Below are positions 1 through 64,000 of a stretch of DNA of 64,000 bases, in pieces. This stretch comes from a virus (lineage: Duplodnaviria; Caudoviricetes): positions 65,515 to 129,514 of the IMG/VR virus record IMGVR_UViG_3300028591_003923; one strand, given 5' to 3'. The position numbers and the translations under genes were made by a program. Within the stretch, counting starts at the first letter, position 1. Each line of letters opens with the position of its first letter. The notes under the pieces were generated by a model. It saw only the letters and a program-made list of their open reading frames with translations, made no database searches and was not told the origin of the DNA.

Positions 1-1
1 A

Positions 2-748
2 GTAAATGACGCAGTTGACTTATTGCGCGCTTATGATACGATTTACCTAAGTAAGGAGTATGAGGGAATAGATTGGGGGAGCTATAATAAGGCATATGAG
101 GAATTGAAAGAAAACGATGCCTTAGCTGATGTTGTACCTATACTGCGCGATGAGGAAAGACAGAAACTTATAGAGAAATGGGGTGCAAACTATGATGATG
201 AAGCACTTCATTATTTGGAAAATCTCTATAATGGTTTACTTTTAACTCAGAATATCAATGGCGCGCTGCAAGGCGACCAGGCAATTAAAATTTGTAAAAT
301 TTCTTATGAGATTGATAATAAGATACGAGCAGGTGAAGATTTTGATAAGTTACTTGCTTCGTATGATAAATTAGTAAAGACAGGAGAATTTACTCCGAAG
401 AATGTGAAAAATGCTGGCGACTTTGAATCTATGGGAGAACTTTGCCGCTGGCTGGAAAAGAAGGGCTTTGTTAATCAATTCTATGACGGAGAAACAAGAG
501 ACGTTGTAGATGAGACTATAAAGAATATACAAAGTTGGAATCAAAGATTGTATACGAATGAGTCGGGTATTGGTGATGAGATAAGTCAACGTATACAATC
601 ACTGAAAACTGCGGCCGAGCTTGAGAATTACTATGACCTTGAACAGGATACAGACTATGACGAATATGAAAATGAAGGATTTGAAGAACTGTTTAAGGAA
701 GAAGAATTTGAAGCTAAGGTAGGGGACGGTGAGTCCGATGCAGGATAA
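2..748 (+). CDS. Phage protein upstream of terminase, possible terminase small subunit (5'-truncated)
   Basis: Frame is open from the window edge (VNDAVDLLRAY...). Acidic C-terminus; overlaps the terminase large subunit start. Assignment is positional only. Confidence 0.45.
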   Translation, partial: VNDAVDLLRAYDTIYLSKEYEGIDWGSYNKAYEELKENDALADVVPILRDEERQKLIEKWGANYDDEALHYLENLYNGLLLTQNINGALQGDQAIKICKISYEIDNKIRAGEDFDKLLASYDKLVKTGEFTPKNVKNAGDFESMGELCRWLEKKGFVNQFYDGETRDVVDETIKNIQSWNQRLYTNESGIGDEISQRIQSLKTAAELENYYDLEQDTDYDEYENEGFEELFKEEEFEAKVGDGESDAG

Positions 749-2549
749 GAGAAAGAAGGTTATTTTAAGTGCGCGCCAAGAGCTTATGCAGGATGACACG
801 ATTGAACGTGCAGAGCGCGACGGCATAGAACTTGAGAAAGGCGCAACGATTACTACGGAATATATGCAGCAACATAAGTCCATGTTAGAGAAATGGATTA
901 ATTTGTTTACTGCTTATCCAGATTACTATTTAGATATTATTAGACCTATTGATTCAGAGTTTTCGCTGTTCTTTTATCAGAGACTTACGTTGCGCGTGCT
1001 CATGCGCTTTAAGGATGTATTTCTTACTGCGCCCCGTGCGTTTTCTAAGTCATTTTTGACAATTTTGGCGCTCTTTCTGCAGTGCGTTTTTATTCCTGGC
1101 CGTAAAGTGTTCATTTGCGCGAACACCAAACAGCAGGCAGCGCAGATTACTAAGGAAAAAATATATGAGATTTATGACCATTGGCCCTTACTTAAAAAGG
1201 AAGTGGTTGGAAATGAAATTAAAGAGTATCCGGGGAACTTCGGTAAGGACTATGTTACTTTGAGATTTTTAAATGGCTCACAGCTTGACGTAGTGCTTGC
1301 AGGTGATGCGGCCCGTGGAGGTCGTAGACATGGTGGTCTTATAGATGAGATTAGAGACGGCGATGAGGAAGCAATAAACAGTGTTGTAATTCCATTGGTT
1401 AACGTTTCTCGTAGACTTCCAAATAACGAAGTCAATCCGCACGAACCAAACCAGCAGGTTGTAGCTACAACCAGTGCGGGCGCCAAGACTTCATTCGCCT
1501 ACGAACGACTTATAGATACTTTTGAAAACTCAATCATTGACCCAGACCATTCATTTATGTTTGGATGTGATTGGCGCTTGCCGGCAATGCATGGACTTAT
1601 TGATAAACAATATATTAATAAATTGAAAATGAGTCCATCGTACAATGCAGAGTCATTTGCTACAGAATATTTGAGTCTGTGGCAAGGTTCTAGCGAAGAT
1701 GCTTGGTTTTCTTATGAGAAATTAAGTAAATATAGAAAAATTAAAAACCCAGAAACGCATGCAATTAATAGACCCGACTCAGAACAATTCTACTTAATAT
1801 CAGTGGACGTAGGTCGTATTTCCGACCAGACCGCAGTTTGCGTATTTAGAGTTAACGTTGTAAACGGTAAATTCTATGCGACTTTAGTTAATTTAATCGT
1901 ACTTGGCCGCACGCCGCAGACGAAACCGTTTGCGCGCCAGGCAGTAGATTTAAAAAAGATTATTCGTCAATTCAATCCACGCGAAGTCGTGATTGATACT
2001 AATGGTTTAGGAGTTGGCTTAGCCGATGAAATGATTAAACCACAGTATGATGAAAATGGTGAAATACTTCCGGCTTATGGGTTTATAAACGATGATGTTT
2101 ATAAAGCTATTCAACCGAAGGATGCACCGAAAATCCTTTATGGAATTAAAGCTAATGGACCTTTGAACTCAAAGATTCATGGAAACTGTTATTCCAGATT
2201 AACAAGCGGCATGGTTCGTTTCTTAATTAAGGAACAGGAAGCTAAAAGTGCTTTACTTGCTACTAAAGTTGGTCAACGCATGACTGTGGAACAGCGGGTA
2301 ATACGTCTTATGCCTCACGAAATGACAACTAAATTATTTGAAGAAATGAGTAACTTGCGCTTGAAGAGAACTGGCGCGAGCCTTGACATAGTACTTGAAC
2401 GTATAAATTCAAGATTCCCTAAGGATAAGTATTCATCCTTCTCTTATGGGCTTTGGCGTATAAAAGAATTAGAAGAGGATTACTATAAGCGAGGACATCG
2501 GCGTCAGGGAACCAAACGGAAGTTGGTTTTCTTTACGGGAGGAAGGTAA
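729..2549 (+). CDS. terL: Terminase large subunit
   Basis: Walker A-like APRAFSKS, Walker B GLIDE, RNase H-like nuclease motif ISVDVGRISDQT, C-terminal KDKYS; followed by portal. Confidence 0.92.
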   Translation: MSPMQDKRKKVILSARQELMQDDTIERAERDGIELEKGATITTEYMQQHKSMLEKWINLFTAYPDYYLDIIRPIDSEFSLFFYQRLTLRVLMRFKDVFLTAPRAFSKSFLTILALFLQCVFIPGRKVFICANTKQQAAQITKEKIYEIYDHWPLLKKEVVGNEIKEYPGNFGKDYVTLRFLNGSQLDVVLAGDAARGGRRHGGLIDEIRDGDEEAINSVVIPLVNVSRRLPNNEVNPHEPNQQVVATTSAGAKTSFAYERLIDTFENSIIDPDHSFMFGCDWRLPAMHGLIDKQYINKLKMSPSYNAESFATEYLSLWQGSSEDAWFSYEKLSKYRKIKNPETHAINRPDSEQFYLISVDVGRISDQTAVCVFRVNVVNGKFYATLVNLIVLGRTPQTKPFARQAVDLKKIIRQFNPREVVIDTNGLGVGLADEMIKPQYDENGEILPAYGFINDDVYKAIQPKDAPKILYGIKANGPLNSKIHGNCYSRLTSGMVRFLIKEQEAKSALLATKVGQRMTVEQRVIRLMPHEMTTKLFEEMSNLRLKRTGASLDIVLERINSRFPKDKYSSFSYGLWRIKELEEDYYKRGHRRQGTKRKLVFFTGGR

Positions 2550-4031
2550 ATGAAAAGGAATAAAGATTTCCTAACTACTTTTACCAAGACCTATAAAAAT
2601 ATGGTTGCTTCTTCGGAGCATTCATATGGTTATTCGTCACACCACTTCTCCTTCCGTGGGGCAGTAAGAAGGTATTCTGAAGAAGACATTAAGAATATAC
2701 TTGATTCTGGTTCTTTAGAAGAAAAAATTAATCTATCAAGATACTTTTTTGAACAAGGCGGTTTCTATCAAAGAATTTTATTACATTATGCTACTTTATT
2801 AAAGTATATAGGTTTATTAATTCCTAATCCTGCTTTTGGTAAAAATCTCTCCGAAAATTTTATTCAAAAGAAGTACTTTAATGCAATGAGTTTTATAGAT
2901 TCCGCGAAGCTGCCCGCACTTTTCACGAGTATTGCTATTCGTGCATTGCGCGACGGCTGTTATTATGGTATTATTCAAGGTATCAATAATGACGGAGTAT
3001 CTATTTTAGATTTACCTACAACATATTGTAGGACTAGATTTAAGAACTATGATGGTGCTGATGTAATTGAATTTAATGTCACTTATTTCAATACTATCAC
3101 CGATGTTGATGAACGCAGAAGCGCTTTGTCGCTGTATCCAAAGGAAGTAGTAAACTGGTATAGAAGATATAGGAATGGTAAAGTATCAGACCCATGGGTA
3201 TTTATTGACCCAGGTGTAGGTATTTGTATACCTATACTGGACGGTAATCCTGTGTTTTTAGATATAATTCCTGCCGCGATTGATTATGACCAAGCAAGAG
3301 GTATTAATAAAAAGCGAGATTTAGAAGAAATCAAAAAGATTATCGTACAAAAAATACCTCATTTACAAGATGGTGGTTTATTATTTGAGCCAGATGAAGC
3401 CGAAGTAATGCACAAGGGCGCAGTTGACATGATGGCGGGTGATGAGAATGTCTCTGTTCTTACCACTTATGCGGATGTTGATAGTGTCGTGTCAAAAACT
3501 TCAAACGAGAACTCAACTGCGAGTGTTGATAAGGAATTGAGTAACATTTATTCCGTTGCTGGCGCCAGCCCGCAATTGTTTGGAACAGACTCTAACTTAT
3601 CACTTGAGACTTCTATCAATAATGATATGGCGTTTATGATGATCTTTGCTCATAAATTAGATAATTATATTACATATATAGTTAATTCTAAATTCGGCAA
3701 TTCTAATATTTCGTTTAAGTATACCATTTTACCTATAACTTATTATAATGAGTCAAAGTATATAGACACTACTCTTAAAATGGCTAATTCTGGTTATAGT
3801 TTTATATTACCGGCGTTAGCACTTGGCTTATCACAAAAAGAGCTTGGGAATATTAAAGATTTAGAAAATGACGTTTTAAATTTGAAAGAAAAATTAATTC
3901 CGTTAAGTACATCGTACACGGAATCAGGCAATTCGCCTGGACGTCCAGAAAAACCTTTAGAAGAGAAAAGTGCAAAGACAATTGCTAATGAAAAATCGTT
4001 AGATAACGGAGGTTCTAGTGCCAATGGATAA
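2550..4031 (+). CDS. Portal protein
   Basis: 493 aa directly after terL; typical low-complexity GRP-containing portal C-terminus (SPGRPEK). Confidence 0.8.
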   Translation: MKRNKDFLTTFTKTYKNMVASSEHSYGYSSHHFSFRGAVRRYSEEDIKNILDSGSLEEKINLSRYFFEQGGFYQRILLHYATLLKYIGLLIPNPAFGKNLSENFIQKKYFNAMSFIDSAKLPALFTSIAIRALRDGCYYGIIQGINNDGVSILDLPTTYCRTRFKNYDGADVIEFNVTYFNTITDVDERRSALSLYPKEVVNWYRRYRNGKVSDPWVFIDPGVGICIPILDGNPVFLDIIPAAIDYDQARGINKKRDLEEIKKIIVQKIPHLQDGGLLFEPDEAEVMHKGAVDMMAGDENVSVLTTYADVDSVVSKTSNENSTASVDKELSNIYSVAGASPQLFGTDSNLSLETSINNDMAFMMIFAHKLDNYITYIVNSKFGNSNISFKYTILPITYYNESKYIDTTLKMANSGYSFILPALALGLSQKELGNIKDLENDVLNLKEKLIPLSTSYTESGNSPGRPEKPLEEKSAKTIANEKSLDNGGSSANG

Positions 4032-5448
4032 AAAAGATTTAACAACTTTTTCTCTTTCTGTTTATGGCGATGTAACCGCTGTTAGTGAAGTGTTATCTAA
4101 AGCAAGATGCCGAATCTTTTATAAGTATGGAAATAGAAATGGTACTTATATAACGGACGAATTTGCCGAACAGTTGATTTCTACTTTGCCTTACGTGCCG
4201 GTAAAGGGAATCTATGATAGTATGGAGCAAGATTTTACTGACCATGGACATGAGCGCTATGAGGGTAGAATTTATGGTATCGTACCAGAGAATCCTAATT
4301 TTGCTTGGGAAAAACACGTAGATGACGACGGAGTAGAAAGAGAGTATGCTTGTACAGATGTATATCTGTTTACAGGTATTTATAAAAAGGAAGCTCTGGA
4401 TGTTATTTCAAAGGCTCAATCTATGGAGTTATTTGCGGACTCTATTAAAGGTGACTGGAAATATATTGACGGAAAGCGTTATTATGTTTTTACAGAAGGT
4501 AGGTTTTTAGGTTTACAAGCATTAGGTGATGATTACGAGCCTTGCTTTGAAGGCGCCGCCTTCTACACCTTAATGGATTCAATTGATTCAGTAATGACAC
4601 AGATTGAAAAATATGAAAAGCAACTAGAGTCACAAGGAGGACAAACAATGAATTTTAAACTTTCTGATAATCAGAAATATAATATGATTTGGACTCTTCT
4701 TAATACAAGATTCAATGAAGAAAACGATTACGTAATGGATTATTCTATCTGTGAAGTTTATGATGATTATGCACTTGTGTATAATTTTGAAACTCAGGGA
4801 TATGAAAGAGTTCATTATACAAAAGACGATAAGACCGATTCATTAGAACTCGGTGAAAGAGAAGTCGCTTATATCGTTGATGTAAATGAAGAGGAAAAGC
4901 GCGCATTAGACGTTCTTCATGAAATGAACAACAGCACATATGAAAAAGTTGATACTATGGTATCTGACTTACAAGGTGAAGTTGCTTCACTGAAAGAAAA
5001 TGTTTCTTCGCTTGAAGAAAATGTTAATGATTTTACTCAGAAAAATGAAGAGCAGAGCGCGACAATTTCTACTTTAGAACAGGAGAAAGCAGACTTACAG
5101 AACGAACTGAACGAAAAGACTGAGGCTTATACTAACGCGCAGACTCAAATTGAAGAGCTTACAACTGAGAAAGAAGAGTTAGAAACTTATAAAGCAAATA
5201 TTGTGCATGAGCAAAAGGAAGCAATTCTGGCGCAGTATAATAATTTACTGAATGAGGAAACACTTAATTCTTACAATGAAAAGCTTGATGATATGACAAG
5301 TGATCAGTTAGAAAGAGAATTAGCTTACGCTTTAGTTCAATCTAAGCCTACACTGTTCTCAAAGAATGATGAAAACCACAACTTTGCCCCGAAAGATGAT
5401 AAAGCTGAAGAGGGCATTACTGGTATTCTGAATAGATATAAGAAATAA
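4018..5448 (+). CDS. Prohead protease-scaffold fusion
   Basis: N-terminal part has protease-like NRNG, GH, AQSMEL and FLGLQALG..EPCFEGA motifs; C-terminal part is a long acidic coiled coil; lies between portal and capsid genes. Confidence 0.7.
   Translation: MPMDKKDLTTFSLSVYGDVTAVSEVLSKARCRIFYKYGNRNGTYITDEFAEQLISTLPYVPVKGIYDSMEQDFTDHGHERYEGRIYGIVPENPNFAWEKHVDDDGVEREYACTDVYLFTGIYKKEALDVISKAQSMELFADSIKGDWKYIDGKRYYVFTEGRFLGLQALGDDYEPCFEGAAFYTLMDSIDSVMTQIEKYEKQLESQGGQTMNFKLSDNQKYNMIWTLLNTRFNEENDYVMDYSICEVYDDYALVYNFETQGYERVHYTKDDKTDSLELGEREVAYIVDVNEEEKRALDVLHEMNNSTYEKVDTMVSDLQGEVASLKENVSSLEENVNDFTQKNEEQSATISTLEQEKADLQNELNEKTEAYTNAQTQIEELTTEKEELETYKANIVHEQKEAILAQYNNLLNEETLNSYNEKLDDMTSDQLERELAYALVQSKPTLFSKNDENHNFAPKDDKAEEGITGILNRYKK
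4648..5448 (+). CDS. Putative nested in-frame scaffold protein (internal start)
   Basis: AAGGAGG at 4634-4640 lies 7 nt before an in-frame ATG at 4648 (MNFKLSDNQKY), at the protease/coiled-coil boundary. Confidence 0.55.
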   Translation: MNFKLSDNQKYNMIWTLLNTRFNEENDYVMDYSICEVYDDYALVYNFETQGYERVHYTKDDKTDSLELGEREVAYIVDVNEEEKRALDVLHEMNNSTYEKVDTMVSDLQGEVASLKENVSSLEENVNDFTQKNEEQSATISTLEQEKADLQNELNEKTEAYTNAQTQIEELTTEKEELETYKANIVHEQKEAILAQYNNLLNEETLNSYNEKLDDMTSDQLERELAYALVQSKPTLFSKNDENHNFAPKDDKAEEGITGILNRYKK

Positions 5449-5464
5449 TAACGGAGGAATTATT

Positions 5465-6046
5465 ATGGCTTTACAAAGATTAGTAATTGACGGTTTTGGT
5501 CAATGCGAATTAAATAATGCAGCCTTCCGTAGAGATGGTAGAATTGAAGCTCAGTGCGAGCTTGATGCTACTGATTTTGCTACGGATGTTGCAGAAAATG
5601 GTATGCTTTTAGCCGTTGATAAGATCAATAAGACTATTAAGTATGCTGTTGACGGTTCACTGCCAATTGCTCTTAATTATTCTGCAGAACATATGTATGA
5701 TGATAGAGCTAATGGACTGAAGGATTTTTCACTCAAGAGAGGAGAATTTTATCCAAGAGTTGGATATCTTGCAGTTGGTGATTTATTTACTACAAACTGC
5801 ATTTGCTATGATGATGAGGAATTTGAAGCTGTTACCACACAAGGAGAAGAGGCTACAGCAGAGGAAGTATTTATTGAAGCACTTGAAGATGTAGCTACGA
5901 CACAACTTTATGGTGGAATTAGTGCAGAAGGAGCTATTAAAGTTTCTGCTACTAAGCCGACAGTTGGTCCTGTTTTAGCAGTAGTAAAGAAAACGACAAT
6001 GCCGGATGGACAACTTGCAGTTCAGTTCCAAGTATATGAAGCATAA
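5465..6046 (+). CDS. Capsid decoration/minor head protein
   Basis: 193 aa between scaffold and major capsid; beta-rich with ENGM motif; strong RBS GGAGG. Confidence 0.55.
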   Translation: MALQRLVIDGFGQCELNNAAFRRDGRIEAQCELDATDFATDVAENGMLLAVDKINKTIKYAVDGSLPIALNYSAEHMYDDRANGLKDFSLKRGEFYPRVGYLAVGDLFTTNCICYDDEEFEAVTTQGEEATAEEVFIEALEDVATTQLYGGISAEGAIKVSATKPTVGPVLAVVKKTTMPDGQLAVQFQVYEA

Positions 6047-6060
6047 GGGGAGGTTTAGTG

Positions 6061-7086
6061 ATGACTTTAGAAGAACTTAAAAAATTAGCTATTTATGCAG
6101 CTAAGAATGAAGCGCCTGCTAACTTCTCTGTTGACAATGTTGATGCTGCACTGGCAGATGGACTGAGAGATTTAGCAGGTTCTATAAATCAATTTATGAA
6201 AAATAGATATGATATTTATGATATCATTATTACAGCAGTAGACGAAGTCGTTCCTAAGAACGTTATAGATGCTGTTAGTATTTTTGCTGAAGTACAGCAA
6301 GTTCCACAGGGACAGAAAGCTATCTTTAAGCAGAAGGTTGGAAAGTTAAGAGCAAAGCAATTTCTTACACAAGTAGGACTTAGCGGAGTTTATGAAACAT
6401 TTAGACTTGACAACAAGACTTTTGAACTTGGTGGACATGCAGTCGGCGGAGCTACAACTCTTGATTTTGAGAGAATGCTTGATGGCGCTGAAATTATGTC
6501 TGAATATGTTGATGTTCTGACAGAAGGTCAGACAGAAGCAGTTTATAGGGAGATTCAAAAGGCTCTGCGCGCGGCTCTGAATGATAAACCTAATACAAAC
6601 AAGGTTATACAAAACGGTTTTGATGCTGATAAGATGTTTAAACTTTGTAGTGTTGTTAAAGCTTATGGTAATGGCGCAGTTATTTTTGCACCGCCAGAGT
6701 TCGTAGGAGCTATGGGACCAGATGCCATCGTTCCAGTTGGAACAAATTATCAAGGTATTTATCATCCACAGGATATTGATAGAATCCACAACGAGGGATA
6801 CATTAATATCTTCAGAGGAACTCCTATTGTTCAGATTCCGCAGTCATATGTTGATGAGAACAATGTAGCTACTTACATTGACCCACAATTAGCATACGTG
6901 CTTCCAACAGGTGGAGATAGAGTAGTTAAGGTAGTTCTTGAAGGAAATACACAGATTTACGATTGGACAAATAAGGATAACTCACTTGAGATTGACACAT
7001 ATAGAAAGCTCGGTGTTGCTATTCTTACACAACACAACTGGGGAATTTATCAGAATACTGGTATTACTCAGACTTACCAAGAGTAA
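6061..7086 (+). CDS. Major capsid protein
   Basis: About 341 aa, canonical position, followed by a strong terminator. GGAGG spacing favours ATG 6061 over GTG 6058. Confidence 0.8.
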   Translation: MTLEELKKLAIYAAKNEAPANFSVDNVDAALADGLRDLAGSINQFMKNRYDIYDIIITAVDEVVPKNVIDAVSIFAEVQQVPQGQKAIFKQKVGKLRAKQFLTQVGLSGVYETFRLDNKTFELGGHAVGGATTLDFERMLDGAEIMSEYVDVLTEGQTEAVYREIQKALRAALNDKPNTNKVIQNGFDADKMFKLCSVVKAYGNGAVIFAPPEFVGAMGPDAIVPVGTNYQGIYHPQDIDRIHNEGYINIFRGTPIVQIPQSYVDENNVATYIDPQLAYVLPTGGDRVVKVVLEGNTQIYDWTNKDNSLEIDTYRKLGVAILTQHNWGIYQNTGITQTYQE

Positions 7087-7101
7087 TTGATATTATTAAT
7101 G

Positions 7102-7140
7102 GGGAGGAGGGGGTACACCTCCTCCCTTAATTTTTATTTT
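7102..7140 (+). terminator. Intrinsic terminator after major capsid gene
   Basis: Stem GGGAGGAGG/CCTCCTCCC followed by a T-rich tail. Confidence 0.75.
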
Positions 7141-7162
7141 AGGCGTATAAAGGAGAATTAAA

Positions 7163-7645
7163 ATGAAGGTTAAAGTTAAAAGTTTAGTTAGTGGCACCGT
7201 TGGTGTGAAAGATGTTGATTTAAGAATCAATAGAACTTGGAATAAGAAGGGCGCAGTATATGCTTTTGAATTAGAAGATTTAGAACAACTTATGTATGAT
7301 CCAGGCGTAGAATATATGTTCAGAGAAGGTATTCTTGCAGTTGTTGGACCTGATGCTGAAAAGATTAATATTCAACTTGGTTTACAAGATGAAAATGAGG
7401 CACCTAAGTTGTTTGAATTAACTGATGAGAAAATGAAAGAAATTATGAGCATGAAGATGGTTGACTTTAGAAAAGCAGTTAAAGATTTAACTCGTGAGCA
7501 ACGACATGTACTTGTAGAATACTGCATTGAAAATAAAATTAGAGATTATGATAGGGACATGTTCTTAAAGGAACTAACACATACTGACATTTTAAAAGCC
7601 ATAGAACTAAATGAATTGGATAAGGAAGAAGTAAAGGAGGCTTAA
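7163..7645 (+). CDS. Hypothetical head-region protein
   Basis: 160-aa ORF with AAGGAG RBS in the head-neck cluster. Confidence 0.6.
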   Translation: MKVKVKSLVSGTVGVKDVDLRINRTWNKKGAVYAFELEDLEQLMYDPGVEYMFREGILAVVGPDAEKINIQLGLQDENEAPKLFELTDEKMKEIMSMKMVDFRKAVKDLTREQRHVLVEYCIENKIRDYDRDMFLKELTHTDILKAIELNELDKEEVKEA

Positions 7646-7646
7646 C

Positions 7647-8075
7647 ATGACTTCCATTCAGAAAGTATATGATGCTTTTCTTTCTAAAATGTTAGAAGAC
7701 GAATGGTTAAATTGGACAGAAGAAGAGATTCAAATGGATTGGCGTTCTTTACTTGATGCGGCGATTCCTTTCTTTAAGTTTCCACGGGTTGATTTAAGCA
7801 TTAATGAAAATGACCAATTTGAAGGAGACTTAACTAACGTTGAAATACAAATTTTAGCTACGTATATGAAATGCGAATGGCTGAATAGGACAATTTTAAC
7901 TTGGGAAAATGTTAAGCCTTTATATGTTGAACGAGATTTTTCTCAGGCGAATTTAATTGATAAATTAAAAAGTTTATTAGAAAGAGAGGAGTATAAGGCG
8001 TTAAAATTGGAACGAGTTTACTATCGTTCACGGAGCGGCAAACCATTTGATTACAAAAAGTTAGCAGGTGATTAA
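7647..8075 (+). CDS. Head-tail adaptor/connector (putative)
   Basis: 142 aa, helical, position after capsid; DFSQAN motif. Confidence 0.55.
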   Translation: MTSIQKVYDAFLSKMLEDEWLNWTEEEIQMDWRSLLDAAIPFFKFPRVDLSINENDQFEGDLTNVEIQILATYMKCEWLNRTILTWENVKPLYVERDFSQANLIDKLKSLLEREEYKALKLERVYYRSRSGKPFDYKKLAGD

Positions 8076-8076
8076 T

Positions 8077-8343
8077 ATGGAATATACTCCGGAAGTAGAA
8101 GAAGGATATGCTAATAAGCTGAAAAATAAACTGTTTGGTTTACTTTGTGAGTATGAGAAAGGGCGTGAATGGGAGAAGTTTTTAGATTCAATTTTAATTG
8201 AGTTAGAAGGCTTTGACGTGGATGAAAGAACGATTAATTATTATACGCTGTATCATAAGTTAGCTTCTTTAAGATATTTACGTTATGAGTATTTTCGGAA
8301 TACAATTTTTGATTGTATGACTTTACTCTCAAAGGGGGTATAA
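8077..8343 (+). CDS. Small hypothetical neck-region protein
   Basis: AGGTGA RBS before ATG 8077; tightly packed operon. Confidence 0.55.
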   Translation: MEYTPEVEEGYANKLKNKLFGLLCEYEKGREWEKFLDSILIELEGFDVDERTINYYTLYHKLASLRYLRYEYFRNTIFDCMTLLSKGV

Positions 8344-8344
8344 G

Positions 8345-9076
8345 ATGGGAGAATATTATGAAGAAGTATATTTAAAGAGGTTAAATAGATATGGAATTGA
8401 CTTTCAGTCACGTCTACAGCGCCAGCGCGAAGAAAACTTTCATAGACAGCTACTTAAATCAGTTTATTATGTAAACTTTGACTACAAAGATAAACAATAT
8501 GAGGGAGAATTTACTCCTTGTAAGCAGAATGAAACGAAGACAATTCATTATTTATTAACTGACGTGAATTTGAATATACCGAATGGAACTATTTTAATGA
8601 TGCCGGATAAGGACGGAGAAAGAGAACCTTGGATGGTTTATTATTTGGAAGATTATGTTGCAAGCGGTTATAATAGATATTTTATGTTGAAGATGACACA
8701 TTATCTTACTTGGAAAGATAGACAAGGTGTAGAACAACATGCTTGGGCTTATTTCTATGGACAAGAAGATAATATGTTAAAAGATGAATTGAAATCAAGA
8801 AGTAGAAATAAAACGCTATATACGGAAAATTTAAAGTTAAGCTTTTTCATTACGCCGGTCAATGGAAAAATAAGAAAAGATGATTATTTTGAAGTTGGTG
8901 AAGGTGATTTGTTAGAAGCTTATGTTGTTACGGGTTATGATATACAATCTACACCTGGTGTAGAGTTCGTATCGGTTGACCCGCAATATATTAGAGATCA
9001 TTCTGCGCCACCGGAGAAGAAAGAAGACGATAAGGATGAAGATTTTTATTGGCTTAATAAGGGGGTGACAGAATGA
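8345..9076 (+). CDS. Head closure/stopper protein (putative)
   Basis: 243 aa, beta-rich, neck position. Confidence 0.45.
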   Translation: MGEYYEEVYLKRLNRYGIDFQSRLQRQREENFHRQLLKSVYYVNFDYKDKQYEGEFTPCKQNETKTIHYLLTDVNLNIPNGTILMMPDKDGEREPWMVYYLEDYVASGYNRYFMLKMTHYLTWKDRQGVEQHAWAYFYGQEDNMLKDELKSRSRNKTLYTENLKLSFFITPVNGKIRKDDYFEVGEGDLLEAYVVTGYDIQSTPGVEFVSVDPQYIRDHSAPPEKKEDDKDEDFYWLNKGVTE

Positions 9077-9564
9077 CGGTAAGAAATTGTGCCGATATTG
9101 GAATTAATGCACAATATATAATTAAAAGATTGTTAGCTAATCAAAATTTACTTAAGCTTTTATATTATACGGACAAAGACCCATTGTCTCATGATGATTT
9201 AACTCAAGAACAAATACAGACTGAGATTTTTAGTAATTTTGTGAAGATAGTACCGAGAATTGGACCGAAAGAAACGGCTCACTCAATTATTGTACTTAGA
9301 ATCGCGCGAGGCCGTGGTTTAATATCAAACAAAGAATTTAAAAATGTTATGTTTAGTATAGAAACTTTTGTTCCTCAAACACAGTGGATTATTAAAGGCA
9401 CAAATTTGCGCCCGTTTGCAATAATGGGTGAAGTACAAAAATCTTTAAATGGAAAGAAAATAGAAGGGTTAGGTAAAATTTCCGGCGGTGACTTTGATTT
9501 GAATTTCTTATCAGAAGAAATGACCGCATATGAACAGGATTTTGTTTTAACAAGTTATGATTAA
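9073..9564 (+). CDS. Tail terminator/completion protein (putative)
   Basis: 163 aa, ATGA overlap with previous gene, position upstream of tail tube. Confidence 0.45.
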   Translation: MTVRNCADIGINAQYIIKRLLANQNLLKLLYYTDKDPLSHDDLTQEQIQTEIFSNFVKIVPRIGPKETAHSIIVLRIARGRGLISNKEFKNVMFSIETFVPQTQWIIKGTNLRPFAIMGEVQKSLNGKKIEGLGKISGGDFDLNFLSEEMTAYEQDFVLTSYD

Positions 9565-10291
9565 TGAAAAGATTTTTCTTGGCTTTCCAATTGATTTTAG
9601 GGATGTTTGTAAAGTGTACCCTCCAACTGTGAATGATATGTGCGGCGACGAAAAGTTTGAGTATTGTCAGATGTTATTTATGATAACACAAGAAGAACTT
9701 GAAGATGCTTATGTTAATGAAAATGTACCGGCAATTCCAACACCTTTTCAATATTTGTTAATGAACGTGCATCAAGACGACGTCGCGCGCACTAACGTTT
9801 TATATGGATTTCAGAAGCTACTGCGCGAGCCTGTAACAATAGTTCCAGAATTGGAAGTTATTATTATAGGTAAGAGTGAAGAAGAATTAGACCCAGATAA
9901 GGACTTAGAGAATCCACGAGTAATTGATGCAAACAATTATTTTGATTTTCAAAACGTTGTAAGGGCTGTACTAGGCGCGCCAGCGGCAGAGGCGCCTGAT
10001 CCAGACGAAGACCCAAGAGTTAAACGTATTAAGGCCAAAGGGCGCGCAAGGGAACGTTTAAAGGCTAAACGTGGTGGAGGAACAAATTTTGGGACTTTGG
10101 TAGCTGCAATTTGTTGTATGGGAATAGGATTAACTCCACTTAATATCGGAGAGATAAGTTATGCGTGTGTACCATGGTTAATTGGTATGAGTCAGCAAAA
10201 AGAAGAATATGATATTGATATTCGTGCGTTGCTGGCTGGCGCAGACAAAAAGAAAGTTAAACCAAAATATTGGATTAAGGATTTAAATTAA
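9557..10291 (+). CDS. Tail-associated protein, possible tail assembly chaperone
   Basis: 244 aa immediately upstream of the major tail gene; positional inference. Confidence 0.4.
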   Translation: MINEKIFLGFPIDFRDVCKVYPPTVNDMCGDEKFEYCQMLFMITQEELEDAYVNENVPAIPTPFQYLLMNVHQDDVARTNVLYGFQKLLREPVTIVPELEVIIIGKSEEELDPDKDLENPRVIDANNYFDFQNVVRAVLGAPAAEAPDPDEDPRVKRIKAKGRARERLKAKRGGGTNFGTLVAAICCMGIGLTPLNIGEISYACVPWLIGMSQQKEEYDIDIRALLAGADKKKVKPKYWIKDLN

Positions 10292-10318
10292 ATATAAGAA
10301 ATATAGGAGGCTATATTT

Positions 10319-11347
10319 ATGGCAAGTATTCTTGATAAATATGGAATCAAAGAGGTTGCTGACGTAGTATTCTATGAGTTAGATAGTTCAGGTGCTCCTT
10401 CTGCTCCTGCTCTTTACCTCGATTCTTTAAAGGTTTCTACAGTTGAGCAGTCTGCTGAAACTGTAGATGCTACAGGTGGTAAAGGTAACGTTAAGCTGCT
10501 TACTTGGGATACAAATAAGGAGATTACGTTAACTCTTGAAGATGCTTTATTTAGTGCTAAATCTCTTGGTATTATGTTTGGCGGTACTATGACTGAGCCA
10601 CTTGATAGTAATGGTAACTCAGCTCAGGAAGTATTAAAAACTTTAAGACCAAAAGATGTAGAAGGTATTGGATTAAAAACAGCTCCTACTACGAAAGCTT
10701 ACTGGAAGTTTAATCTTAAGAATAAGGATTATTGTATTGATAAGTTAAAAGCTACTTATTTTGTATACAATACTGGTGAAACTGAACCAAGTCCTGTCGT
10801 TCCTTCTGCTTCTATCACTACAGACGCTTTTGATTTTATGACTTTTGATTTACTGGATTGCACAGGATTAGATGCTGATGGATATGCTCAAGCTAGAGAT
10901 AATACCTCTGGAGGGTATAACGGAATCGTATCAAAAGGAATCACTATTGATATTACTTCAAACTTTGATTCTAATACATATTATATTACTGGTGATACAT
11001 ATGCTAGAAATTATGAATCTGGTAAAGATGAGTTCTTACAGTTCATTGTTCCGAAGGGAAAAGTTTCTGCAGAAGATGTTTCACTCACAATGGAAGCTGA
11101 TGGAGATCCAGCTACATTCTCAATGACAGTTAATTGCCTGAAAGCTAATGACGATTCAATGATTAAACTTGTTAAGTATACACTCGGTGATGAACAGGGT
11201 GCTGGTACGCTTAATAAGGGCGTAGCTTCAGTTCTTGACCAGTATAATGATACTGGAGACAAGGAAAATAATGGATATGTACCAAATGCTTCTATAGCAA
11301 CACAGAGTCTGAATGATGAGACTACTGCAACAGATTTACAAAACTAA
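10319..11347 (+). CDS. Major tail tube protein
   Basis: 342 aa with ATGGKGN..LLTWD and ADGDPATFSMT motifs; strong RBS; followed by a terminator as expected for an abundant protein. Confidence 0.75.
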   Translation: MASILDKYGIKEVADVVFYELDSSGAPSAPALYLDSLKVSTVEQSAETVDATGGKGNVKLLTWDTNKEITLTLEDALFSAKSLGIMFGGTMTEPLDSNGNSAQEVLKTLRPKDVEGIGLKTAPTTKAYWKFNLKNKDYCIDKLKATYFVYNTGETEPSPVVPSASITTDAFDFMTFDLLDCTGLDADGYAQARDNTSGGYNGIVSKGITIDITSNFDSNTYYITGDTYARNYESGKDEFLQFIVPKGKVSAEDVSLTMEADGDPATFSMTVNCLKANDDSMIKLVKYTLGDEQGAGTLNKGVASVLDQYNDTGDKENNGYVPNASIATQSLNDETTATDLQN

Positions 11348-11366
11348 TTAGACACACTAATTTTGG

Positions 11367-11398
11367 CGGGGAGGCGGCAATCGCCTCCTCGTTTTTCT
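11367..11398 (+). terminator. Intrinsic terminator after major tail gene
   Basis: Near-perfect stem CGGGGAGGCG/CGCCTCCTCG followed by TTTTTCTT. Confidence 0.75.
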
Positions 11399-11410
11399 TA
11401 GGAGAAACAA

Positions 11411-12208
11411 ATGGATAATGAATTTGGTATGCAAGAACTGTACTTTGTGCAGCTAAAATCCACTTATCCTATGGAGATAAATGGAAAACAAATTGCCGCT
11501 GGAGAAACAATCGCGGCATTTGATAAGGTTCAAATAGCCAACTTTCAAGAAATTCATCAAGAGGTAGCCGCGCAAGGTGGTTATGAGGGACGAAAACTGG
11601 TTGTTTGGACAAGGACTAAAGGAGTAGAATTAGCCTTTACACAAGGTATATTTTCAAAAGCACAATTCGGATTACTTAATAATACGGGTTTATTAAAAAT
11701 AGATAAATCCGATTTACAAATTTCACAGCGCGATTACGTAGAAGCTAACGACCAAGGAATTATTGAGCTTACGCATGAGCCTGTGGATAACTGGATTTTC
11801 GTATATAATGCCGAGACAGGTGAAAAATTAACCGACCTGGCGCGCATTGGCGAAAAACAAATTCAGACTCCTTTAGTATATAAAGATGTTATTGTAGATT
11901 ATAATTATGAATATGATAATGGCGCAGTTGCATCTATCGTTGGAAAGGAGTTACTGGAAGGGTGTATAAGTTTGGAAGGACGCTCCAGAATTAAGGACGA
12001 CGTTACAGGTACAACACATACAGCTATTATTAAAATACCACGATTAAAAATAACGTCAAACTTTAACTTACTTTTAGGAGCGAATGCCCAGCCGGTAGTT
12101 GGGAAATTCACGGGAACGGCGTTGCCGATAGAACGTGGGTATGAAAAAGAGATTTTAGAAATTTACTTCCTAGAAGATGATATAGATAAAGATGATGAGT
12201 GGCGTTGA
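11411..12208 (+). CDS. Second tail-tube paralog (minor tail protein)
   Basis: Aligns by eye to 10319..11347: AQGGYEGRKLVVW vs ATGGKGNVKLLTW, GIFSK vs ALFSA, IPRLKIT...GANAQP vs VPKGKVS...EADGDP. Confidence 0.65.
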   Translation: MDNEFGMQELYFVQLKSTYPMEINGKQIAAGETIAAFDKVQIANFQEIHQEVAAQGGYEGRKLVVWTRTKGVELAFTQGIFSKAQFGLLNNTGLLKIDKSDLQISQRDYVEANDQGIIELTHEPVDNWIFVYNAETGEKLTDLARIGEKQIQTPLVYKDVIVDYNYEYDNGAVASIVGKELLEGCISLEGRSRIKDDVTGTTHTAIIKIPRLKITSNFNLLLGANAQPVVGKFTGTALPIERGYEKEILEIYFLEDDIDKDDEWR

Positions 12209-12230
12209 TTTTTAATCAACGTCATTTTTT
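12200..12230 (+). terminator. Intrinsic terminator between second tube gene and tape measure
   Basis: Stem TGGCGTTGATT/AATCAACGTCA followed by T6; overlaps the stop codon of 11411..12208. Confidence 0.6.
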
Positions 12231-12245
12231 ATTGGAGGGAAGAAG

Positions 12246-15200
12246 ATGGCAGATAATGTAGTAGATATATTATTACGTGCAAGAATGGAAGCTGGTGATG
12301 TAGCTTCTGGTGTTAATAGTATTCAAAAAGCTTTGAATGGGTTAACTCTGCCTAAGAATGTATCAGGAGATTTAGAAAAGCAATTTGCTAAAATAGGGCC
12401 TTTATTAAAGGATTATCAAAAACAATTAGATAAAGGTTTTAAAACATCAAAGGATTTAAAGAATTTAGAATTATTAAAAAGTAAAATTACGGATACTTTT
12501 GGTGAAATTAAAGATAGATTACAAGATGTTAATGGACAAGAAATTCGTTTTAAAGCTGACACACAAGAGATTGCAAAATTAGAAAAAGAATTAGACGGAT
12601 TACAGACTAAATTAAAAGATAAAATTGGTGGTATTTATAAAAGCAATCAAACAGATCAAAGCATTAAAACCAATATTAATAATTTACAAAAAGCGTTAAG
12701 TGTTCAATTTAAAAGTGGTAATTTTAAATTCCCTGCATTAAAAGAATTAACTTCTGGTTTGCGTCAAGCTTTAAATACTAAAGACTTTGTTACTTTTAAT
12801 AGTCAAATAGATAATATTCGAGATAAAATTAATAGTTTATCTGCAAGTAGTAAAATTAATATTGCTGATTCTTTAGGACTTAAATATGCAGCGAATGATG
12901 CTAACGCGGCTGGAAGAGAGATTAATAAATTTTTGACTAGTATACAGGTTAATAAAACGGCTGCAAATAGTATTGAAACTTTAAGAACTAAAATCACTGA
13001 AACAGGAAATACTTTACAGCAGCTTAAATTTGATTCAGCTACTAGAGGTGCAGAAGCATTAGGTAATACTAGCAGTGGAATTGATCAATTGATGAATTCT
13101 TTATCTGGTGCAGGGCAAAGTGCAGAACAAGCTGCAAATGGTATGTTGTCTATGCAGCAACAAGTTGATCAATTAAAGACATCTACACAATATTTCTTTA
13201 GTTTAAGAAATATGATTAACTTGTTAAAACAAGGCGTTTCACAAGCTGTTGATACAATTAAAGAACTTGATGCAGCAATGACGGAAACTGCGGTTGTAGT
13301 ACCAGAATGGGATGTTGGAGATATGTGGGCAAAATTGCCTGAATATACTCAAAACGCTAATAAATTGGGTGCTACTGTAGTAGATTTGTATAAAGCTACT
13401 ACTTTGTATTATCAGCAGGGCCTTCGTGGAAATGAAGTTATGGATATAGCGGCAGAAACCATGAAAATGGCTCGTATCGGTGGTCTTGAAGCTGCTGATG
13501 CTACAGATAAAATGACTGCAGCTTTGCGTGGATTTAATATGGAAATTAACCAAGAATCAGCGCAAAGAATTAATGATGTTTATTCAAATTTGGCGGCGAA
13601 TACTGCTTCTAATACAGAAGAACTTGGTACTGCTATGCAACGTACGGCGTCAATTGCTGCATCAGCAGGAATGAGTTTTGAGGGTACTGCAGCGTTTTTG
13701 GCACAAGCAATTGAAACAACAAGAGAGCCTGCTGAAAATCTTGGTACTGCAATGAAGACAATTGTAGCAAGATTTACTGAACTCAAAAAAAATCCTCTTG
13801 AAATTAGTGAAGTAGATGGTGAAGAAGTTAGTTATAATAAGGTTGATACCGCATTACAATCTATAGGAGTTTCTTTAAAAGATACTAATGGTCAATTTAG
13901 AGATTTAGACCAAGTATTCTTAGATATTTCACAGCGTTGGGATAGCTTAACACAAACACAACAAAGGTATATTGCAACTCAGGCCGCAGGTTCTCGTCAG
14001 CAATCACGTTTTATTGCTATGATGAGTAACTATCAAAGAACCACTGAATTAATGGATTTTGCTAATAATTCAGAAGGAGCTTCACAAGAACAATTTGAAA
14101 AGACTATGGAATCCCTTGAAGCAAAAATGAACAAGCTTAAAAACGCTTGGGACGCCTTTTTAATGGGAATTACCGATAATCAAATTGTTAAAGGTGCGGT
14201 AGATGGTTTAACAGCATTAGTTGGTGGTGTTAATAAACTAATTGATGCTCTTAGCTTAGGTGTTGGTCCTCTTAAATCATTTATGTCATTAATGGCTGCT
14301 TTTACTGGTTTAAAAATGGGTGGTCGTTTTGTTAATTCGATGATTGGAGGACTTGGTGGATTAGTTGATCCAGCTTCTAGTTTTGGAGCCGGTTTTAAAA
14401 GTGGTATGGTGGGACGTGGTAATCCTGCTTTAGCAAGTCAAATATATAATCCTATAGTTGCTGCTATTCATGAATTAGGCGCGGCAATGGGGCGCACCTT
14501 TGGTAATGGTAGTGGCGCGAATTCTTTATTTAATAAAACTGCGGATCAAATTAGGTATGATGCTTATAAAGCAGCACATCAAGAATTTAAAAACATTGCT
14601 TTTAATCGTGGTGAATATGAAAATAAAAATGCTACAGTAAATGATTTAACAAAAGCATTAAGTAAGTTAGATACAAAAGATCAGAATTTTTTAGGAAAAG
14701 CGTTTTTTAATACCACTAATGCAGCAAGACAAGCAATTTTTGGAGGTTGGAATAAAAAAGCTTATAGCTTTCATGGTCATGGAGAAGGAGAGCGAGCTTT
14801 TGGTAGAATTTCCATGCCAATGTTAAATAAGGCAGATAAAGCTATATATGCGGATGTAAAAAATAATTCGTTACCGTTATCTGAATATTTTAAACGAATA
14901 CAAGATCCAGGAGTTATTAGACAAGCTTTAGATAATGCAAAAGCTGACACGAATAGTCCTATATATAAATTTGTTAGTAATTTAGATAAAGGTATTACTG
15001 AACGCGTGACTCAGGCGGCTTCTTCTGTAGAAGAAAAAATTAAAAATTCTAACCTATCTGATGAAAAGAAGCAGGCTGCTTTAGATAAATTTAAATCTGG
15101 TGATTTTAATCAAAAAGCCAGAGATGCGGAAATTGCAAGAATGCAAGCAAAAGGGATATTACCTAATGGAGAGGAAACTTTTAAAAATTCTGGAGTTGGA

Positions 15201-18200
15201 AAGGTTTTAGATCATATTAGTGGTTTTGGCTCTTCTATGGCATCTGCAGGAATGGGCTTACGTTCGTTTGGTAGTTTGTTACAACAATCTGCTAATCCTG
15301 CTATAGCTACTTTTGGAACTGCATTAACTACAGCTGGTAGTTTATTAAGCACTATAGGAATGGGAGTAACGGGTCTTACTTCTGCTTTTTCATCTGCTTC
15401 AGCGTCTATTTCTGCTGCTACGGGTTTAATAGGAGGAGCTGCGACAGCTTTAACCGCAGGATTATTTGCATTAGTGGGTGTAGTTGCTGCAGCAATTATT
15501 TTAGAAAATAAACGTAGAGCTGATATTAAAAAGCGTGCAGAAGAGATTACTACCAACTATAAAGATAAAACTAAGGAGACTTCTTCTAATATAAGTGATT
15601 TACAAACTTGGCAAGATGAAATGCCACGACTTGCTAAAGGTGTTGATAAAAACGGTAATAATATTAATTTAGATGCTTCTGATTATCAACATTATTTAGA
15701 AATAGTAGATCGTATAGCAGAATTAAATCCTGAAATAGTTAAAGGATATAATGCACAAGGACATGCAATTGTTGATAATAACACTGCTTTACAGAAAACC
15801 CTAGATTTACAAAAAGATAATCAAAGATTAGCTGTTGAAGAATATACTAGTGATGATTCAATTAAAGCTTTAATAGAAGCTAGAGATTTAAATAAAACTC
15901 TTGGTGGATATACTGGTGGTAAACGAACAGTTGGTGGTAAATATACAAAAATAAATTATCAAGATAGTATGCTTGCTCCTCAAAAAACAATGATGGAACA
16001 GGCAAAGAAAATGGTTCAATCTTTAACTAAAGCGGGATTATCAAATGAAGATTTTAAAGATTTTGGTATAGATTTATCTGCTTTAGAACAAGGTAATCAA
16101 GCTGCAATTAGTGCTTTATCAAATAATATTGATAAGATTAAAATTCGTGCTAAAGCTAAAATGCAGGAATTTGGTGATGAGGTTTCTGATAGTACAAAAG
16201 AAGCTTTTGATAAGAGTGTAAGTGGTTTTACAAATGCTGCTAGTGACCTTGATGAAATGATTACACCACTTTATGATGCTTTATCAGCTAAAATGTCTAA
16301 TTCTAATGCATTTCAAAATATTCCTGATGATATGGTTACTTATTTTAATCAGGGATTAAAAAATATTGCTGCAGATAGCAAGTTAAGTTTTGATGAAATG
16401 ATGAGCGAATCTCGCGCTTTATCTAATGAATTTGTAAATTTAACTGCTAAAGGTACTGACTATGATAAAGCGATGGATAAAATCGCTAAAGCACAAGAAA
16501 AATTTGGTGAAAATTTAGATACTGCAGCATATGATAAGGCAGCAGATGATGTAGTTAAAGATTTAAATAAAATTAAAGATGGTGTTGATTCTACTTCAAC
16601 TTATGGTCAAGCTTTAACAGAATTTTTAGATAATCAAATTGCTCAAGTTCGTGATTTTACCAAAGATGGTGTAGCTAATGTTGCTGAAGCATTAAATACC
16701 ATGACGGATAGAATTTCTGCTGCGGAAGGTGCTTTAGAATCATTTAAAAAAGTAGAAGAAGGAAGTAATTTTTCTACTGCTGCAGATAATTTAAAGGAAA
16801 TTTATGATACTGTAACAGAAAAAGGAAGCAATGGCGAAGCTAATAAGCATGCTGCGGGGTTAGGAGATCAATCTTATTGGGCTGCCGCTGAAGCTATTTT
16901 TGGTAGAGATAACTTAAAAAGTAAAGATAAGGCTGCAGTAGATAAAATGTTTTCTGGCATCAGTAAAATGATGCAAGAAGGCGAGACAGGGGCATTAGCT
17001 TTTCGTGATAAATGGGTTTCTGCACGAAAAGAATTAGAAAAAATTAATGGGTTAACTTTGCATGAAAGTGGCTGGTTAAAAGAAATAGATGAAGATGTTA
17101 ATCCGGAAGCTTTTAAAGAAATAGCTGATACTTTAGGTATGTCTGAAGATACATTAACAGCTATGTTAAATAAGGCTCGTCAATTTGTTAATTTGGATTT
17201 TAGTGATTTAGCAGATGTACGAAAGGGATTAGCAACTAGTGAATCTACTATTACTGGGATAGAGCCAAAGAATGGTAAAGGTAAACGAAGTTTATATATA
17301 AAAGAAGAAGCCTTATACGCAGAGTTTGCTAATGCTGGTATTACTAATATAAATGAGCAAGAAAAATATAGAAAACGATTAGAAAGCGAGCAAAATGTAA
17401 AAACCATTACAGAAGCTGCTAAAATAGGGATTGAAGAATTTAAAGATATGGGTATTCATTCTCAAGAATCTTTAATTTCTATTTTAAATGATACGGGTCA
17501 ATTTACAAAAGATGAAATACAAGAATATGCGGAAAGTTATTCAAAAGCTAAGTTTAATAAAGAAGAATTTGATAAACAATTTGCAGCAGATGAAGCTTTA
17601 AAAGACCCGGTTGCGGGCGCGCAATTAGAATCATTAAAGAGTTTGGATGCGGCAGTAGCTACTATTGTTGATATTTTAGGCAATCAAAGAATAGCAGAAG
17701 GACATTTAGATAATCCAAGAGCTGAAAAAGCTGAGAAAATGCTTTTCGGTGAAAACGGTAATGATACTGAGGCGCAACGTTTTTGGCAAGGGAAAAATGC
17801 TGAAGGTGGCCTTATTTCAAGAAATGATTATATAGCAACTGGTAAAAGTTTAGATTCTTTTATAGCTGAAACGAATGAATATCTTCAAGAATTAGAAGAA
17901 GGTAGGAAAAACGCAAAAACAGGAAAAGAAAGAGATAAATTCCGTGATGAAATAGAGCGTTTTGAATATATGCTTGAAAGAGCAAAAGTATATCGTGATG
18001 AAGCAGAAGGTAACTATCATAAAACTAATGACAAAAAAATAGCAAAAGTTAATGAAGAAACAAATGGTTTCTTAGATGGTAAAACTTGGGAAGATTTTAA
18101 AGGTAAAAAGGGAAATATATTAGATACTTTATATCAAGCTTCTCAAGAACCAATTTCTGCTGTAACCGACAGTTTGATTACTGAATTGCATAATGCGGGT

Positions 18201-21200
18201 TTACACTTAAAAGATGCTTATGAAGCTGGTTTAATTACAGATGAAGCTTATAAAGCTTATACACAAAAAGCCAAAAAAGATAGACAAAAGAGAAATGATG
18301 CTGAACAACAAGGTAAAGACGAAGCTGATGAAGAAACTAATAAAAAAGAACAAGAAAAGCGACAAAAAGAAGCTGCAGAAAAAGCAAGAATAGCTGCAGA
18401 ACAACGAGAACGTGAAAATGCTGCTAAGAATGAAAGTACAGAAACAGAAAAACAAATTCAAGAAGACTTTAAAAAGCAACAGCAAGAAGAAGCTGCAAAG
18501 AAAGCGAGAGTTGCCGCTGAACAGAGGGCAAGGGAAAATGCCGCAAAATTTACCAACACAGAAGAACAAGGTGCATTTGATCAATATACTCCAGAAGAAG
18601 CACAAAAAGCAGGTCAAAATTTAAAGAATTGGTGGAATAATCTTTTTAAATCATTTAAAATGGACACTAGTGAAAATGCTCTTGGTTTTAGTTCAGAAGA
18701 TATTGACACTAGTGGTTTAGATAGTGCTGCAGAAGGTGCGAAAGATGTGGCTGATGGCGCGAAGGCAGCGTCAGATGAATTAGAAAAGAATAAAAATTCA
18801 ATTACTAATGTTGCTTCAGCTGTAACTAGTGGATTAAATTATGCTAACAAGGGGGTTAAAACTTTTGTTCAAAATGCAAAAGAAGCTTCTAGTTCTAGTT
18901 TGCAAGGAAAGCCTAAAGAAAAGGGTACTACTATTCCTGGTGTTGGATACGTTGATAAAAGTGGTAAAATAATAACTGGTAATGGTTCTAAAAAAGAAGA
19001 ACCTAAAAAAGCTATACCTGAAAATCAAACTGTTACTTTAAAAATTGATGCAGACTATACTCAAGTTACCGCTGCTAAGAAAGAAATTAATTCTACTATT
19101 AAATTAGCAAATAAAGGTGCAGAGTTAAAAGTTACTAGTACTAATGATGTTGAATCTACTCAAAAGAAAATGAGTCAGGTTCAAAAACAAGCATCTAAAG
19201 GAGTTAAAGGTGGAAAAGTTAGTTTTTCTACTAGTGCTGATACTTCTGGAGCATACAAAGGTATAGACAGTATTGTTAATAAAGCTAATAAAACTACTGC
19301 AAAAGTAAAAGTTACTTCTGTAAAAGCAGACGGTGCTTATGATGCAATTAACGCTTTAAAGTCTTATGCTGAAAAATCTGTTTCTTTTGGTGTAAATGTT
19401 AAACCTGGGCAAAAACGTAGTTTTAGTGTCTCTGTTAAAGCAGATTATCTTGGTCAAAATAATACCGGTGCTATACCTTCACTATCAAATTTAGGTTCTG
19501 CTGCAACAGGTACTTCTAAACCAGGTACTGGTCGTTTAGGTCCTAAAGGTAGAGGTGGATTAACTCTTACTGGAGAACTTGGGTATGAAGTAGCTTGGTT
19601 ACCTCGTCAGCATCGTTCAATGATTCTTGGTGTAAATGGACCAGAAATGGTTAATTTACCAGGAGATGCAGTTGTTTGGAATCATGAACAGTCAAAACAA
19701 ATTGTTAAAAAGAATCAAATTCCAAGTGGTTCGGCTGCGATTGGTGCTGGTTCGATGGATGCTACTTCCGAAGACTGGCCTGATAGTTTGGGTGAAGAGA
19801 AGAAAAAAGGTTCTAAAAAGAAAGGAAAGAATTCTAACAGTGATAAAGAAAATAAAAAGAATTCTAAGAAAACTGGTAAAGCAGTTGACCAATGGATAAA
19901 ATGGGCCGGAAAGATTGGTAAAATTACTAACTGGTGGGAAAATATAAGTCGTAAAGTCGAAGGCGCGCAGCGTATAGTAGATAAGAATCAAAAAGATTTT
20001 GAAAAAGTTCTCAAAGCCGTTGGAACCACTTTATCTTCAATTCAAGGCTCAATTGATAAATATCAAAAGAGCTTAGAGACTTCTATTAAAGTTAACCAAG
20101 AGATTTATGATCATTATACTACGCGGTTAGAAAACTTTGATAAGAACGGCGGTAGCAGAACTAAAATTAATAAATATAATACTACTTCTGAAAAAGCTTC
20201 GCAATTAAAAGCGAGTATTGATGCAGCAGGTTCAAAAGGAAAAGTTAAATATGGCGGTAAGAAAATTTCTGTTAAATCCGCTAGAAAAAAATTAAAACAG
20301 CTTAATAATACTGCGAAAAAGCAAAAGAAAAATGCGGTAGCACCAGAAGGAGTTGCAACAGTTACTTGGGATGATACGGCAATTGTTAAAAAAGGCAGTA
20401 AAAAGAAAAAGCAAAAGGTAAAACGTAAAGCTGCTATTGACTTTTCTGAAATCGTTTATTTTGACCCTGAAACCGGAGCTTATATTGCAGATACAGATAA
20501 GATTAATAATGCTGCAAAAATTAAGAAAGGTAAGAATAAAGGAAAAGTTAATAAAAAAGAAGCTCAAGCTATTCAAAAGAAAGCTAATGAATATATTGAT
20601 ACTGCTACTCAGCGTCGTAATACTGCGGAAGATAAAATTAATGCCGCGCGAGAAGCATTAAATAAGTTAGCGGATGATACATATAATATGTTTAATCGTT
20701 GGGAAAAGAGCCTGACTGAAACATATTTAATATCTAAAAAACTTGAAGCTTTACAGAAAAAGAGCGACATTTATGACGCACAAAAAGAATATATTACTGC
20801 TAGAACATCTGCAGGATATCATACCGAAGAATCATTTGACCAATTACAAAAAGTTTTAATTGATAAACAAAATAATTTAGTTGAACAACTTCATGCTAAT
20901 GTTGATAATATTGAAGCTTCATTTTCAGCATATCAGAAATCACTTAACTTCCAAGAATATTATGATAATTTCTTAATTCCTAATTTAAAAGGAATTAATG
21001 GTGAAAGTGAAACTGCTAATAATGATATAAAAGCAGCAAAAATAGTATTCGATTTAATGAAAGAATATGGATTGAATTCTGTTGATACATTTGACCCAGG
21101 TAAAATTAAAGAGATATATAAACAATATGCAGAGAATGAATATAATAATGAAACTGATACAGCAGTTCAAAAAGTAATTGACCGTATTGCTGAAAATCAG

Positions 21201-22850
21201 GGAAATTACTTGGATGCAATACAAGAATCTTATGGAACATTAACTGAAGTTTATAATACTTTAAATGAATATGAAGAATATATTAATGATTTTGAAGAAT
21301 CTTTATTAAAAGGTTTTGAAGAAGAAATTAATAAGGAAATTGATAAGCAAGAAAAACTTAATTCTGCATTGACCGACGCCTTTAAGGATTTAATAGACGA
21401 GGTTAAACGTAGGCTTGACCAGCGTCGAGAAGTAGAAGATAATGCGAAAACAGAATCTGATATTAGTAAAAAACAACAACGTTTAGCCGTTTTACGTGCG
21501 GATACTTCAGGTGGTCATGCAAGTGAAATTAGGCAATTAGAACAAGAAATTGCAGACGCACAACAACAATACGGACGCACTTTAGAAGACCAATTACTTA
21601 ATAGATTACAAGAACAAGGCGATGAAGCTGCTAAGCAACGTGAACGTCAGATTAAACTTCTTGAAATCCAACGTGATTTAGCACAAGCATTAGGTACTAA
21701 TTTAGAAGAAGTTAAACGATTATTAGAAAATCCTGAAGAGAACTATGAACAGATTAGACAACTGTGGTTAACTAATCAAGGTTATGATGAAGCGCTACCA
21801 GAGAAACAAGAACAGTTGGAAAAAGATTGGCTTAATGCTTGGGATGAATATCGTGCTTCTGGAATAGCTTCAGAAGAGTTGCGAAAAGTATTAGGAAGCA
21901 ATGAACTTAATTTGCCAGCAGATTATCAAACAGCAGTTCAAGATGGCATAAAAAATATTTATGAGTTATTAGATGCTTATATTAATAAAGGAGTACCAGA
22001 AGCTGAAGTCAAAACCGATTCTGATTTTAATTTAAGTACAGCTAAGGAAAAGGGAATAAATGCTGCGAAAGCTTATGAATTGGCTCGTCAAAAAGATAAG
22101 AATATTACTTATGAAGATATTAAAAATGCGGGATATAATGCAGAAGATTTCAAAACAGCAGGAATTAGTGCACAAAATGTTTTTGATGCTGGAACCGAAT
22201 ATAATACTGCCAAAGATTTATACACAACTAAAGAATTAAAAGAAGCAGGTTATACTAAAGCACAAGAATTATTAGATGCAATTACTCAAATTAAAACCGC
22301 GGCAAAGAATCGTGTTACATATTGGAATAACTATCAAAAAAATGTAGACTTATTAAAGAAAAATGGGTTATCTAAAACTCAAAAGAAAACTTATAAAGCA
22401 CGTAGAGATAATTGGAAAGCTAAATATGAGGCAATTAATGATGAGATTGATAATCTAAAAGAAATAATTAATAGTCATAATGTAGTTGGAAAGCGTGTTA
22501 AAGAAGTTAAAAATGGTACAGTTACTTTTTATAAAACTGGTGGTCTTGCCACGGAAACAGGCCCAGCTTGGCTTGATGGTACTCGCGCAAAGCCTGAACT
22601 TGTACTTAATGCAACAGATACAAAGAACTTCATTGCATTAAAAGATGTACTTTCAAGTGTAATGAATGGAGTAAACAGTATGACCGATGTGTCTGACATA
22701 CAGGGCGCGCCGGTGACATACGATATCAACATTAACGTAGACCATTTAAATAACGATTATGATGTTGATAGAGTTGCTGATAGAGTTAAAAAGATTATTG
22801 TTCAAGACGCAAGCTACAGAAATGTAACTGCTGTTAGAAAATTTAGATAA
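12246..22850 (+). CDS. Tape measure protein (3534 aa)
   Basis: TP901-type core (ELDAAMTETAVV...FRDLDQVFLDI...AGSRQQSRF), hydrophobic Ala/Gly segments, long coiled coils, C-terminal GGL...GPAWLDG...PELVL motif. Confidence 0.9.
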   Translation: MADNVVDILLRARMEAGDVASGVNSIQKALNGLTLPKNVSGDLEKQFAKIGPLLKDYQKQLDKGFKTSKDLKNLELLKSKITDTFGEIKDRLQDVNGQEIRFKADTQEIAKLEKELDGLQTKLKDKIGGIYKSNQTDQSIKTNINNLQKALSVQFKSGNFKFPALKELTSGLRQALNTKDFVTFNSQIDNIRDKINSLSASSKINIADSLGLKYAANDANAAGREINKFLTSIQVNKTAANSIETLRTKITETGNTLQQLKFDSATRGAEALGNTSSGIDQLMNSLSGAGQSAEQAANGMLSMQQQVDQLKTSTQYFFSLRNMINLLKQGVSQAVDTIKELDAAMTETAVVVPEWDVGDMWAKLPEYTQNANKLGATVVDLYKATTLYYQQGLRGNEVMDIAAETMKMARIGGLEAADATDKMTAALRGFNMEINQESAQRINDVYSNLAANTASNTEELGTAMQRTASIAASAGMSFEGTAAFLAQAIETTREPAENLGTAMKTIVARFTELKKNPLEISEVDGEEVSYNKVDTALQSIGVSLKDTNGQFRDLDQVFLDISQRWDSLTQTQQRYIATQAAGSRQQSRFIAMMSNYQRTTELMDFANNSEGASQEQFEKTMESLEAKMNKLKNAWDAFLMGITDNQIVKGAVDGLTALVGGVNKLIDALSLGVGPLKSFMSLMAAFTGLKMGGRFVNSMIGGLGGLVDPASSFGAGFKSGMVGRGNPALASQIYNPIVAAIHELGAAMGRTFGNGSGANSLFNKTADQIRYDAYKAAHQEFKNIAFNRGEYENKNATVNDLTKALSKLDTKDQNFLGKAFFNTTNAARQAIFGGWNKKAYSFHGHGEGERAFGRISMPMLNKADKAIYADVKNNSLPLSEYFKRIQDPGVIRQALDNAKADTNSPIYKFVSNLDKGITERVTQAASSVEEKIKNSNLSDEKKQAALDKFKSGDFNQKARDAEIARMQAKGILPNGEETFKNSGVGKVLDHISGFGSSMASAGMGLRSFGSLLQQSANPAIATFGTALTTAGSLLSTIGMGVTGLTSAFSSASASISAATGLIGGAATALTAGLFALVGVVAAAIILENKRRADIKKRAEEITTNYKDKTKETSSNISDLQTWQDEMPRLAKGVDKNGNNINLDASDYQHYLEIVDRIAELNPEIVKGYNAQGHAIVDNNTALQKTLDLQKDNQRLAVEEYTSDDSIKALIEARDLNKTLGGYTGGKRTVGGKYTKINYQDSMLAPQKTMMEQAKKMVQSLTKAGLSNEDFKDFGIDLSALEQGNQAAISALSNNIDKIKIRAKAKMQEFGDEVSDSTKEAFDKSVSGFTNAASDLDEMITPLYDALSAKMSNSNAFQNIPDDMVTYFNQGLKNIAADSKLSFDEMMSESRALSNEFVNLTAKGTDYDKAMDKIAKAQEKFGENLDTAAYDKAADDVVKDLNKIKDGVDSTSTYGQALTEFLDNQIAQVRDFTKDGVANVAEALNTMTDRISAAEGALESFKKVEEGSNFSTAADNLKEIYDTVTEKGSNGEANKHAAGLGDQSYWAAAEAIFGRDNLKSKDKAAVDKMFSGISKMMQEGETGALAFRDKWVSARKELEKINGLTLHESGWLKEIDEDVNPEAFKEIADTLGMSEDTLTAMLNKARQFVNLDFSDLADVRKGLATSESTITGIEPKNGKGKRSLYIKEEALYAEFANAGITNINEQEKYRKRLESEQNVKTITEAAKIGIEEFKDMGIHSQESLISILNDTGQFTKDEIQEYAESYSKAKFNKEEFDKQFAADEALKDPVAGAQLESLKSLDAAVATIVDILGNQRIAEGHLDNPRAEKAEKMLFGENGNDTEAQRFWQGKNAEGGLISRNDYIATGKSLDSFIAETNEYLQELEEGRKNAKTGKERDKFRDEIERFEYMLERAKVYRDEAEGNYHKTNDKKIAKVNEETNGFLDGKTWEDFKGKKGNILDTLYQASQEPISAVTDSLITELHNAGLHLKDAYEAGLITDEAYKAYTQKAKKDRQKRNDAEQQGKDEADEETNKKEQEKRQKEAAEKARIAAEQRERENAAKNESTETEKQIQEDFKKQQQEEAAKKARVAAEQRARENAAKFTNTEEQGAFDQYTPEEAQKAGQNLKNWWNNLFKSFKMDTSENALGFSSEDIDTSGLDSAAEGAKDVADGAKAASDELEKNKNSITNVASAVTSGLNYANKGVKTFVQNAKEASSSSLQGKPKEKGTTIPGVGYVDKSGKIITGNGSKKEEPKKAIPENQTVTLKIDADYTQVTAAKKEINSTIKLANKGAELKVTSTNDVESTQKKMSQVQKQASKGVKGGKVSFSTSADTSGAYKGIDSIVNKANKTTAKVKVTSVKADGAYDAINALKSYAEKSVSFGVNVKPGQKRSFSVSVKADYLGQNNTGAIPSLSNLGSAATGTSKPGTGRLGPKGRGGLTLTGELGYEVAWLPRQHRSMILGVNGPEMVNLPGDAVVWNHEQSKQIVKKNQIPSGSAAIGAGSMDATSEDWPDSLGEEKKKGSKKKGKNSNSDKENKKNSKKTGKAVDQWIKWAGKIGKITNWWENISRKVEGAQRIVDKNQKDFEKVLKAVGTTLSSIQGSIDKYQKSLETSIKVNQEIYDHYTTRLENFDKNGGSRTKINKYNTTSEKASQLKASIDAAGSKGKVKYGGKKISVKSARKKLKQLNNTAKKQKKNAVAPEGVATVTWDDTAIVKKGSKKKKQKVKRKAAIDFSEIVYFDPETGAYIADTDKINNAAKIKKGKNKGKVNKKEAQAIQKKANEYIDTATQRRNTAEDKINAAREALNKLADDTYNMFNRWEKSLTETYLISKKLEALQKKSDIYDAQKEYITARTSAGYHTEESFDQLQKVLIDKQNNLVEQLHANVDNIEASFSAYQKSLNFQEYYDNFLIPNLKGINGESETANNDIKAAKIVFDLMKEYGLNSVDTFDPGKIKEIYKQYAENEYNNETDTAVQKVIDRIAENQGNYLDAIQESYGTLTEVYNTLNEYEEYINDFEESLLKGFEEEINKEIDKQEKLNSALTDAFKDLIDEVKRRLDQRREVEDNAKTESDISKKQQRLAVLRADTSGGHASEIRQLEQEIADAQQQYGRTLEDQLLNRLQEQGDEAAKQRERQIKLLEIQRDLAQALGTNLEEVKRLLENPEENYEQIRQLWLTNQGYDEALPEKQEQLEKDWLNAWDEYRASGIASEELRKVLGSNELNLPADYQTAVQDGIKNIYELLDAYINKGVPEAEVKTDSDFNLSTAKEKGINAAKAYELARQKDKNITYEDIKNAGYNAEDFKTAGISAQNVFDAGTEYNTAKDLYTTKELKEAGYTKAQELLDAITQIKTAAKNRVTYWNNYQKNVDLLKKNGLSKTQKKTYKARRDNWKAKYEAINDEIDNLKEIINSHNVVGKRVKEVKNGTVTFYKTGGLATETGPAWLDGTRAKPELVLNATDTKNFIALKDVLSSVMNGVNSMTDVSDIQGAPVTYDININVDHLNNDYDVDRVADRVKKIIVQDASYRNVTAVRKFR
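18365..18547 (+). repeat. Imperfect 120-nt (40-aa) period repeat within tape measure
   Basis: KEAAEKARIAAEQRERENAAK and EEAAKKARVAAEQRARENAAK. Confidence 0.7.
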
Positions 22851-22885
22851 AAAAAAGAGAGGGGACAATTAAGTCCCCTCTTTTA
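22851..22885. terminator. Bidirectional terminator between convergent structural and replication blocks
   Basis: AAAAGAGAGGGGAC-aattaa-GTCCCCTCTTTT, with A-run and T-run flanks. Confidence 0.8.
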
Positions 22886-22893
22886 TTATACTT

Positions 22894-23283
22894 TTATTCA
22901 TTCATAAACGGCATAAGAGCTTCAAGCTGTTCTGGTGTGCACTGAAGATTATCTCCAAGATCTGCAAGTGTAAGATTAAGGTTATCAATCTCTACAGTCA
23001 TATTCTGTAAATCTTCAAGAGCTTGATTACATTCAGAAATTTTGTCTTCCTGAATAAGAATCTGGTCACCATCTTCTGAAAACTTAACCTGTCCTGCTTC
23101 ATCCTTTTGCGCGTATTTGTCAACAATTTCTTGGAATTTAGTTGAATAGAACTCAGCTTCTTGTTCTACTGCTTTCTTAATCTTATTAATTTTATAAGCT
23201 CCCTTCAGTGGAATAACAGTTGTACCGAAGAAGTCATCGCTATTTCTAAAATCCATAAGCTGTTCCATTGTTACTTGTGCCAT
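22894..23283 (-). CDS. DUF1617-like phage protein
   Basis: P.K.AY...K...KYAQKDEAG pattern; AAGGAGG RBS favours start at 23283 (MAQVT). Confidence 0.5.
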   Translation of the reverse strand: MAQVTMEQLMDFRNSDDFFGTTVIPLKGAYKINKIKKAVEQEAEFYSTKFQEIVDKYAQKDEAGQVKFSEDGDQILIQEDKISECNQALEDLQNMTVEIDNLNLTLADLGDNLQCTPEQLEALMPFMNE

Positions 23284-23299
23284 AAGTTTATTCCTCCTT

Positions 23300-24028
23300 T
23301 TATTCCCAGTTGAATACTTCAACTTTTTTCTTATGATTATCTGTTATATATTTACCAATTCCTATTGCGTCTGCAACATCATCAGAAACGGTAATATCAA
23401 ACCATTGCTTTACAATGTTTTGCATTGAACGTTTTTTATCACTTCTCGTTCGTCCTTTTACGCCACAGTTGGCGCGCCATGTGCCTGGAGGACAAATGAT
23501 ATAATCTATCTTCTGTTCTGCACAAGCTGCCATTAAAATTCCTTGCAAACGAGCAAGTGTACGATAGGTTGTTACACCCATTGAATTGTTATGCTGTTGT
23601 AGTTGTATATCTTCCATACCGATTATGTCTGGTTTCCAATTTTGAATAAGTTGGATAAGCCAGTTGCGGACTTCTAAATCACGGGTTATTTCTTCTTCTG
23701 CGGTTGTTTGAAAAGTTCCTGCATGAACTAGTTCACCGTTGTCAAAAATTGAATAACCTGTAATATGAGTAGCTTGGTCTAAACCAATTACTCTTTCAAC
23801 GTTGCGTCCTTTTGGTAAAACATCTGTTCCAAAATTATAGTATTTATTTTGCTCACAAATTGGACATTTCCACTTGTCTCTAATTTTTTTATATGGAGCG
23901 TAGACTTTGTGTCCTTCGTTACATATGAATTCCATATCTGTATTTAAATTTACATACTTTTCAGAGACAAGTTGCCAATTATGTTCTATCGCCGCCTTTC
24001 TTATATCATCTATATTAATTTTACTCAC
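23300..24028 (-). CDS. ruvC: RuvC-like Holliday junction resolvase with N-terminal zinc ribbon
   Basis: IGLDQAT..GYSIF, GMED and DDVADAIGI catalytic motifs; N-terminal C..GH...CPIC. Confidence 0.8.
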   Translation of the reverse strand: MSKINIDDIRKAAIEHNWQLVSEKYVNLNTDMEFICNEGHKVYAPYKKIRDKWKCPICEQNKYYNFGTDVLPKGRNVERVIGLDQATHITGYSIFDNGELVHAGTFQTTAEEEITRDLEVRNWLIQLIQNWKPDIIGMEDIQLQQHNNSMGVTTYRTLARLQGILMAACAEQKIDYIICPPGTWRANCGVKGRTRSDKKRSMQNIVKQWFDITVSDDVADAIGIGKYITDNHKKKVEVFNWE

Positions 24029-24959
24029 CGGTATGTCCGAAGCCGCCGCCTCTGTTCTCTCCTAAATTAGCTACCGAATCGACTTGTGTAAAGATTGCTG
24101 TTGGAACTTGAACAAGTCTCATCTGTGCAAAACGTTGTCCCTCGGTAATTGTATAAGCTTGACCGTGAAGTATAGATTTGATATGAACTTCTCCGTTTTC
24201 GTCAAAGTCATAATCTATGTCTTTGAAAGGTGGCTCTATGTTTTCTACAATAACACCGATTTCATCTCTATATCCACTATCAATTAAGCCAGGGGTGTTA
24301 GCAATTCTAAGTTTTGTTTTAACTGATTGTCCTGAACGTGGCTGGATGAGAATTGCATATCCAGTAGGGATGGCCATCTTAATGCCGGTTGGAATAATAA
24401 CAGTCTCACCAGGGCCAATAGTATATTCCGCTGGACTGTATATATCCAGTCCTGCGTCTCCTTCGTTTGCATATTGCGGCAGGTTGACGTTTTCTGCGAT
24501 TTCACAGGGAATAATTATCGATTCGTGTGCGCGCCCAGTAAGTTTTTGAATTTTATTGGTTAATAAAGTTATAAATTGTTTAAGTAAATCTTTTTTACTT
24601 TCTGATAAGAAATTAATTTCATCAAAGGCTTCAAGGATAGAATTCGTATCAGACATGATTTTACTATAATCGTATTCTTCTGAAAGAATTAGGGCAAATA
24701 GTTCACGTTCTGACTGTTTTTCGTTTAATGTATCAGCAAATAGTTGAAGCATTTGTGGTTTAAGTTCTTCAAACTTATCTTCTGGTAGGGCAAACAAAGA
24801 TTGAAACATTTCCAAGCCGCCCATCATATCTATTGCATCTTTGTTATCTTCATAGAAGTTTAAAATGTCCTTATCTTCAGTTTCGGTTTTGGTTTCATCT
24901 ACTGTTACTTCTAAATCTTTCCCGCCTTCAATAACTTCTAATTTTGGTTCATCACTCAT
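24021..24959 (-). CDS. dut: Trimeric dUTPase with about 140-aa N-terminal extension
   Basis: Motifs AGLDI, PRSG, GLIDSGYRDEIGV, FAQM, RGGGFGHTG. Confidence 0.9.
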   Translation of the reverse strand: MSDEPKLEVIEGGKDLEVTVDETKTETEDKDILNFYEDNKDAIDMMGGLEMFQSLFALPEDKFEELKPQMLQLFADTLNEKQSERELFALILSEEYDYSKIMSDTNSILEAFDEINFLSESKKDLLKQFITLLTNKIQKLTGRAHESIIIPCEIAENVNLPQYANEGDAGLDIYSPAEYTIGPGETVIIPTGIKMAIPTGYAILIQPRSGQSVKTKLRIANTPGLIDSGYRDEIGVIVENIEPPFKDIDYDFDENGEVHIKSILHGQAYTITEGQRFAQMRLVQVPTAIFTQVDSVANLGENRGGGFGHTGE

Positions 24960-25170
24960 CGTCCCATACTCCTCCGAGCACCTTAGTTACTTTTACAACC
25001 CAGGCCTCGTCTATAATCTCGCCTTTAGCTTTCTTTGTTTTATACGTATAGCCGCTTGCGCCAAGTACGTATCCATTGTCCATAGCATCCTGACGGTAAT
25101 GCTCAATCAGCGCAATGGCCTGTTCTTCACTATCTGTACGATATTCTTCAGTTTGTTTTAGAATCTTCAT
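24952..25170 (-). CDS. Hypothetical protein
   Basis: 72 aa, overlaps both neighbours, AGGAG RBS. Confidence 0.6.
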   Translation of the reverse strand: MKILKQTEEYRTDSEEQAIALIEHYRQDAMDNGYVLGASGYTYKTKKAKGEIIDEAWVVKVTKVLGGVWDDE

Positions 25171-26014
25171 TGTTTTCTCCTGTAAAATAAATTAATTCAT
25201 AAGCATAAGGTAATGTTTTTATCCAATCGCAAAAGTCATGCCACTCTTGCAATTTATGGTCTTTTCTTTGGAAATACATGTTACGTAAATTTGCATATGA
25301 CATTGTTACTGTACGTGTTTGAAGCCAAGCTTCAGGTAACGTCTGTACAAGTGCGCGCCAGTAACGTTTATCATTTGTTTCAAGATATTTATCACGTAAA
25401 TTGTTACAAATTGTTAGTATATCATCTATACAATCTTCAAAAGTAAGTTCCCAATCGCCATCTATTGAGTGTCCTTCTGTAACTATTATATCTGTATTAT
25501 CAAATGCGAACATGTCTTTAGTAATTTTATTTTTGGTGAGTGTATGCATTGTAGATGTAGAATTAGCTGTTGTACCAATTTTATATGTATCAAACTCTTT
25601 CCACCAATATAGTGGCATTGTTATATCTACTGTTACAAATATCTGACGAAGGAATTTACAATGCTCTGGACCTGACTTAATCAGACGCTGCGCGAGGTTT
25701 AAATCATTTGGTCCAATAAAAGCAAACTGCTCAATACTATAGTCTTCATCAATAATTCCTTGTCCCCAAAGCCAATCCATATAGCGTTTCCACAGTTCTT
25801 CGTAGACGCCTTCACCTGGACCGCTTTCTATATTTCTGCTTTTGAGTTCTTGTTCTACCCAAATGTCTACTACATCTGCGCAACGGTCTACCATATGTTC
25901 TGCATTATCATATCCAAACAAACTGTCAGACCTATCCCATGAATTAAGTGGGTTTCTCATTCCTCTCAACGCATTTTCAAAGTTAAATACCTGTGTATAA
26001 GTAAATTTGTCCAT
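25148..26014 (-). CDS. ThyX-like (FAD-dependent thymidylate synthase fold) protein
   Basis: GPEH.KFLRQ, PLYWWKEFDTY, LP...LQTRTV and QRKDHKL.EW patterns of phage ThyX-like proteins; the canonical RHR..S motif is absent. Confidence 0.55.
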   Translation of the reverse strand: MDKFTYTQVFNFENALRGMRNPLNSWDRSDSLFGYDNAEHMVDRCADVVDIWVEQELKSRNIESGPGEGVYEELWKRYMDWLWGQGIIDEDYSIEQFAFIGPNDLNLAQRLIKSGPEHCKFLRQIFVTVDITMPLYWWKEFDTYKIGTTANSTSTMHTLTKNKITKDMFAFDNTDIIVTEGHSIDGDWELTFEDCIDDILTICNNLRDKYLETNDKRYWRALVQTLPEAWLQTRTVTMSYANLRNMYFQRKDHKLQEWHDFCDWIKTLPYAYELIYFTGENNEDSKTN

Positions 26015-26046
26015 ATTCTTACCTCTTTTCTTATCTTTCTATATAT

Positions 26047-26075
26047 ATTATATCATAAAAAAATTTTTTTTTCAA
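26047..26075 (-). promoter_or_regulatory. SigmaA-type promoter for ThyX-like operon
   Basis: TTGAAA-17-TATAAT with extended TG, followed by ATATATAGAAAG. Confidence 0.75.
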
Positions 26076-26091
26076 ATTTTAAAACAAAAGG

Positions 26092-28224
26092 CTAGGACTC
26101 TTGCCTAGCCTTGAACATACGATAATTAAGAATAGTAAGTACTAATTGGTCTACAAAGAATATGAAGAACAATATAGTCCATTGGTCAAACCATCCCATT
26201 GGATATGAGAAGTTTGTTGTAAGGAAGAAAATTACTATTGAAAGTAAAGCCATTACAAAACTTAAAATACGATGTATGTGTTTTGTTTGATAATCACGTT
26301 GGTCTTGGTCTTTTTTACGATTGTATTTGACGATTACGAACGCTGCCATTATTATGATTAACAGAGTGAAAAGAAGGTTAAATAATGCCCATTGTCTTTT
26401 CATTCCCCTGCGCGCTGCTAATGGAGGCATGCCATCTTCAAGTTCTTCAACCTCTTCTTCTAACTTATCAACCTTTTTATTATTTTCGGTTATGTAGTTT
26501 TTAGTAACGTATCTATTAATAATTGTGGTCGGGTGCACTGTACGATTAATTACAGTTGGTTTTGTAATAATGTGTTTTGTAATTACTTTTTCATCGTAAT
26601 ATTTTTTAATGATTACTTTTGTTTTTGTATCGTCTTCTTCTTTTTCCTCAGGGTCATCTGGCGTTGGCTCAGGATCATCTGGTTTGTCAGGAATAATTTC
26701 TTTTTCTTCCCATGTAGCTTTGTAAGTTGCGTCTTTTGTTACATCTTCAATTTCTGGAGTCCAGCCAGTAAAGATATATGTATATTGAATTGTCGGCTGT
26801 CTATATGGAATCGGTGCTTTAATGTCTTCTGCGGCCGTACCATATTCGTAATCATCTTGTGACAGCTGCGTGTCATCGTAGTCTACGAACTTTACTGTGT
26901 AAATATTTGTAATTAAGTTATAAACTGCGGTATAATCTTTATTTTTTGTCGCAGGAGTAATATCAGAATCCCAACCGATGAATTTGTACGTATACTGCGC
27001 GCTGGCGTCCTTGGATGGGGTTTCACCGTCGTATTTTGGTAGCTCACCGTAAGGCACCATTTTATTAGTAGAAAGTGTATCACCGTTATCATCTAACCAA
27101 TTAATTGTGAAATATTTAGCGTATACATGAACATTCTTTTCGTCTTTTACAGGTTCTCTAACAATATATGAGTTAGGGATTGTAATTATTTCGTCTTCGT
27201 TAATTGGTATTTCCTTGCCTTCGTAAAACCATTTCAATGGTTCTGGCGCCTTGTCATAAAGATTTATATTTTCATAAGTCGTAACTGTGTCTACTTTATT
27301 TTCTCTATAGTGATAATGCACATTTAATGGTGGCTGATATTCATATACGGCTGTAAATTCTATTTCTTCATTTTCACCTACGTCTGCATATGCTTTAGTA
27401 AATGTATCACCTGCATAGTATTTATCATCACCATTTTCCCAGTAAAGAAACGTATAATGTTCTGGTATGTCTGCTGGTACTTTAAAGGTGTGTTTATATT
27501 CTACAAAAGTGTTATCATTTGACCATGAGCCACTGCCGTGTGCAACATTATCAGTATAGATTACATTTAATTTTTTAATTTTTTCAACATCATATTTTGC
27601 ATTGAAATAATAATGTGTATCTTCAGTAATATCTTTAATAGTTAATGGTAATTCATTGTCCCAACCGGTAAAAGTATAAACAAAACCATTGTGTTCAAAA
27701 TGCCTATACTTTGAAATATTATCATCAAAAGCACCTGCTTTTATAGTCCAACCTACACCAGCAGACATGTTTTGTGATATAACATCTTCAACTTCTTCCG
27801 CCTGTTGATTTAAATACCTAGTATGTACCGTTGCGATTGGAACAGGGTTATATACTGCTTCATAATATATATGTGTTTCTGCTTCGTAATCTTTATTATA
27901 AATATATACTCTTTCAGTTGAAGCTACACCATCTTGTGGTGTATCTGGCCCAACCCACCTTTTAGCAAACACATATTCTCTTCCGTTTTCGGTATATTTT
28001 TTAGGGATAGTATCGGGTATTATTTTATTTATAACTTTTGAAGCACTGTCGCTATTACTTTTAACTTGTTGTGACCAAGTCTTTTCTGCATATTCTGTTG
28101 CTGAAGTTTTATATTTGAAGTGATAAGTGACGGTAAATGGATACTCTACTTCAGCAAACACTATATTAGTTGTAGATAAAACTACCAATATAGCTAATAA
28201 TATTATAAAAATTCTATTCTTCAT
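26092..28224 (-). CDS. Secreted, C-terminally membrane-anchored surface protein with InlB B-repeat-like domains
   Basis: Signal peptide ending VFA|E; repeats Y.Y.F.GW...Y.A.(Y/W); P/D/E linker; EDGMPPLA motif; three C-terminal TM helices. Confidence 0.75.
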   Translation of the reverse strand: MKNRIFIILLAILVVLSTTNIVFAEVEYPFTVTYHFKYKTSATEYAEKTWSQQVKSNSDSASKVINKIIPDTIPKKYTENGREYVFAKRWVGPDTPQDGVASTERVYIYNKDYEAETHIYYEAVYNPVPIATVHTRYLNQQAEEVEDVISQNMSAGVGWTIKAGAFDDNISKYRHFEHNGFVYTFTGWDNELPLTIKDITEDTHYYFNAKYDVEKIKKLNVIYTDNVAHGSGSWSNDNTFVEYKHTFKVPADIPEHYTFLYWENGDDKYYAGDTFTKAYADVGENEEIEFTAVYEYQPPLNVHYHYRENKVDTVTTYENINLYDKAPEPLKWFYEGKEIPINEDEIITIPNSYIVREPVKDEKNVHVYAKYFTINWLDDNGDTLSTNKMVPYGELPKYDGETPSKDASAQYTYKFIGWDSDITPATKNKDYTAVYNLITNIYTVKFVDYDDTQLSQDDYEYGTAAEDIKAPIPYRQPTIQYTYIFTGWTPEIEDVTKDATYKATWEEKEIIPDKPDDPEPTPDDPEEKEEDDTKTKVIIKKYYDEKVITKHIITKPTVINRTVHPTTIINRYVTKNYITENNKKVDKLEEEVEELEDGMPPLAARRGMKRQWALFNLLFTLLIIIMAAFVIVKYNRKKDQDQRDYQTKHIHRILSFVMALLSIVIFFLTTNFSYPMGWFDQWTILFFIFFVDQLVLTILNYRMFKARQES

Positions 28225-28456
28225 TTTTCGTTTCTCCTTCTATATGGTTTTCAGCCTCCGCAGCTTGAAGTCCTTCAGTGTAGCCACAAGCATGCTGCCT
28301 ACGGAGTTCTTGTTTTATGTTATTTGCTATGTCTGGAAAACAGCTAGCAATTATAAACTCAAAAGTAACTTCTTTGAGTTTGGCTTTTCTGGCGGCTTGA
28401 TAAACCTTTTGAAAGGTTTTAAAATCTACTGTTATTTTTGGTATTTCTGGTTCCAT
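28214..28456 (-). CDS. Hypothetical protein
   Basis: 80 aa, tightly coupled between nrdG and the surface-protein gene. Confidence 0.55.
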   Translation of the reverse strand: MEPEIPKITVDFKTFQKVYQAARKAKLKEVTFEFIIASCFPDIANNIKQELRRQHACGYTEGLQAAEAENHIEGETKNEE

Positions 28457-28457
28457 T

Positions 28458-28952
28458 TTATTTCTCCATCCATAAACCGTTTTTCTTTTCCCATATTATT
28501 TGATTAGAACTTCCACGTAGTTCAAGAGTTAAATCTTTGGCTGCTTCTACGAATGGTCCGTCAATTAATATGTCTATATCATTTAAAATTGATTGTATGT
28601 CTTTGTTCGTTTGTTGTAATAAGTCTTTCATTAAAAATCCTGTCCATAAATATATTTTAATATTTGGATAGGCGTGGCGTACGGTACTAACAACTTCTTG
28701 CGTCATCGGCAAGTTTGGTAAAGCTAGTGGCTCGCCGCCGAGTACACAGAAGTTACGTTTGACATTGTTGGCGGCAAGCAAACCTAGAATTTGCCATTTA
28801 ACGTCTGGCGTATATTCTATACCTTCATTAAAGTCCCAAGTTTCGGGGTTAAAGCATCCGGGACAACGATGTGGGCACCCCTGCACAAAGAAAGATACAC
28901 ATACCCCTTCACCGTTTGAAACGTCATTAGGAATTATTTGTGCATATCTCAT
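28458..28952 (-). CDS. nrdG: Anaerobic ribonucleotide reductase activase
   Basis: D..NGEG..VS.FVQGCPHRCPGCFN (CxxxCxxC), LGGEP, IDGPF, RGSSNQ. Confidence 0.95.
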   Translation of the reverse strand: MRYAQIIPNDVSNGEGVCVSFFVQGCPHRCPGCFNPETWDFNEGIEYTPDVKWQILGLLAANNVKRNFCVLGGEPLALPNLPMTQEVVSTVRHAYPNIKIYLWTGFLMKDLLQQTNKDIQSILNDIDILIDGPFVEAAKDLTLELRGSSNQIIWEKKNGLWMEK

Positions 28953-29535
28953 GGCTCTCCTCCTTTGTTAGTGATTCTATACACAAGGCGCCCAATGAAT
29001 TACCTACGACTACTAATATCCATTTGATGAGGTTAGCTAAATTGAAGTTAACCATAAGAAATGGAATATCTGCGATACAGTGTTCTGCACCTATTAAAAT
29101 GAATATTGCAACTGCAAGTACGGTAATCGGTACTTGTTTTATTTTTACTGCAATATGGATAAGTGCGCCACATAGGATTCCGCAGACTAGCATCTGTAGA
29201 TAAGTCTTTTCAAACTTGTGCATACTTATATTAGCCATTAATGTATGAAATGCTGGATTAGCGATTACATAACAGGCTATCGTCGTTAGCGCGCCTGCGA
29301 CGTTTGCTATCAACATTCCTGGGAAAGTAGCCGGGTCCTTCCAGAACCCGACTCTTCCTGTATATAATGGTAATTTTAACGCTATTATTGCCAGTAAACC
29401 AAAGCTAAAAAACAAAGCTCCTATTGTTGGGTTTGCAGTTATGGAATTAATAATAACTCCGAAACCGATTAACAGACCAGCCGCAAAAGCTGTTTTATAG
29501 TTTTTTACTGTGTTTAAATCTATCTTCCACTTCAT
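28927..29535 (-). CDS. Formate/nitrite transporter (FNT/FocA family) channel
   Basis: Six hydrophobic segments; AG..IG.G, FSFGL, LYTG (Omega-loop Thr), GILCG, EHCIAD (pore His), GNSLGA. Confidence 0.85.
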   Translation of the reverse strand: MKWKIDLNTVKNYKTAFAAGLLIGFGVIINSITANPTIGALFFSFGLLAIIALKLPLYTGRVGFWKDPATFPGMLIANVAGALTTIACYVIANPAFHTLMANISMHKFEKTYLQMLVCGILCGALIHIAVKIKQVPITVLAVAIFILIGAEHCIADIPFLMVNFNLANLIKWILVVVGNSLGALCIESLTKEESHEICTNNS

Positions 29536-31696
29536 GTTGTTTACCTATATTAAATGCTGTTTTATAATCTCCTGTTAAGTAACCTGTTACACGTCTAAGA
29601 CGTTGTATGTGTGTTGAACCGCACTCTGGACATTCGTTTCCAATTTCTCCAGTCCAGCCGCACTCAAGACAAGTGTCATTAGGAACATTAATAGCGAAAT
29701 ATGGAATGTCTTTATCCATCGCATATGATACTATTTGTTCTAATGCTTTAAGGTTTTTGAGTACTGCACCTTCAAGTTCAACATACGTAATACATCCTGC
29801 ACTTGAATAACCTGTAAGCTGTGATTCTATATCAATTTTATCAAACGGTGAAATCTCTTTCCAAACTGGTACGTGCATTGAGTTCGTAAAGTAATCTCTA
29901 TCACTAATGTTTGGAAGTTTTCCATAGTTGTCTTGGAATTTTTTCATCGCTGTATAACACAGGTTCTCAGCGGGTGTATAATATACTCCGAAATTTAACT
30001 TATATTCTTGTTTAAACTGCGCGCATCTGTCTTTGAATAATTGTTCAATGCGCTTAGCCAGTTCCATTCCCTTTTCTGTAGTGTGGTCACAGCCGATAAG
30101 AATTTGAAGACATTCTGCTAAACCAAGTTGACCAATTACAATTGTACCATGCTTCAAAGCAGAACGAATACCTTCTTCTGGAACATAACCAGCCATTGTA
30201 TTATTTTCATACATAAACTTTGCAGCTGATGGGTCTTGTGAGCATATATAATTGAAACGCTCAATAAGCATATCTTTTGCTTCGTGAATTTTCTCATCAA
30301 GCAAAGTCATAAAATCTTCTACATCACCAGCTTCCATTGCAAGTGTAGGAAGAATAATAGTTACTGGACATATGTTTCCGCGCCCGTCTTTGAGTTGACC
30401 TAAACCGTTTATATCGTAGCCGTTGGCTGTACGACAACCCATTGTAGAAAAATAAGTACGTGGGTCATTACGGTCATATCCTGCATTTCCTGACCAATCT
30501 ACATTTGCATAGTTTGGATAAAGTCTTTTAGCTGTTGATTCAAGCGCGAGTTGGAACAAATCATAGTTCGGATCGCCTTCTTCTCTGTTTACACCCTTCA
30601 TGCATTGGAAAATACCACAAGGGAAGATAGGTGTTTTATGAAGTTTTCCGACCCCTTTAATTGAACCTTGGAGAAGTCCTTTGATAATCATGCGGCCCTC
30701 TGGTAAGGTACATGTACCGTAATTAATTGAAGTAAATGGTAGCTGATTACCGCTACGTGATTGAAGAGTATTTAAGTTGTGATACATACCTTCAATAGCT
30801 TGATTGGCTTCGCGCTCTGTCATTTCCATTGCATAGTCATAAGCCTTATCATCACTGTATATTTTACGGTCATCAATTGATACTTCTGTTGGGTCTGCAA
30901 TATTTATTGTAATGTTGTTGTCTACAAAATCTTTTACATAACGTGAAACAAAGATAAGTCCATCTTTGTAGTGCTTGTAAAATGATTTTCTTACGTATGG
31001 AACCATTGTCCAATCAAGGTGTGATGCGCTTACTCCTCCAAACTGTTGAAGTGATTGAAGTTGGAATAATACAGCAATTAATTGGAAAGCTGTGTTAATT
31101 GAATTGGCTGGACGTACATCTGTTTGTCTTGTGTTAAATCCTTTGGCAAGTAAATCGTCAAATGGAACTGTTAAGCAGTTGTGCATACCAAGCGCATAAG
31201 AATCAAGGTCGTGGATATATATCTCATTATTGAGGTGATTATCACGAGCCATTTTACTCATAAGGTTGTCCAATGCGTACTGCTTAAAGATAACCGAATC
31301 GGCTTCACCTCTACGGCCGCCGAATGAGTATTCGTCTACGTTGGCATTTTGATTCTGAACGTCTGATGCGGCCAGTTTAATGGCTACATTGTCCATCATC
31401 TTATTGTTCCAGCTTCTTATTCTACTTCTTTCATCACGATACGTAATGTAACGTCTTGCAACGTCTTTTCTTTTAGTGGACATAAGTCCTTTTTCTACTA
31501 AGTCTTGAATTTCTTCAACAGTAAGTATAGTATCATAACTTTTTTCTTCAATAAAAGAAGCAATCTTATTCGCTTTTTCTTCTGCATAAGGCGTAACCTC
31601 GCCGTCTACATCAATAAAAGCCTTAACGATTGCCTGAATAATTTTCTTTCTGTTGAATTCTACTAAACGTCCGTCTCTTTTTTTAATGTACTGCAT
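29495..31696 (-). CDS. nrdD: Class III anaerobic ribonucleoside-triphosphate reductase
   Basis: N-terminal ATP cone (KKRDGR), YIHDLD, NC, MGCR, TPAE, Zn site CxxC..CxxC, glycyl radical motif RVTGYL. Confidence 0.96.
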   Translation of the reverse strand: MQYIKKRDGRLVEFNRKKIIQAIVKAFIDVDGEVTPYAEEKANKIASFIEEKSYDTILTVEEIQDLVEKGLMSTKRKDVARRYITYRDERSRIRSWNNKMMDNVAIKLAASDVQNQNANVDEYSFGGRRGEADSVIFKQYALDNLMSKMARDNHLNNEIYIHDLDSYALGMHNCLTVPFDDLLAKGFNTRQTDVRPANSINTAFQLIAVLFQLQSLQQFGGVSASHLDWTMVPYVRKSFYKHYKDGLIFVSRYVKDFVDNNITINIADPTEVSIDDRKIYSDDKAYDYAMEMTEREANQAIEGMYHNLNTLQSRSGNQLPFTSINYGTCTLPEGRMIIKGLLQGSIKGVGKLHKTPIFPCGIFQCMKGVNREEGDPNYDLFQLALESTAKRLYPNYANVDWSGNAGYDRNDPRTYFSTMGCRTANGYDINGLGQLKDGRGNICPVTIILPTLAMEAGDVEDFMTLLDEKIHEAKDMLIERFNYICSQDPSAAKFMYENNTMAGYVPEEGIRSALKHGTIVIGQLGLAECLQILIGCDHTTEKGMELAKRIEQLFKDRCAQFKQEYKLNFGVYYTPAENLCYTAMKKFQDNYGKLPNISDRDYFTNSMHVPVWKEISPFDKIDIESQLTGYSSAGCITYVELEGAVLKNLKALEQIVSYAMDKDIPYFAINVPNDTCLECGWTGEIGNECPECGSTHIQRLRRVTGYLTGDYKTAFNIGKQHEVEDRFKHSKKL

Positions 31697-31718
31697 AAGC
31701 TGCCTCCTAGTTATTTAA

Positions 31719-31919
31719 TTATTTTAAGGATGTTTCGGCTTTTCCGCAATAAATGCACTCTCCTTTACGAAATACGTGTGGGCATTGCGCCTGTATTTCT
31801 TCATTCTCCTCAATATACTTTTGCACTTCTGGTTGCAAAATGAATACCGAGGGGTCTAATAACTCTTTGATTTTGTTGTTATTGTACAAAATCTTCTGTC
31901 TAATTTCATCAGTAGTCAT
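31719..31919 (-). CDS. Small hypothetical protein with C-terminal Cys/His cluster
   Basis: CPH....CIYC; ATGA overlap with upstream gene. Confidence 0.55.
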   Translation of the reverse strand: MTTDEIRQKILYNNNKIKELLDPSVFILQPEVQKYIEENEEIQAQCPHVFRKGECIYCGKAETSLK

Positions 31920-33034
31920 TTTTTCTCTCCAGTATACTCATAAAATTTTTTAAACAAATCGTAGTTGTTTTCGCGTACGAATTGAAATACTTCACTGACC
32001 TGTTCTCTAGGCCAGCCTTGCTTATATATGTCGTATATGTTTACTTGGTTACGCATATATGAATAGAAACTTTCGTACGGAAGAACACGAATACGATAGT
32101 CTTTTGAACGTAATTTTTCTTTGATATAGTTTGCAAAAGTTTGAAAGTATTCCATTAATTGTAGCCATCTATAATCTACGAAAAAGTCCCTATCATATAT
32201 AAGTGGAAGATATATGTAGTGCATACGTAAATCTAAGATTAAATCAAATAGAGTAGATATATCTGTAGTAATGAATTTTTCGTAAGTTGTACCCGCAGTT
32301 ACATTAATGGTTGATTGTTCGTAAGCTGTAGAATGAAAACTTGTTTCAACAAATTCTTTTACTTCGTCTAAGGTTGGCAAACCGTTATATTGAAGTGAAT
32401 AGAATTGATTTAACGGTTGTACTTTTAACCAGGCTATATGTTCTTGTGAGTCTGTTGTGATAACTGGAAATTTCATACCTATACGGCGGCCGTTCGGATA
32501 ATTTGTGATTTCGGGAAGTAAATCTGTAATGAACTCCCGCGCGCCTTGTACGTTGCCCAGGTTATAGTCGTAACAGATTAAACCGAAGGTATTGGGTGCA
32601 TGACGCAATTGCTTTTCAAAGTCAGACCAAATTGTTTTTCCGTCTAATGATAAACGCACATGTTCTGCGCGCCGTAGAATACTGAAACTTGAACGTATAT
32701 GGTCCGGAATTTTGAATTCATAATCTACTCTATCATATAGAGACACATCTGGTGGCGTACCTTCTATATCTAATGGTAAAGGTTTATAAGCCTTTCCATC
32801 AAAGACGCGACCACCAAACGTTATCTCATTTATATCAGTTGGAATAGTGTCTAATTCGTGAGGATAATCCTGGCGAATTATAAAGTGGGAATATTTTTGT
32901 GGGGATAAAGTGGGTGATAAACTGACTATTTGTCTTTTACGTTTATAATAAGAAGAGAGTTTCATTAGTTCTAAGTTATAGAATGGGACCCGCGCATAAT
33001 ACGACAGGTCCGCATCGTATAATCCATAACTCAT
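31916..33034 (-). CDS. Degenerate radical-SAM-like phage protein lacking CxxxCxxC
   Basis: GLYDAD...NLELMKLSSYYK, GG, LP.DIE..PD.SLY resemble phage radical SAM proteins; no Fe-S Cys triad. Confidence 0.45.
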   Translation of the reverse strand: MSYGLYDADLSYYARVPFYNLELMKLSSYYKRKRQIVSLSPTLSPQKYSHFIIRQDYPHELDTIPTDINEITFGGRVFDGKAYKPLPLDIEGTPPDVSLYDRVDYEFKIPDHIRSSFSILRRAEHVRLSLDGKTIWSDFEKQLRHAPNTFGLICYDYNLGNVQGAREFITDLLPEITNYPNGRRIGMKFPVITTDSQEHIAWLKVQPLNQFYSLQYNGLPTLDEVKEFVETSFHSTAYEQSTINVTAGTTYEKFITTDISTLFDLILDLRMHYIYLPLIYDRDFFVDYRWLQLMEYFQTFANYIKEKLRSKDYRIRVLPYESFYSYMRNQVNIYDIYKQGWPREQVSEVFQFVRENNYDLFKKFYEYTGEKK

Positions 33035-36000
33035 TCTTCTATACGCTCTTGCTGAGTTTGAATATATCCATTCTCATCTACGTCGGTTATTAACTCAACC
33101 AAATGATATGGAGTATTCTTATACTTCTTACCAACAAAAGTTCCTTCTCTTCTTATACCCGTGACAATAATTTTGTTCCCACGACTAAACCAACTTTTTT
33201 CTGTGACATGTTTTTTACCATCCGCGCCACGTTCGGATAGTTGTTTATCATAATGAGTAAATGCATCACCAAAAATCTTAACTGGAACTACCGTGAAATC
33301 TGGAGTTAATATTGTTACAGTTTTCTTTCCTTTATCTTTATCTAAAACTGTTCCTATAATACGGAAAATTCTAAATAAAGGAATCTTCTGACCAGTTTGT
33401 TTTGACTGGAACTCATAACTTACTACGGGTTCATCGGATAATTGTGAATAATTTACGAATCCGTATGTTATATTACGAACCTTTGACAATTCATGCTCGT
33501 GAATATAACACGATATTGAATCCATTTCCCACTTACTTATGTTTCCTTCACAATATTTATCCCATAAGTCTTGGCGCAATTTATTATTAACGGAATTTAA
33601 TAATTCCTCATTATGGTCTTTAATAAATGGACGTATAATATCCATTTGAGATTTATATATTTTATCCCATATTAATTGTTTAATTACGAAGTTATTGTTA
33701 TTGGGTTCAAGAAAATCCACATCAAAATGCTGACTATAAAAATCAAAAGCGATTCTATCAACCTCATAATAATTACCCTTCTTAAACTTCTTTAAATATT
33801 TATTAAAGTTATAAACCTTACATTGAAAATCGTATTTGTCTGGAATAAGTCCAAAATCAATTAACATTTTCATATTCTGTAAAGTTATACGCTGTTTTTT
33901 ATCTGCTATTAAATCAATATAACCGTTCATGGCGGCCAGTCGGTCGTTGTTATAAAGTTTATCAAATGCTCCTGACTTAATCAAATTAATCATTTGAGGT
34001 TTATTAACTTTTACTTTTTCAATAAAATCTTTTATTCCACTAAACGGTCTATTATCCATTATCTCCTGGATTAAATCATCACCTATTCTCGTGATGCCGC
34101 TGAGTCCATAGATAATTAAATTATCTTCTACATCTGGCGCGAACGTATAAGATGATTTATTTATATCCGTTGCAACAATTTCAATTCCACGATTTTTCAT
34201 TTTACCAATCGCTGTTGCAATTTTACCATAGTTTGCTGTTTTATTTTTCTTTTTCTTTTTGTCTGTCTGTTCTTCTGCTTCTTCATCTTCTGTTTCTTCT
34301 TCTGAATCTGTAAATTCTTCAAATTCGTCATAACAAGTTACTTCATTTGGTTCTTCTTCATCATCTTCAATTTCTTCTGCGTTGCCGCCACTATCGGTTA
34401 TTAGACACGCACAATCCCATAAGATTATCGGATATTTAAATGCTAAATTCAATTCTTGAAGTCCAATTAATGAATAAGCCAACGTATGAGACAAGTTAAA
34501 TCCATAACCTTTACTCATCGCTATGAGAACGTTCCAGACATACGTACACAGCGCGCGGTCGCATCCACGTTTTTCTATTTCTTCAAAATATTCTTTCGTC
34601 AGTTTATCATATTCAGCTGGATTCTTTTTTGCAATTGACTTTCTCAACTTATCTGCCCATGTTAGGTTAAATCCACCTAACTCTGGTAACTGAACCAGCT
34701 GCATAAACTGTTCTTGCGTAATACACAGTCCATATGAAATGTTTACTACAGGTTCAAGAATCTTTTTCGCCTCCGCGCCAAGTCCGTACTGACGTAACTC
34801 ATTATCCCAATCTGATGGATGCTTTTTAAAACGTGCGAGCTTGTTTACTGGAATCTCTCCGCCTTTTTCTGTCGCCATAAGACGAATTGCTGAGTTAAGA
34901 ATTGCTAAGTCATCCACTGAAGTTGGTTTCATAACTGCAATTCCTTGAACTCCACTTTGTTTTTCCATTTGGAATAAACTCATTACTTCGTGATTCCAAC
35001 ACATTTCCCACATTCGTTTATCATCACGTTCCAAATTGTATATACCTACGATTTTTTCGTAAGTTTCTCTTAATGTGTTTTCCCTTTTTTCATATCCATA
35101 ATCGCAAATCAAATCAATACAATTATGAATTTTATCTAACGCTTCAATTGATAAGATATCGTATTTAATTAACCCTGTATCTTCCGCATCATGGAGGTCA
35201 AACTGAGTCATTGTTTCTCCACTTGGCGCCCGCATCAATGCTGTTGTATTTGTGAATGGTTCATCAACAAATATAACTCCGCCCGCATGAATTCCACATC
35301 CGTTAATAAGTCCCTCAATTCCTTGAGCTACTTCCCACAGTTCTGGATAATTCTCTTCCATTTCATAACGGAATTGCTTACTTGCGCTTATTCCATTATC
35401 TGGGTCACCATAGAATGTTTGTTTTAAACTTCTAAGTTGTCCTCTGTCTGCTTCAATAAATGAAGAAAGATATTGTGCTGTATCAACATCTATTCCTAAA
35501 CCTCTTGCTGCTGTAAGAATTGCCGACTTAGATTTTTCTGTTTTCAACGTCAATACATTCGCAACCCTATCTGTTCCATAAATATTACGGAAGTTTTTCA
35601 ATACTGCGGCCCTACGGTCGCCTTCTATATCTATATCTACATCAAGAACCGATACACGTTCTGGATTCAAGAATCTCCATCTAAATGTTGGAGCCTTTTC
35701 TTTTAATGGATTAATCTGCGTTATACCTAAAATGTAAAGTAGAATAAAACCTACACCGGAACCTCTTCCCGCTCCAACTAAAGTTCCTGCATCCCAACAC
35801 GCATCTATTATATTTTGAAGATTTAAGAAATATGCGCTCCATCTACTTCCATTTACCTCACTACTAACCCATGTATCTTCAAGACACGCATTGATTTCAT
35901 TTAATGTACGTTCATCCTGAAGTTCGGGGTCGCGCCTTAAACGGTCAATAATTGCATAAATCAAATGTCTATCTTCTGAATATTCAGAATCAAGAAACTT

Positions 36001-37008
36001 ATTTACATATGGAATTTTACTTCTCCAATATGTCTTTTCTTCTTCTGAAATGTCATATAACTTCCAATTCAGTCTTGGAATTTTTAACGGTTTCATTAAC
36101 GAATAATCTTCACATTTATCTTTTATTTCTAAAATTGTCTGATAAGCTGACTGAAGAACTTCTTCACCCATTTCTTCTTCCATAAAGCTACGAATTTCTT
36201 CATCACTCATAAGATAAGTTGTTGCATAGAAATCATCTACTTCTCTATCACCTTGCTGTGAATTGAGAAACGCCTTATGAATTGGTCTATCTTCTTTTTT
36301 CTGATAATGAGCATCATTCGTTATAATGTACTTAATTCCGTACTTTGCGCCCAGCTCAACCAATTTATGATTCACATATATCTGGTCTTTGTTTTTTGAT
36401 GGTTGCATTTCAAAATAGAAATCGTTCTTACCAAATATCTGTTGCATCTGTAATATCCAACGCTCAATTAAATCCATTGAAGGCGCGCCAGTGTCTCTAT
36501 TACGAATGAGCTGAGTCGGAAGGCATCCACCAAGACATGCTGTTGAACCAATTACATGACCTGGATTTTTACCTATTATATCAATTAAATCTTGATAATA
36601 AGTTGGAACTCGCCGCATACGACGTGCGACATAACTTCTCATCCATGCACGAGTTGATATTTCACGAATTTGTCTGTGTCCCTCGGCGTCTTTCGCCAAG
36701 AGAATGAAATGGAAATATCTGTCCACATCTTTATTAAAGTTATCTGAATTAAGTCCATTCCTTACTAAATAAATCTCATTACCGAGAATTAATTTAAAGT
36801 TTGGATTATCCTTTTTTATTTTGTTATAATATTTTTCTGCTCTAATCGCGCTCGCTATTGTATCATGTTCAGTAATCGCTACTAATTCATGACCAAGTTC
36901 TAGTGCATAATCAATAAGTCCTTCTACTGTATTTATTGCATCTCTAAGACGAAAATTTGAGAAGTCAGTGTGATTATGTAATGAGCCTGGGTATTGTAAT
37001 TTATCCAT
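33031..37008 (-). CDS. dnaE: DNA polymerase III alpha subunit (family C)
   Basis: PHP domain (LHNHTDFS, AITEH, TNDAHY), GRGSG, RFLNPER..DVDID, HAGGV, KYD.L, YGFN.SH. Confidence 0.95.
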   Translation of the reverse strand: MDKLQYPGSLHNHTDFSNFRLRDAINTVEGLIDYALELGHELVAITEHDTIASAIRAEKYYNKIKKDNPNFKLILGNEIYLVRNGLNSDNFNKDVDRYFHFILLAKDAEGHRQIREISTRAWMRSYVARRMRRVPTYYQDLIDIIGKNPGHVIGSTACLGGCLPTQLIRNRDTGAPSMDLIERWILQMQQIFGKNDFYFEMQPSKNKDQIYVNHKLVELGAKYGIKYIITNDAHYQKKEDRPIHKAFLNSQQGDREVDDFYATTYLMSDEEIRSFMEEEMGEEVLQSAYQTILEIKDKCEDYSLMKPLKIPRLNWKLYDISEEEKTYWRSKIPYVNKFLDSEYSEDRHLIYAIIDRLRRDPELQDERTLNEINACLEDTWVSSEVNGSRWSAYFLNLQNIIDACWDAGTLVGAGRGSGVGFILLYILGITQINPLKEKAPTFRWRFLNPERVSVLDVDIDIEGDRRAAVLKNFRNIYGTDRVANVLTLKTEKSKSAILTAARGLGIDVDTAQYLSSFIEADRGQLRSLKQTFYGDPDNGISASKQFRYEMEENYPELWEVAQGIEGLINGCGIHAGGVIFVDEPFTNTTALMRAPSGETMTQFDLHDAEDTGLIKYDILSIEALDKIHNCIDLICDYGYEKRENTLRETYEKIVGIYNLERDDKRMWEMCWNHEVMSLFQMEKQSGVQGIAVMKPTSVDDLAILNSAIRLMATEKGGEIPVNKLARFKKHPSDWDNELRQYGLGAEAKKILEPVVNISYGLCITQEQFMQLVQLPELGGFNLTWADKLRKSIAKKNPAEYDKLTKEYFEEIEKRGCDRALCTYVWNVLIAMSKGYGFNLSHTLAYSLIGLQELNLAFKYPIILWDCACLITDSGGNAEEIEDDEEEPNEVTCYDEFEEFTDSEEETEDEEAEEQTDKKKKKNKTANYGKIATAIGKMKNRGIEIVATDINKSSYTFAPDVEDNLIIYGLSGITRIGDDLIQEIMDNRPFSGIKDFIEKVKVNKPQMINLIKSGAFDKLYNNDRLAAMNGYIDLIADKKQRITLQNMKMLIDFGLIPDKYDFQCKVYNFNKYLKKFKKGNYYEVDRIAFDFYSQHFDVDFLEPNNNNFVIKQLIWDKIYKSQMDIIRPFIKDHNEELLNSVNNKLRQDLWDKYCEGNISKWEMDSISCYIHEHELSKVRNITYGFVNYSQLSDEPVVSYEFQSKQTGQKIPLFRIFRIIGTVLDKDKGKKTVTILTPDFTVVPVKIFGDAFTHYDKQLSERGADGKKHVTEKSWFSRGNKIIVTGIRREGTFVGKKYKNTPYHLVELITDVDENGYIQTQQERIEE

Positions 37009-37041
37009 TCACGTTACCTCTCTTTTATCTTTTCTATGTAT

Positions 37042-37070
37042 ATTATAGCAGAATTTTATTAAAATGTCAA
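37042..37070 (-). promoter_or_regulatory. SigmaA-type promoter for dnaE operon
   Basis: TTGACA-17-TATAAT with extended TG, followed by ATACATAGAAAA. Confidence 0.85.
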
Positions 37071-37071
37071 A

Positions 37072-37272
37072 TTAATCAAAGGCATAGTCGTGCCAATCAC
37101 AATTTAAACATCTATATTCATACTGAGGTGGATAAGAAGTAAGTACTTCTGTCATATTTTTATATAATGGTTGTCCGCATTTAGGACATTTAATATTTTT
37201 CTTTTCCCATTGTATGTATCCTGTAGTAACTTGTTTAATAGTTTGTTCTTTAAAATATTCCCATTCTAACAT
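37072..37272 (-). CDS. Small zinc-ribbon protein
   Basis: CPKC...LTSYPPQY.Y.C..C. Confidence 0.65.
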   Translation of the reverse strand: MLEWEYFKEQTIKQVTTGYIQWEKKNIKCPKCGQPLYKNMTEVLTSYPPQYEYRCLNCDWHDYAFD

Positions 37273-37451
37273 TAATTATTCTCCTTTGATTTAAATTTGT
37301 GTTCGCATAAGGTATTAATTAAGGTATCTGATTCACACCAATCATGCGCGAATGGACAATCATATATTGGACTGCCATCATCATATTTTAATAATGTTTT
37401 TTGATAATTTATACAATCATTACAAGTAATTACTTTAGTACTTTTAATCAT
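37272..37451 (-). CDS. Small Cys-rich hypothetical protein (59 aa, not in ORF track)
   Basis: MIKSTKVITCNDC...; fills the gap and has a TAATG overlap with the next gene. Confidence 0.55.
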   Translation of the reverse strand: MIKSTKVITCNDCINYQKTLLKYDDGSPIYDCPFAHDWCESDTLINTLCEHKFKSKENN

Positions 37452-37453
37452 AT

Positions 37454-39208
37454 CTAAAACCCCAATGTATCATCCTGCGCCTGATAATTCTCAATGAATA
37501 TTTGCGGAGTAACTCTTCCATAATAGTTATTCAAATTCATTTTTCCTACAATTTCCAGCTTAATTTTATCATACTGCGCGAGGTCTTTTATCATATCTTT
37601 AGCTCTAAACTTCATATAAGTAACACCGAACTTTTCAATTTTAATTGTATCAGCGTTCTTACCTATAATTTGAACGTCTTTCTTTTCAATGTTTAAATCA
37701 GTAATATGAATTAATGGTTCTGGATTGTGCTGTCCCCAGACATCCTCATGTTGTGCCACATCGTTAATAATATCTACTATATCTTGTGAGGCCGCAATAC
37801 GTTCAAAATTAACTGGATAGAAGTTTTCATTTAAGTCAATTCCGTTATCGTCTAAGAATTGGTCTGCCCAAACAAGGAATGTAGTTACTTCTTTATCTGG
37901 AATTGAAATGCCGCAAGCATTGTCGTGTCCAGCGGTATATTCAAACATTTCACTATAATCCATCAGTCTTTTAAAGCTAGTAAGTGAAGAATCGTTTAAC
38001 CCTCTACTTGAACCTCTGTCAAAGCCTTCGTTGTTCAGGCGTGCCACAATTGTTGGCCTCTGATATTTCGCTGCCAGCTTCATCGCGCACAGTCCATTCA
38101 GCTCCGGCGGAAAGTCCTCATCATCCAACTTGATAAATAGTATCTTATGCGAAAGTAAATCGTATTTACTGATTTTAATTTCCAAACCATCAATTGCCTT
38201 GTCCAAAATACGATTCTGACGAGCTTTAGCGTTCGTACATTCGCGCGCAGACTCAATTGCAACTTCTTCAAGTGCTCCATTTGCACCACGCTTATGACTC
38301 ACTACTGTTTCATGACCGTCAATAAAAGCCATAAATAAACGTTCTTTTTCATCTTCTGTACCAACTCTAATTAAGGCATTAATAAGTGGCGTTATGTAGA
38401 AGGCTACTGTTGTAGGATTGACTTTGTCTCCCATTGAAAATGCCTGTTTTTCACACAGCACTTTAAAGAAATAATTGGTAATTCTTTCACACCCTTCCGA
38501 AACAATATATCTATTTTCAAGTGAAAGCATAGACATCATATCACTTATAATACCCAGTGCCGCTAAGTCAATAAGGTCATGTGAATAAGTTGTATCTAGT
38601 TGATGGTCTACATGGCGGCAGAACTGCCATGTGATGCCGGCGCCACAGAGTTCTTTATTTGAATAGTCTGGTGAATCCTGATTATTTACAATGACTACTG
38701 TATCTGGCGCTTCTTCCCATACTTTATCAATAAGGTGGTGGTCAAGTATGAGACATTTAATATTGTTTTCAACTAATTGTTTCTGTTGTTCTATATCGTT
38801 GCTACCTGCGTCCGGAATTATTACGTAGTCAATTTTATGCGCTTCATCCATACGCATAATTTCATCAATGGTGTCGCTTAAGCCATGTCCTTTTCCTTGG
38901 TGAAGTACATAGCTAATCTTTACTTTTTTGTTCCACTGGCGCAAATACTGATAGAAAATTGCTGAGGAAGTAAATCCATCCACGTCACTATCTACAACTA
39001 AAACAATATGATGTGTTTCGTCCATATCTATCATTTCAAGAAACATATGATAAGCTGCATCAATGTTTTTGAGATTTGTTGGTGATAGAAGTAGTTGTGG
39101 TGTTGGATGGAGGAAATACGGCATTTCTTCTGCGGTTATTCCTCTTTCTTCCAATAGGTTAACTACATAATTCTTATCAAAGTTCGTATTTACTAATTGA
39201 GTTTTCAT
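37454..39208 (-). CDS. recJ: RecJ-like ssDNA exonuclease (DHH family)
   Basis: DSDVDG, PDAG, LDHH, LCGAG, LGIISD, GS.R, AGH.NACG. Confidence 0.92.
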   Translation of the reverse strand: MKTQLVNTNFDKNYVVNLLEERGITAEEMPYFLHPTPQLLLSPTNLKNIDAAYHMFLEMIDMDETHHIVLVVDSDVDGFTSSAIFYQYLRQWNKKVKISYVLHQGKGHGLSDTIDEIMRMDEAHKIDYVIIPDAGSNDIEQQKQLVENNIKCLILDHHLIDKVWEEAPDTVVIVNNQDSPDYSNKELCGAGITWQFCRHVDHQLDTTYSHDLIDLAALGIISDMMSMLSLENRYIVSEGCERITNYFFKVLCEKQAFSMGDKVNPTTVAFYITPLINALIRVGTEDEKERLFMAFIDGHETVVSHKRGANGALEEVAIESARECTNAKARQNRILDKAIDGLEIKISKYDLLSHKILFIKLDDEDFPPELNGLCAMKLAAKYQRPTIVARLNNEGFDRGSSRGLNDSSLTSFKRLMDYSEMFEYTAGHDNACGISIPDKEVTTFLVWADQFLDDNGIDLNENFYPVNFERIAASQDIVDIINDVAQHEDVWGQHNPEPLIHITDLNIEKKDVQIIGKNADTIKIEKFGVTYMKFRAKDMIKDLAQYDKIKLEIVGKMNLNNYYGRVTPQIFIENYQAQDDTLGF

Positions 39209-40261
39209 TTATTTTACCCTTACCTTCTTTCTTAATAATTCTTCAAATATCTTCGGCCCTCTATCTGTTGGACTATCCTTTAAATCTAAAAGTCCTTCAC
39301 GGTCATATATAAAAGAAAAATCAGCATAGTTTGAATACTTTTTACAAATTGAATAAAGTTTGTTAAAATAGTCTTCTTTGCCTGGTAATTCTTCTTTATC
39401 AAAACATATAACAATCTCCTGTGGGTGACAGGTTTTAAGTAGTAACTTTAAGGCGTGCTTATTGAATTGACTTCCGCATACTGCGGCCGCAGCGTTCGGA
39501 CGATCAAAACTTTCCATTTGTAAGACCGACTTCTCAGCTTCAAATAGAAAGCATATACCCTCTTGCTTTATAGTTTCTTTTGTCTTATTTAACCCATATA
39601 AATTCAATGATAATGGATGACTATACCATTTGTTTTCTATTTGTACGGGCATATATTTACCTACATTCTCAACTTCCCAATCGTTGAGTGCGCGCCCTCT
39701 AATTCCAATAAGTTCTCCATCCACGTTATAATGCGGTATTATAATTTTGTTCTGTGGAATTGAATATAATATATTAAACTTATCCATCGCAGCCTTACTA
39801 ATTCCATCCATTAACCATTCTGGCGGATAAAACTTTGTGAAGCAATCCAATATACCTTCCGGATAGGTTGGTAATTTTGGTACTTCGGCCGCCTTATACA
39901 TATCACGTATCTGTTTATACTGCTCTGGCGCGCTTGTGAAAAATGGATTGTAGTTACTACAGTCTAATACTACTTGATATATATCATCGTACCAGTTATA
40001 ATCTATATCTCTTGTTTCGTAATAGTGCTTTAAGAAATGAAAAATAGACATAGATTCACAGCTTGTATAACACTGAAACATATGAGAATTTTCATAGTAA
40101 TACAACTTCATAGAAGCTTCTGACGCATCTACATTATGACATATGGTCGGGAAAATTACATATCCTGGCTTTTGTACATAGTCATTTGCGCCTAGTCGCT
40201 CCATGAGTTGAATAATTTTTTCCGTATTTAATTGTTCAATAATCGCTTTATAATTAATCAA
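39209..40261 (-). CDS. DnaG-like primase
   Basis: Zn-binding-like TICHN...CYTSC, IIPH...GIRGR, LYGL, TOPRIM-like FEAEKS and CFDKE; adjacent to DnaB. Confidence 0.8.
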   Translation of the reverse strand: MINYKAIIEQLNTEKIIQLMERLGANDYVQKPGYVIFPTICHNVDASEASMKLYYYENSHMFQCYTSCESMSIFHFLKHYYETRDIDYNWYDDIYQVVLDCSNYNPFFTSAPEQYKQIRDMYKAAEVPKLPTYPEGILDCFTKFYPPEWLMDGISKAAMDKFNILYSIPQNKIIIPHYNVDGELIGIRGRALNDWEVENVGKYMPVQIENKWYSHPLSLNLYGLNKTKETIKQEGICFLFEAEKSVLQMESFDRPNAAAAVCGSQFNKHALKLLLKTCHPQEIVICFDKEELPGKEDYFNKLYSICKKYSNYADFSFIYDREGLLDLKDSPTDRGPKIFEELLRKKVRVK

Positions 40262-41828
40262 TTACTACTCCATCATTCAAATCTTGTAATGTAATTTGCA
40301 TTTCTAAATCTTGTTTATCGTCCCAATTCTGAATCTTATATTCTTCTCTTTCAAAGAAATCATGTACTGGCTGCAAGTCCGCATCAGTTACAAATAAGTC
40401 ATGCTTCTTCAATGTTCCTAAATTCATATTTGACCAAATTCTAATCTGCGTCCATTGACCATTTCTAACTTTAAATATATCTGTAACTAAATTCGGTTTA
40501 TCATCTGGATTATTATGATACATTGGTTCCAATATATCTAATTCCTCTTTTGTTGGTCGTGCCATAATTGAACCGTTATCAGCTTTATTAATTGTACTAC
40601 GACCTCCAGCTAATACACCTTCATTTCTAATTGTTTTATTATCGTCTCCTTTTGCATTAACCTGAGTTGAAGTAAACATCGCTACATCTAATTCAACCGC
40701 CAAATCTTTTAATGCTGTTGCGAACATAAGTAATACTTCATCGTTTCTTAAAGTAAATCCATTAAACTCATTCAATAAAGCTGGTCCAATGAATATATAA
40801 TCGTAAAATACATAATGCACATCTTTCGTAATACACTGCTCGCGCACTATAGTTTTAACAAGTTCAATAGTCGGATTCGGTACTTTAACTAATGTCATAT
40901 TATCTTCATACCGTTTCATAATACCTATAGCTTGTTGAATTACTGACTTTTCTCTATCACTAAAATCATTATATTTAAACCTACTTTCATTTATATCTGT
41001 TAAGTAAGCTAAAATCATTTTTCTAACTTCTTCAAACTGTTGCTCTGTGACTATAAACAATACATGCTCACAGTTACCCTCCTGCTCCCACATACAAGTT
41101 GTACTATTATACCTATATGGATAAGCTAAATAACATGCATCGGCTACTGCATTTCTCGTTTTACCTACACTTGATGCCGCTGACCTAATCGTTAACGTAC
41201 CCCTTCGCGCGCCGTCTATAACTTGATTATAAAACTCACCTTGTACTGGTAAACCAATTGACCCAGCCGTACCAAAATGAGCGATTAAATCTTCCATACC
41301 CTCAACGGCGCTTTCGCTTTCAACTTCATCGGTTACTGCATATTTGTTTTCTAATCCAAGCAACTTCTTTCTAATTCGGTCAGTTATATCTCTTAATTCC
41401 AACCAATCAAAGTTTCTATTAATTTCTTCTGACTTCGGATTAGTTAAATCTTCACAATAAAATTCCGATGTATCTATTCCACTTTTCTGTAAGTCTTTTA
41501 ATAAGTTTAATTTCTTTAATCTTGTATAATAGAATGTAAAGTTTTCAACTTCACTCAGTTCTATTATATCTTGTATATATTCAATCCCATTATTTTCTTT
41601 AAAAACCGTCTTCGCTACTGGGTCAGTTTCTAAATAGTTCTCTATATCAATAGGTTGAATACGTGTTGCACCCTTATCATATAAACCAGATATTGCTAAG
41701 AAAATTGAACGTTCAAACCTACTTGGAAAATCTGTAATTACCAGATTATACTTATCAACTTCACTTAAATATTGAGGATGTTTAATAAGGCTGCCGAGTA
41801 CTTGTTGTATACACCTTTTATCTACCAC
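40254..41828 (-). CDS. dnaB: Replicative DnaB-like helicase
   Basis: Walker A SVGKT, VTEQ, FYDYI, LK.LA.ELD...STQVN, KAD, FKVRNG. Confidence 0.88.
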   Translation of the reverse strand: MVDKRCIQQVLGSLIKHPQYLSEVDKYNLVITDFPSRFERSIFLAISGLYDKGATRIQPIDIENYLETDPVAKTVFKENNGIEYIQDIIELSEVENFTFYYTRLKKLNLLKDLQKSGIDTSEFYCEDLTNPKSEEINRNFDWLELRDITDRIRKKLLGLENKYAVTDEVESESAVEGMEDLIAHFGTAGSIGLPVQGEFYNQVIDGARRGTLTIRSAASSVGKTRNAVADACYLAYPYRYNSTTCMWEQEGNCEHVLFIVTEQQFEEVRKMILAYLTDINESRFKYNDFSDREKSVIQQAIGIMKRYEDNMTLVKVPNPTIELVKTIVREQCITKDVHYVFYDYIFIGPALLNEFNGFTLRNDEVLLMFATALKDLAVELDVAMFTSTQVNAKGDDNKTIRNEGVLAGGRSTINKADNGSIMARPTKEELDILEPMYHNNPDDKPNLVTDIFKVRNGQWTQIRIWSNMNLGTLKKHDLFVTDADLQPVHDFFEREEYKIQNWDDKQDLEMQITLQDLNDGVVID

Positions 41829-42349
41829 TCTTCATCCTCCATTTCTCCTAATACACTTAGGTCTACTTCCTTTTTCTTTTTCTTTGGTTGTGGCGCGAGT
41901 ACCTTTTTAACCTCTCTTTGATGAGCTTCTAACATTTGTTGTTCTATTTCTGCTATTGCGCCCTTTTGCTCTTGTTCTCTGCGCGCCCAGTATCTACAAG
42001 AATCTTCATATATATATGGTACTATACCAACGCCGCCATGACCTTTAGACCAATCGCCATGACATACTTCATAAAAATATTTTAACGCAAAAAAGACACC
42101 TTTAAGTGTCATGCCATTTTTTACAAATTTATTCAGTTGTGCTTCACACTTCCAATAACTATATTCAAAGTGCATATCTCTTTTTATAAAGTCATAAATT
42201 AAATCTCTATACTCTTCATCATCAGTTGGGTTTGATTTTTTCCATTCGTAGTAACAATCTCTGTGATAGTAATAATTGTTTACTGGTTTAATCCAATCGT
42301 CTTTGTCTAAGTTTAAAAGTAATCCACAGACCCTACAATGTTGTGCCAT
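41822..42349 (-). CDS. Hypothetical Zn-binding protein, possible helicase loader/initiator
   Basis: CxxC...H..C; GIVPY motif; directly upstream of dnaB. Confidence 0.5.
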   Translation of the reverse strand: MAQHCRVCGLLLNLDKDDWIKPVNNYYYHRDCYYEWKKSNPTDDEEYRDLIYDFIKRDMHFEYSYWKCEAQLNKFVKNGMTLKGVFFALKYFYEVCHGDWSKGHGGVGIVPYIYEDSCRYWARREQEQKGAIAEIEQQMLEAHQREVKKVLAPQPKKKKKEVDLSVLGEMEDEEW

Positions 42350-42378
42350 ATTTCGTTCTCCTTTTTATCTCTAAATAT

Positions 42379-42407
42379 ATTATACCAGAAATCTGTGAAT
42401 TTGTCAA
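42379..42407 (-). promoter_or_regulatory. SigmaA-type promoter for helicase/primase operon
   Basis: TTGACA-17-TATAAT with extended TG, followed by ATATTTAGAGA. Confidence 0.85.
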
Positions 42408-42424
42408 ATTTAAAAAGAGGAGCA

Positions 42425-43402
42425 TTACTGCTCCTCCTTCGCCATTTCTCTCATGTCTAAAAGAACTAAGTTAAACAGGTCAACCTGGTCCTCTGTTATT
42501 TCAGAAAGCTTAACCTTATGACCGAAAGTCATTTCTACTTTCTTAAGTATCTTATCCGCATTAGCTGGGTCTTTACCAACTAAATTCCCCCAAATAATCT
42601 GTGCTTCGTCTCTAATCTTATCAAAGTCAAGCTTTTCTTCTATTTTAGTTTCTGTTTTATCAACTACTGTAGCTCCATCAAGTTCTCTTTGCTTGTCAAT
42701 AGCGTCATTAATTGCTTTAACTAACTCGTCATATCCAAGTTTAATCTTAGGTGCGAGATATTTAAAGCGGCTGCCCGCCATGACTGTTGGAGTTTGTCTT
42801 GTATAAAGCCATCTTTCACTTGAGCCATCTTCCTGCCATTCAGTAGCAATATAACCGATAATATCAACTATCTGATTTACTACTTCATAACATCTCTTTG
42901 GCATACTTGGCGCGAGTATTTCACGTTCATGGTCATCGTCAATCTTTTCTTTTCTTATCTCAATATGCGAAATAAGAACAAGACCATAACCAAGCATTGT
43001 AATTTTTCTCAAGCAGTTCTCAAATTCCTTTTTAGTTGCGGAGTAGCCTTGTCCCCAAGGAATATCTGCAACTGACTGCACACCATTCTGCGCGCAGATG
43101 AATTGTTCACACATTTCATAAGCAATTGTAGTCGTATCAATTGTAACTGTATCATACATTGCTCGCGCGTCTGGCTTTTCAAGCTGGCGCAGTACTAACT
43201 TAAAGTCTGCCCAACGGTTAATGTCTACGGCTTTAACACCATCAATAGCGTTATAACCTTTTTCAAAAGCAACTAAAAGGTTCTTTGGAAAATGGGAAGC
43301 CAAAGTAGTTTTACCTACTTTTGGCTTTCCGTATATCAATATATATTTACCTTTTAAGTCTCTTGAAATAACAGTGGGCTGGATATTTAAAATATCTACC
43401 AT
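42425..43402 (-). CDS. Sak4-like P-loop ATPase / ssDNA annealing protein
   Basis: YGKPKVGKTT, FEKG, VTIDT, WGQGY, LISH, AGSR; next to SSB. Confidence 0.8.
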   Translation of the reverse strand: MVDILNIQPTVISRDLKGKYILIYGKPKVGKTTLASHFPKNLLVAFEKGYNAIDGVKAVDINRWADFKLVLRQLEKPDARAMYDTVTIDTTTIAYEMCEQFICAQNGVQSVADIPWGQGYSATKKEFENCLRKITMLGYGLVLISHIEIRKEKIDDDHEREILAPSMPKRCYEVVNQIVDIIGYIATEWQEDGSSERWLYTRQTPTVMAGSRFKYLAPKIKLGYDELVKAINDAIDKQRELDGATVVDKTETKIEEKLDFDKIRDEAQIIWGNLVGKDPANADKILKKVEMTFGHKVKLSEITEDQVDLFNLVLLDMREMAKEEQ

Positions 43403-43414
43403 AGCCCACCTCCA

Positions 43415-44320
43415 TTAAAATCCGAGATTTGAAAATCCGCCCTGTGCTGGAGCGCTCTTTGTTGAAGTTCTTGACATATTCTTTGTTTTGTTGCTTTCAA
43501 GAGTTGCTTTTCTTTCTGCAAGTGCTGCATCAATTTCATTACTATCAAAAGCATAATCTCCTTCAAGTGGAGACTGTGAACCACCAGTGATAATAAGGTC
43601 GCTCTTATTAATTGTTCTTATCTTTTCAATTGGCTCACCAAAATCCATTTCTTCAACAACTGTTTCTGTCTTTGAAGAGAAGTCAAGCTTACCAACCGCT
43701 CTAACGGTGTCGCCTACGTTCCAATAAGACGAAATTGCATTAATTGCATTCTCGTTCTCAACATACATTGGAACTACATCAACTTTTCCACCATACTGTG
43801 GAATGATTGTTCTAACTTCAAGTCTACCAGTTGTTTCTCCGTTACGGTCAACTTCATCATTCTTTTCAGCAACTACAAATTCAGTTACAAATTCTGCTAC
43901 TGGATTGCAGTCTTCTTTTCTAATTCTTGAAACAAATGAAGCCATAACTCTTGGGAAAGAGATAAGTCTACCATCCTGTGAGTAATACTCATTCATTCTA
44001 ATTGAACCTGAAGTGATACGTACTCTATCAGCTTTATCTTCGTCTCCTGCGGCCGCGATAGATGTAAATTCATTTGCAACCTTCATAATTGACTCATAAG
44101 CTGGATTTGGTGTTCCTTTATTTGTAAGTTTGGCTGCGAACATATGAACAGGAATCATAAGTTCCTTTTCTTCGTTACCAATCTTCTGTACTACTTTAAC
44201 ATTAATTGAACCGCCGATTGCATCAACGTCACGACCATTCTTCTTAAAAGTACTTGGCTTAATATCAATTTCACTGAGAATTCCTTCAATCTTTACTTTG
44301 TTTTCCGCTTGTCTTAACAT
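43415..44320 (-). CDS. Single-stranded DNA-binding protein (double OB-fold, putative)
   Basis: N.V.IEG.L start, two OB-like halves, flexible tail ending in F; next to Sak4-like gene. Confidence 0.6.
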   Translation of the reverse strand: MLRQAENKVKIEGILSEIDIKPSTFKKNGRDVDAIGGSINVKVVQKIGNEEKELMIPVHMFAAKLTNKGTPNPAYESIMKVANEFTSIAAAGDEDKADRVRITSGSIRMNEYYSQDGRLISFPRVMASFVSRIRKEDCNPVAEFVTEFVVAEKNDEVDRNGETTGRLEVRTIIPQYGGKVDVVPMYVENENAINAISSYWNVGDTVRAVGKLDFSSKTETVVEEMDFGEPIEKIRTINKSDLIITGGSQSPLEGDYAFDSNEIDAALAERKATLESNKTKNMSRTSTKSAPAQGGFSNLGF

Positions 44321-44355
44321 TTGTTTACCTCTTTGTTTTGTTTACTTTAACCTTT

Positions 44356-44397
44356 AAAAAGAATAATAGAAAGGAGGCTTATAGTGCCAAGCCTCCT
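44356..44397 (-). terminator. Terminator after small HTH gene
   Basis: Minus strand AGGAGGCTT-8-AAGCCTCCT followed by TTCTATTATTCTTTTT. Confidence 0.65.
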
Positions 44398-44416
44398 ATC
44401 CTTTGCTTACTCTTTA

Positions 44417-44668
44417 CTACTCAGCGTCATCGCTTGGAACAAAGTTCTTTCCTTCGTCTGTGAGAACAACGTATGTGATTGGCTTTTCAGCTCCCTCAAT
44501 CTCTACCTTTTCTCTAACAGCAAGCTCTTTCTTTGTCAGGTCTGTAACATTAGCGCCTACTGACCTCTCTGATCTACCAAGAGACTCTGCAAGCTCCGGG
44601 ATAGAAACCTTTCCACCATTTGCTTTAACGTAATCCAGTACTTCTGCACTCTTCTCTGTAAGTTTCAT
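44417..44668 (-). CDS. Small winged-helix DNA-binding protein
   Basis: LT.K..EVLDY.....SIPELAE.LG....SV...VT.L.KK.L...LTDEG pattern; has its own promoter and terminator. Confidence 0.75.
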   Translation of the reverse strand: MKLTEKSAEVLDYVKANGGKVSIPELAESLGRSERSVGANVTDLTKKELAVREKVEIEGAEKPITYVVLTDEGKNFVPSDDAE

Positions 44669-44742
44669 AATTCGTTTCTCCTTTTTAATTAAATTTGTTT
44701 TGTAATATTGATAGAAAGTCTTTTCTTTAACTTTCTATATAT

Positions 44743-44772
44743 ATTATATACTAAATTTTAAAATAACTCAAA
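44743..44772 (-). promoter_or_regulatory. SigmaA-type promoter for HTH/SSB/Sak4 genes
   Basis: TTGAGT-18-TATAAT followed by ATATATAGAAAG. Confidence 0.7.
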
Positions 44773-44787
44773 TTTTCAGACTATATT

Positions 44788-47139
44788 TTAGAAAATTAAT
44801 AAGCCAATTACTTGTGCATTATTTAATTTAATTGATTTCGTACCTTGCGCGCCTTTAGATAAGAGGTTTACTTCGTTGAGATTAAACTTTATCTGCGCGT
44901 GAGAGGATACAACGAGAATTTCTTTTTCATCTTTAATAGGTGTGAATTCAACTAAGACATCATCATCGTCTTTAAGTGCATGTAATTTACTTCCCTTGGT
45001 TCCTCTGCCGGTAACATAGAACTCCTTTGCCGCAGTACGCTTAATATAACCTTTTTTACTTACGCTTACGTATTCGTTGACGTTTGCTGGTATAACTTGC
45101 GCCGATACCAGTGAGTCACCGTCGTTAAGTGTAATTCCTTTTACTCCTCGCGCCACACGTCCGATAGCGTTTATGTTCGCAGTTTCGCATATTACGAACT
45201 GACCGCGCGCAGTCAACATTCCAACTCGTTCGTTGTTCACAAAGACAATTGATACGATTTCATCGTCGGCATCAAGGTTTAATGCCTTAACTCCAGACTT
45301 ACGTTTAATGTTATATTCAGAAAGTTTAGATTTCTTTAGAATACCGTTCTTTGTAAAGAATATAATGTGTTCTGTTTGTTTTGTCTTGTTGTAGAAAACG
45401 AGTTCTTTAATTTTCTCATTTGCTTTTATATCTACAAGTGATTCTATTGGTACTACTTCTTCAAATGGTAAGTCGTTAGCGGTTATATGATAACAATTGC
45501 CTTGATTTGAGAACAGTAAAACAGTATCAAAGTTCGTACCTGACGCTGTTGCTATCACATATTCCCCTTTGCTCATTTTAAATTTGTTTCCTACGCCGCC
45601 ACGCTTTTGCTTATATAGAGTAGACACAGAAGTAACGTAGATATTGTTTTGATTTGATAGGTTAATTAGAAGTTCTTGTTTTTCTTTTGGTTCTTCATCT
45701 TCTTTTGATATGTTTAAAATTTGAGTACGGCGAGCATCACCATATTTTTCGGCTACTGCGCGCCAACCTTTGATGAGTTCGTTATTAAATAACTTTTCAT
45801 CTTTAATTATATTATATATGAAATCTCGATCTTTTTCAAGTTTTAACTTTTCAGATTTTAACTTTTCAACTTCTAAATGAGCAAGTCTGGAAAGTTTAAT
45901 TTCAAGAACAGCCTTTGCTTGAATTTCATCAAGTTCATATTCATTCATCAGACGCTCGCGCGCTTTCTGCGTTGACTCAGACGTTTTTATCGTATGGATT
46001 ACTTCATCAATGGAAGCAATTACTTTGAGTAAGGCTTCAATAATGTGAAGACGTTCTTCAATTTTGCGCAGGTCGTACTCATATCCACGACGGTAAACTT
46101 CCTTTTCATGGTCAATGTGCGCCTGAAGCATTTCTTTCCATGTGAATACTTTTGGAAAACGTCCATGGTCAAGCATTGTAAAGTTAATTGTATAGTATGA
46201 TTGAAGTGAAGTTTCTTTGTAGAGGTAACGAAGAACTTTGTCTGGGTTTGCGCGCTTGGATAAGTAGATTTTGATAAGCGCGGATTTACCAGTGAGATCG
46301 TTAAATCTGTCTACACCTGGGTTTTCTTCACTTTCAATTATAGTTTCCAATTCTTTACAAATTGTATTGGTATAAACGCCATATGGAATTTCGGTGACTA
46401 TAAAGCAATGATCTTTTCTATCGTAGTCTACTACGCTACGAATTTTACAAGCAAAGCCTTCACCCTTTTCCATTGAACGTTTTACTTCGTCTTCATTTAA
46501 AATAATGGCGCCCGTAGCAAAGTCTGGCGCAATGTATATGTCATCAAATGAACAATCTGGATTGAGTAATAGGTGTTCAAGCGCAGCGTTCATTTCTTTG
46601 AGGTTATACTGTGGTATGGAGCTGGCTAAACCCACTCCAATTCCTTGCGTCCCGTTGCAAATATTATAATATCCTTTAGTTGGTAAAACGGCTGGATATT
46701 GTTTTGTATTATCGTAGCTGTCGCGCCACTCGTCAATCGTATCTTTATCTATGTCAGCAAAAAGTATGTCAGAAAAAGCTGAAAGTCGGCTCTCTGTATA
46801 ACGTGATGCTGCCCAGTTGCCTGATTCAATAAGCGAACCTGCATTACCTTTTACTTCTACAAGTGGATAACGCATAGCAAAAGGCTGTCCAGCACGCATA
46901 ATAACGCCCTCGGCAGAACTGTCGCCATGGATATAGAAATCAGCCATAGCCATACCTACTGCATTTGCAGTTTTCTTATATGGTTTACTATGAACTAATT
47001 TTCTTGTAAGCATGGAGTAAAAGATTTGGCGCGCAGATGGTTTTAGTCCATCACGAACGTCAACAAGGGCGCGGCTTTGTAAAACCGCACCTGCATATTG
47101 AACCATACTATTTTCTATAATTGGTTTTAGATTAGTCAT
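44788..47139 (-). CDS. gyrA: DNA gyrase/type IIA topoisomerase subunit A
   Basis: DVRDGLKP, HGDSS, catalytic AASRYTE, C-terminal beta-pinwheel repeats, GyrA-box-like QKRGGVG. Confidence 0.92.
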   Translation of the reverse strand: MTNLKPIIENSMVQYAGAVLQSRALVDVRDGLKPSARQIFYSMLTRKLVHSKPYKKTANAVGMAMADFYIHGDSSAEGVIMRAGQPFAMRYPLVEVKGNAGSLIESGNWAASRYTESRLSAFSDILFADIDKDTIDEWRDSYDNTKQYPAVLPTKGYYNICNGTQGIGVGLASSIPQYNLKEMNAALEHLLLNPDCSFDDIYIAPDFATGAIILNEDEVKRSMEKGEGFACKIRSVVDYDRKDHCFIVTEIPYGVYTNTICKELETIIESEENPGVDRFNDLTGKSALIKIYLSKRANPDKVLRYLYKETSLQSYYTINFTMLDHGRFPKVFTWKEMLQAHIDHEKEVYRRGYEYDLRKIEERLHIIEALLKVIASIDEVIHTIKTSESTQKARERLMNEYELDEIQAKAVLEIKLSRLAHLEVEKLKSEKLKLEKDRDFIYNIIKDEKLFNNELIKGWRAVAEKYGDARRTQILNISKEDEEPKEKQELLINLSNQNNIYVTSVSTLYKQKRGGVGNKFKMSKGEYVIATASGTNFDTVLLFSNQGNCYHITANDLPFEEVVPIESLVDIKANEKIKELVFYNKTKQTEHIIFFTKNGILKKSKLSEYNIKRKSGVKALNLDADDEIVSIVFVNNERVGMLTARGQFVICETANINAIGRVARGVKGITLNDGDSLVSAQVIPANVNEYVSVSKKGYIKRTAAKEFYVTGRGTKGSKLHALKDDDDVLVEFTPIKDEKEILVVSSHAQIKFNLNEVNLLSKGAQGTKSIKLNNAQVIGLLIF

Positions 47140-47550
47140 TTATACCTCTGTTACATCTCTAAATGCTTCGTTAAAACATCCACGATTATCATACATTTTT
47201 TTCATAAAACAAAGAGCTATACCTTTTTCGGCATCAAACTCTTCGTTATGTGGCTTCATTACTGTGCTTGTACCATCACGCCATACCACACATACGGTTT
47301 CTTTTTCTTTGTTTACAACAATTTCTTTATATTCTTTATGTGGACGCGGTGGACCTTCAATACATTTGGCATCAGTGATTGTGCGGAGATTTTTATTTGT
47401 TCCTCCCATTGTTTGATAAACTTTTACATGAGAAGAATAGGTTTGTTCTCCATCTGCAATAATGTCATATATTCCACCAACGAGTAATTTTACATTTGTG
47501 TTATATGCGTATAGTTTTCCATTTTCATTAAATCTAACACGAACTATCAT
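47140..47550 (-). CDS. Hypothetical phage protein
   Basis: 136 aa; C-terminal V.W.DG..T......FD.EKG.A pattern. Confidence 0.65.
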   Translation of the reverse strand: MIVRVRFNENGKLYAYNTNVKLLVGGIYDIIADGEQTYSSHVKVYQTMGGTNKNLRTITDAKCIEGPPRPHKEYKEIVVNKEKETVCVVWRDGTSTVMKPHNEEFDAEKGIALCFMKKMYDNRGCFNEAFRDVTEV

Positions 47551-47580
47551 TGTTTGTTCTCCTTTCTTATTTCTAATATT

Positions 47581-47609
47581 ATTATATAATAAAAATAAAG
47601 AAAAGTAAA
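47581..47609 (-). promoter_or_regulatory. SigmaA-type promoter upstream of gyrA unit
   Basis: TTTACT-17-TATAAT followed by AATATTAGAAAT. Confidence 0.65.
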
Positions 47610-47612
47610 ATT

Positions 47613-47780
47613 TTATTTTTGTTTTGTTAATTCACAAGGCTCTTTTTTCGTAAAAACACCACAGGCGCGCTGTGTAAGCCGACATTCCCAATGGATTTCA
47701 TTGATACTTTCACAAATAATTTGAAACCAACGCGCATATGGACAGAGCCTTGGATTTTTAGGTATTTTAATTGATTCCAT
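47613..47780 (-). CDS. Small Cys-rich hypothetical protein (55 aa, not in ORF track)
   Basis: MESIKIPKNPRLCPY...; overlaps the upstream ORF and fills the gap. Confidence 0.5.
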   Translation of the reverse strand: MESIKIPKNPRLCPYARWFQIICESINEIHWECRLTQRACGVFTKKEPCELTKQK

Positions 47781-47994
47781 TTTGGTACCTATCTATTATA
47801 TCATAGTGATTTTGTATACAAATATTAACCATAGTTAGTCTAAAACAAGCATTACATAAATTAAGCATTTTTCCATGATGTCTAATACGACGAACTGATT
47901 GTATTTCACCATTTCCTTGTTTTTTATTACGAAAATAAAATTTTTGTATTTCTTTTGGGTTATATTTCCTACCACAAACTAAGCATCTCATCAC
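47767..47994 (-). CDS. Small zinc-finger protein
   Basis: CxxC...CxxC; overlaps the gyrB stop. Confidence 0.55.
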   Translation of the reverse strand: MMRCLVCGRKYNPKEIQKFYFRNKKQGNGEIQSVRRIRHHGKMLNLCNACFRLTMVNICIQNHYDIIDRYQNGIN

Positions 47995-49847
47995 TCTCTC
48001 ACCTTTGAAAAATCTACTTTCTCCATTATAAATTCTCTGCGTGGTTCAACGTCTTCGCTCATTAAGTCATAAAGTAAATCAATCGCATCTTCATTCCATT
48101 CCATTACATCCATTCTCTGATATTCGTCAGTAAACATAGATGCCTGCGCTGTCTCAGCTGGAAGTTCACCAAGTCCTTTAGCTCTTGTTACTTCGCCCTT
48201 AATTTTGTTTCTAACTTTATTAAACTCATCGTCGGTAAAGTAATACGATTCTTTACCCTTATTGTCTACAATATACAGTGGTGACCTAAGCCAGCATAAA
48301 CGTCCTTCCTTAATAAATTCTGGAGCTAAATACTGAAGAGCAGCCATAATTAAAAGACCAATATGACTTCCATCTGAGTCTGCATCGGTACATATAGCAA
48401 TACGACCGTAACGTAGTTTGGATGAGTTATACTTTCCCGGTACTATATTCATGGCACTTAAAAGCAATTTAATTTCTTCATTGTTAAAAATCTTTTCCTC
48501 TGGATTAGATAAACAATTGATTATCTTACCTCTAATAGCTAAGATTCCATATTTTGTATAGTCTCTAGCCTGAGCCATACCACCCATAGCACTGTTACCT
48601 TCTACGATAAGTAGGGTTGAGTTCGGTCCAAGGAACTCTGCGTCTTTGAGCTTGTCTGAGGCGAAAACTTTTTTCTTTTGGTTCTTTTCAATTTCTTTTG
48701 AAGCTTCAAGAACTTGTTTGCGCGCCCGCTCTGCAGCATGTTCGGCCTTTAACTCTTTAGTAAGCAATTCTAAAATCTGGTCAAATTCCGCAGCATATCT
48801 CCGTGAGAACTCATCCAACATCTGACCGGCCGCCCTCTGCGAAAGACCTCTAAGTTCAGGATTATTTACTTTTGTCTTTGTCTGATTTGCAAATGAAGGA
48901 TTAGGTACTTTACAATTTACTACATAATACAGACCAGACCTTGCTATATCTGCGCTGAATTCACCTTTAAGTTTCTTTTTGAAAAAATTCGTCAGTGCGG
49001 TACGTACGCCCGTTAACGAAGTGCCGCCCTCTGAGTTGGCAAGTCCGTTTGTAAATACGTACCAGTGCTCATTTCTATCTGCGGCCCACTGCATTGCAAT
49101 CTCACATTCAATTCCATCTTCTTTTACATTTATATATAAAGGAGTTTTATGGATTGGCTTTTTGATTGAATCTTTAAGAAAGTCAATTATTCCATTGTTA
49201 GATTGATATGTAACGGTTTCGTTTGTGTCATCGTTAAACAGGGAAAAACATACACCTTTTGTTAAGTAAGCCCAATTCCTACACATTTCTTTTAAATCTT
49301 CAAAATCAATATGTATTGGCTCCAAATTATATACTTCAGGTGAAGGAGTAAAGACTACTGTTGTTCCTGTTAAATCGGGTTTTAATAACGGAGAAATTGT
49401 AAAAGACTCTTTAATTCCGTCTTTTAAAATTAGTTCTGCCGCTTTACCATCTCTAAAAGAAACAGCTCTAAAATAAGAAGAAGACAGAGCCACTCCTTTA
49501 CTTCCCACGCCATTTTGCCCCGCAACATTTTGGTAAACTTTTTCATTAAATTTACCACCAGTATGTGGCATTGTATATATGGCTTCCATAGCTTCTGTAC
49601 CGTCTTCTCTTAATCCGAACGGTACTCCGCGTGCATTATCAATTACTGTAACTTGATTTCCTTTTAAACGAACAATAATTAAATCGCAAAAACCCATTGT
49701 AGCTTCGTCAATTGAGTTAGTTATAATTTCTCTAACACACTGAAGAACCCCTTGGTTATCTGCGCTACCCATATACATGGCTACACGGGTACGAATTGCG
49801 TCTCGGAAGTCAAGAGTTTGTATATCATTAGCATTGTATTCACTCAT
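47991..49847 (-). CDS. gyrB: DNA gyrase/type IIA topoisomerase subunit B
   Basis: EIITNSIDE, DNARGVP, HTGGKF, G.NGVG, F.NQTK, VEGNSA, IRGK.IN, DADSDG.HI, KGLGE. Confidence 0.94.
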   Translation of the reverse strand: MSEYNANDIQTLDFRDAIRTRVAMYMGSADNQGVLQCVREIITNSIDEATMGFCDLIIVRLKGNQVTVIDNARGVPFGLREDGTEAMEAIYTMPHTGGKFNEKVYQNVAGQNGVGSKGVALSSSYFRAVSFRDGKAAELILKDGIKESFTISPLLKPDLTGTTVVFTPSPEVYNLEPIHIDFEDLKEMCRNWAYLTKGVCFSLFNDDTNETVTYQSNNGIIDFLKDSIKKPIHKTPLYINVKEDGIECEIAMQWAADRNEHWYVFTNGLANSEGGTSLTGVRTALTNFFKKKLKGEFSADIARSGLYYVVNCKVPNPSFANQTKTKVNNPELRGLSQRAAGQMLDEFSRRYAAEFDQILELLTKELKAEHAAERARKQVLEASKEIEKNQKKKVFASDKLKDAEFLGPNSTLLIVEGNSAMGGMAQARDYTKYGILAIRGKIINCLSNPEEKIFNNEEIKLLLSAMNIVPGKYNSSKLRYGRIAICTDADSDGSHIGLLIMAALQYLAPEFIKEGRLCWLRSPLYIVDNKGKESYYFTDDEFNKVRNKIKGEVTRAKGLGELPAETAQASMFTDEYQRMDVMEWNEDAIDLLYDLMSEDVEPRREFIMEKVDFSKVRE

Positions 49848-50070
49848 TAATTATTACTCCTTCTAGCCCCTGTTCATCATAGATATGAATTGTTAAGCCA
49901 ACCAGTTTACGCTGTACGAACATATTAGCTTCATATACGGGAAGTCTATTATATTTGTTTGGTAGTTCTTCCTCATATTCCTGTGTATATTCAATATCTG
50001 TTGCTGGATGAGGACTAATCACTGTAATTTTATCATCCTCTTCTATTGTAATACTTTTTAATTTACCCAT
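49840..50070 (-). CDS. Hypothetical protein
   Basis: 76 aa, overlaps both neighbours. Confidence 0.55.
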   Translation of the reverse strand: MGKLKSITIEEDDKITVISPHPATDIEYTQEYEEELPNKYNRLPVYEANMFVQRKLVGLTIHIYDEQGLEGVIINE

Positions 50071-50554
50071 TCATTTTCTCCTGACATTTATCACAAAGTG
50101 GCATAAGCCATCCGTTAAAATCAATAATTTTCGCCGGCGCGCCACACCTCAGACAAGTCTGGCGGGAAATAAGGGCATACTTATCTATTATATCCCATAT
50201 TTTACTACCTTTTGGAATTCCGCAGTCATACCAACGCAATCCTCCAAACTTTTCTTTTATTTGAAGTATGCGATAGTCGTGAAGAAAATTATATTTGATA
50301 AGTTCTTGTCTAATTTCTTCACACATTTGAATTCCGAACTTTGCGCGCCAGCCGTCTTCCATATCATCAAGTTCGGTGAAACTATATGGATAGATATACT
50401 TATTACGGTAAGCTTTCCATACAATCTTCCCGTTCCAACGATTACGTGGAATAAGGAATGGATAGCGTTTACATAGATGTTTATTTCTAATTATTTCTGC
50501 CTTACGTTGTTTACGTTGTTTCTTCGTGTATCGTTTTTTCTTTCGCATTTTCAA
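50063..50554 (-). CDS. Conserved phage protein (QIKEKFGGLR family)
   Basis: GW...QIKEKFGGLRWY...C..CG...C..C. Confidence 0.7.
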   Translation of the reverse strand: MKMRKKKRYTKKQRKQRKAEIIRNKHLCKRYPFLIPRNRWNGKIVWKAYRNKYIYPYSFTELDDMEDGWRAKFGIQMCEEIRQELIKYNFLHDYRILQIKEKFGGLRWYDCGIPKGSKIWDIIDKYALISRQTCLRCGAPAKIIDFNGWLMPLCDKCQEKMNG

Positions 50555-50708
50555 TCCTCGCTTTTATACAATTAAGCCATATGACAGCCATATCATGCTT
50601 AGCCATTTCGTCACAAGCAATTTCACAATACGCTGCATTTCTTTTACGTGCGTTGACTTCGTCGTAGTGTTCACAGCCGTGACACTGTGGTATTATTTTA
50701 TTAAACAT
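50511..50708 (-). CDS. Small Cys-rich hypothetical protein
   Basis: CHGC...C...C; GAAGG RBS. Confidence 0.5.
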   Translation of the reverse strand: MFNKIIPQCHGCEHYDEVNARKRNAAYCEIACDEMAKHDMAVIWLNCIKARIENAKEKTIHEETT

Positions 50709-50710
50709 AT

Positions 50711-50872
50711 TTATAATCCTTCATAATTTGGTGGTACAAATCGTTCAGCTGGTGCCCATTTCCATTGTGCATTTTCCCATATAAGAAATTGAGTCATATT
50801 AAATGGTTGAACTACTTGAACACTTAATACCTGATATATTTGTTTTGTTTTGTAATCCTTAGCTTTGAACAT
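50711..50872 (-). CDS. Small hypothetical protein (53 aa, not in ORF track)
   Basis: MFKAKDYKTKQIYQVL...FLIWEN..WKW; abuts both neighbours. Confidence 0.55.
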   Translation of the reverse strand: MFKAKDYKTKQIYQVLSVQVVQPFNMTQFLIWENAQWKWAPAERFVPPNYEGL

Positions 50873-51052
50873 TTATTTGTCCTTCTTTTTAATAATTGTA
50901 AATGCATCTAATTTAGGCAAAATAGCACAGCCACCCCATGTACCATGTATCTGTCCCATATCATCAATAAATTCGACTATACCTTCGCGCCCTATATAAT
51001 CAGATTCGCCTTCCATATAGTCAATTCTAATAGTGTCACCTATTTCTACCAT
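50873..51052 (-). CDS. DUF4314-like small protein (59 aa, not in ORF track)
   Basis: GDTIRI.YMEGE...G.V..IDD.GQIHGTWGG; AAGGAG RBS; first gene after a promoter. Confidence 0.65.
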   Translation of the reverse strand: MVEIGDTIRIDYMEGESDYIGREGIVEFIDDMGQIHGTWGGCAILPKLDAFTIIKKKDK

Positions 51053-51085
51053 TTTATATATCTCCTTTCTATCATTTCTACATTT

Positions 51086-51114
51086 ATTATAGCAAAATTT
51101 CTACGAAAAGTCAA
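51086..51114 (-). promoter_or_regulatory. SigmaA-type promoter for gyrB operon
   Basis: TTGACT-17-TATAAT with extended TG, followed by AAATGTAGAAAT. Confidence 0.8.
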
Positions 51115-51175
51115 ATTTATGGAGCGATAAACAGTAGATGCAACTTATCTTTAGAAAATTTTAAGGAGGAAAGCT

Positions 51176-51391
51176 ATGAATCAGTTATATATAGTAGTAG
51201 AACTACAAAAAAATGGTGACCAAATGGGTAATATCGTAACTAGTCATGATACATTACAGGATGCTCAGTATAAGTTTCATACAGTTGCGGCTGCAGCGGC
51301 AATTTCTACTGTAGAAAAACATTCTGTTGTTTTACTTAACGATGATGGCTTCCCTATTGAAAGGGTAAGTTATGAACATAAACAAGATTAA
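51176..51391 (+). CDS. Small hypothetical protein
   Basis: AAGGAGG RBS; Y.V.ELQ...A..KFH..AAAA.S...HSV pattern. Confidence 0.65.
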   Translation: MNQLYIVVELQKNGDQMGNIVTSHDTLQDAQYKFHTVAAAAAISTVEKHSVVLLNDDGFPIERVSYEHKQD

Positions 51392-51409
51392 TAGCTTAAG
51401 GAGGAAGTT

Positions 51410-51895
51410 ATGAGAGCTAGAGAGATATATGATTATATCAAAGAGACTCCAGGTAATGTTAATCCAGCTATTTTAAGAAATATGTTGGATAAGTATGTGG
51501 AAAGACAAACAAACGAACTTTACGATTATAATGTAGATGTTGATTTTGACCCAGATACAGACTTACTTGGAAAGACAATTGACGAGTTAGAAACAGGTGT
51601 TAAGGTAGTTGATGGAAGAGTTTATGGTACACTTTATTCAGTAACAGACTATACTGGTTTTTCGAGCGACCCAGAGGAACAACATGGATACTATCTTGTC
51701 TTACATTTTGAAAGCGATAAGGCTGATTCAATTAAGGTTAATGGCGTTACCTTAGATGAGGATGGAATTCATATTCTTATTATGAAGAATAGAAAAGGAA
51801 AAATTAGGGTAGAACTTACAAAGGGACAAGATATAGCGGTTGACTATCTAGATATAGATGGACTTAAATATGGTACTAATCCAGTATCAGTTTAA
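51410..51895 (+). CDS. Putative virion decoration protein
   Basis: AAGGAGG RBS; N-terminal YIKETPGNVNPAIL motif plus a beta-rich domain. Confidence 0.5.
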   Translation: MRAREIYDYIKETPGNVNPAILRNMLDKYVERQTNELYDYNVDVDFDPDTDLLGKTIDELETGVKVVDGRVYGTLYSVTDYTGFSSDPEEQHGYYLVLHFESDKADSIKVNGVTLDEDGIHILIMKNRKGKIRVELTKGQDIAVDYLDIDGLKYGTNPVSV

Positions 51896-51936
51896 AATGA
51901 AGAAAAGTAGGAGTCATTAAAATAGGAGTATAGTTT

Positions 51937-52395
51937 ATGGATTTAATAAAATATATAATGCAATCGTATAAAACGCCAAACAAGGCTGTTTTAAAAGGCC
52001 TCGGTGCAAGCGACGAATTGATTAACTATTTAATGGAGACGCCGTATAACACCAATTTTGCTATTGCAAAACAATTGGCTGCTCAAACCGAATCAACTCC
52101 TGAACCAGCGCCAGAACCAGAACCAGAACCTACACCTGCTATGACTGGGATTGAAATTATTGAAGAGCCTACAAAGACAACTTATTCTGTAGGTGATACA
52201 TTAGATTTAACAGGTTTAAGAGTTATTGGTCACTGGGAAGGTAACATCACAGATGAACTTGATTATAGTGAGTATGTAGCTACTCCAGCTAATGGTACAA
52301 CACTTATTGGCGATATAACAGAAGTAGTTATCTCAGTTGGAGCTTTTGAAGATAGTTTTGCAATTACTGTAGACTCAAACACTGAAGCGGTTTAA
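51937..52395 (+). CDS. Bacterial Ig-like (Big_3-type) domain protein, Hoc-like
   Basis: PE-rich linker, then TGIEI...PTKTTY.VGD.LDLTGL.V; N-terminal YLMETPYNTNFAI motif. Confidence 0.7.
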   Translation: MDLIKYIMQSYKTPNKAVLKGLGASDELINYLMETPYNTNFAIAKQLAAQTESTPEPAPEPEPEPTPAMTGIEIIEEPTKTTYSVGDTLDLTGLRVIGHWEGNITDELDYSEYVATPANGTTLIGDITEVVISVGAFEDSFAITVDSNTEAV

Positions 52396-52411
52396 AATGA
52401 ATAATCAATTT

Positions 52412-52444
52412 AAAAAGAGAGGTCTGTAATAGACCTCTCTTTTT
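52412..52444. terminator. Bidirectional terminator
   Basis: AAAAAGAGAGGTCT-gtaat-AGACCTCTCTTTTT between convergent genes. Confidence 0.8.
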
Positions 52445-53526
52445 TATTCCCAACTTGTAATTCCTGCAAGTGTTTTCTTTTTCTTTTTCTTTGGTGGCAT
52501 TTTCACCCACACAAGCAAATCTCTTGCTCTCGTTGCAGCTACATAGCATACTCTCGCTTCTTCATCGCTGTAAGCACGGACATTAAACACCATTACACAC
52601 TTATTTTCCAACCCCTTCGCGCTGTGTACGGTCAGAATCTTCAATGTATTTTCTTCCATTCTTTTTTCAATTTCAGAATTGGTAAGGTCAGCTTGTTTGA
52701 AAGTGTCAACTGGTATATCTTTGTCTGTACATAGCTTCTTAAATAACTCTATATCTGCATTTGTTCTACAAAGTAAAAACCAATCTTTCCATTGTGTCTT
52801 GTAGCGCTCGCGCAACGTACATAAGTAATCTACGGTTTCACTTGGCGTTAATTTTCCTTCGACTACTGCGGCCAGTCCATTACTATTACGGTTTGCTATT
52901 GAATCGTCTTCATAGTCTGGACCAAGACGGTAAAGGAATTTTTTCGCAAAACGAAGTATTTCTGGTTTATTACGATAGTTTGTATTCATATCATATACAG
53001 TTACTCCAGGCTCATAGGTTTTATCTATCAGGTATGTTGGGTCTGCTTGATTAAATCCGTATATGCTCTGTCTATAATCTCCGATATACATATAATGTTT
53101 CGGATTTAGCAACTCAAAGAATCTAAACTGCAATTCTGTTGAGTCCTGCGCTTCATCAACCATTAAATAATCAATTGGCTTAATACAGTCTGGATTCTCT
53201 TCAATACGTGTGAATAAGTCGTCAAAGCGTTCTTCTTTGATAATGTCGTCTGTGTCTACCGCGCCACCTCGTAGCAGATAATTAGCATACGAATGTACAG
53301 TCCCGATGAACAAACCCTGCGGCCGCCCTAAACGTTCATACATAACGGAAGCTGCATTGTTTGTAAAAGTAATTGCTACAATTGAAAAAGGGTCAATTCC
53401 TTGGTCAAGTAAGTAGCGAAGGCGCTGTGTAAGTACTTCTGTCTTTCCAGAAGCTGCGGCGCTAAGTACGACAACTTTGTCTTTGTCTGTAGTAATAATT
53501 TGTTGTTGAATTTTATTCAATTCCAT
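52444..53526 (-). CDS. Compact UvrD/Rep-like SF1A helicase
   Basis: AASGKT, ITFTN, VDEAQD, GD.RQSIYGF, NYR, RTN, TVHSAKGLE, YVAATRAR. Confidence 0.88.
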   Translation of the reverse strand: MELNKIQQQIITTDKDKVVVLSAAASGKTEVLTQRLRYLLDQGIDPFSIVAITFTNNAASVMYERLGRPQGLFIGTVHSYANYLLRGGAVDTDDIIKEERFDDLFTRIEENPDCIKPIDYLMVDEAQDSTELQFRFFELLNPKHYMYIGDYRQSIYGFNQADPTYLIDKTYEPGVTVYDMNTNYRNKPEILRFAKKFLYRLGPDYEDDSIANRNSNGLAAVVEGKLTPSETVDYLCTLRERYKTQWKDWFLLCRTNADIELFKKLCTDKDIPVDTFKQADLTNSEIEKRMEENTLKILTVHSAKGLENKCVMVFNVRAYSDEEARVCYVAATRARDLLVWVKMPPKKKKKKTLAGITSWE

Positions 53527-53571
53527 GTTAATCTCCTTGCACTCTGCTGTCGTAGAGTGTCTTTTATTTAT

Positions 53572-53718
53572 TTATTTTGCTCTTCCAAATAATTTTCCGG
53601 CTGCTTTTACAGCCTTTTCTTGTTCGGAAGAATGCTTTTGATTAAACTGTTTAATAAAATTTTCTAATTCTTCAAAAGTAATAAGCGGTGGTAATAGTGG
53701 TAATAGTTTATTCTTCAT
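53572..53718 (-). CDS. Small hypothetical protein (48 aa, not in ORF track)
   Basis: ATGA overlap with upstream gene; MKNKLLPLLPPLITF... Confidence 0.4.
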   Translation of the reverse strand: MKNKLLPLLPPLITFEELENFIKQFNQKHSSEQEKAVKAAGKLFGRAK

Positions 53719-54758
53719 TTTTTATCTCCTACTATACTATTTAATCCATAATTTTTACTATCATAGAAATCAATGTAATATGATTCACGTTCTCTTAGAT
53801 TTTCTTTAGGTACTTCTTCTAAAAGCTCAAATACAAATTGTTGCGGTCCGTCCTCTGCCATTGCTCTATGAAGTTGTGAAGATGCTAATGTTCCAACGCC
53901 TAAAGCCGATTTTACGTGTTCGGTCCAACGAGTAGATACGTTTACGGCTTGTCCTATATAAATTTCTCCAGTTTTTAAACGAGTTATCTTATATACACCA
54001 GGTCCCTCTATAGCTACACGCTTTCTCAGTTCTGCAAGTGGCTTCTGATAGTAGTTAGTCCATATAATTTTGTTAATCGCTTCTGGATGTCGTAGGCGCG
54101 GAGCTATATTTCGTAAGATTTCAATGTCATCTAAGTCACTTGGGTCAAGTTGAATACGATAAAAATCGGTTTGTTCTTCAACTTCACGCTGTCTGCGAAT
54201 TTCTTCGTTTATGGCAGCGCGCTTTCTACGTTCAACTTCTAATTCAGATTTAATGTCGGAAATTTCTTGACTTAATGAATCTCTTCTTGCTTTCATAGCT
54301 TCAAGTTCATCATTGTATAAATTTCCTCTCAATTCTCTGTATTGAACAATGCTTGCATCTACGAGTAATCGTTTACGTTGTTCGTACTCTGCGGCAGCGC
54401 TATCAATTTCTTTAATCTTACCTTGCTTATATAGGTCTAAATCTTGATTTACTTCGTTGTAGCGCGCTTCTTTTTCTTTTAGAATTAATTCATACTTTTT
54501 AATTTCATTACCTAAAGTAGATAATTCCATAGCATGTTTTTGAGAAACGCGTTGCCATTCTTTTTCAAGGCTATCTTCTTGAAGCTGTAATTTTTCTTTA
54601 AGTCCCCTTTCTGCCGCTTTGTATTGTTGTTCGTAATATTTATCAATTTTATTAAGGTTAAGCGAGTCTATTTCACGGATGTGTTTAGATTGTTTTTCTA
54701 CTATAAAGGCTAAAAAAATAACTGACAAAAAGAGGACTACTACAAATAAATGTTCCAT
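53715..54758 (-). CDS. Membrane-anchored coiled-coil protein with C-terminal GIY-YIG nuclease
   Basis: N-terminal TM helix, about 200-aa coiled coil, GVYKI...YIGQA...RW..H...E..YI...GLN. Confidence 0.8.
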   Translation of the reverse strand: MEHLFVVVLFLSVIFLAFIVEKQSKHIREIDSLNLNKIDKYYEQQYKAAERGLKEKLQLQEDSLEKEWQRVSQKHAMELSTLGNEIKKYELILKEKEARYNEVNQDLDLYKQGKIKEIDSAAAEYEQRKRLLVDASIVQYRELRGNLYNDELEAMKARRDSLSQEISDIKSELEVERRKRAAINEEIRRQREVEEQTDFYRIQLDPSDLDDIEILRNIAPRLRHPEAINKIIWTNYYQKPLAELRKRVAIEGPGVYKITRLKTGEIYIGQAVNVSTRWTEHVKSALGVGTLASSQLHRAMAEDGPQQFVFELLEEVPKENLRERESYYIDFYDSKNYGLNSIVGDKK

Positions 54759-54788
54759 AGTTAATCCTCCATTTTACTTTCTATATAT

Positions 54789-54818
54789 ATTATACCATAT
54801 AGGAAGCCGCTATGTCAA
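54789..54818 (-). promoter_or_regulatory. SigmaA-type promoter for GIY-YIG/UvrD genes
   Basis: TTGACA-18-TATAAT with extended TG, followed by ATATATAGAAAG. Confidence 0.8.
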
Positions 54819-54897
54819 AATTATACATATTATATATAATAAATAAACTTTGTATTTTTTTTTTTTTTTTCGCTGCCCATTATAGTATCTCAAAAAT

Positions 54898-55299
54898 TTA
54901 CCACTTTGTCAAATTTTGATGCTTCTGCCAATCTAAATCGTTCTTCCACCGATTGGTCGCCCTATATTTCCGACTGAACAAGGCGGCCGCGCTATGTATG
55001 TTATCAAGCTCCCAATATGGGATTATGTAAAGTGGAATTCGGTTTGCTAAAGCATAGCTAATCTTACGTCTATCTCGCTCTTGCGCGGCTGTGAAGTCAG
55101 ATTGTTTTGGATGGAACTTACTGATTCTTTGGTAGTGTTGCTCACCATTTATTTCTAGAAGCGCAGGCGCGCCTTCAACGAAGACCTCAAAGTCAAACCT
55201 GTACTTTCCACCGCGTAAATCACTGAATCTTTTCTCTCTAACAAACCTAATTCTTGCTTTCTGTAAAAGCGTTATAACTTTTTCTTCATAACTACTCAT
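54898..55299 (-). CDS. Vsr/DUF559-like PD-(D/E)xK endonuclease
   Basis: S.YE....L, EKRF, RFDF, LEINGEQHY, RD..K..YA....L..IPYW; GGAGG RBS favours start 55299. Confidence 0.7.
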   Translation of the reverse strand: MSSYEEKVITLLQKARIRFVREKRFSDLRGGKYRFDFEVFVEGAPALLEINGEQHYQRISKFHPKQSDFTAAQERDRRKISYALANRIPLYIIPYWELDNIHSAAALFSRKYRATNRWKNDLDWQKHQNLTKW

Positions 55300-55393
55300 A
55301 ATTCGCCTCCACATATGAAAGTAAAAAAACTGACACCTTTGTCAACTTTTTGACTTATTACTGAGAAATATTGATAGGAGGAGTTATGCACCT

Positions 55394-55738
55394 ATGACAA
55401 ATTTATTATCCCCGACGGGAGGCTTGGTGACTATTCTTTTAGCTATATTTGCTTCCTCGGGTTTATGGTCTTTTTTACTTTACGTGGCACAGCGTAGAGA
55501 TCAAAAACAAGACGCTAGAACAAAAGCGCTATTAGTGCTATTACATGATGCTGTGTACCACAATTGTGAACGTGCCATTCATAGAGGGTATACAACTCTT
55601 ATAGAATTTGATAATATAACAGAACTATATAATGCTTATCATGCATTAGGTGGAAATGGTACTGGTACAGAACTTTACAATAAAGTTCGTGCTTTACCTA
55701 TTCACAATGGAATAAAGGAGGAGCAAGATGATAATTAG
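55394..55738 (+). CDS. Holin-like membrane protein
   Basis: Single N-terminal TM helix; C-terminal Y.AY..LGGNG pattern common in Firmicute phage holin-like proteins. Confidence 0.55.
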   Translation: MTNLLSPTGGLVTILLAIFASSGLWSFLLYVAQRRDQKQDARTKALLVLLHDAVYHNCERAIHRGYTTLIEFDNITELYNAYHALGGNGTGTELYNKVRALPIHNGIKEEQDDN

Positions 55739-56150
55739 AGGAACTACACCATATCATAGTTTTGTCTTGCCACTCAAAGCAGAGGAAGTTGAACAGCTTT
55801 GGATTACGTATATGCAGAATAACAAAGTTATTTTACATAAAACAAAAGACGATGTAACAATCACTAATGTTGAAGATTTAATTGATGAATCACTTGAGAA
55901 TGCTTCGGTTGAAGATTTAACCGAGGAAGAGTTAAATGGTTCACAGGTTGTACTTCATTTAACTCAAGAAGATACACTTGCTTTTACATTTTGGCCTGCT
56001 GCAGAAAAGAATATAATAGTAATACAAGTGCGTCTACTTACAACCGATGGTGAAGCATATGCGTCCGACCCAACTACTGAACGACTTATGGGAGTACTAA
56101 AAGATGGAGTAATTGGAGGGACAGAAGATGAGAACGAGATTGAAGAATAA
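55728..56150 (+). CDS. Tail/fibre-associated protein (MIIRGTTP type)
   Basis: RGTTP...F.LP, LTQEDTL.F, IQVR motifs; first gene of the fibre cluster. Confidence 0.5.
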   Translation: MIIRGTTPYHSFVLPLKAEEVEQLWITYMQNNKVILHKTKDDVTITNVEDLIDESLENASVEDLTEEELNGSQVVLHLTQEDTLAFTFWPAAEKNIIVIQVRLLTTDGEAYASDPTTERLMGVLKDGVIGGTEDENEIEE

Positions 56151-56337
56151 CGGAAATGCAGACAAGTCAATCAATGTTAAGTTCTCAACGCAAAATCGAC
56201 GCTTTGATAAATTAAATTTTACAAAAACAAGCTCTGATTTAGACATTTCAACACATGTGCGCCCCTCTGAAGAAGACATTTACTACGATGAAATAGTTTA
56301 TTACGATGGCGGAGGCGTAGAGGGATATGGCGATTAA
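56128..56337 (+). CDS. Small fibre-cluster protein ending in YDGGG
   Basis: GGAGG RBS before ATG 56128; overlaps both neighbours. Confidence 0.55.
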   Translation: MRTRLKNNGNADKSINVKFSTQNRRFDKLNFTKTSSDLDISTHVRPSEEDIYYDEIVYYDGGGVEGYGD

Positions 56338-56662
56338 AAGAAGACATATGAAAGCTGTCATACAGCTACGGCGCGCGGTTGAGAATGACTGGATTAGGCT
56401 TAACCCTGTGCTGCGCGTTGGCGAACCGGCGCTGAGTACAGATGTATATAAGCTTAAAGTGGGCGATGGCCAGACCCACTGGAGTGATTTAGATTATCTA
56501 AGCGATATAGATGCGTTAAACTATATGCAGCTTAATGATTTACCTTCAATTAATGAAGTTACATTGATTGGAGATAAGAACAGTACAGATTTGGGATTGC
56601 AAGAAGAGATGGACGCCCTTCTTGAATCTGATATTGATAGAATTATTTTTGGAGGAGTTTAA
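56327..56662 (+). CDS. Mtd-N/hyaluronidase N-terminal-like fibre protein
   Basis: IQLRR....W...NPVL..GEP......KVGDG..W..L.Y; LPSIN.VTL.G. Confidence 0.75.
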   Translation: MAIKRRHMKAVIQLRRAVENDWIRLNPVLRVGEPALSTDVYKLKVGDGQTHWSDLDYLSDIDALNYMQLNDLPSINEVTLIGDKNSTDLGLQEEMDALLESDIDRIIFGGV

Positions 56663-56664
56663 GA

Positions 56665-57444
56665 ATGGCGGATAACAAGTATTTAAATGACGTCGGTTTA
56701 AGATACTACCATGAAAGACTAAAAACTCTTTTCGCGCAAAAGCAAGCGTTAGAGGATTTGGAAGACAGAGTTGATGGTATTGTATCTGAAGGTGGCGAGC
56801 CAAACACAATTGATAGTATTAGCGTCAATGGAACTGCAGTCGCGCCAGATGCGAACAAAAATGTCGCACTGACAGTACCTACAGCTACATCAGATTTAAC
56901 AAACGATGGCGACGGTACAAGTAATTTCGCAACTGAAGCTTACGTAACTCAGAACGGCGGTAAAATTGATACAATTAGCGTAAATAACACGCAACAGACA
57001 ATTACAAATAAGAATGTAAATATTACAGTGCCAACGGCGTTGAGTGATTTAACGAATGATGGGAATTATGTAACAGATGCATCATATGTTCATACAGACA
57101 CGAACTATGTTGCTGCGGACAAGGCGAAAGTAGATAAGCTTGCATTTAATGGAAATGTGCTTGATAGTTCTGTGCTTCCTTCGTTTGTGGATGATGTTGT
57201 AGAAGTATACCCAGTTGGAGTAACAGAGCTTGCATCTGATTGGTTTGCACTTACTGCGGGCGGAGCACCAATTACTCCAGAAGCGGGAAAAATTTATGTA
57301 TTAATGGCAGACTCTACAAATTATTCTGCAAATTCACAATTTAGATATGGCGGAAGTACATACGTTAAACTCTCTGATGGTGGAGTAAGTTCAATTACAA
57401 CAGCAGAAATTGATGCGATTGTTACACCAACACAAGGAAATTAA
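56665..57444 (+). CDS. Fibre protein with duplicated ISVN...NKNV..TVPT..SDLTNDG repeat
   Basis: Internal duplication; LPSFVDDVVE and E.GKIYV fibre motifs. Confidence 0.7.
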   Translation: MADNKYLNDVGLRYYHERLKTLFAQKQALEDLEDRVDGIVSEGGEPNTIDSISVNGTAVAPDANKNVALTVPTATSDLTNDGDGTSNFATEAYVTQNGGKIDTISVNNTQQTITNKNVNITVPTALSDLTNDGNYVTDASYVHTDTNYVAADKAKVDKLAFNGNVLDSSVLPSFVDDVVEVYPVGVTELASDWFALTAGGAPITPEAGKIYVLMADSTNYSANSQFRYGGSTYVKLSDGGVSSITTAEIDAIVTPTQGN

Positions 57445-57455
57445 AGGAGTAAATA

Positions 57456-57950
57456 ATGGCAATAGAGTATTTGGATAAAGAAGGGCTTGAATATTACCAT
57501 GGCAAGCTTGAAAATGAATTTGCCCAAAGCTCGCATACTCATCCGGTTGATTCGGAGTTATCTGATACTTCTGCCAACCCATTAGAGAATAGGGCAATTC
57601 ATAGAGCGATTGCACAGGCTGTAGAGTCTATGCAATTGCATAGGCCTGAAGTGTATTTTAATACGACAGCTGGCTGGGCCGCGCAAAGCGGTTTGGTTGG
57701 TCAGGCAAACACTATTTATATATATACAGATTATCAAGAAGATGAGGATGGAAATCCTATTGCGGGTTTAAAAATAGGCGATGGAAATGCCTATTTAATT
57801 GATGCCCCTTTTCTTGATACACTTTATTTAGAACATATTAATGATACAGATATACACGTGACACCAGCTGAAAAGGAGTTTTGGAATAATAAAGTTAGAT
57901 GTTTTTATTCTTTAACTGATAATGATACGGTGGTGTTTACTACACAATAA
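57456..57950 (+). CDS. Fibre protein
   Basis: HTH motif, VD..LS.TS.NP.EN, KIGDG, H.ND..IHVT..EK..WN motifs. Confidence 0.65.
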   Translation: MAIEYLDKEGLEYYHGKLENEFAQSSHTHPVDSELSDTSANPLENRAIHRAIAQAVESMQLHRPEVYFNTTAGWAAQSGLVGQANTIYIYTDYQEDEDGNPIAGLKIGDGNAYLIDAPFLDTLYLEHINDTDIHVTPAEKEFWNNKVRCFYSLTDNDTVVFTTQ

Positions 57951-57961
57951 GGAGAGATGAA

Positions 57962-59182
57962 ATGGCAGATATTAGTAAAATAACCTTGCCTTCTGGTAGT
58001 ACGTATAATATAAAAGATGAAGTAGCTCGTGGAATAATAGCGGGACTAACTTTTATAATAGCTTGGGATGGTACGGGAACACCTACTGCCGCGAATATAC
58101 CTAAGGGAGTTGTTGCAGGTGGTGTTACAGGTACTTTAGAAGCTGCCAGTGAGGTTGTTAATCCAAGGGCTTTCTATTTGGTGAAATCAGCTACCACACC
58201 TTCTAGTGAAACTTTAGATAAATATGATGAGTATGCGGTTGTAAAACCTGATACAGAAGATAATACTACTTGGTATTGGGAGAAATTTGGCGATACAAAA
58301 ATTAATTTAGCTGACGTAGTTACTGGTGTGACTTTAAACAAGTCTACGGATACAGTAATTGGTACAGATTCTACTTTTACAATTACACAACCAACTGTTG
58401 CTTTAGCAACTGGAGCTACTGCAGGAGATGGAGTTATTTCTGTTGCTACTGGTGCGAGTGGAACAACCAAGTATATAGGAGGAACCGCATCTGGTGGCGG
58501 CGCGGCTTGGAATTCAAAAGATACAAAGACAGTAGTAACAGGTTATGCAGCACCGACTAGTGATACGTTTGTAAAGACGATTTCACCAACTACTTCTAAA
58601 TTAACTACGACTAGTGTAACGGGAGTACAGAGTAGTACGACTACTGCTTCAAAAGCTACGGCTGCAACTAGTCAGACCACAGTAAGTGGATTGGCTGCGT
58701 CTACAAGTAATGCTGATTTGCTTGCGAATTGTAGTGTTAGTGATGAAACTTTAGTAATTGGTGCTAAAAAGCTTAGTACGCAAACTACGACTCAATTTAC
58801 TTTTGCGGATGTAACTGTTCCAATTAAAAATACAAGTGCTACGACTGTTGCTACTGGAGCAGCGGCTACAAATAGTACTGGTGCTTCAATTGTTACGGCT
58901 GTCGCGGCTGGTACAACAGCAGATGCGCTTACTGGACTTGGAACTGCATCTACTGCAAGTGTAATTGGTAATAGTGCTACTCTTACTAATACCCAACCGA
59001 CAATTTCTATGGCTCTTGCGGATGCATCTGCTACTGGAAAGGTTGGAGTTATTACTGGAGTAAGTGCTTCAACTACAAATGTTAAAGCTACTGCTAGTGG
59101 TGCGAATACAGCTTGGAATTCTAAGGATTCGGTTACTGTACTTACAAGTGGAAGTTCACTTACGGTTACCAAAGGTCAGTAA
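57962..59182 (+). CDS. Thr/Ala/Ser-rich fibre protein
   Basis: YDEY...WEK.G motif; duplicated TQPT...G...TG and AWNSKD..V.T segments. Confidence 0.65.
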   Translation: MADISKITLPSGSTYNIKDEVARGIIAGLTFIIAWDGTGTPTAANIPKGVVAGGVTGTLEAASEVVNPRAFYLVKSATTPSSETLDKYDEYAVVKPDTEDNTTWYWEKFGDTKINLADVVTGVTLNKSTDTVIGTDSTFTITQPTVALATGATAGDGVISVATGASGTTKYIGGTASGGGAAWNSKDTKTVVTGYAAPTSDTFVKTISPTTSKLTTTSVTGVQSSTTTASKATAATSQTTVSGLAASTSNADLLANCSVSDETLVIGAKKLSTQTTTQFTFADVTVPIKNTSATTVATGAAATNSTGASIVTAVAAGTTADALTGLGTASTASVIGNSATLTNTQPTISMALADASATGKVGVITGVSASTTNVKATASGANTAWNSKDSVTVLTSGSSLTVTKGQ

Positions 59183-59195
59183 GGGGGTGATTTAA

Positions 59196-59627
59196 ATGGC
59201 AGATATTAGTGCTATTAAATTACCTAATAATGAGACATATAATTTAAAAGATAAGAATGCTTTACCATTAACTGGAGGACAAGTTACTGGACCGGTGACT
59301 TTTGGTGATTCGGTTTCTGTGGATGATTTGACCGTTGGGAATATGGTTGTGAATGGAAGCGCAAGTTTTACGAATGGAATTGTGAATTTTAAATCTATAT
59401 CGGTTTCACTTCCAGTTGCTTCTTGGTCTTCAAATTCGCAGACAGTTACGGTTTCGGGAGTTACTGCAACAAATACTGTTGTAGTTTCTCCCGCGCCCGA
59501 CTCTTTTGGAGATTATAGTACTAGTGTGGTGCACTGTACTGCGCAAGGAAATAATTCATTAACTTTTACTTGCAGTGAGACACCCGCGGGCGCTCTGACG
59601 GTTAATGTATTGATAATGAATATTTAA
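59196..59627 (+). CDS. Fibre protein
   Basis: LPLTGG.VTG motif; W....QTVTVSGVTA...V.CTAQ...LTF.C...P domain. Confidence 0.65.
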   Translation: MADISAIKLPNNETYNLKDKNALPLTGGQVTGPVTFGDSVSVDDLTVGNMVVNGSASFTNGIVNFKSISVSLPVASWSSNSQTVTVSGVTATNTVVVSPAPDSFGDYSTSVVHCTAQGNNSLTFTCSETPAGALTVNVLIMNI

Positions 59628-59641
59628 GGGGGTGAGAAGGA

Positions 59642-60529
59642 ATGATATTTAACATGGTCGGCGGTGCCGGTTCTGGAGAATCACTTCTCATCTCTGATAC
59701 TACAGATGCGAATGGCGGAACTATTCGTACTATTACTGGAAAAGTTGTAAAATTACAGACTAAGACTATTACTCCTACGAGTTCTGTTCAGAATGTAGTA
59801 CCTGATACGGGGTATGATGGATTTAGTCAAGTCACGGTTAATGCGTCGAGTGGGTCGGCGATTAACAATCAGAATAAAACTGTTTCTCCTACTACTTCAC
59901 AACAAACAATTACGGCAGATTCGGGATATACGGGATTAGGTACGGTCACGGTTAATGCAATGCCGACTATGACTTTACCCACTTCCGCCGCGACAAGTGC
60001 AACAAGTGGTTATACGAACAAAGCGACAATTAGTCGTTCAACTTCTACACAATACATAAATATACCGCCTGGTTATAATAGCGCGGGTGCATATTACACA
60101 ATTAGTGCTACTCCAAATGGGAGCGTGACTGCGCCAAGTTCAATTTCTGGGACATCAGCAACCGTATCTACTGGAACGAATACATTAACTTTAACTAAAA
60201 CAGTTAGCGTAACTCCTTCTGTTACTACTGCGGGTTATATAAGTAGTGGAACAGCGGGTAATTCTTCGGTTAGCTTAACCGCTTCGGTTACGACTAAGGC
60301 GGCCGCAACAATTACTCCGGGAACTACGAATCAAACAATTGCGGCTGGTACATATTTAACTGGCGCGCAGACAATTGCGGGAGATGAGGACTTAGTTGCT
60401 TCAAATATTGTTAGTGGCGTACAAATTTTCGGAGTTACTGGTAATGTAGTGTTGCAGAAATACTATACAGGAAGTTCTGCTCCTGCTTCTTCTTTGGGAA
60501 GTAATGGAGATATATATATACAACAGTAA
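59642..60529 (+). CDS. Thr/Ser-rich fibre protein
   Basis: Repeats Q.KT.TPT...Q....D.GY.G...VTVN; NI.SGV.IFGVTG; C-terminal YTGSSAP...G.NGDIY. Confidence 0.65.
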   Translation: MIFNMVGGAGSGESLLISDTTDANGGTIRTITGKVVKLQTKTITPTSSVQNVVPDTGYDGFSQVTVNASSGSAINNQNKTVSPTTSQQTITADSGYTGLGTVTVNAMPTMTLPTSAATSATSGYTNKATISRSTSTQYINIPPGYNSAGAYYTISATPNGSVTAPSSISGTSATVSTGTNTLTLTKTVSVTPSVTTAGYISSGTAGNSSVSLTASVTTKAAATITPGTTNQTIAAGTYLTGAQTIAGDEDLVASNIVSGVQIFGVTGNVVLQKYYTGSSAPASSLGSNGDIYIQQ

Positions 60530-60541
60530 GGGGGTGGATGA

Positions 60542-62935
60542 ATGTCGAGAGTTATTAATATTTCAGATACATTAACCACCCATCCTAATGGTTATAGTTC
60601 AGGTAATTCATCTTATTCGAGTATAAGTAGTTCGTACCCAATTTCAAATGGTTATACGGATGCATCGTCCACGTCTTATGCTTATATTACATGTAATACT
60701 GGTTCGCGTGCAGAATCGCATATTTCATATACTTTCGATGTATCTGAGATTCCAGAAGGTGCGACAATTGATTCAGTTACTTGTTCAGTTAAATCAAGAG
60801 TTAGTTCTACAAATTATTTAACTGCTTCAACAATTCAGCTATATAGTGGCTCTACCGCAAAAGGTGCAGCTACTTCCGCTGCATCAACATCAGCGACCGC
60901 GCGCAGTATAAGTAATACAGGTTCATGGACTTATGAAGAAGTACAAGAAATACAGGTACGATTAACTGGTACAAGAGGTACATCGAGTACTACTCGTGCA
61001 GCCTACCTTTATTTCTATGGAGCAACTTTGAATATAACCTATTCAATCCATGGAACAGCTTATACAATTGGCGCAACTAGTAATGTAACTGGAACAACAG
61101 TTGAACCTTCTACACAAGAAGTAATGGAAGGCGAAAGTGCTACTGTTACTATTTACTCTAATTTAATTGATGGACTTACAATTACTGATAATGATGTTAA
61201 TATTAGTGGTGATTTAATTGAACACGAAGCTCAGACCGGTGGAACAATAGAAAAATATCCAGAATCTGCAACTACAACTAGTATACAAAGTGGTACTTCT
61301 TATGCACAATATGCAGTTGGTCATTCTGCGGAAAGTCCATATTCTTCAACAAATAATATGTATGCTTCTCAAAGTACAATAGGTCATGCTGCATATACAT
61401 TTGATTTTAGCGATATTCCTTCAAATGCTACGATTACTAATGTGACTGTTAAATGTAATGGACATAGAGAAAACTCTACTGTAAGTTCTACTTATGTAGC
61501 AAGAGTTGAGTTATATAGCGGTTCGACTCAAAAAGGTTCGACTTATGAACTTACTAGCACATCTAACTATACTTTTGAAGTACCGGATGTAGGTACTTGG
61601 ACTCGCGCGGAGTTACAAGAAGCAGAATTATGGTTTCTTGTTGGTTATTATGGTGGCTTACTTTGCGGTGCTACATGGGAAGTTACTTATACAGTCCCTT
61701 CAAGTGGAAGCGACTACTATTGGACTTACACAATTGATAATGTAAATGCAGACCATGTAATTTTAATTACAGAAGAAGGTCCATTTATTCCACCAGAGGA
61801 AGACCCGCAATATAATTATTATCCAATTACGGTTTCTTCTATTAATGCGACAACTGACCCATTCCATGGGACAGAACGTGTGCAAGAAGGAACTACACAG
61901 ACAATTACAATTACTCCTACCGACCCGCAATTAACACTTGCACTGGATAATGGAGTTGATATAACGAATCAATTAGTAGGTAGTGTTCCTACGAATACGT
62001 ATACAATTGACACGCAAGTAACTGGTGCATCATATGGATTTAATTTAAATAGTTCGAGTGGATATTATGTATCTACGAATAATGGAGTTAGTAAATCCGC
62101 ATCGGTTGCACGCATTAATATGAACTTTGAAAGTAGTTGTTTAGTTACTATTCAATATATTAACTATGCGGAAGAAGATTATGATTATGGAATGTTTGGA
62201 AGTTTAGATACTGCGGTTGCTACAGATGGATTGACTGCTGCAAGTGGTGGTTCTACTCCATCAGATTCGACTTCTAATTATAAAATTTCAAGATGTTCTA
62301 ATAGTACTTCTGCGCAAACGGTTACTTATGAAGTGCCTGCGGGTGAACACTTTATTGATGTTAAATACGGTAAAGATGATGCTTCTGATTCTGGTAATGA
62401 TAGTTTACAATGGAAAATTACAAGTGTTGAAGCTACAAGCGCGGGCGGCGAGTATACATATACGTTGACTAATATAAATCAAAAACATAGTTTAATTTTT
62501 ATTTTTGGTGATGTTAGTTACTTTTTTATAACTTCAAGTGGTAATAGTTGTAAATTATATCCTGATGGTCAAATGGTTAAGTTGGAAGGTGATTCGTATC
62601 AGATACGTATTGTACCGAACGACCCAAATGCAACTGTTACCTTAAAAGATAATAATGTTGATAGGACTTCTTTACTTGAATATGAGAGTACGACAGATAA
62701 ATATGGTAATACAGTAGTTAACTATACATATAGTTTGACAAATATAACTGCTGCGCATAACTTGGTAATTAGTTGTTCAAGTGGTAGTGGTGCGAATATT
62801 TATTTGAAATTAAATGGAACATGGACACAATGTTCTAAAGTTTATTTAAAAGTTAATGGTTCTTGGGTTGAACAAAATCAATCTACTTGGGGTGATTTGT
62901 TTGATACAAGAGCAAACTATAGAAAAATGAATTAA
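60542..62935 (+). CDS. Large adhesin/receptor-binding-like protein with duplicated beta-sandwich and Ig-like modules
   Basis: Two YTFD.S.IP..ATI..VT...LYSGST.KG...G.WT..E.QE domains; three DN.V...YT..N....H modules; C-terminal YLK.NG.W twice. Confidence 0.65.
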   Translation: MSRVINISDTLTTHPNGYSSGNSSYSSISSSYPISNGYTDASSTSYAYITCNTGSRAESHISYTFDVSEIPEGATIDSVTCSVKSRVSSTNYLTASTIQLYSGSTAKGAATSAASTSATARSISNTGSWTYEEVQEIQVRLTGTRGTSSTTRAAYLYFYGATLNITYSIHGTAYTIGATSNVTGTTVEPSTQEVMEGESATVTIYSNLIDGLTITDNDVNISGDLIEHEAQTGGTIEKYPESATTTSIQSGTSYAQYAVGHSAESPYSSTNNMYASQSTIGHAAYTFDFSDIPSNATITNVTVKCNGHRENSTVSSTYVARVELYSGSTQKGSTYELTSTSNYTFEVPDVGTWTRAELQEAELWFLVGYYGGLLCGATWEVTYTVPSSGSDYYWTYTIDNVNADHVILITEEGPFIPPEEDPQYNYYPITVSSINATTDPFHGTERVQEGTTQTITITPTDPQLTLALDNGVDITNQLVGSVPTNTYTIDTQVTGASYGFNLNSSSGYYVSTNNGVSKSASVARINMNFESSCLVTIQYINYAEEDYDYGMFGSLDTAVATDGLTAASGGSTPSDSTSNYKISRCSNSTSAQTVTYEVPAGEHFIDVKYGKDDASDSGNDSLQWKITSVEATSAGGEYTYTLTNINQKHSLIFIFGDVSYFFITSSGNSCKLYPDGQMVKLEGDSYQIRIVPNDPNATVTLKDNNVDRTSLLEYESTTDKYGNTVVNYTYSLTNITAAHNLVISCSSGSGANIYLKLNGTWTQCSKVYLKVNGSWVEQNQSTWGDLFDTRANYRKMN

Positions 62936-62946
62936 GGAGGTGACAT

Positions 62947-64000
62947 ATGGCTTATAGTAAAATAATTTTAAATGGAGAGACGTTAATGGATGTCACCTCC
63001 GATACTGTAGCAGCAGGGTCACTTTTATCAGGTGAAACAGCGACTAAAAATGATGGAACTAAAGTAACGGGAAATATAGCGACAAAGAGCGCGGCAGATT
63101 TAACTGCAAGTGGTTCTACAGTTACTGCGGCGGCAGGCTATTATTCAAGTTCAGTAAGTAAAAACGTTGAAGCAGGAACAGCTACTACGCCCGCTAAAAC
63201 AATTACAACTAATCCGACAATGACACTTACTGATGCTGTTGGTGTGGTTGCGGCGACATATCACGGGTCTAGTTCAATTACACCGACGGTAAGTGCTGGT
63301 TATATAGCAGCAGGAACTGCGGGGACGGTATTTACAACAGGTACGTCTACGTATCAATTAACGTCTCAGGAGTCTCAGGTCTTTTATCCGTCTACAGCTG
63401 ATCAGACGATTGCTTCATATAGATGGTTAACAGGGGCACAAACATTTAAATCAGTTACTACGTCTAATCTTACAGCTGCTAATATTGCAAGTGGAGTAAC
63501 TGTTAAAGTTGGAGATGCTTATAAGGCGAATAGAATCATGCAGATAACAGGTACGTACGCCCCAGAAACTTCGAGTCTAACTGTAACACCGACAGAAACT
63601 CAACAAACATTTAATGCTACCGGTGTTTATGGATACAAACCAGTAACGGTTCGTCCAATCCCATCAACTTATATTCAACCTACTGGTACAAGTACAATTA
63701 CAAGTAATGGAACGTATAACGTGGCGGCTTATGCTAGTGCAAATGTAAATGTAGAAGGGGGTGGAAGCGGCGGAGATGGCGGTTTTACAGCAGACCAAAT
63801 AGCTTTGCGAACTATATCTGGGAGTATTAGCGGAAATGCTAGTTTTATTGGCAATTATGCGTTTAATAATTGTAGCGCCCTTACTACTGTAAGTTTCCCT
63901 TCATGTACGTCAATTGGCTATGGTGCATTTCAGACTTGCCAGTCCCTTACTACCGTAAGTTTCCCTGTATGTACGTTAATTGGCAGTTATGCGTTTAATA
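62947..64000 (+). CDS. Fibre protein with BspA-type leucine-rich repeats (3'-truncated, not in ORF track)
   Basis: AAGGAGGTG RBS, ATG 62947, frame open to the window end: MAYSKIILNGETLMDVT... then IGNYAFNNCSALTTVSFPSCTSIGYGAFQTCQSLTTVSFPVCTLIGSYAFN. Confidence 0.8.
   Translation, partial: MAYSKIILNGETLMDVTSDTVAAGSLLSGETATKNDGTKVTGNIATKSAADLTASGSTVTAAAGYYSSSVSKNVEAGTATTPAKTITTNPTMTLTDAVGVVAATYHGSSSITPTVSAGYIAAGTAGTVFTTGTSTYQLTSQESQVFYPSTADQTIASYRWLTGAQTFKSVTTSNLTAANIASGVTVKVGDAYKANRIMQITGTYAPETSSLTVTPTETQQTFNATGVYGYKPVTVRPIPSTYIQPTGTSTITSNGTYNVAAYASANVNVEGGGSGGDGGFTADQIALRTISGSISGNASFIGNYAFNNCSALTTVSFPSCTSIGYGAFQTCQSLTTVSFPVCTLIGSYAFN
63847..64000 (+). repeat. 66-nt tandem repeats encoding 22-aa LRR units
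   Basis: CCCTTACTACYGTAAGTTTCCCT..ATGTACGT.AATTGGC recurs at a 66-nt period. Confidence 0.75.

Follow-up and report, generated by a model that had tools for sequence, protein, structure and literature searches.

Within the window, i.e. the entire 64,000-nucleotide stretch of viral DNA that was analyzed, the minus strand carries nrdD and nrdG of a class III (anaerobic) ribonucleotide reductase (RNR) together with a gene for a 202-aa protein of the FNT family, hereafter mini-FNT, which lies between them. The initial annotation had placed an FNT/FocA-family gene inside the RNR operon, and its coordinates as well as the two consecutive overlaps (41 and 26 nt) were found to be exact on the level of the ORFs (Table 1). 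A spacing of 6 nt separates the candidate Shine-Dalgarno sequence of nrdG from the ATG downstream of it (28952). Judging from the sequence, the FNT gene is probably co-transcribed and translationally coupled with nrdD and nrdG. All three genes are located within a single long replication operon, and the transcription unit likely comprises dnaE-orf372-orf66-nrdD-FNT-nrdG-orf80-orf710, starting at the predicted sigma-70-type promoter and ending at the terminator-like hairpin. Between these flanking sites no terminator-like hairpins were detected beyond weak matches of 5-8 pairs. The first gene of the unit that holds the cassette encodes the dnaE-like replicase. The source phage has a size of 130 kb and stems from gut or rumen.

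Table 1. Positions of the cassette genes, of motifs within them and of putative expression signals in the window.
Feature	Position	Strand	Description or basis
sigma-70-type promoter, TTGACA-17-TGnTATAAT, 12/12	37042..37070	-	upstream of the dnaE-like gene; consensus match only
DNA polymerase III alpha-like replicase (dnaE-like)	33031..37008	-	Pfam DNA_pol3_alpha 182 bits, plus PHP, finger and HHH_6
nrdD	29495..31696	-	class III (anaerobic) ribonucleoside-triphosphate reductase, 733 aa; N-terminal ATP-cone and C-terminal glycyl-radical domain
M-G-C-R codons, thiyl-radical loop FSTMGCRTAN of nrdD	30431..30442	-	translation
mini-FNT gene, 202 aa	28927..29535	-	overlap with nrdD 3' end 41 nt, with nrdG 5' end 26 nt
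Omega-loop P-L-Y-T-G of mini-FNT, residues 56-60	29356..29370	-	profile alignment to FocA structures
S-loop G-A-E-H-C-I-A-D of mini-FNT, residues 149-156	29068..29091	-	profile alignment, column mapping
candidate Shine-Dalgarno AAGGAGG of nrdG	28959..28965	-	inside the last FNT codons (K-E-E); sequence read
nrdG, radical-SAM activase for NrdD, 164 aa	28458..28952	-	
intrinsic-terminator-like hairpin, 9-bp stem and T run	26088..26112	-	after orf710
second promoter-like site, 11/12	26075-26047	-	beyond the hairpin at 26088..26112

The family assignment had been made from the letters of the sequence, with an HMM search proposed as a check. This search matched the 202-aa protein to PF01226 (Form_Nir_trans) over profile positions 13-233 of 240 with 52.9 bits (E = 4.3e-14; gathering cut-off 34.6 bits), and the match was repeated in a scan of the whole genome. 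An AF2 model with a pLDDT of 82 and a pTM of 0.77 was obtained, in which TM2b is short and poorly modelled (residues 62-65 of this region, pLDDT <50). Foldseek analysis of the model retrieved FocA, HSC and NirC at probability 1.0 with TM values of 0.7-0.75, and the top 47 listed PDB matches were all FNT channels of these three types. Model and Foldseek matches agree in an aquaporin-like fold of six helices, of which TM2 and TM5 are broken. Members of the family are homopentamers conducting monovalent anions or weak acids. As judged from profile and model, the protein is a genuine though minimal FNT. It is under purifying selection, with a dN/dS of 0.25 against the nearest relative. A total of 358 homologues was retrieved; those of the closest clade share the N-terminus MKxKxDxNxV, which supports the start codon, and a C-tail NEIC with a Cys, both being specific to this clade. 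PHROGs has no family for the mini-FNT, and the INPHARED phage records yielded one distant match only. This match is a human faecal fragment of 4.6 kb, which is unannotated and does not contain nrdD/G.

FocA of E. coli, Salmonella and V. cholerae (PF01226; PDB 3KCU, 3KLY, 3Q7K, 9G49) has the same fold, and the mini-FNT shares with it the F/F/H/A constriction, the L/L/T slit, the vestibule Lys, E208 and N262. In contrast to FocA with its 285 aa, however, it is missing the amphipathic helix that forms the PflB-binding gate at the N-terminus, TM2b is shorter by ~11 and the long periplasmic TM5b-TM6 loop by ~26 residues, and N172, N213 and D88 are replaced by Gly, Asp and Pro, respectively. The absence of the long FocA N-terminus had been recognized before: ~12 residues, of which 1-11 are unstructured, precede TM1 (start at ~residue 13) compared with ~30 in FocA, and at least the first 22 FocA residues were unmatched in the alignment. 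In the FNT tree the mini-FNTs formed a clade with 100% support and a branch length of 1.72 apart from E. coli FocA/FocB. This tree was rooted on YfdC, which has a very long branch, and only unrooted statements are drawn from it. FocA orthology was rejected, as TIGR04060 gave 32.9 bits (cut-off 290.1) and the mini-FNTs form a separate long-branch clade. Thus the FNT part of the FNT/FocA-family label stood, whereas FocA proper had to be given up on these grounds and on account of G172/D213.

Membership in YfdC was raised by G172/I175, since YfdC subfamilies likewise carry Gly and Ile/Met at the sites of FocA residues 172 and 175, respectively. It was dismissed because the window protein has L79, F202, A212 and a Lys equivalent to K156, whereas YfdC has a Y/I/H/V instead of the F/F/H/A central constriction, a slit FLFG(I/M) with Phe instead of Leu 79 and a long N-terminus, and lacks the vestibule Lys; neither did the mini-FNT group with YfdC in the tree. 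Uncharacterised mini-FNTs of Clostridia (~200-215 aa) belong to the same clade (100% support) and have the same short architecture and the same pore signature, LL(Y/F)G(I/M) with FFHA and Lys. They are ~27-34% identical to the window protein and lack H127, K131, K133 and K171 of the main phage clade. In the tree, bacterial homologues lie between the RNR-linked FNTs, which fell into four or more lineages, and a single clade of RNR-linked FNTs was rejected (AU p = 0.0125).

The phage NrdD was matched by the Pfam profiles NRDD (503.9 bits), ATP-cone (75.4 bits) and Gly_radical (38 bits) and by TIGR02487 (500 bits, cut-off 326). The nearest solved structure was P. copri NrdD (8p23) with 410 bits; S. 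thermophilus and T4 NrdD scored 308 and 266 bits, whereas T. maritima NrdD2, an enzyme of the thioredoxin type, reached 45 bits. The MGCR motif noted earlier as a mark of formate dependence is present at the position given, and its loop aligned to ATMGCRT in P. copri NrdD, which requires formate. GRGN of the phage protein aligned to ARGN of P. copri NrdD, in which Asn435 occupies the third-Cys site; the phage enzyme has no third active-site Cys and carries Asn instead. The glycyl motif RVTGY is present. By these sequence features the phage NrdD is of the formate-requiring type (NrdD1). NrdD and NrdG are ordinary members beside the formate-dependent nrdDG systems of phage T4, E. coli, P. copri and S. 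thermophilus, the phage NrdD sharing with the NrdD1 enzymes the ATP-cone, the TMGCRT loop, the third-site Asn and RVTGY. As TMGCRT was found in 77/77 related phage NrdDs, with or without FNT, co-occurrence of MGCR and FNT cannot discriminate. NrdG was assigned by TIGR02491 (148.3 bits, cut-off 126.1) and Fer4_12 (136.7 bits), and its translation contains the radical-SAM cluster CPHRCPGC (C26-x3-C30-x2-C33). A PFL-like enzyme was not found in the phage, where NrdD is the sole glycyl-radical enzyme detected.

The Thr/His/Lys/FFHA pore core is retained in the mini-FNT. LYTG aligned to the FocA Omega-loop ELFT (L57 = L89, T59 = T91) and EHCIAD to FocA EHSIAN (E151 = E208, H152 = H209, A155 = A212), which confirms the retention of the Omega-loop Thr and the pore His proposed in the initial annotation. 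L57, T59 and H152 were invariant in 44/44 RNR-linked phage copies. The central constriction F75/F202/H209/A212 and the vestibule Lys156, by which anion-conducting FNT subfamilies (FocA, FdhC, NirC, HSC) are defined (PMC5525234, PMC9380403), are kept as F43, F145, H152, A155 and K107, and residues identical to FocA F75, F202, H209, A212, L79, L89, T91 and K156 occurred in 43-44 of the 44 linked copies. In FocA, translocation in both directions depends on His209 and Thr91, H209N being efflux-only, and K156 attracts formate (PMC9380403, PMC12559229, PMC8914244). The Asn at FocA position 172, which belongs to the open-state slit and is reported to be essential for translocation (PMC9380403), was not found: it is replaced by Gly123 in the mini-FNT and by Gly in all 44 linked phage copies, a residue reported at this position otherwise only for uncharacterised YfdC subfamilies (Mukherjee 2017, PMC5525234). 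FocA N213 corresponds to D156. The main phage clade has four additional invariant residues, H127, K131, K133 and K171, which from their appearance in alignment A1 were considered as family-wide novelties and proved to be restricted to this clade.

We regard it as reasonably probable that the mini-FNT is a formate supply channel for the phage class III RNR. The minimal FNT pore would conduct formate/formic acid across the host membrane and, during anaerobic infection, equilibrate or import external formate, which is present in rumen and gut contents. Incoming formate would then be the stoichiometric reductant for NrdD (formate to CO2) and feed dNTP synthesis. We infer that formate is probably the substrate, that net flux is probably inward and that phage replication probably gains from it. 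The channel may in addition be free of PflB gating, as considered in the initial annotation. A channel gene likewise lies beside a glycyl-radical enzyme and its activase in E. coli focA-pflB with pflA downstream. There, as stated previously, focA adjoins pflB and not nrdD, and PflB makes formate, whereas NrdD consumes it. A viral FNT gene co-located with an enzyme that uses the transported anion, and read as an auxiliary metabolic gene, was described in the cyanophage focA-nirA module (Gazitua et al., 2021, ISME J, PMC8115048). Its FNT, however, is of the canonical cyanobacterial type, was interpreted as taking up nitrite for NirA in oxygen-minimum zones of the sea and, unlike the nrdD-FNT-nrdG cassette, has no link with ribonucleotide reduction. 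Neither an nrdDG operon with a channel gene nor an nrdD-FNT-nrdG module was described in the papers retrieved by the literature search, in agreement with the earlier impression that the module is undescribed. A more far-reaching version, according to which mini-FNTs are a distinct uptake-oriented subfamily captured several times by phages as a membrane-coupled 'reductant feed' for class III RNR and the pore may dock on NrdD, like FocA on PflB, to hand external formate to the active site, is unlikely; if true, external formate would be limiting when gut and rumen phages synthesize DNA without oxygen.

Alternatively, the pore could serve another small weak-acid anion or a neutral solute, such as nitrite, hydrosulfide, acetate/lactate, bicarbonate/CO2 or ammonia (proposed for YfdC), and act e.g. 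in adjusting pH or proton-motive force or in removing a toxic anion during infection instead of supplying reductant. The FFHA and LLT constrictions are also present in nitrite (NirC-beta) and hydrosulfide (HSC) channels (PMC5525234), and therefore the pore residues cannot single out formate. The long-branched mini-FNT clade with no characterised member and the reading of the cyanophage FNT as a nitrite transporter (PMC8115048) point in the same direction. The exchange of N172 for Gly as in YfdC and of N213 for Asp and the short, poorly modelled TM2b region speak against the formate reading. However, the mini-FNT differs from YfdC in retaining the vestibule Lys, L79, F202 and A212, the operon contains no user of nitrite, sulfide or ammonia, and the repeated linkage concerns the only formate-consuming enzyme of the phage. 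We therefore consider a different solute improbable.

The initial annotation had also suggested a survey of phage genomes for FNT genes adjacent to nrdD. Among 61 viral loci, which were retrieved via the FNT protein alone, FNT was directly beside nrdD/nrdG in ~50, in at least four gene orders (D-F-G, D-G-F, F-D-G and divergent), and the placement is therefore not due to chance. In contrast, nrdD or nrdG was found within 1.5 kb of the bacterial mini-FNT in 0/29 loci. These 29 loci shared no conserved neighbor gene either, so the bacterial mini-FNTs give no functional hint. PflB was encoded in 16/45 Clostridia genomes with mini-FNT, in ~36/81 genomes with canonical FNT and in ~190/275 genomes without FNT. 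An association of PflB with mini-FNTs (Fisher p = 5e-4) was discarded, since genomes with canonical FNT were similarly low and mini-FNTs were thus not singled out. The linkage of FNT to nrdD/nrdG is recurrent and apparently repeated in origin. It is not universal: of the 80 phage NrdD loci closest to that of the window, 64 lacked the gene, and no FNT was found anywhere in five relatives at 93-100% estimated completeness. Hence the gene is dispensable or optional.

On the NrdD tree (77 rows), the gene was gained or lost 14 times or more. This patchiness would also be expected if the mini-FNT were a mobile moron at a tolerant nrdD/nrdG junction, with any benefit unrelated to RNR. In the nearest relatives (L001-L003) a GIY-YIG homing endonuclease occupies the same junction, which may therefore be a general insertion spot. 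Moreover, some phage FNTs are located away from nrdD, next to dNK, an intein-bearing ATPase, a transposase or a methylase, and a mini-FNT without NrdD occurs in one complete phage of 77 kb; no alternative partner enzyme emerged among the neighbors of these non-RNR-linked copies. An insertion hot-spot alone, however, leaves several FNT lineages, different gene orders and translational overlaps at one junction unexplained, and the contrast between RNR-adjacent phage copies and bacterial copies, as well as the purifying selection on the gene, speak against it. This explanation is thus quite unlikely. Least probable, and very unlikely overall, is that the mini-FNT acts mainly by protein contact, tethering or regulating NrdD or NrdG at the membrane or interfering with host FocA/PflB with conduction being secondary: FocA does bind the glycyl-radical enzyme PflB, which controls translocation (PMC12559229), the phage gene order parallels focA-pflB-pflA and the conserved termini are specific to the closest clade, but the PflB-contacting helix is absent and all conduction residues, needless for a pure scaffold, are strictly conserved.

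If the formate reading is right, the mini-FNT gene would represent an unusual kind of auxiliary metabolic gene, encoding a membrane channel for the co-substrate of a phage-encoded enzyme and not another enzyme. Formate supply could then limit dNTP synthesis during anaerobic infection, and phage replication would be tied to the community formate pool that is shared with methanogens and acetogens. Closely related phages with and without FNT provide natural controls. The protein is furthermore a natural minimal FNT of ~190-200 aa, and without the N-terminal gate and with Gly and Asp at two FocA-critical positions it is useful for defining the conducting core of FNT channels.

The window covers the latter half of a virus record of 129,514 bp, which CheckV rates as 100% complete. 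In it, the 202-aa FNT gene is located between nrdD and nrdG. An ORF read-out of the minus strand returned exactly the coordinates and overlaps of the three genes (nrdD/FNT 41 nt, FNT/nrdG 26 nt) and the MGCR motif of NrdD reported in the initial annotation. The FNT start codon is backed by an N-terminus conserved among homologues, and a strong Shine-Dalgarno sequence of nrdG (AAGGAGG) lies inside the final codons of the FNT gene. The unit between the promoter-like and terminator-like sites comprises a dnaE-like gene, orf372, orf66, nrdD, FNT, nrdG, orf80 and orf710. The 710-aa product of this last gene of the putative operon, just ahead of the terminator, has a signal peptide, repeat units, an acidic/Thr-Lys stalk and C-terminal membrane helices, and gave no significant Pfam match. 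A 288-aa ORF is kept beside the cassette in relatives (51-97% identity); no Pfam match was obtained for it at E < 0.1.

Features of the RNR cassette and its surroundings in the window
Feature	Position	Strand	Details
nrdD	29495-31696	-	733 aa; Pfam NRDD 504 bits, ATP-cone, Gly_radical; TIGR02487 500 bits (cut-off 326)
MGCR of NrdD	30431-30442		
FNT gene	28927-29535	-	202 aa; PF01226 Form_Nir_trans 52.9 bits (cut-off 34.6), E = 4e-14
nrdG	28458-28952	-	164 aa; TIGR02491 148 bits (cut-off 126)
Promoter-like site	37070-37042	-	12/12 consensus; pattern match only
Terminator-like hairpin	26112-26088	-	pattern match only
710-aa protein	26092-28224	-	
288-aa ORF	25148-26014	-	own promoter-like site 26075-26047

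The Form_Nir_trans search that had been proposed for the FNT protein gave a match above cut-off, while no PHROG matched. An AF2 model built from 22 homologues (pLDDT 82, pTM 0.77) displayed six membrane helices, with helix breaks where the Omega and S loops lie. When it was compared with the PDB by Foldseek, the top matches were FNT channels only (probability 1.0, TM 0.7-0.75), namely FocA of V. cholerae, E. coli and Salmonella, C. difficile HSC and Salmonella NirC. The assignment to the FNT/FocA family thus holds for FNT, but the protein is not FocA proper: the FocA equivalog model gave only 32.9 bits (cut-off 290), and in a maximum-likelihood tree the short forms of phages and bacteria were one clade (SH-aLRT 100, branch length 1.72), separate from E. 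coli FocA, FocB, NirC and 12 canonical Clostridia FNTs. All trees derive from 'quick' or FastTree searches and contain some long branches. Compared to FocA, the mini-FNT has no ~30-residue N-terminal helix and is shortened by ~11 residues near TM2b and by ~26 in the TM5b-TM6 loop.

An alignment of 99 sequences served to match residues to those of E. coli FocA, and 44 RNR-linked phage copies were scored. The central constriction F75/F202/H209/A212 (F43/F145/H152/A155 in the window protein), the closed slit L79/L89/T91 (L47/L57/T59), the vestibule K156 (K107) as well as E208 and N262 are kept in 43-44 of the 44 copies. Subfamily-wide, N172 is changed to Gly, N213 to Asp, V175 to Ile, D88 to Pro and S210 to Cys. 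In FocA, K156 and N172 are reported to be essential for translocation and N213 and N262 to be structural (Kammel and Sawers, PMC9380403). Gly172 together with Ile/Met175 is otherwise reported only from uncharacterised YfdC subfamilies (Mukherjee et al., PMC5525234); YfdC, however, lacks the vestibule Lys and has Y/I/H/V at the central constriction and Phe79, where the window protein has Lys, F/F/H/A and Leu. As judged from the alignment, both constrictions of the predicted pore resemble those of FocA and one turn of TM4 resembles YfdC, because F/F/H/A, the slit and the Lys are kept but Gly172/Ile175 are YfdC-like.

In a 90%-clustered database 358 homologues were found, all of ~170-206 aa, and an exhaustive profile search (E <= 1e-10) yielded 1,286 50%-identity clusters, the best 150 of which are nearly all 180-240 aa long. 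In the ESM Atlas the nearest clusters carry a viral label, and BFVD holds one 191-aa 'Formate/nitrite transporter' of a gut siphovirus. Among 399 Clostridia genomes sampled, mini-FNTs were present in 45, canonical FNTs in ~81 and both in none (hypergeometric P = 1.8e-5, a value that ignores phylogenetic non-independence and MAG incompleteness). This exclusion (G006-G400) fits either replacement of the long by the short form or a lineage-specific distribution.

A survey of FNT placement in phages, suggested in the initial annotation, revealed a non-random pattern. With the FNT protein alone as query, 61 IMG/VR loci were collected, and FNT directly adjoins nrdD and/or nrdG in ~50 of them, versus 0 of 29 bacterial mini-FNT loci with nrdD/nrdG within 1.5 kb; the bacterial loci share no common neighbor gene. 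Most linked loci have the order nrdD-FNT-nrdG, others nrdD-nrdG-FNT, one FNT-nrdD-nrdG and one is divergent. Five records with FNT away from nrdD were searched: NrdD was encoded elsewhere in three, one is a fragment, and one complete 77-kb phage has none. The latter (L048, record G409; inverted terminal repeats) carries a 221-aa mini-FNT beside a deoxynucleoside kinase and no NrdD anywhere in its 77,744 bp. The same dnaE-nrdD-FNT-nrdG block (NrdD 74-78% identical) was also seen at L062/L076/L080 (G001 contig C11), binned into a sheep-rumen Clostridia MAG. At 129,983 bp this contig is close in size to the phage genome of the window; it is probably phage DNA that was co-binned with a bacterium rather than a true bacterial locus.

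In the converse analysis, which started from NrdD and covered the 80 viral loci most similar in that protein (68-85% identity), FNT was present in only 16; within ~5-kb flanks of the other 64 there was none, and nrdG directly follows nrdD in most. FNT was also absent throughout five relatives of 93-100% estimated completeness. Mapped on an NrdD tree of 77 rows, the trait requires a minimum of 14 changes, and well-supported branches force 11 of these. In the FNT tree, RNR-linked copies are spread over four or more lineages that intermingle with bacterial copies, and forcing them into a single clade cost 65 log-likelihood units (AU p = 0.0125). From the linkage counts, the FNT tree and the patchy presence it follows that the FNT gene is a mobile accessory that phages can do without and that strongly favors a place in the RNR operon. 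Purifying selection acts on the gene: dN/dS between the window and its near relative L002 (FNT 94% identical) is 0.25 for FNT, 0.11 for nrdG and 0.056 for nrdD. In the nearest relatives, all with 98% identical NrdD (L002, 2667-3350; also L001 and L003), the gene of a free-standing GIY-YIG/NUMOD homing endonuclease of 227 aa occupies precisely the nrdD/FNT boundary; the FNT start is shifted there by three codons (MIDLNTV), and the overlap with nrdD is lost.

The closest matches of the window NrdD are P. copri NrdD (8p23, 410 bits), the S. thermophilus enzyme (308 bits) and that of T4 (266 bits), versus 45 bits for the thioredoxin-type T. maritima enzyme. P. copri and S. thermophilus NrdD experimentally require formate (PMC11226230, PMC9176816). 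In P. copri NrdD an Asn replaces the third Cys, and an Asn of the window protein (GRGN) aligns to it. Related phage NrdDs contain TMGCRT (77/77) and RVTGY (76/77). A PFL-like enzyme is not encoded by the phage.

The best-supported reading is that the mini-FNT is a putative pore for formate/formic acid, which would supply the reductant of the class III RNR. FocA His209 permits uptake, since the H209N variant is efflux-only (PMC8914244, PMC12559229), so that the His, strictly conserved here, is in keeping with import. With the N-terminal gate lost, the pore may be free of PflB control. Some weight is kept by a pore for a different substrate, by an insertion hot-spot without functional coupling to RNR and by a scaffold role of the protein. 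They owe this weight to pore residues that do not tell formate from nitrite or HS-, the missing N172, the dispensability of the gene and the GIY-YIG homing endonuclease at the same junction in the nearest relatives. The gene is classed as a virus-encoded auxiliary gene of an uncharacterised FNT subfamily. Full-text searches found no paper in which an FNT of phages or bacteria is connected with nrdD; the nearest precedent is the cyanophage focA-nirA nitrite module (PMC8115048). Contributed here are the pore-residue map including the N172G/N213D differences, the test of a single origin by AU, the number of gains and losses counted along the NrdD tree and the mutual exclusion of mini- and canonical FNTs in Clostridia.

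In many related phages (L015, L018, L022, L026, L030-L034, L040, L042, L056, L061) nrdD tblastn matches span 3.1-4.3 kb, 1-2 kb over gene length, which suggests inteins, introns or endonuclease insertions; Thomasclavelia phage matches list an HNH endonuclease within nrdD. In several relatives (FNT fragments in L015, L016, L021, L022 and L035) the FNT frame is open only from ~residue 66 under table 11. The NrdD match of a 240-kb phage (G410, the record of L060; 40342-42255) holds seven in-frame TAG codons, and stop-codon recoding is suggested for part of this phage group.

Follow-up and report, generated by a model that had tools for sequence, protein, structure and literature searches.

Matched terminal peptides at the gene junctions of a phage fibre operon point to a probable end-to-start docking of separately encoded fibre pieces

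In hundreds of unrelated phages, short matched peptides are found time and again where two genes meet, one ending the first protein and the other beginning the second. Here we describe such peptides in the fibre operon of an uncultured gut phage with a genome of 129.5 kb (~130 kb). Judged from sequence comparisons, these terminal motifs are probably docking modules of multi-protein fibres, which would link the pieces end to start; the most likely reading is that fibre pieces made separately would be clipped together in gene order by the matched peptides. The reading frames of this region, ORF1 (context only) to ORF11, all lie on the + strand of the window (the whole 64,000-nucleotide stretch of DNA that was analysed) and comprise the following features, where a plug is an N-terminal and a socket a C-terminal connector.

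ORF1, 55394..55738, + strand: 114 aa; N-terminal membrane helix; phrog_4105, E 1e-24.
ORF2, 55728..56150, + strand: 140 aa, the 'RGTTP' protein; phrog_15594; Ig-like beta-sandwich.
ORF3, 56113..56337, + strand: 74 aa; 'D' socket, C-end ...YYDGGGVEGYGD at 56296-56334.
ORF4, 56327..56662, + strand: 111 aa; Mtd_N domain 56357-56476; C-end ...LLESDIDRIIFGGV.
Within ORF4, 56531-56659, + strand: NKP-like strand segment, then C-terminal helix socket A, ...ESDIDRIIFGGV.
ORF5, 56665..57444, + strand: 259 aa, shaft; starts MADNKYLNDVGLRYYHERL, ends ...ITTAEIDAIVTPTQGN.
Within ORF5, + strand: N-terminal plug A, 56665-56733; C-terminal socket A, 57385-57441.
Middle of ORF5, + strand: coiled coil and ~35-aa GGKID/TVPT/SDLTNDG repeats.
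ORF6, 57456..57950, + strand: 164 aa, adaptor between joint types; starts MAIEYLDKEGLEYYHGKL.
Within ORF6, + strand: plug A 57456-57524; Mtd_N-like domain 57642-57800; socket B1 57879-57947 (FWNNK...TVVFTTQ).
ORF7, 57962..59182, + strand: 406 aa; plug B of the ITLPSG type 57962-58021; Thr/Ala-rich shaft.
Within ORF7, 59126-59179, + strand: socket B2, C-end ...SLTVTKGQ.
ORF8, 59196..59627, + strand: 143 aa; plug B of the IKLPN type 59196-59255; LPLTGGxVTGP motif; small Ig-like end.
ORF9, 59642..60529, + strand: 295 aa, fibre; ~35-aa KTVTP...GY.G...VTVNA repeats; C-end ...YYTGSSAPASSLGSNGDIYIQQ.
Within ORF9, 60461-60526, + strand: 'A-end' half of split joint C, ...SSAPASSLGSNGDIYIQQ.
ORF10, 60542..62935, + strand: 797 aa, putative adhesin; two internal sequence repeats, seen by eye.
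Within ORF10, 62792-62869, + strand: 'B' half of split joint C, two clear YLK(L/V)NG(T/S)W hairpins near the C-end.
ORF11, 62947..64000, + strand: BspA-type leucine-rich-repeat adhesin, running off the contig end.

Every terminal motif listed by an earlier, sequence-only reading of this DNA was present at its place when the ORF translations and coordinates were re-read, including the common start MADIS.I.LP...TYN.KD of ORF7 (57962) and ORF8 (59196). That reading began ORF3 at an ATG at 56128, which exists as the fifth-residue Met; the first start codon is a TTG at 56113. Six-frame scans of the whole 129.5-kb genome placed the terminal patterns at proper end positions at these genes only. Small membrane proteins resembling ORF1 are encoded upstream in two other loci (L004 and L013), and the ORF1 family often stands directly upstream of the cassette in other phages.

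To survey the joints, motif-only seeds were searched in IMG/VR, and the motifs were scored by regular expressions on a crude ORF caller; the plug A seed was taken from a narrow alignment, the broad plug alignment being too diverse for seeding. With this plug-only seed, the plug KYLDxxGLxY was found 1-5 residues from the start codon in 89/89 cases, and the gene upstream ended in the socket [ST]xx[DE]I[DE]xxL in 83 of the 89 (odds ratio 94, Fisher p = 6e-64). Both motifs recur in the ORF5 family (1752 homologues): in nearly all of the 120 listed members the plug begins near residue 4, and some 11 residues separate the socket from the C-terminus. It is very improbable that this arrangement originates at the level of nucleotides or annotation, through translational coupling, recent splitting of a long gene or mis-called ORFs. 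The genes do lie very close together (in the sample seeded by the plug, gaps run from -21 to +31 nt, with some overlaps) and ORF calling was crude, but the conserved plug residues use all synonymous codons (76 distinct DNA versions), indicating selection on the peptide rather than the DNA; moreover, frames and gap lengths vary, each downstream gene has its own Met just ahead of the plug, and the split is kept in the listed ORF5 homologues as well as in the 6255 clusters with the joint C module described below.

The adjacency count across phages, which the sequence-only reading had named as a check, put pairing far above chance for joint A and, in an independent sample, for joint B; as the loci share descent to some extent, adjacency and co-variation could partly reflect co-inherited conserved gene pairs. 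Taken to its full extent, this becomes an alternative in which the peptides have independent roles within a conserved synteny: N-terminal peptides would bind a common baseplate hub, C-terminal ones would serve as trimerisation caps or folding nuclei of their own proteins, and the two would meet at junctions through a few ancestral gene pairs inherited and spread together. We regard this as unlikely. Many of the loci do come from similar rumen and gut samples, and shaft proteins have both a plug and a socket whose types are partly linked within the protein, but this link amounts to 0.28 bit of mutual information against 0.58 bit across the junction. Sub-types co-vary between neighbours, Asp at socket position +5 going with a non-GLL plug in 99/109 cases and a Glu-type socket with a GLL or W7 plug in 62/64. 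The commonest three-gene chain, seen in 26 cases, has E/L first and D/x second, so that a single cassette uses distinct sub-type pairs in a set order, which argues further against mere co-inheritance; the window pattern, D/x followed by D/x, occurs in 12 cases, and the sub-type shared by its two A joints speaks for the synteny explanation. Since both window joints of type A are D/x, sub-type alone cannot set the order ORF4-5-6, and direct docking of ORF6 on ORF4 could be an alternative.

The distribution of the socket over carriers also bears on this choice. The socket A module (~45 aa, NKP...LGL...helix) corresponds to phrog_24985, a 70-aa family that matches ORF4 residues 59-92 (E 3.5e-5) and is matched elsewhere at protein C-ends, where it is fused to Sipho_Gp37, Prophage_tail (Tal), major tail, collagen-like fibre and Mtd_N proteins. 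Conservation is limited to ~45 plus ~25 junction residues, the flanking domains are unrelated, and many different tips follow downstream of these varied carriers, all of which speaks against a few inherited gene pairs. The socket helix followed a C-terminal NKP segment in 27/32 cases and an internal one in 0/4, and both joint A motifs have been dropped together in covalently fused relatives of single-chain build, P0196, with Mtd_N and repeats, and P0137, with NKP and repeats, again contrary to independent roles. Scanning 120 longer homologues for a natural socket-then-plug fusion yielded no true internal pair, one regex match looking spurious. P0129, considered as such a fusion, was rejected: the frame upstream of it is over-extended, and behind that frame it has a Met of its own.

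Short terminal motifs would also suit tags for an assembly chaperone, for export or for processing that are absent from the mature joint; chaperones are required by many phage fibres, some of which lose a C-terminal chaperone domain by shedding. We find this distinctly improbable, as the operon has no chaperone-like or peptidase S74-like domain by Pfam and PHROGs, and a tag need not sit on the gene directly upstream of the plug gene, co-vary with the plug or be fused to Tal or a major tail protein. Docking of the two peptides on each other remains the preferred reading. The junction was modelled with AF2 on a natural read-through (adaptor, stop, plug), folded as a monomer of presumed trimers with a low overall pLDDT (61.5). 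The model, suggestive of such docking, shows strand-helix, loop, strand-helix, and its confidence is highest at the junction, with a pLDDT of 73-89 compared with 33-50 in the first five 10-residue blocks. In a fold search with the junction model, the top structural alignments covered residues 97-136 at 1.9-2.3 A rmsd, which we read as the two helices lying side by side, and no row rose above Z 3.7; the resemblance to T4 gp12 and gp34 fragments was weak and insignificant (Z 3.5 and 2.5) and does not count as evidence.

Joint B follows the same logic with other sequences. One of three C-end types precedes about 88% of 92 unique MADISxI(T/K)LP plugs, a share that includes about 8 regex misses judged by eye (pairing odds ratio 50, p = 2e-54). 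The B1 socket went with an ITLPSG plug in 30/40 cases, and the B2 socket was followed by an IKLP-type plug in 26/33 and by ITLPSG in 0/33. Over residues 63-147, ORF6 shares 38% identity (E 2e-18) with a 126-aa protein from locus L131 that has a different N-terminal connector; by this alignment, ORF6 is plug A set on the 126-aa module of L131, a natural connector swap. ORF8, with a weak Pfam match to Big_3, is probably the last piece of its chain, and over its first 62 residues it shares 66% identity with the beginning of a 549-aa protein from locus L002. A split of that protein into ORF8 and ORF9 was rejected: correspondence is confined to the first 62 and the last ~20 residues, the middle being unrelated, and it gives no evidence of a joint between ORF8 and ORF9.

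At joint D, an end of the ...YYDGGGV type (YDGG) precedes 18 of the 20 small proteins with an Mtd_N start among the fetched loci. The Mtd_N domain of ORF4 (PF18454, residues 12-50) scores above the gathering cut-off (E 2.7e-9, 37.2 bits versus 26.3), and its N-terminus resembles the HylP N-terminal region in phmmer searches. Further upstream, ORF2 is likely the base tying the fibre to the tail or baseplate. Its AF2 model is all-beta (pLDDT 87.8); Foldseek returned generic Ig folds only from the PDB and, from BFVD, many uncharacterised phage proteins of ~110 aa, with weak matches to BppU_N proteins at ranks 46 and 50 only (TM about 0.45-0.48). On this model ORF2 is possibly BppU_N-like; a Pfam profile search gave no BppU match for it. 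By regex, 22 of 58 cases have an RGTTP protein encoded upstream of the adaptor, at a distance of one or two genes, and a TRGDT-type protein of ~110 aa was recognised by eye in many of the others.

Joint C is shared between ORF9, which ends ...GDIYIQQ, and ORF10. In an A-seeded sample, the GDIW/GDIY A-end was 3-5 residues from the stop in 50/50 cases, and, of 48 cases with a following ORF, B repeats stood in that next protein in 33 by regex, or in 36 (about 75%) with three regex misses added. These downstream repeats are tandem YVKVxGTWK hairpins, usually exactly three and N-terminal; in a B-seeded sample, the A-end lay upstream in 25/48. We counted 59 unique N-terminal triple-hairpin modules. 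This B module forms the N-ends of phrog_25859, phrog_21772 and phrog_36019 and is present in 6255 cluster representatives; of the best 150, about 140 have it beginning at residue 1 or 2. Its carriers have PASTA, ConA-like lectin or glycine-rich domains. ORF10 departs from this pattern in having only two clear hairpins, YLKLNGTW...YLKVNGSW, located 22-44 residues from its C-end and not at the N-end as elsewhere; as ORF10 is without a PHROG match, it is assigned to the B module by motif rather than by profile score. The order of an A-end and then a C-terminal B repeat is also found in unrelated phages (loci L123, L299, L302 and L305). The glycine-rich protein of L123 matches C. difficile phages in its N-terminal domain only, not in the hairpins. 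The sequence-only reading had taken the GDIY and NGxW halves to be contiguous in single chains, which was not borne out in any of about 430 fetched loci; the halves meet across gene boundaries instead, and the pair appears to behave as a domain split over two genes. Beyond it, ORF11 matches LRR_5 (PF13306) above the cut-off (E 2.5e-10, 40.8 bits versus 27.7). The last 99 contig bases match genome positions 37-136, where the frame is open, and the ORF11 repeats continue at genome positions 1 to about 1200.

We propose that the operon encodes pieces of multi-protein tail fibres, linked non-covalently through short terminal connectors, such that the end of each product would dock the start, or the complementary half-domain, of the next. 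ORF2, Ig-like, would be the probable tail anchor. At joint D, the ...YYDGGGV end of ORF3 would receive the Mtd_N start of ORF4. Joint A, used twice (ORF4 to ORF5 and ORF5 to ORF6), would bring a C-terminal strand and 8-residue helix, [ST]xx[DE]I[DE]xI, together with an N-terminal KYL strand and 14-residue amphipathic helix, GLxYYHxRLK. At joint B, a C-terminal beta-strand would dock an N-terminal MADISxIxLPxGxxYxIKD hairpin, with sub-types in order from ORF6 (...TVVFTTQ) to ORF7 (ITLPSG) and from ORF7 (...LTVTKGQ) to ORF8 (IKLPN). Joint C would be a split small beta domain to which ORF9, presumably a trimer, gives C-terminal ...GDIY strands and ORF10, presumably a monomer, tandem YxKxNGxW hairpins; with exactly three hairpins in most other phages, it would be a trimer-to-monomer adaptor. 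What we infer from these patterns is that the pieces dock physically, which of them are trimers or monomers, that the stoichiometry is 3:1, and that the complete assembly is held on the baseplate.

The sequence-only reading had proposed docking modules in gene order with exchangeable segments, assembling about nine products into one fibre. The first part finds strong comparative support: the motifs are strictly terminal, they adjoin each other again and again although the flanking domains are unrelated, their sub-types co-vary, sockets occur on tail proteins, the fused relatives lack joint A and ORF6 shows the swap. The evidence for joints covers ORF3-4-5-6-7-8 and ORF9-10; no connector was found in this operon for ORF2-3, ORF8-9 or ORF10-11, so that a single nine-protein chain is not supported. 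A wider generalisation is plausible, although we stop just short of calling it probable: uncultured phages may use a combinatorial connector code, in which at least four sequence-defined joint types with orthogonal sub-types would set fibre order and branching; the code could be read off the order of the genes. At one of these joints a beta domain would be split, such that three tandem hairpins of one monomeric adhesin complete three C-terminal strands contributed by a trimeric fibre; this joint, with more than 6000 protein clusters, would be a general mount for monomeric binding domains.

The majority of phages from gut, rumen and environment have not been cultured, and the apparatus by which they recognise their hosts cannot be read from sequence. 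If the docking reading is true, gene order together with 10-20 terminal residues would allow the architecture of a fibre (stacking, branching and tip) to be inferred, and it would be explained how phages swap tips and extension pieces while the remainder of the tail stays undisturbed. It would also provide a small orthogonal set of parts for fibre-assembly work in phages of Gram-positive bacteria, and the triple-hairpin joint would show how a monomeric domain of the lectin or PASTA type is mounted on a threefold fibre.

Searches of GenBank phages gave no DNA match to the cassette, and ORF5, ORF6 and a downstream tip protein gave marginal cyanophage matches only; the cassette was not found in cultured GenBank phages, and neither the ORF5 family nor the A-end nor the B module had a match in sequence searches of the PDB. 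As a precedent, the 'two-protein chain-like fibre' of Pseudomonas phage A1002 was set aside, since it is built otherwise, from dimers on a rope protein. Closer are podophages of Klebsiella, KP32, K11 and KP34, whose anchor-branch receptor-binding proteins have a 'conserved docking peptide' (PMC6872550; PMC13352976). In these systems, as proposed here, a short conserved N-terminal peptide docks a second protein on the first in a modular, swappable way, but the socket there is an internal branching domain of the first protein and not a C-terminal peptide, and a single branch takes the place of a chain; they belong to phages of Gram-negative hosts and have no sequence relation to the plugs described here. 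The T4 gp10-like branching domain by which an anchor-branch system would be recognised was absent from all eleven ORFs in Pfam and PHROGs searches. The Mtd_N region and NKP-like segment of ORF4 recall the single-chain HylP/Mtd_N fibres (streptococcal phage hyaluronidase, PDB 2C3F and 2YVV), but HylP continues covalently into a coiled coil and beta-helix, whereas ORF4 stops after the socket helix and the shaft is a separate gene.

Among known assemblies with comparable logic, the T4 long tail fibre is built from separately encoded proteins, gp34-gp35-gp36-gp37, joined end to end in gene order, and its gp35 monomer between trimers parallels the proposed trimer-to-monomer joint C; the T4 joints are not known as portable peptide pairs, and Pfam and PHROGs searches of the operon found no motif or domain shared with gp34-37. 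In polyketide and non-ribosomal peptide synthases, docking domains in the form of short terminal peptides on consecutive products set their order and fall into orthogonal classes, a parallel that is an analogy only, as these are enzymes with unrelated folds and not virion fibres. In the BppU-BppL system of the lactococcal phages TP901-1 and Tuc2009, the baseplate upper protein holds the receptor-binding trimers. As proposed here, the C-terminal part of a structural protein holds the N-termini of the next gene's trimers, and an Ig-like domain of the BppU_N type, to be compared with the weak BFVD matches of ORF2, anchors the assembly to the tail. The present joints differ from it in being without sequence similarity, in consisting of a short portable peptide pair on many unrelated carriers, and in their serial use, with plug and socket on one protein and co-varying sub-types.

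Within the window, the terminal motifs under study lie in a single operon:

55394-64000, + strand: fibre operon, eleven co-directional ORFs (ORF1-ORF11) with few-base gaps

ORF translation and re-reading of the motifs confirmed that all the terminal motifs listed in the sequence-only reading are present at these genes. Pfam matches in the operon were obtained for ORF4 (Mtd_N) and ORF11 (LRR_5), with no others, and a search of 50,697 GenBank phages yielded nothing similar to region 55394-64000.

The helix joint A consists of a C-terminal motif (socket) and an N-terminal motif of the next gene (plug). The shaft protein ORF5 (56665-57444) has 1752 detectable homologues, and nearly all of the 120 listed carry the plug KY[LI]NxxGLxY... 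at ~residue 4 and the socket [AI][IM]TxAEI[DN]xI ~11 residues before the end. Across 52 viral loci found via ORF5, a sample biased by this seed, a plug-starting gene came directly after a socket-ending one in 35 cases, versus 3 expected. Because of the seed bias, a second scan was seeded on the plug peptide alone, yielding 79 new loci, in which the plug lies 1-5 residues from the start codon in 89/89 cases and the socket ends the upstream ORF in 83/89 (odds ratio 94, P = 6e-64 versus other ORFs of the same, non-independent loci; as for all junction counts here, motifs were defined by regular expressions and ORF calling was crude). The adjacency of these motifs extends to other phages. Every synonymous codon was found at the conserved plug residues, indicating that the constraint acts on the peptide. 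ORF5 relatives were also present on Lachnospiraceae, Christensenella and Clostridia contigs, as well as on two (L054, L059) assigned to MAGs of Rickettsiales and Methanobrevibacter, which look like mis-binned phage contigs.

Natural fusions, proposed earlier as a check, did not materialize: scanning the 120 longer ORF5 homologues uncovered no genuine case of a socket followed internally by a plug, and the only regular-expression match looked spurious. Two relatives in which an Mtd_N or NKP segment is covalently fused to the shaft repeats (P0196 and P0137) are devoid of both motifs, and the socket helix follows an internal NKP segment in 0/4 cases and a C-terminal one in 27/32. As judged from the sequences, the joint A motifs are present exactly at chain breaks. 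The 70-aa family phrog_24985 matches the last ~45 residues of ORF4 (56327-56662), where the socket module comprises, in order, an NKP-like strand segment, LGL and the helix. The same module is C-terminal in Sipho_Gp37 baseplate-type, Prophage_tail (Tal), major tail and collagen-like fibre proteins, each of which is followed by a plug-bearing gene; the simplest reading is that the module on tail components would serve as a docking site for fibres.

Joint A is further divided into sub-types. Asp at socket position +5 is followed by a plug other than GLL in 99/109 cases, and Glu at this position by a GLL or W7 plug in 62/64. The association amounts to 0.58 bit across the junction versus 0.28 bit within one protein, values uncontrolled for shared ancestry of the loci, and is consistent with cognate recognition setting the order of the pieces. 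The most frequent three-gene chain (26 cases) is adaptor (E), shaft (plug L, socket D) and tip (plug x), with the window arrangement (D, x, D, x) found in 12 cases. Since both A joints of the window are of the same sub-type, the adaptor ORF6 (57456-57950) might also dock directly on ORF4.

Comparison with another locus, L131, shows that joints have been exchanged naturally around one conserved module. Residues 63-147 of ORF6 share 38% identity (E = 2e-18) with a 126-aa L131 protein, which has another connector, MSAxMNTRIKLKRDT, at its start and is preceded by an Mtd_N protein ending ...LIFDCGTSTTNI; the window version carries plug A at its N-end. The Mtd_N proteins of the two loci are 48% identical across their first 60 residues, with ORF4 bearing socket A, and, relative to L131, the shaft ORF5 is inserted between the Mtd_N protein and the shared module.

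The adaptor and shaft genes share one reading frame in locus L063, and the adaptor plus the first 66 shaft residues, with the stop read through, were folded using a partly paired alignment. The overall confidence was poor (61.5), the junction being the best part (pLDDT 73-89), with a short strand, helix 100-107 (socket), a loop, a short KY strand, helix 121-134 (plug) and a coiled coil. The best structural alignments covered residues 97-136 (1.9-2.3 Å rmsd), none of the matches to the junction being significant (Z <= 3.7). We read the socket and plug helices as lying side by side in this model, which gives the secondary structure of the motifs and no measure of binding.

For the strand joint B, the pattern M[APS][DN][IL]SxI[KTQ]LP was used as the seed and yielded 92 unique plug proteins. 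In ~88% of these (including ~8 regular-expression misses judged by eye), one of three C-ends comes before the plug (odds ratio 50, P = 2e-54; loci non-independent):

C-end 1: ...WNNK...(D/E)ETL(I/V)F(T/N)xx, 40 cases
C-end 2: ...TFTGTxATITVS, 24 cases
C-end 3: ...VSVTKGN, 9 cases

The WNNK type is followed by an ITLPSG plug in 30/40 cases, and the TFTGT and VSVTKGN types together by IKLP plugs in 26/33 and by ITLPSG in 0/33. The window obeys this rule, with ORF6 (...TVVFTTQ) preceding the ITLPSG plug of ORF7 (57962-59182), and ORF7 (...LTVTKGQ) preceding the IKLPN plug of ORF8 (59196-59627). Separately, MADIS-type fibre genes of several rumen phage loci (L236, L237, L254, L273, L278, L298; ~3001-3060) contain in-frame stops at sites of Gln or a variable residue in relatives (for example, KDA-stop-AR versus KDAQAR), which suggests stop-codon recoding.

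In the split joint C, ORF9 (59642-60529) ends with ...GSNGDIYIQQ (A-end) and ORF10 (60542-62935) has two YLK(L/V)NG(T/S)W hairpins at its C-end. The same order, an A-end gene and then one encoding C-terminal hairpins, recurs in unrelated siphophage loci; a hairpin-seeded scan collected 48 unique proteins, with an A-end gene directly upstream in 25. Scanning with GG[SNA][DSN]GD[IV]W returned 50 unique sites, all located 3-5 residues from the stop, and the next ORF carried N-terminal hairpins in 30/48 cases (33 with three regular-expression misses added) and C-terminal hairpins in 3/48. We collected 59 unique N-terminal triple-hairpin modules; the triple-hairpin profile matched 6255 cluster representatives among 1.84 billion, beginning at residue 1 or 2 in ~140 of the best 150. 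Module carriers include PASTA, ConA-like lectin or glycine-rich domains, and the A-end is the C-end of phrog_14064, annotated as 'tail fiber protein'. Three hairpins per chain facing a presumed trimer suggest 3:1 complementation, whereby the three hairpins of one chain would complement the fibre. The suggestion that the GDIY and NGxW half-motifs are contiguous in single-chain fibres was not substantiated, no single-chain unit of this kind having been found in ~430 loci. In ~10 A-end (...GDIWIKY) fibres, the hairpin module is replaced by a large protein that may be an alternative partner type:

Loci with the MxxFYxDYEGGNDxNDGxSFANR start: L301, L303, L316, L327, L329, L376, L379, L380, L383, L384, L397, L407, L409, L423

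An end of the form ...YYDGGGV(D/E)GYG (joint D) precedes 18/20 small proteins with an Mtd_N start; for ORF4, it is contributed by ORF3. ORF2 is predicted to fold as an Ig-like sandwich (pLDDT 87.8), with generic PDB matches only and weak matches to BppU_N. By regular expression, 22/58 cases have a protein of its type (RGTTP) encoded 1-2 genes upstream of the adaptor gene, and visual inspection showed a TRGDT-type ~110-aa protein in many of the remaining cases; ORF2 is probably the anchor, an assignment made with low confidence. A small phrog_4105 protein, which has a single membrane helix at its N-terminus and a conserved ...GGNG... segment, is often encoded directly upstream of the RGTTP/adaptor/plug cassette:

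Window 55394-55738, + strand: phrog_4105-type small membrane protein
L004 6514-6819: phrog_4105-type small membrane protein
L013 7107-7400: phrog_4105-type small membrane protein

The window covers the final 64 kb of a 129,514-bp IMG/VR phage record, whose end falls within BspA-type leucine-rich repeats and cuts ORF11 (62947-64000). The last 99 bases (window 63900-64000) recur at genome positions 37-136, so that ORF11 continues at the record start (genome positions 1-1204); this recurrence implies either circular permutation of the genome or an assembly break inside the repeat. Further tail genes follow at the record start, namely those for a Dit-like protein and proteins of 2154, 886 and 1677 aa, and then lysis genes. 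The 886-aa and 1677-aa proteins (genome positions 10961-18666, outside the window) share the start MA(T/Q)(T/V)SYG(S/T)ITI(V/T)D, which may be another N-terminal connector. A 3534-aa ORF (window 12246-22850), whose size and position are tape-measure-like, lies apart from the genes for the Dit-like and the 2154-aa Tal-like proteins (within genome 3472-20854): ~32 kb of minus-strand replication genes and the fibre operon intervene, an unusual split of the tail module.

Collectively, the proposal that the termini are docking modules between fibre proteins is partly supported: the motif pairs, sub-types and exchange of joints argue for it, whereas no evidence of joints was found at ORF2-3, ORF8-9 and ORF10-11 of the window operon. 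Multi-protein fibres are established, for example, T4 gp34-37 and TP901-1 BppU-BppL. N-terminal docking peptides are likewise established, as in the Klebsiella anchor-branch systems (PMC6872550, PMC13352976). Portable pairs of short C- and N-terminal peptides, their serial use by proteins carrying both, several orthogonal joint types and sub-types within one operon, and the triple-hairpin joint appear not to have been described in the papers, family libraries and structures that could be searched.
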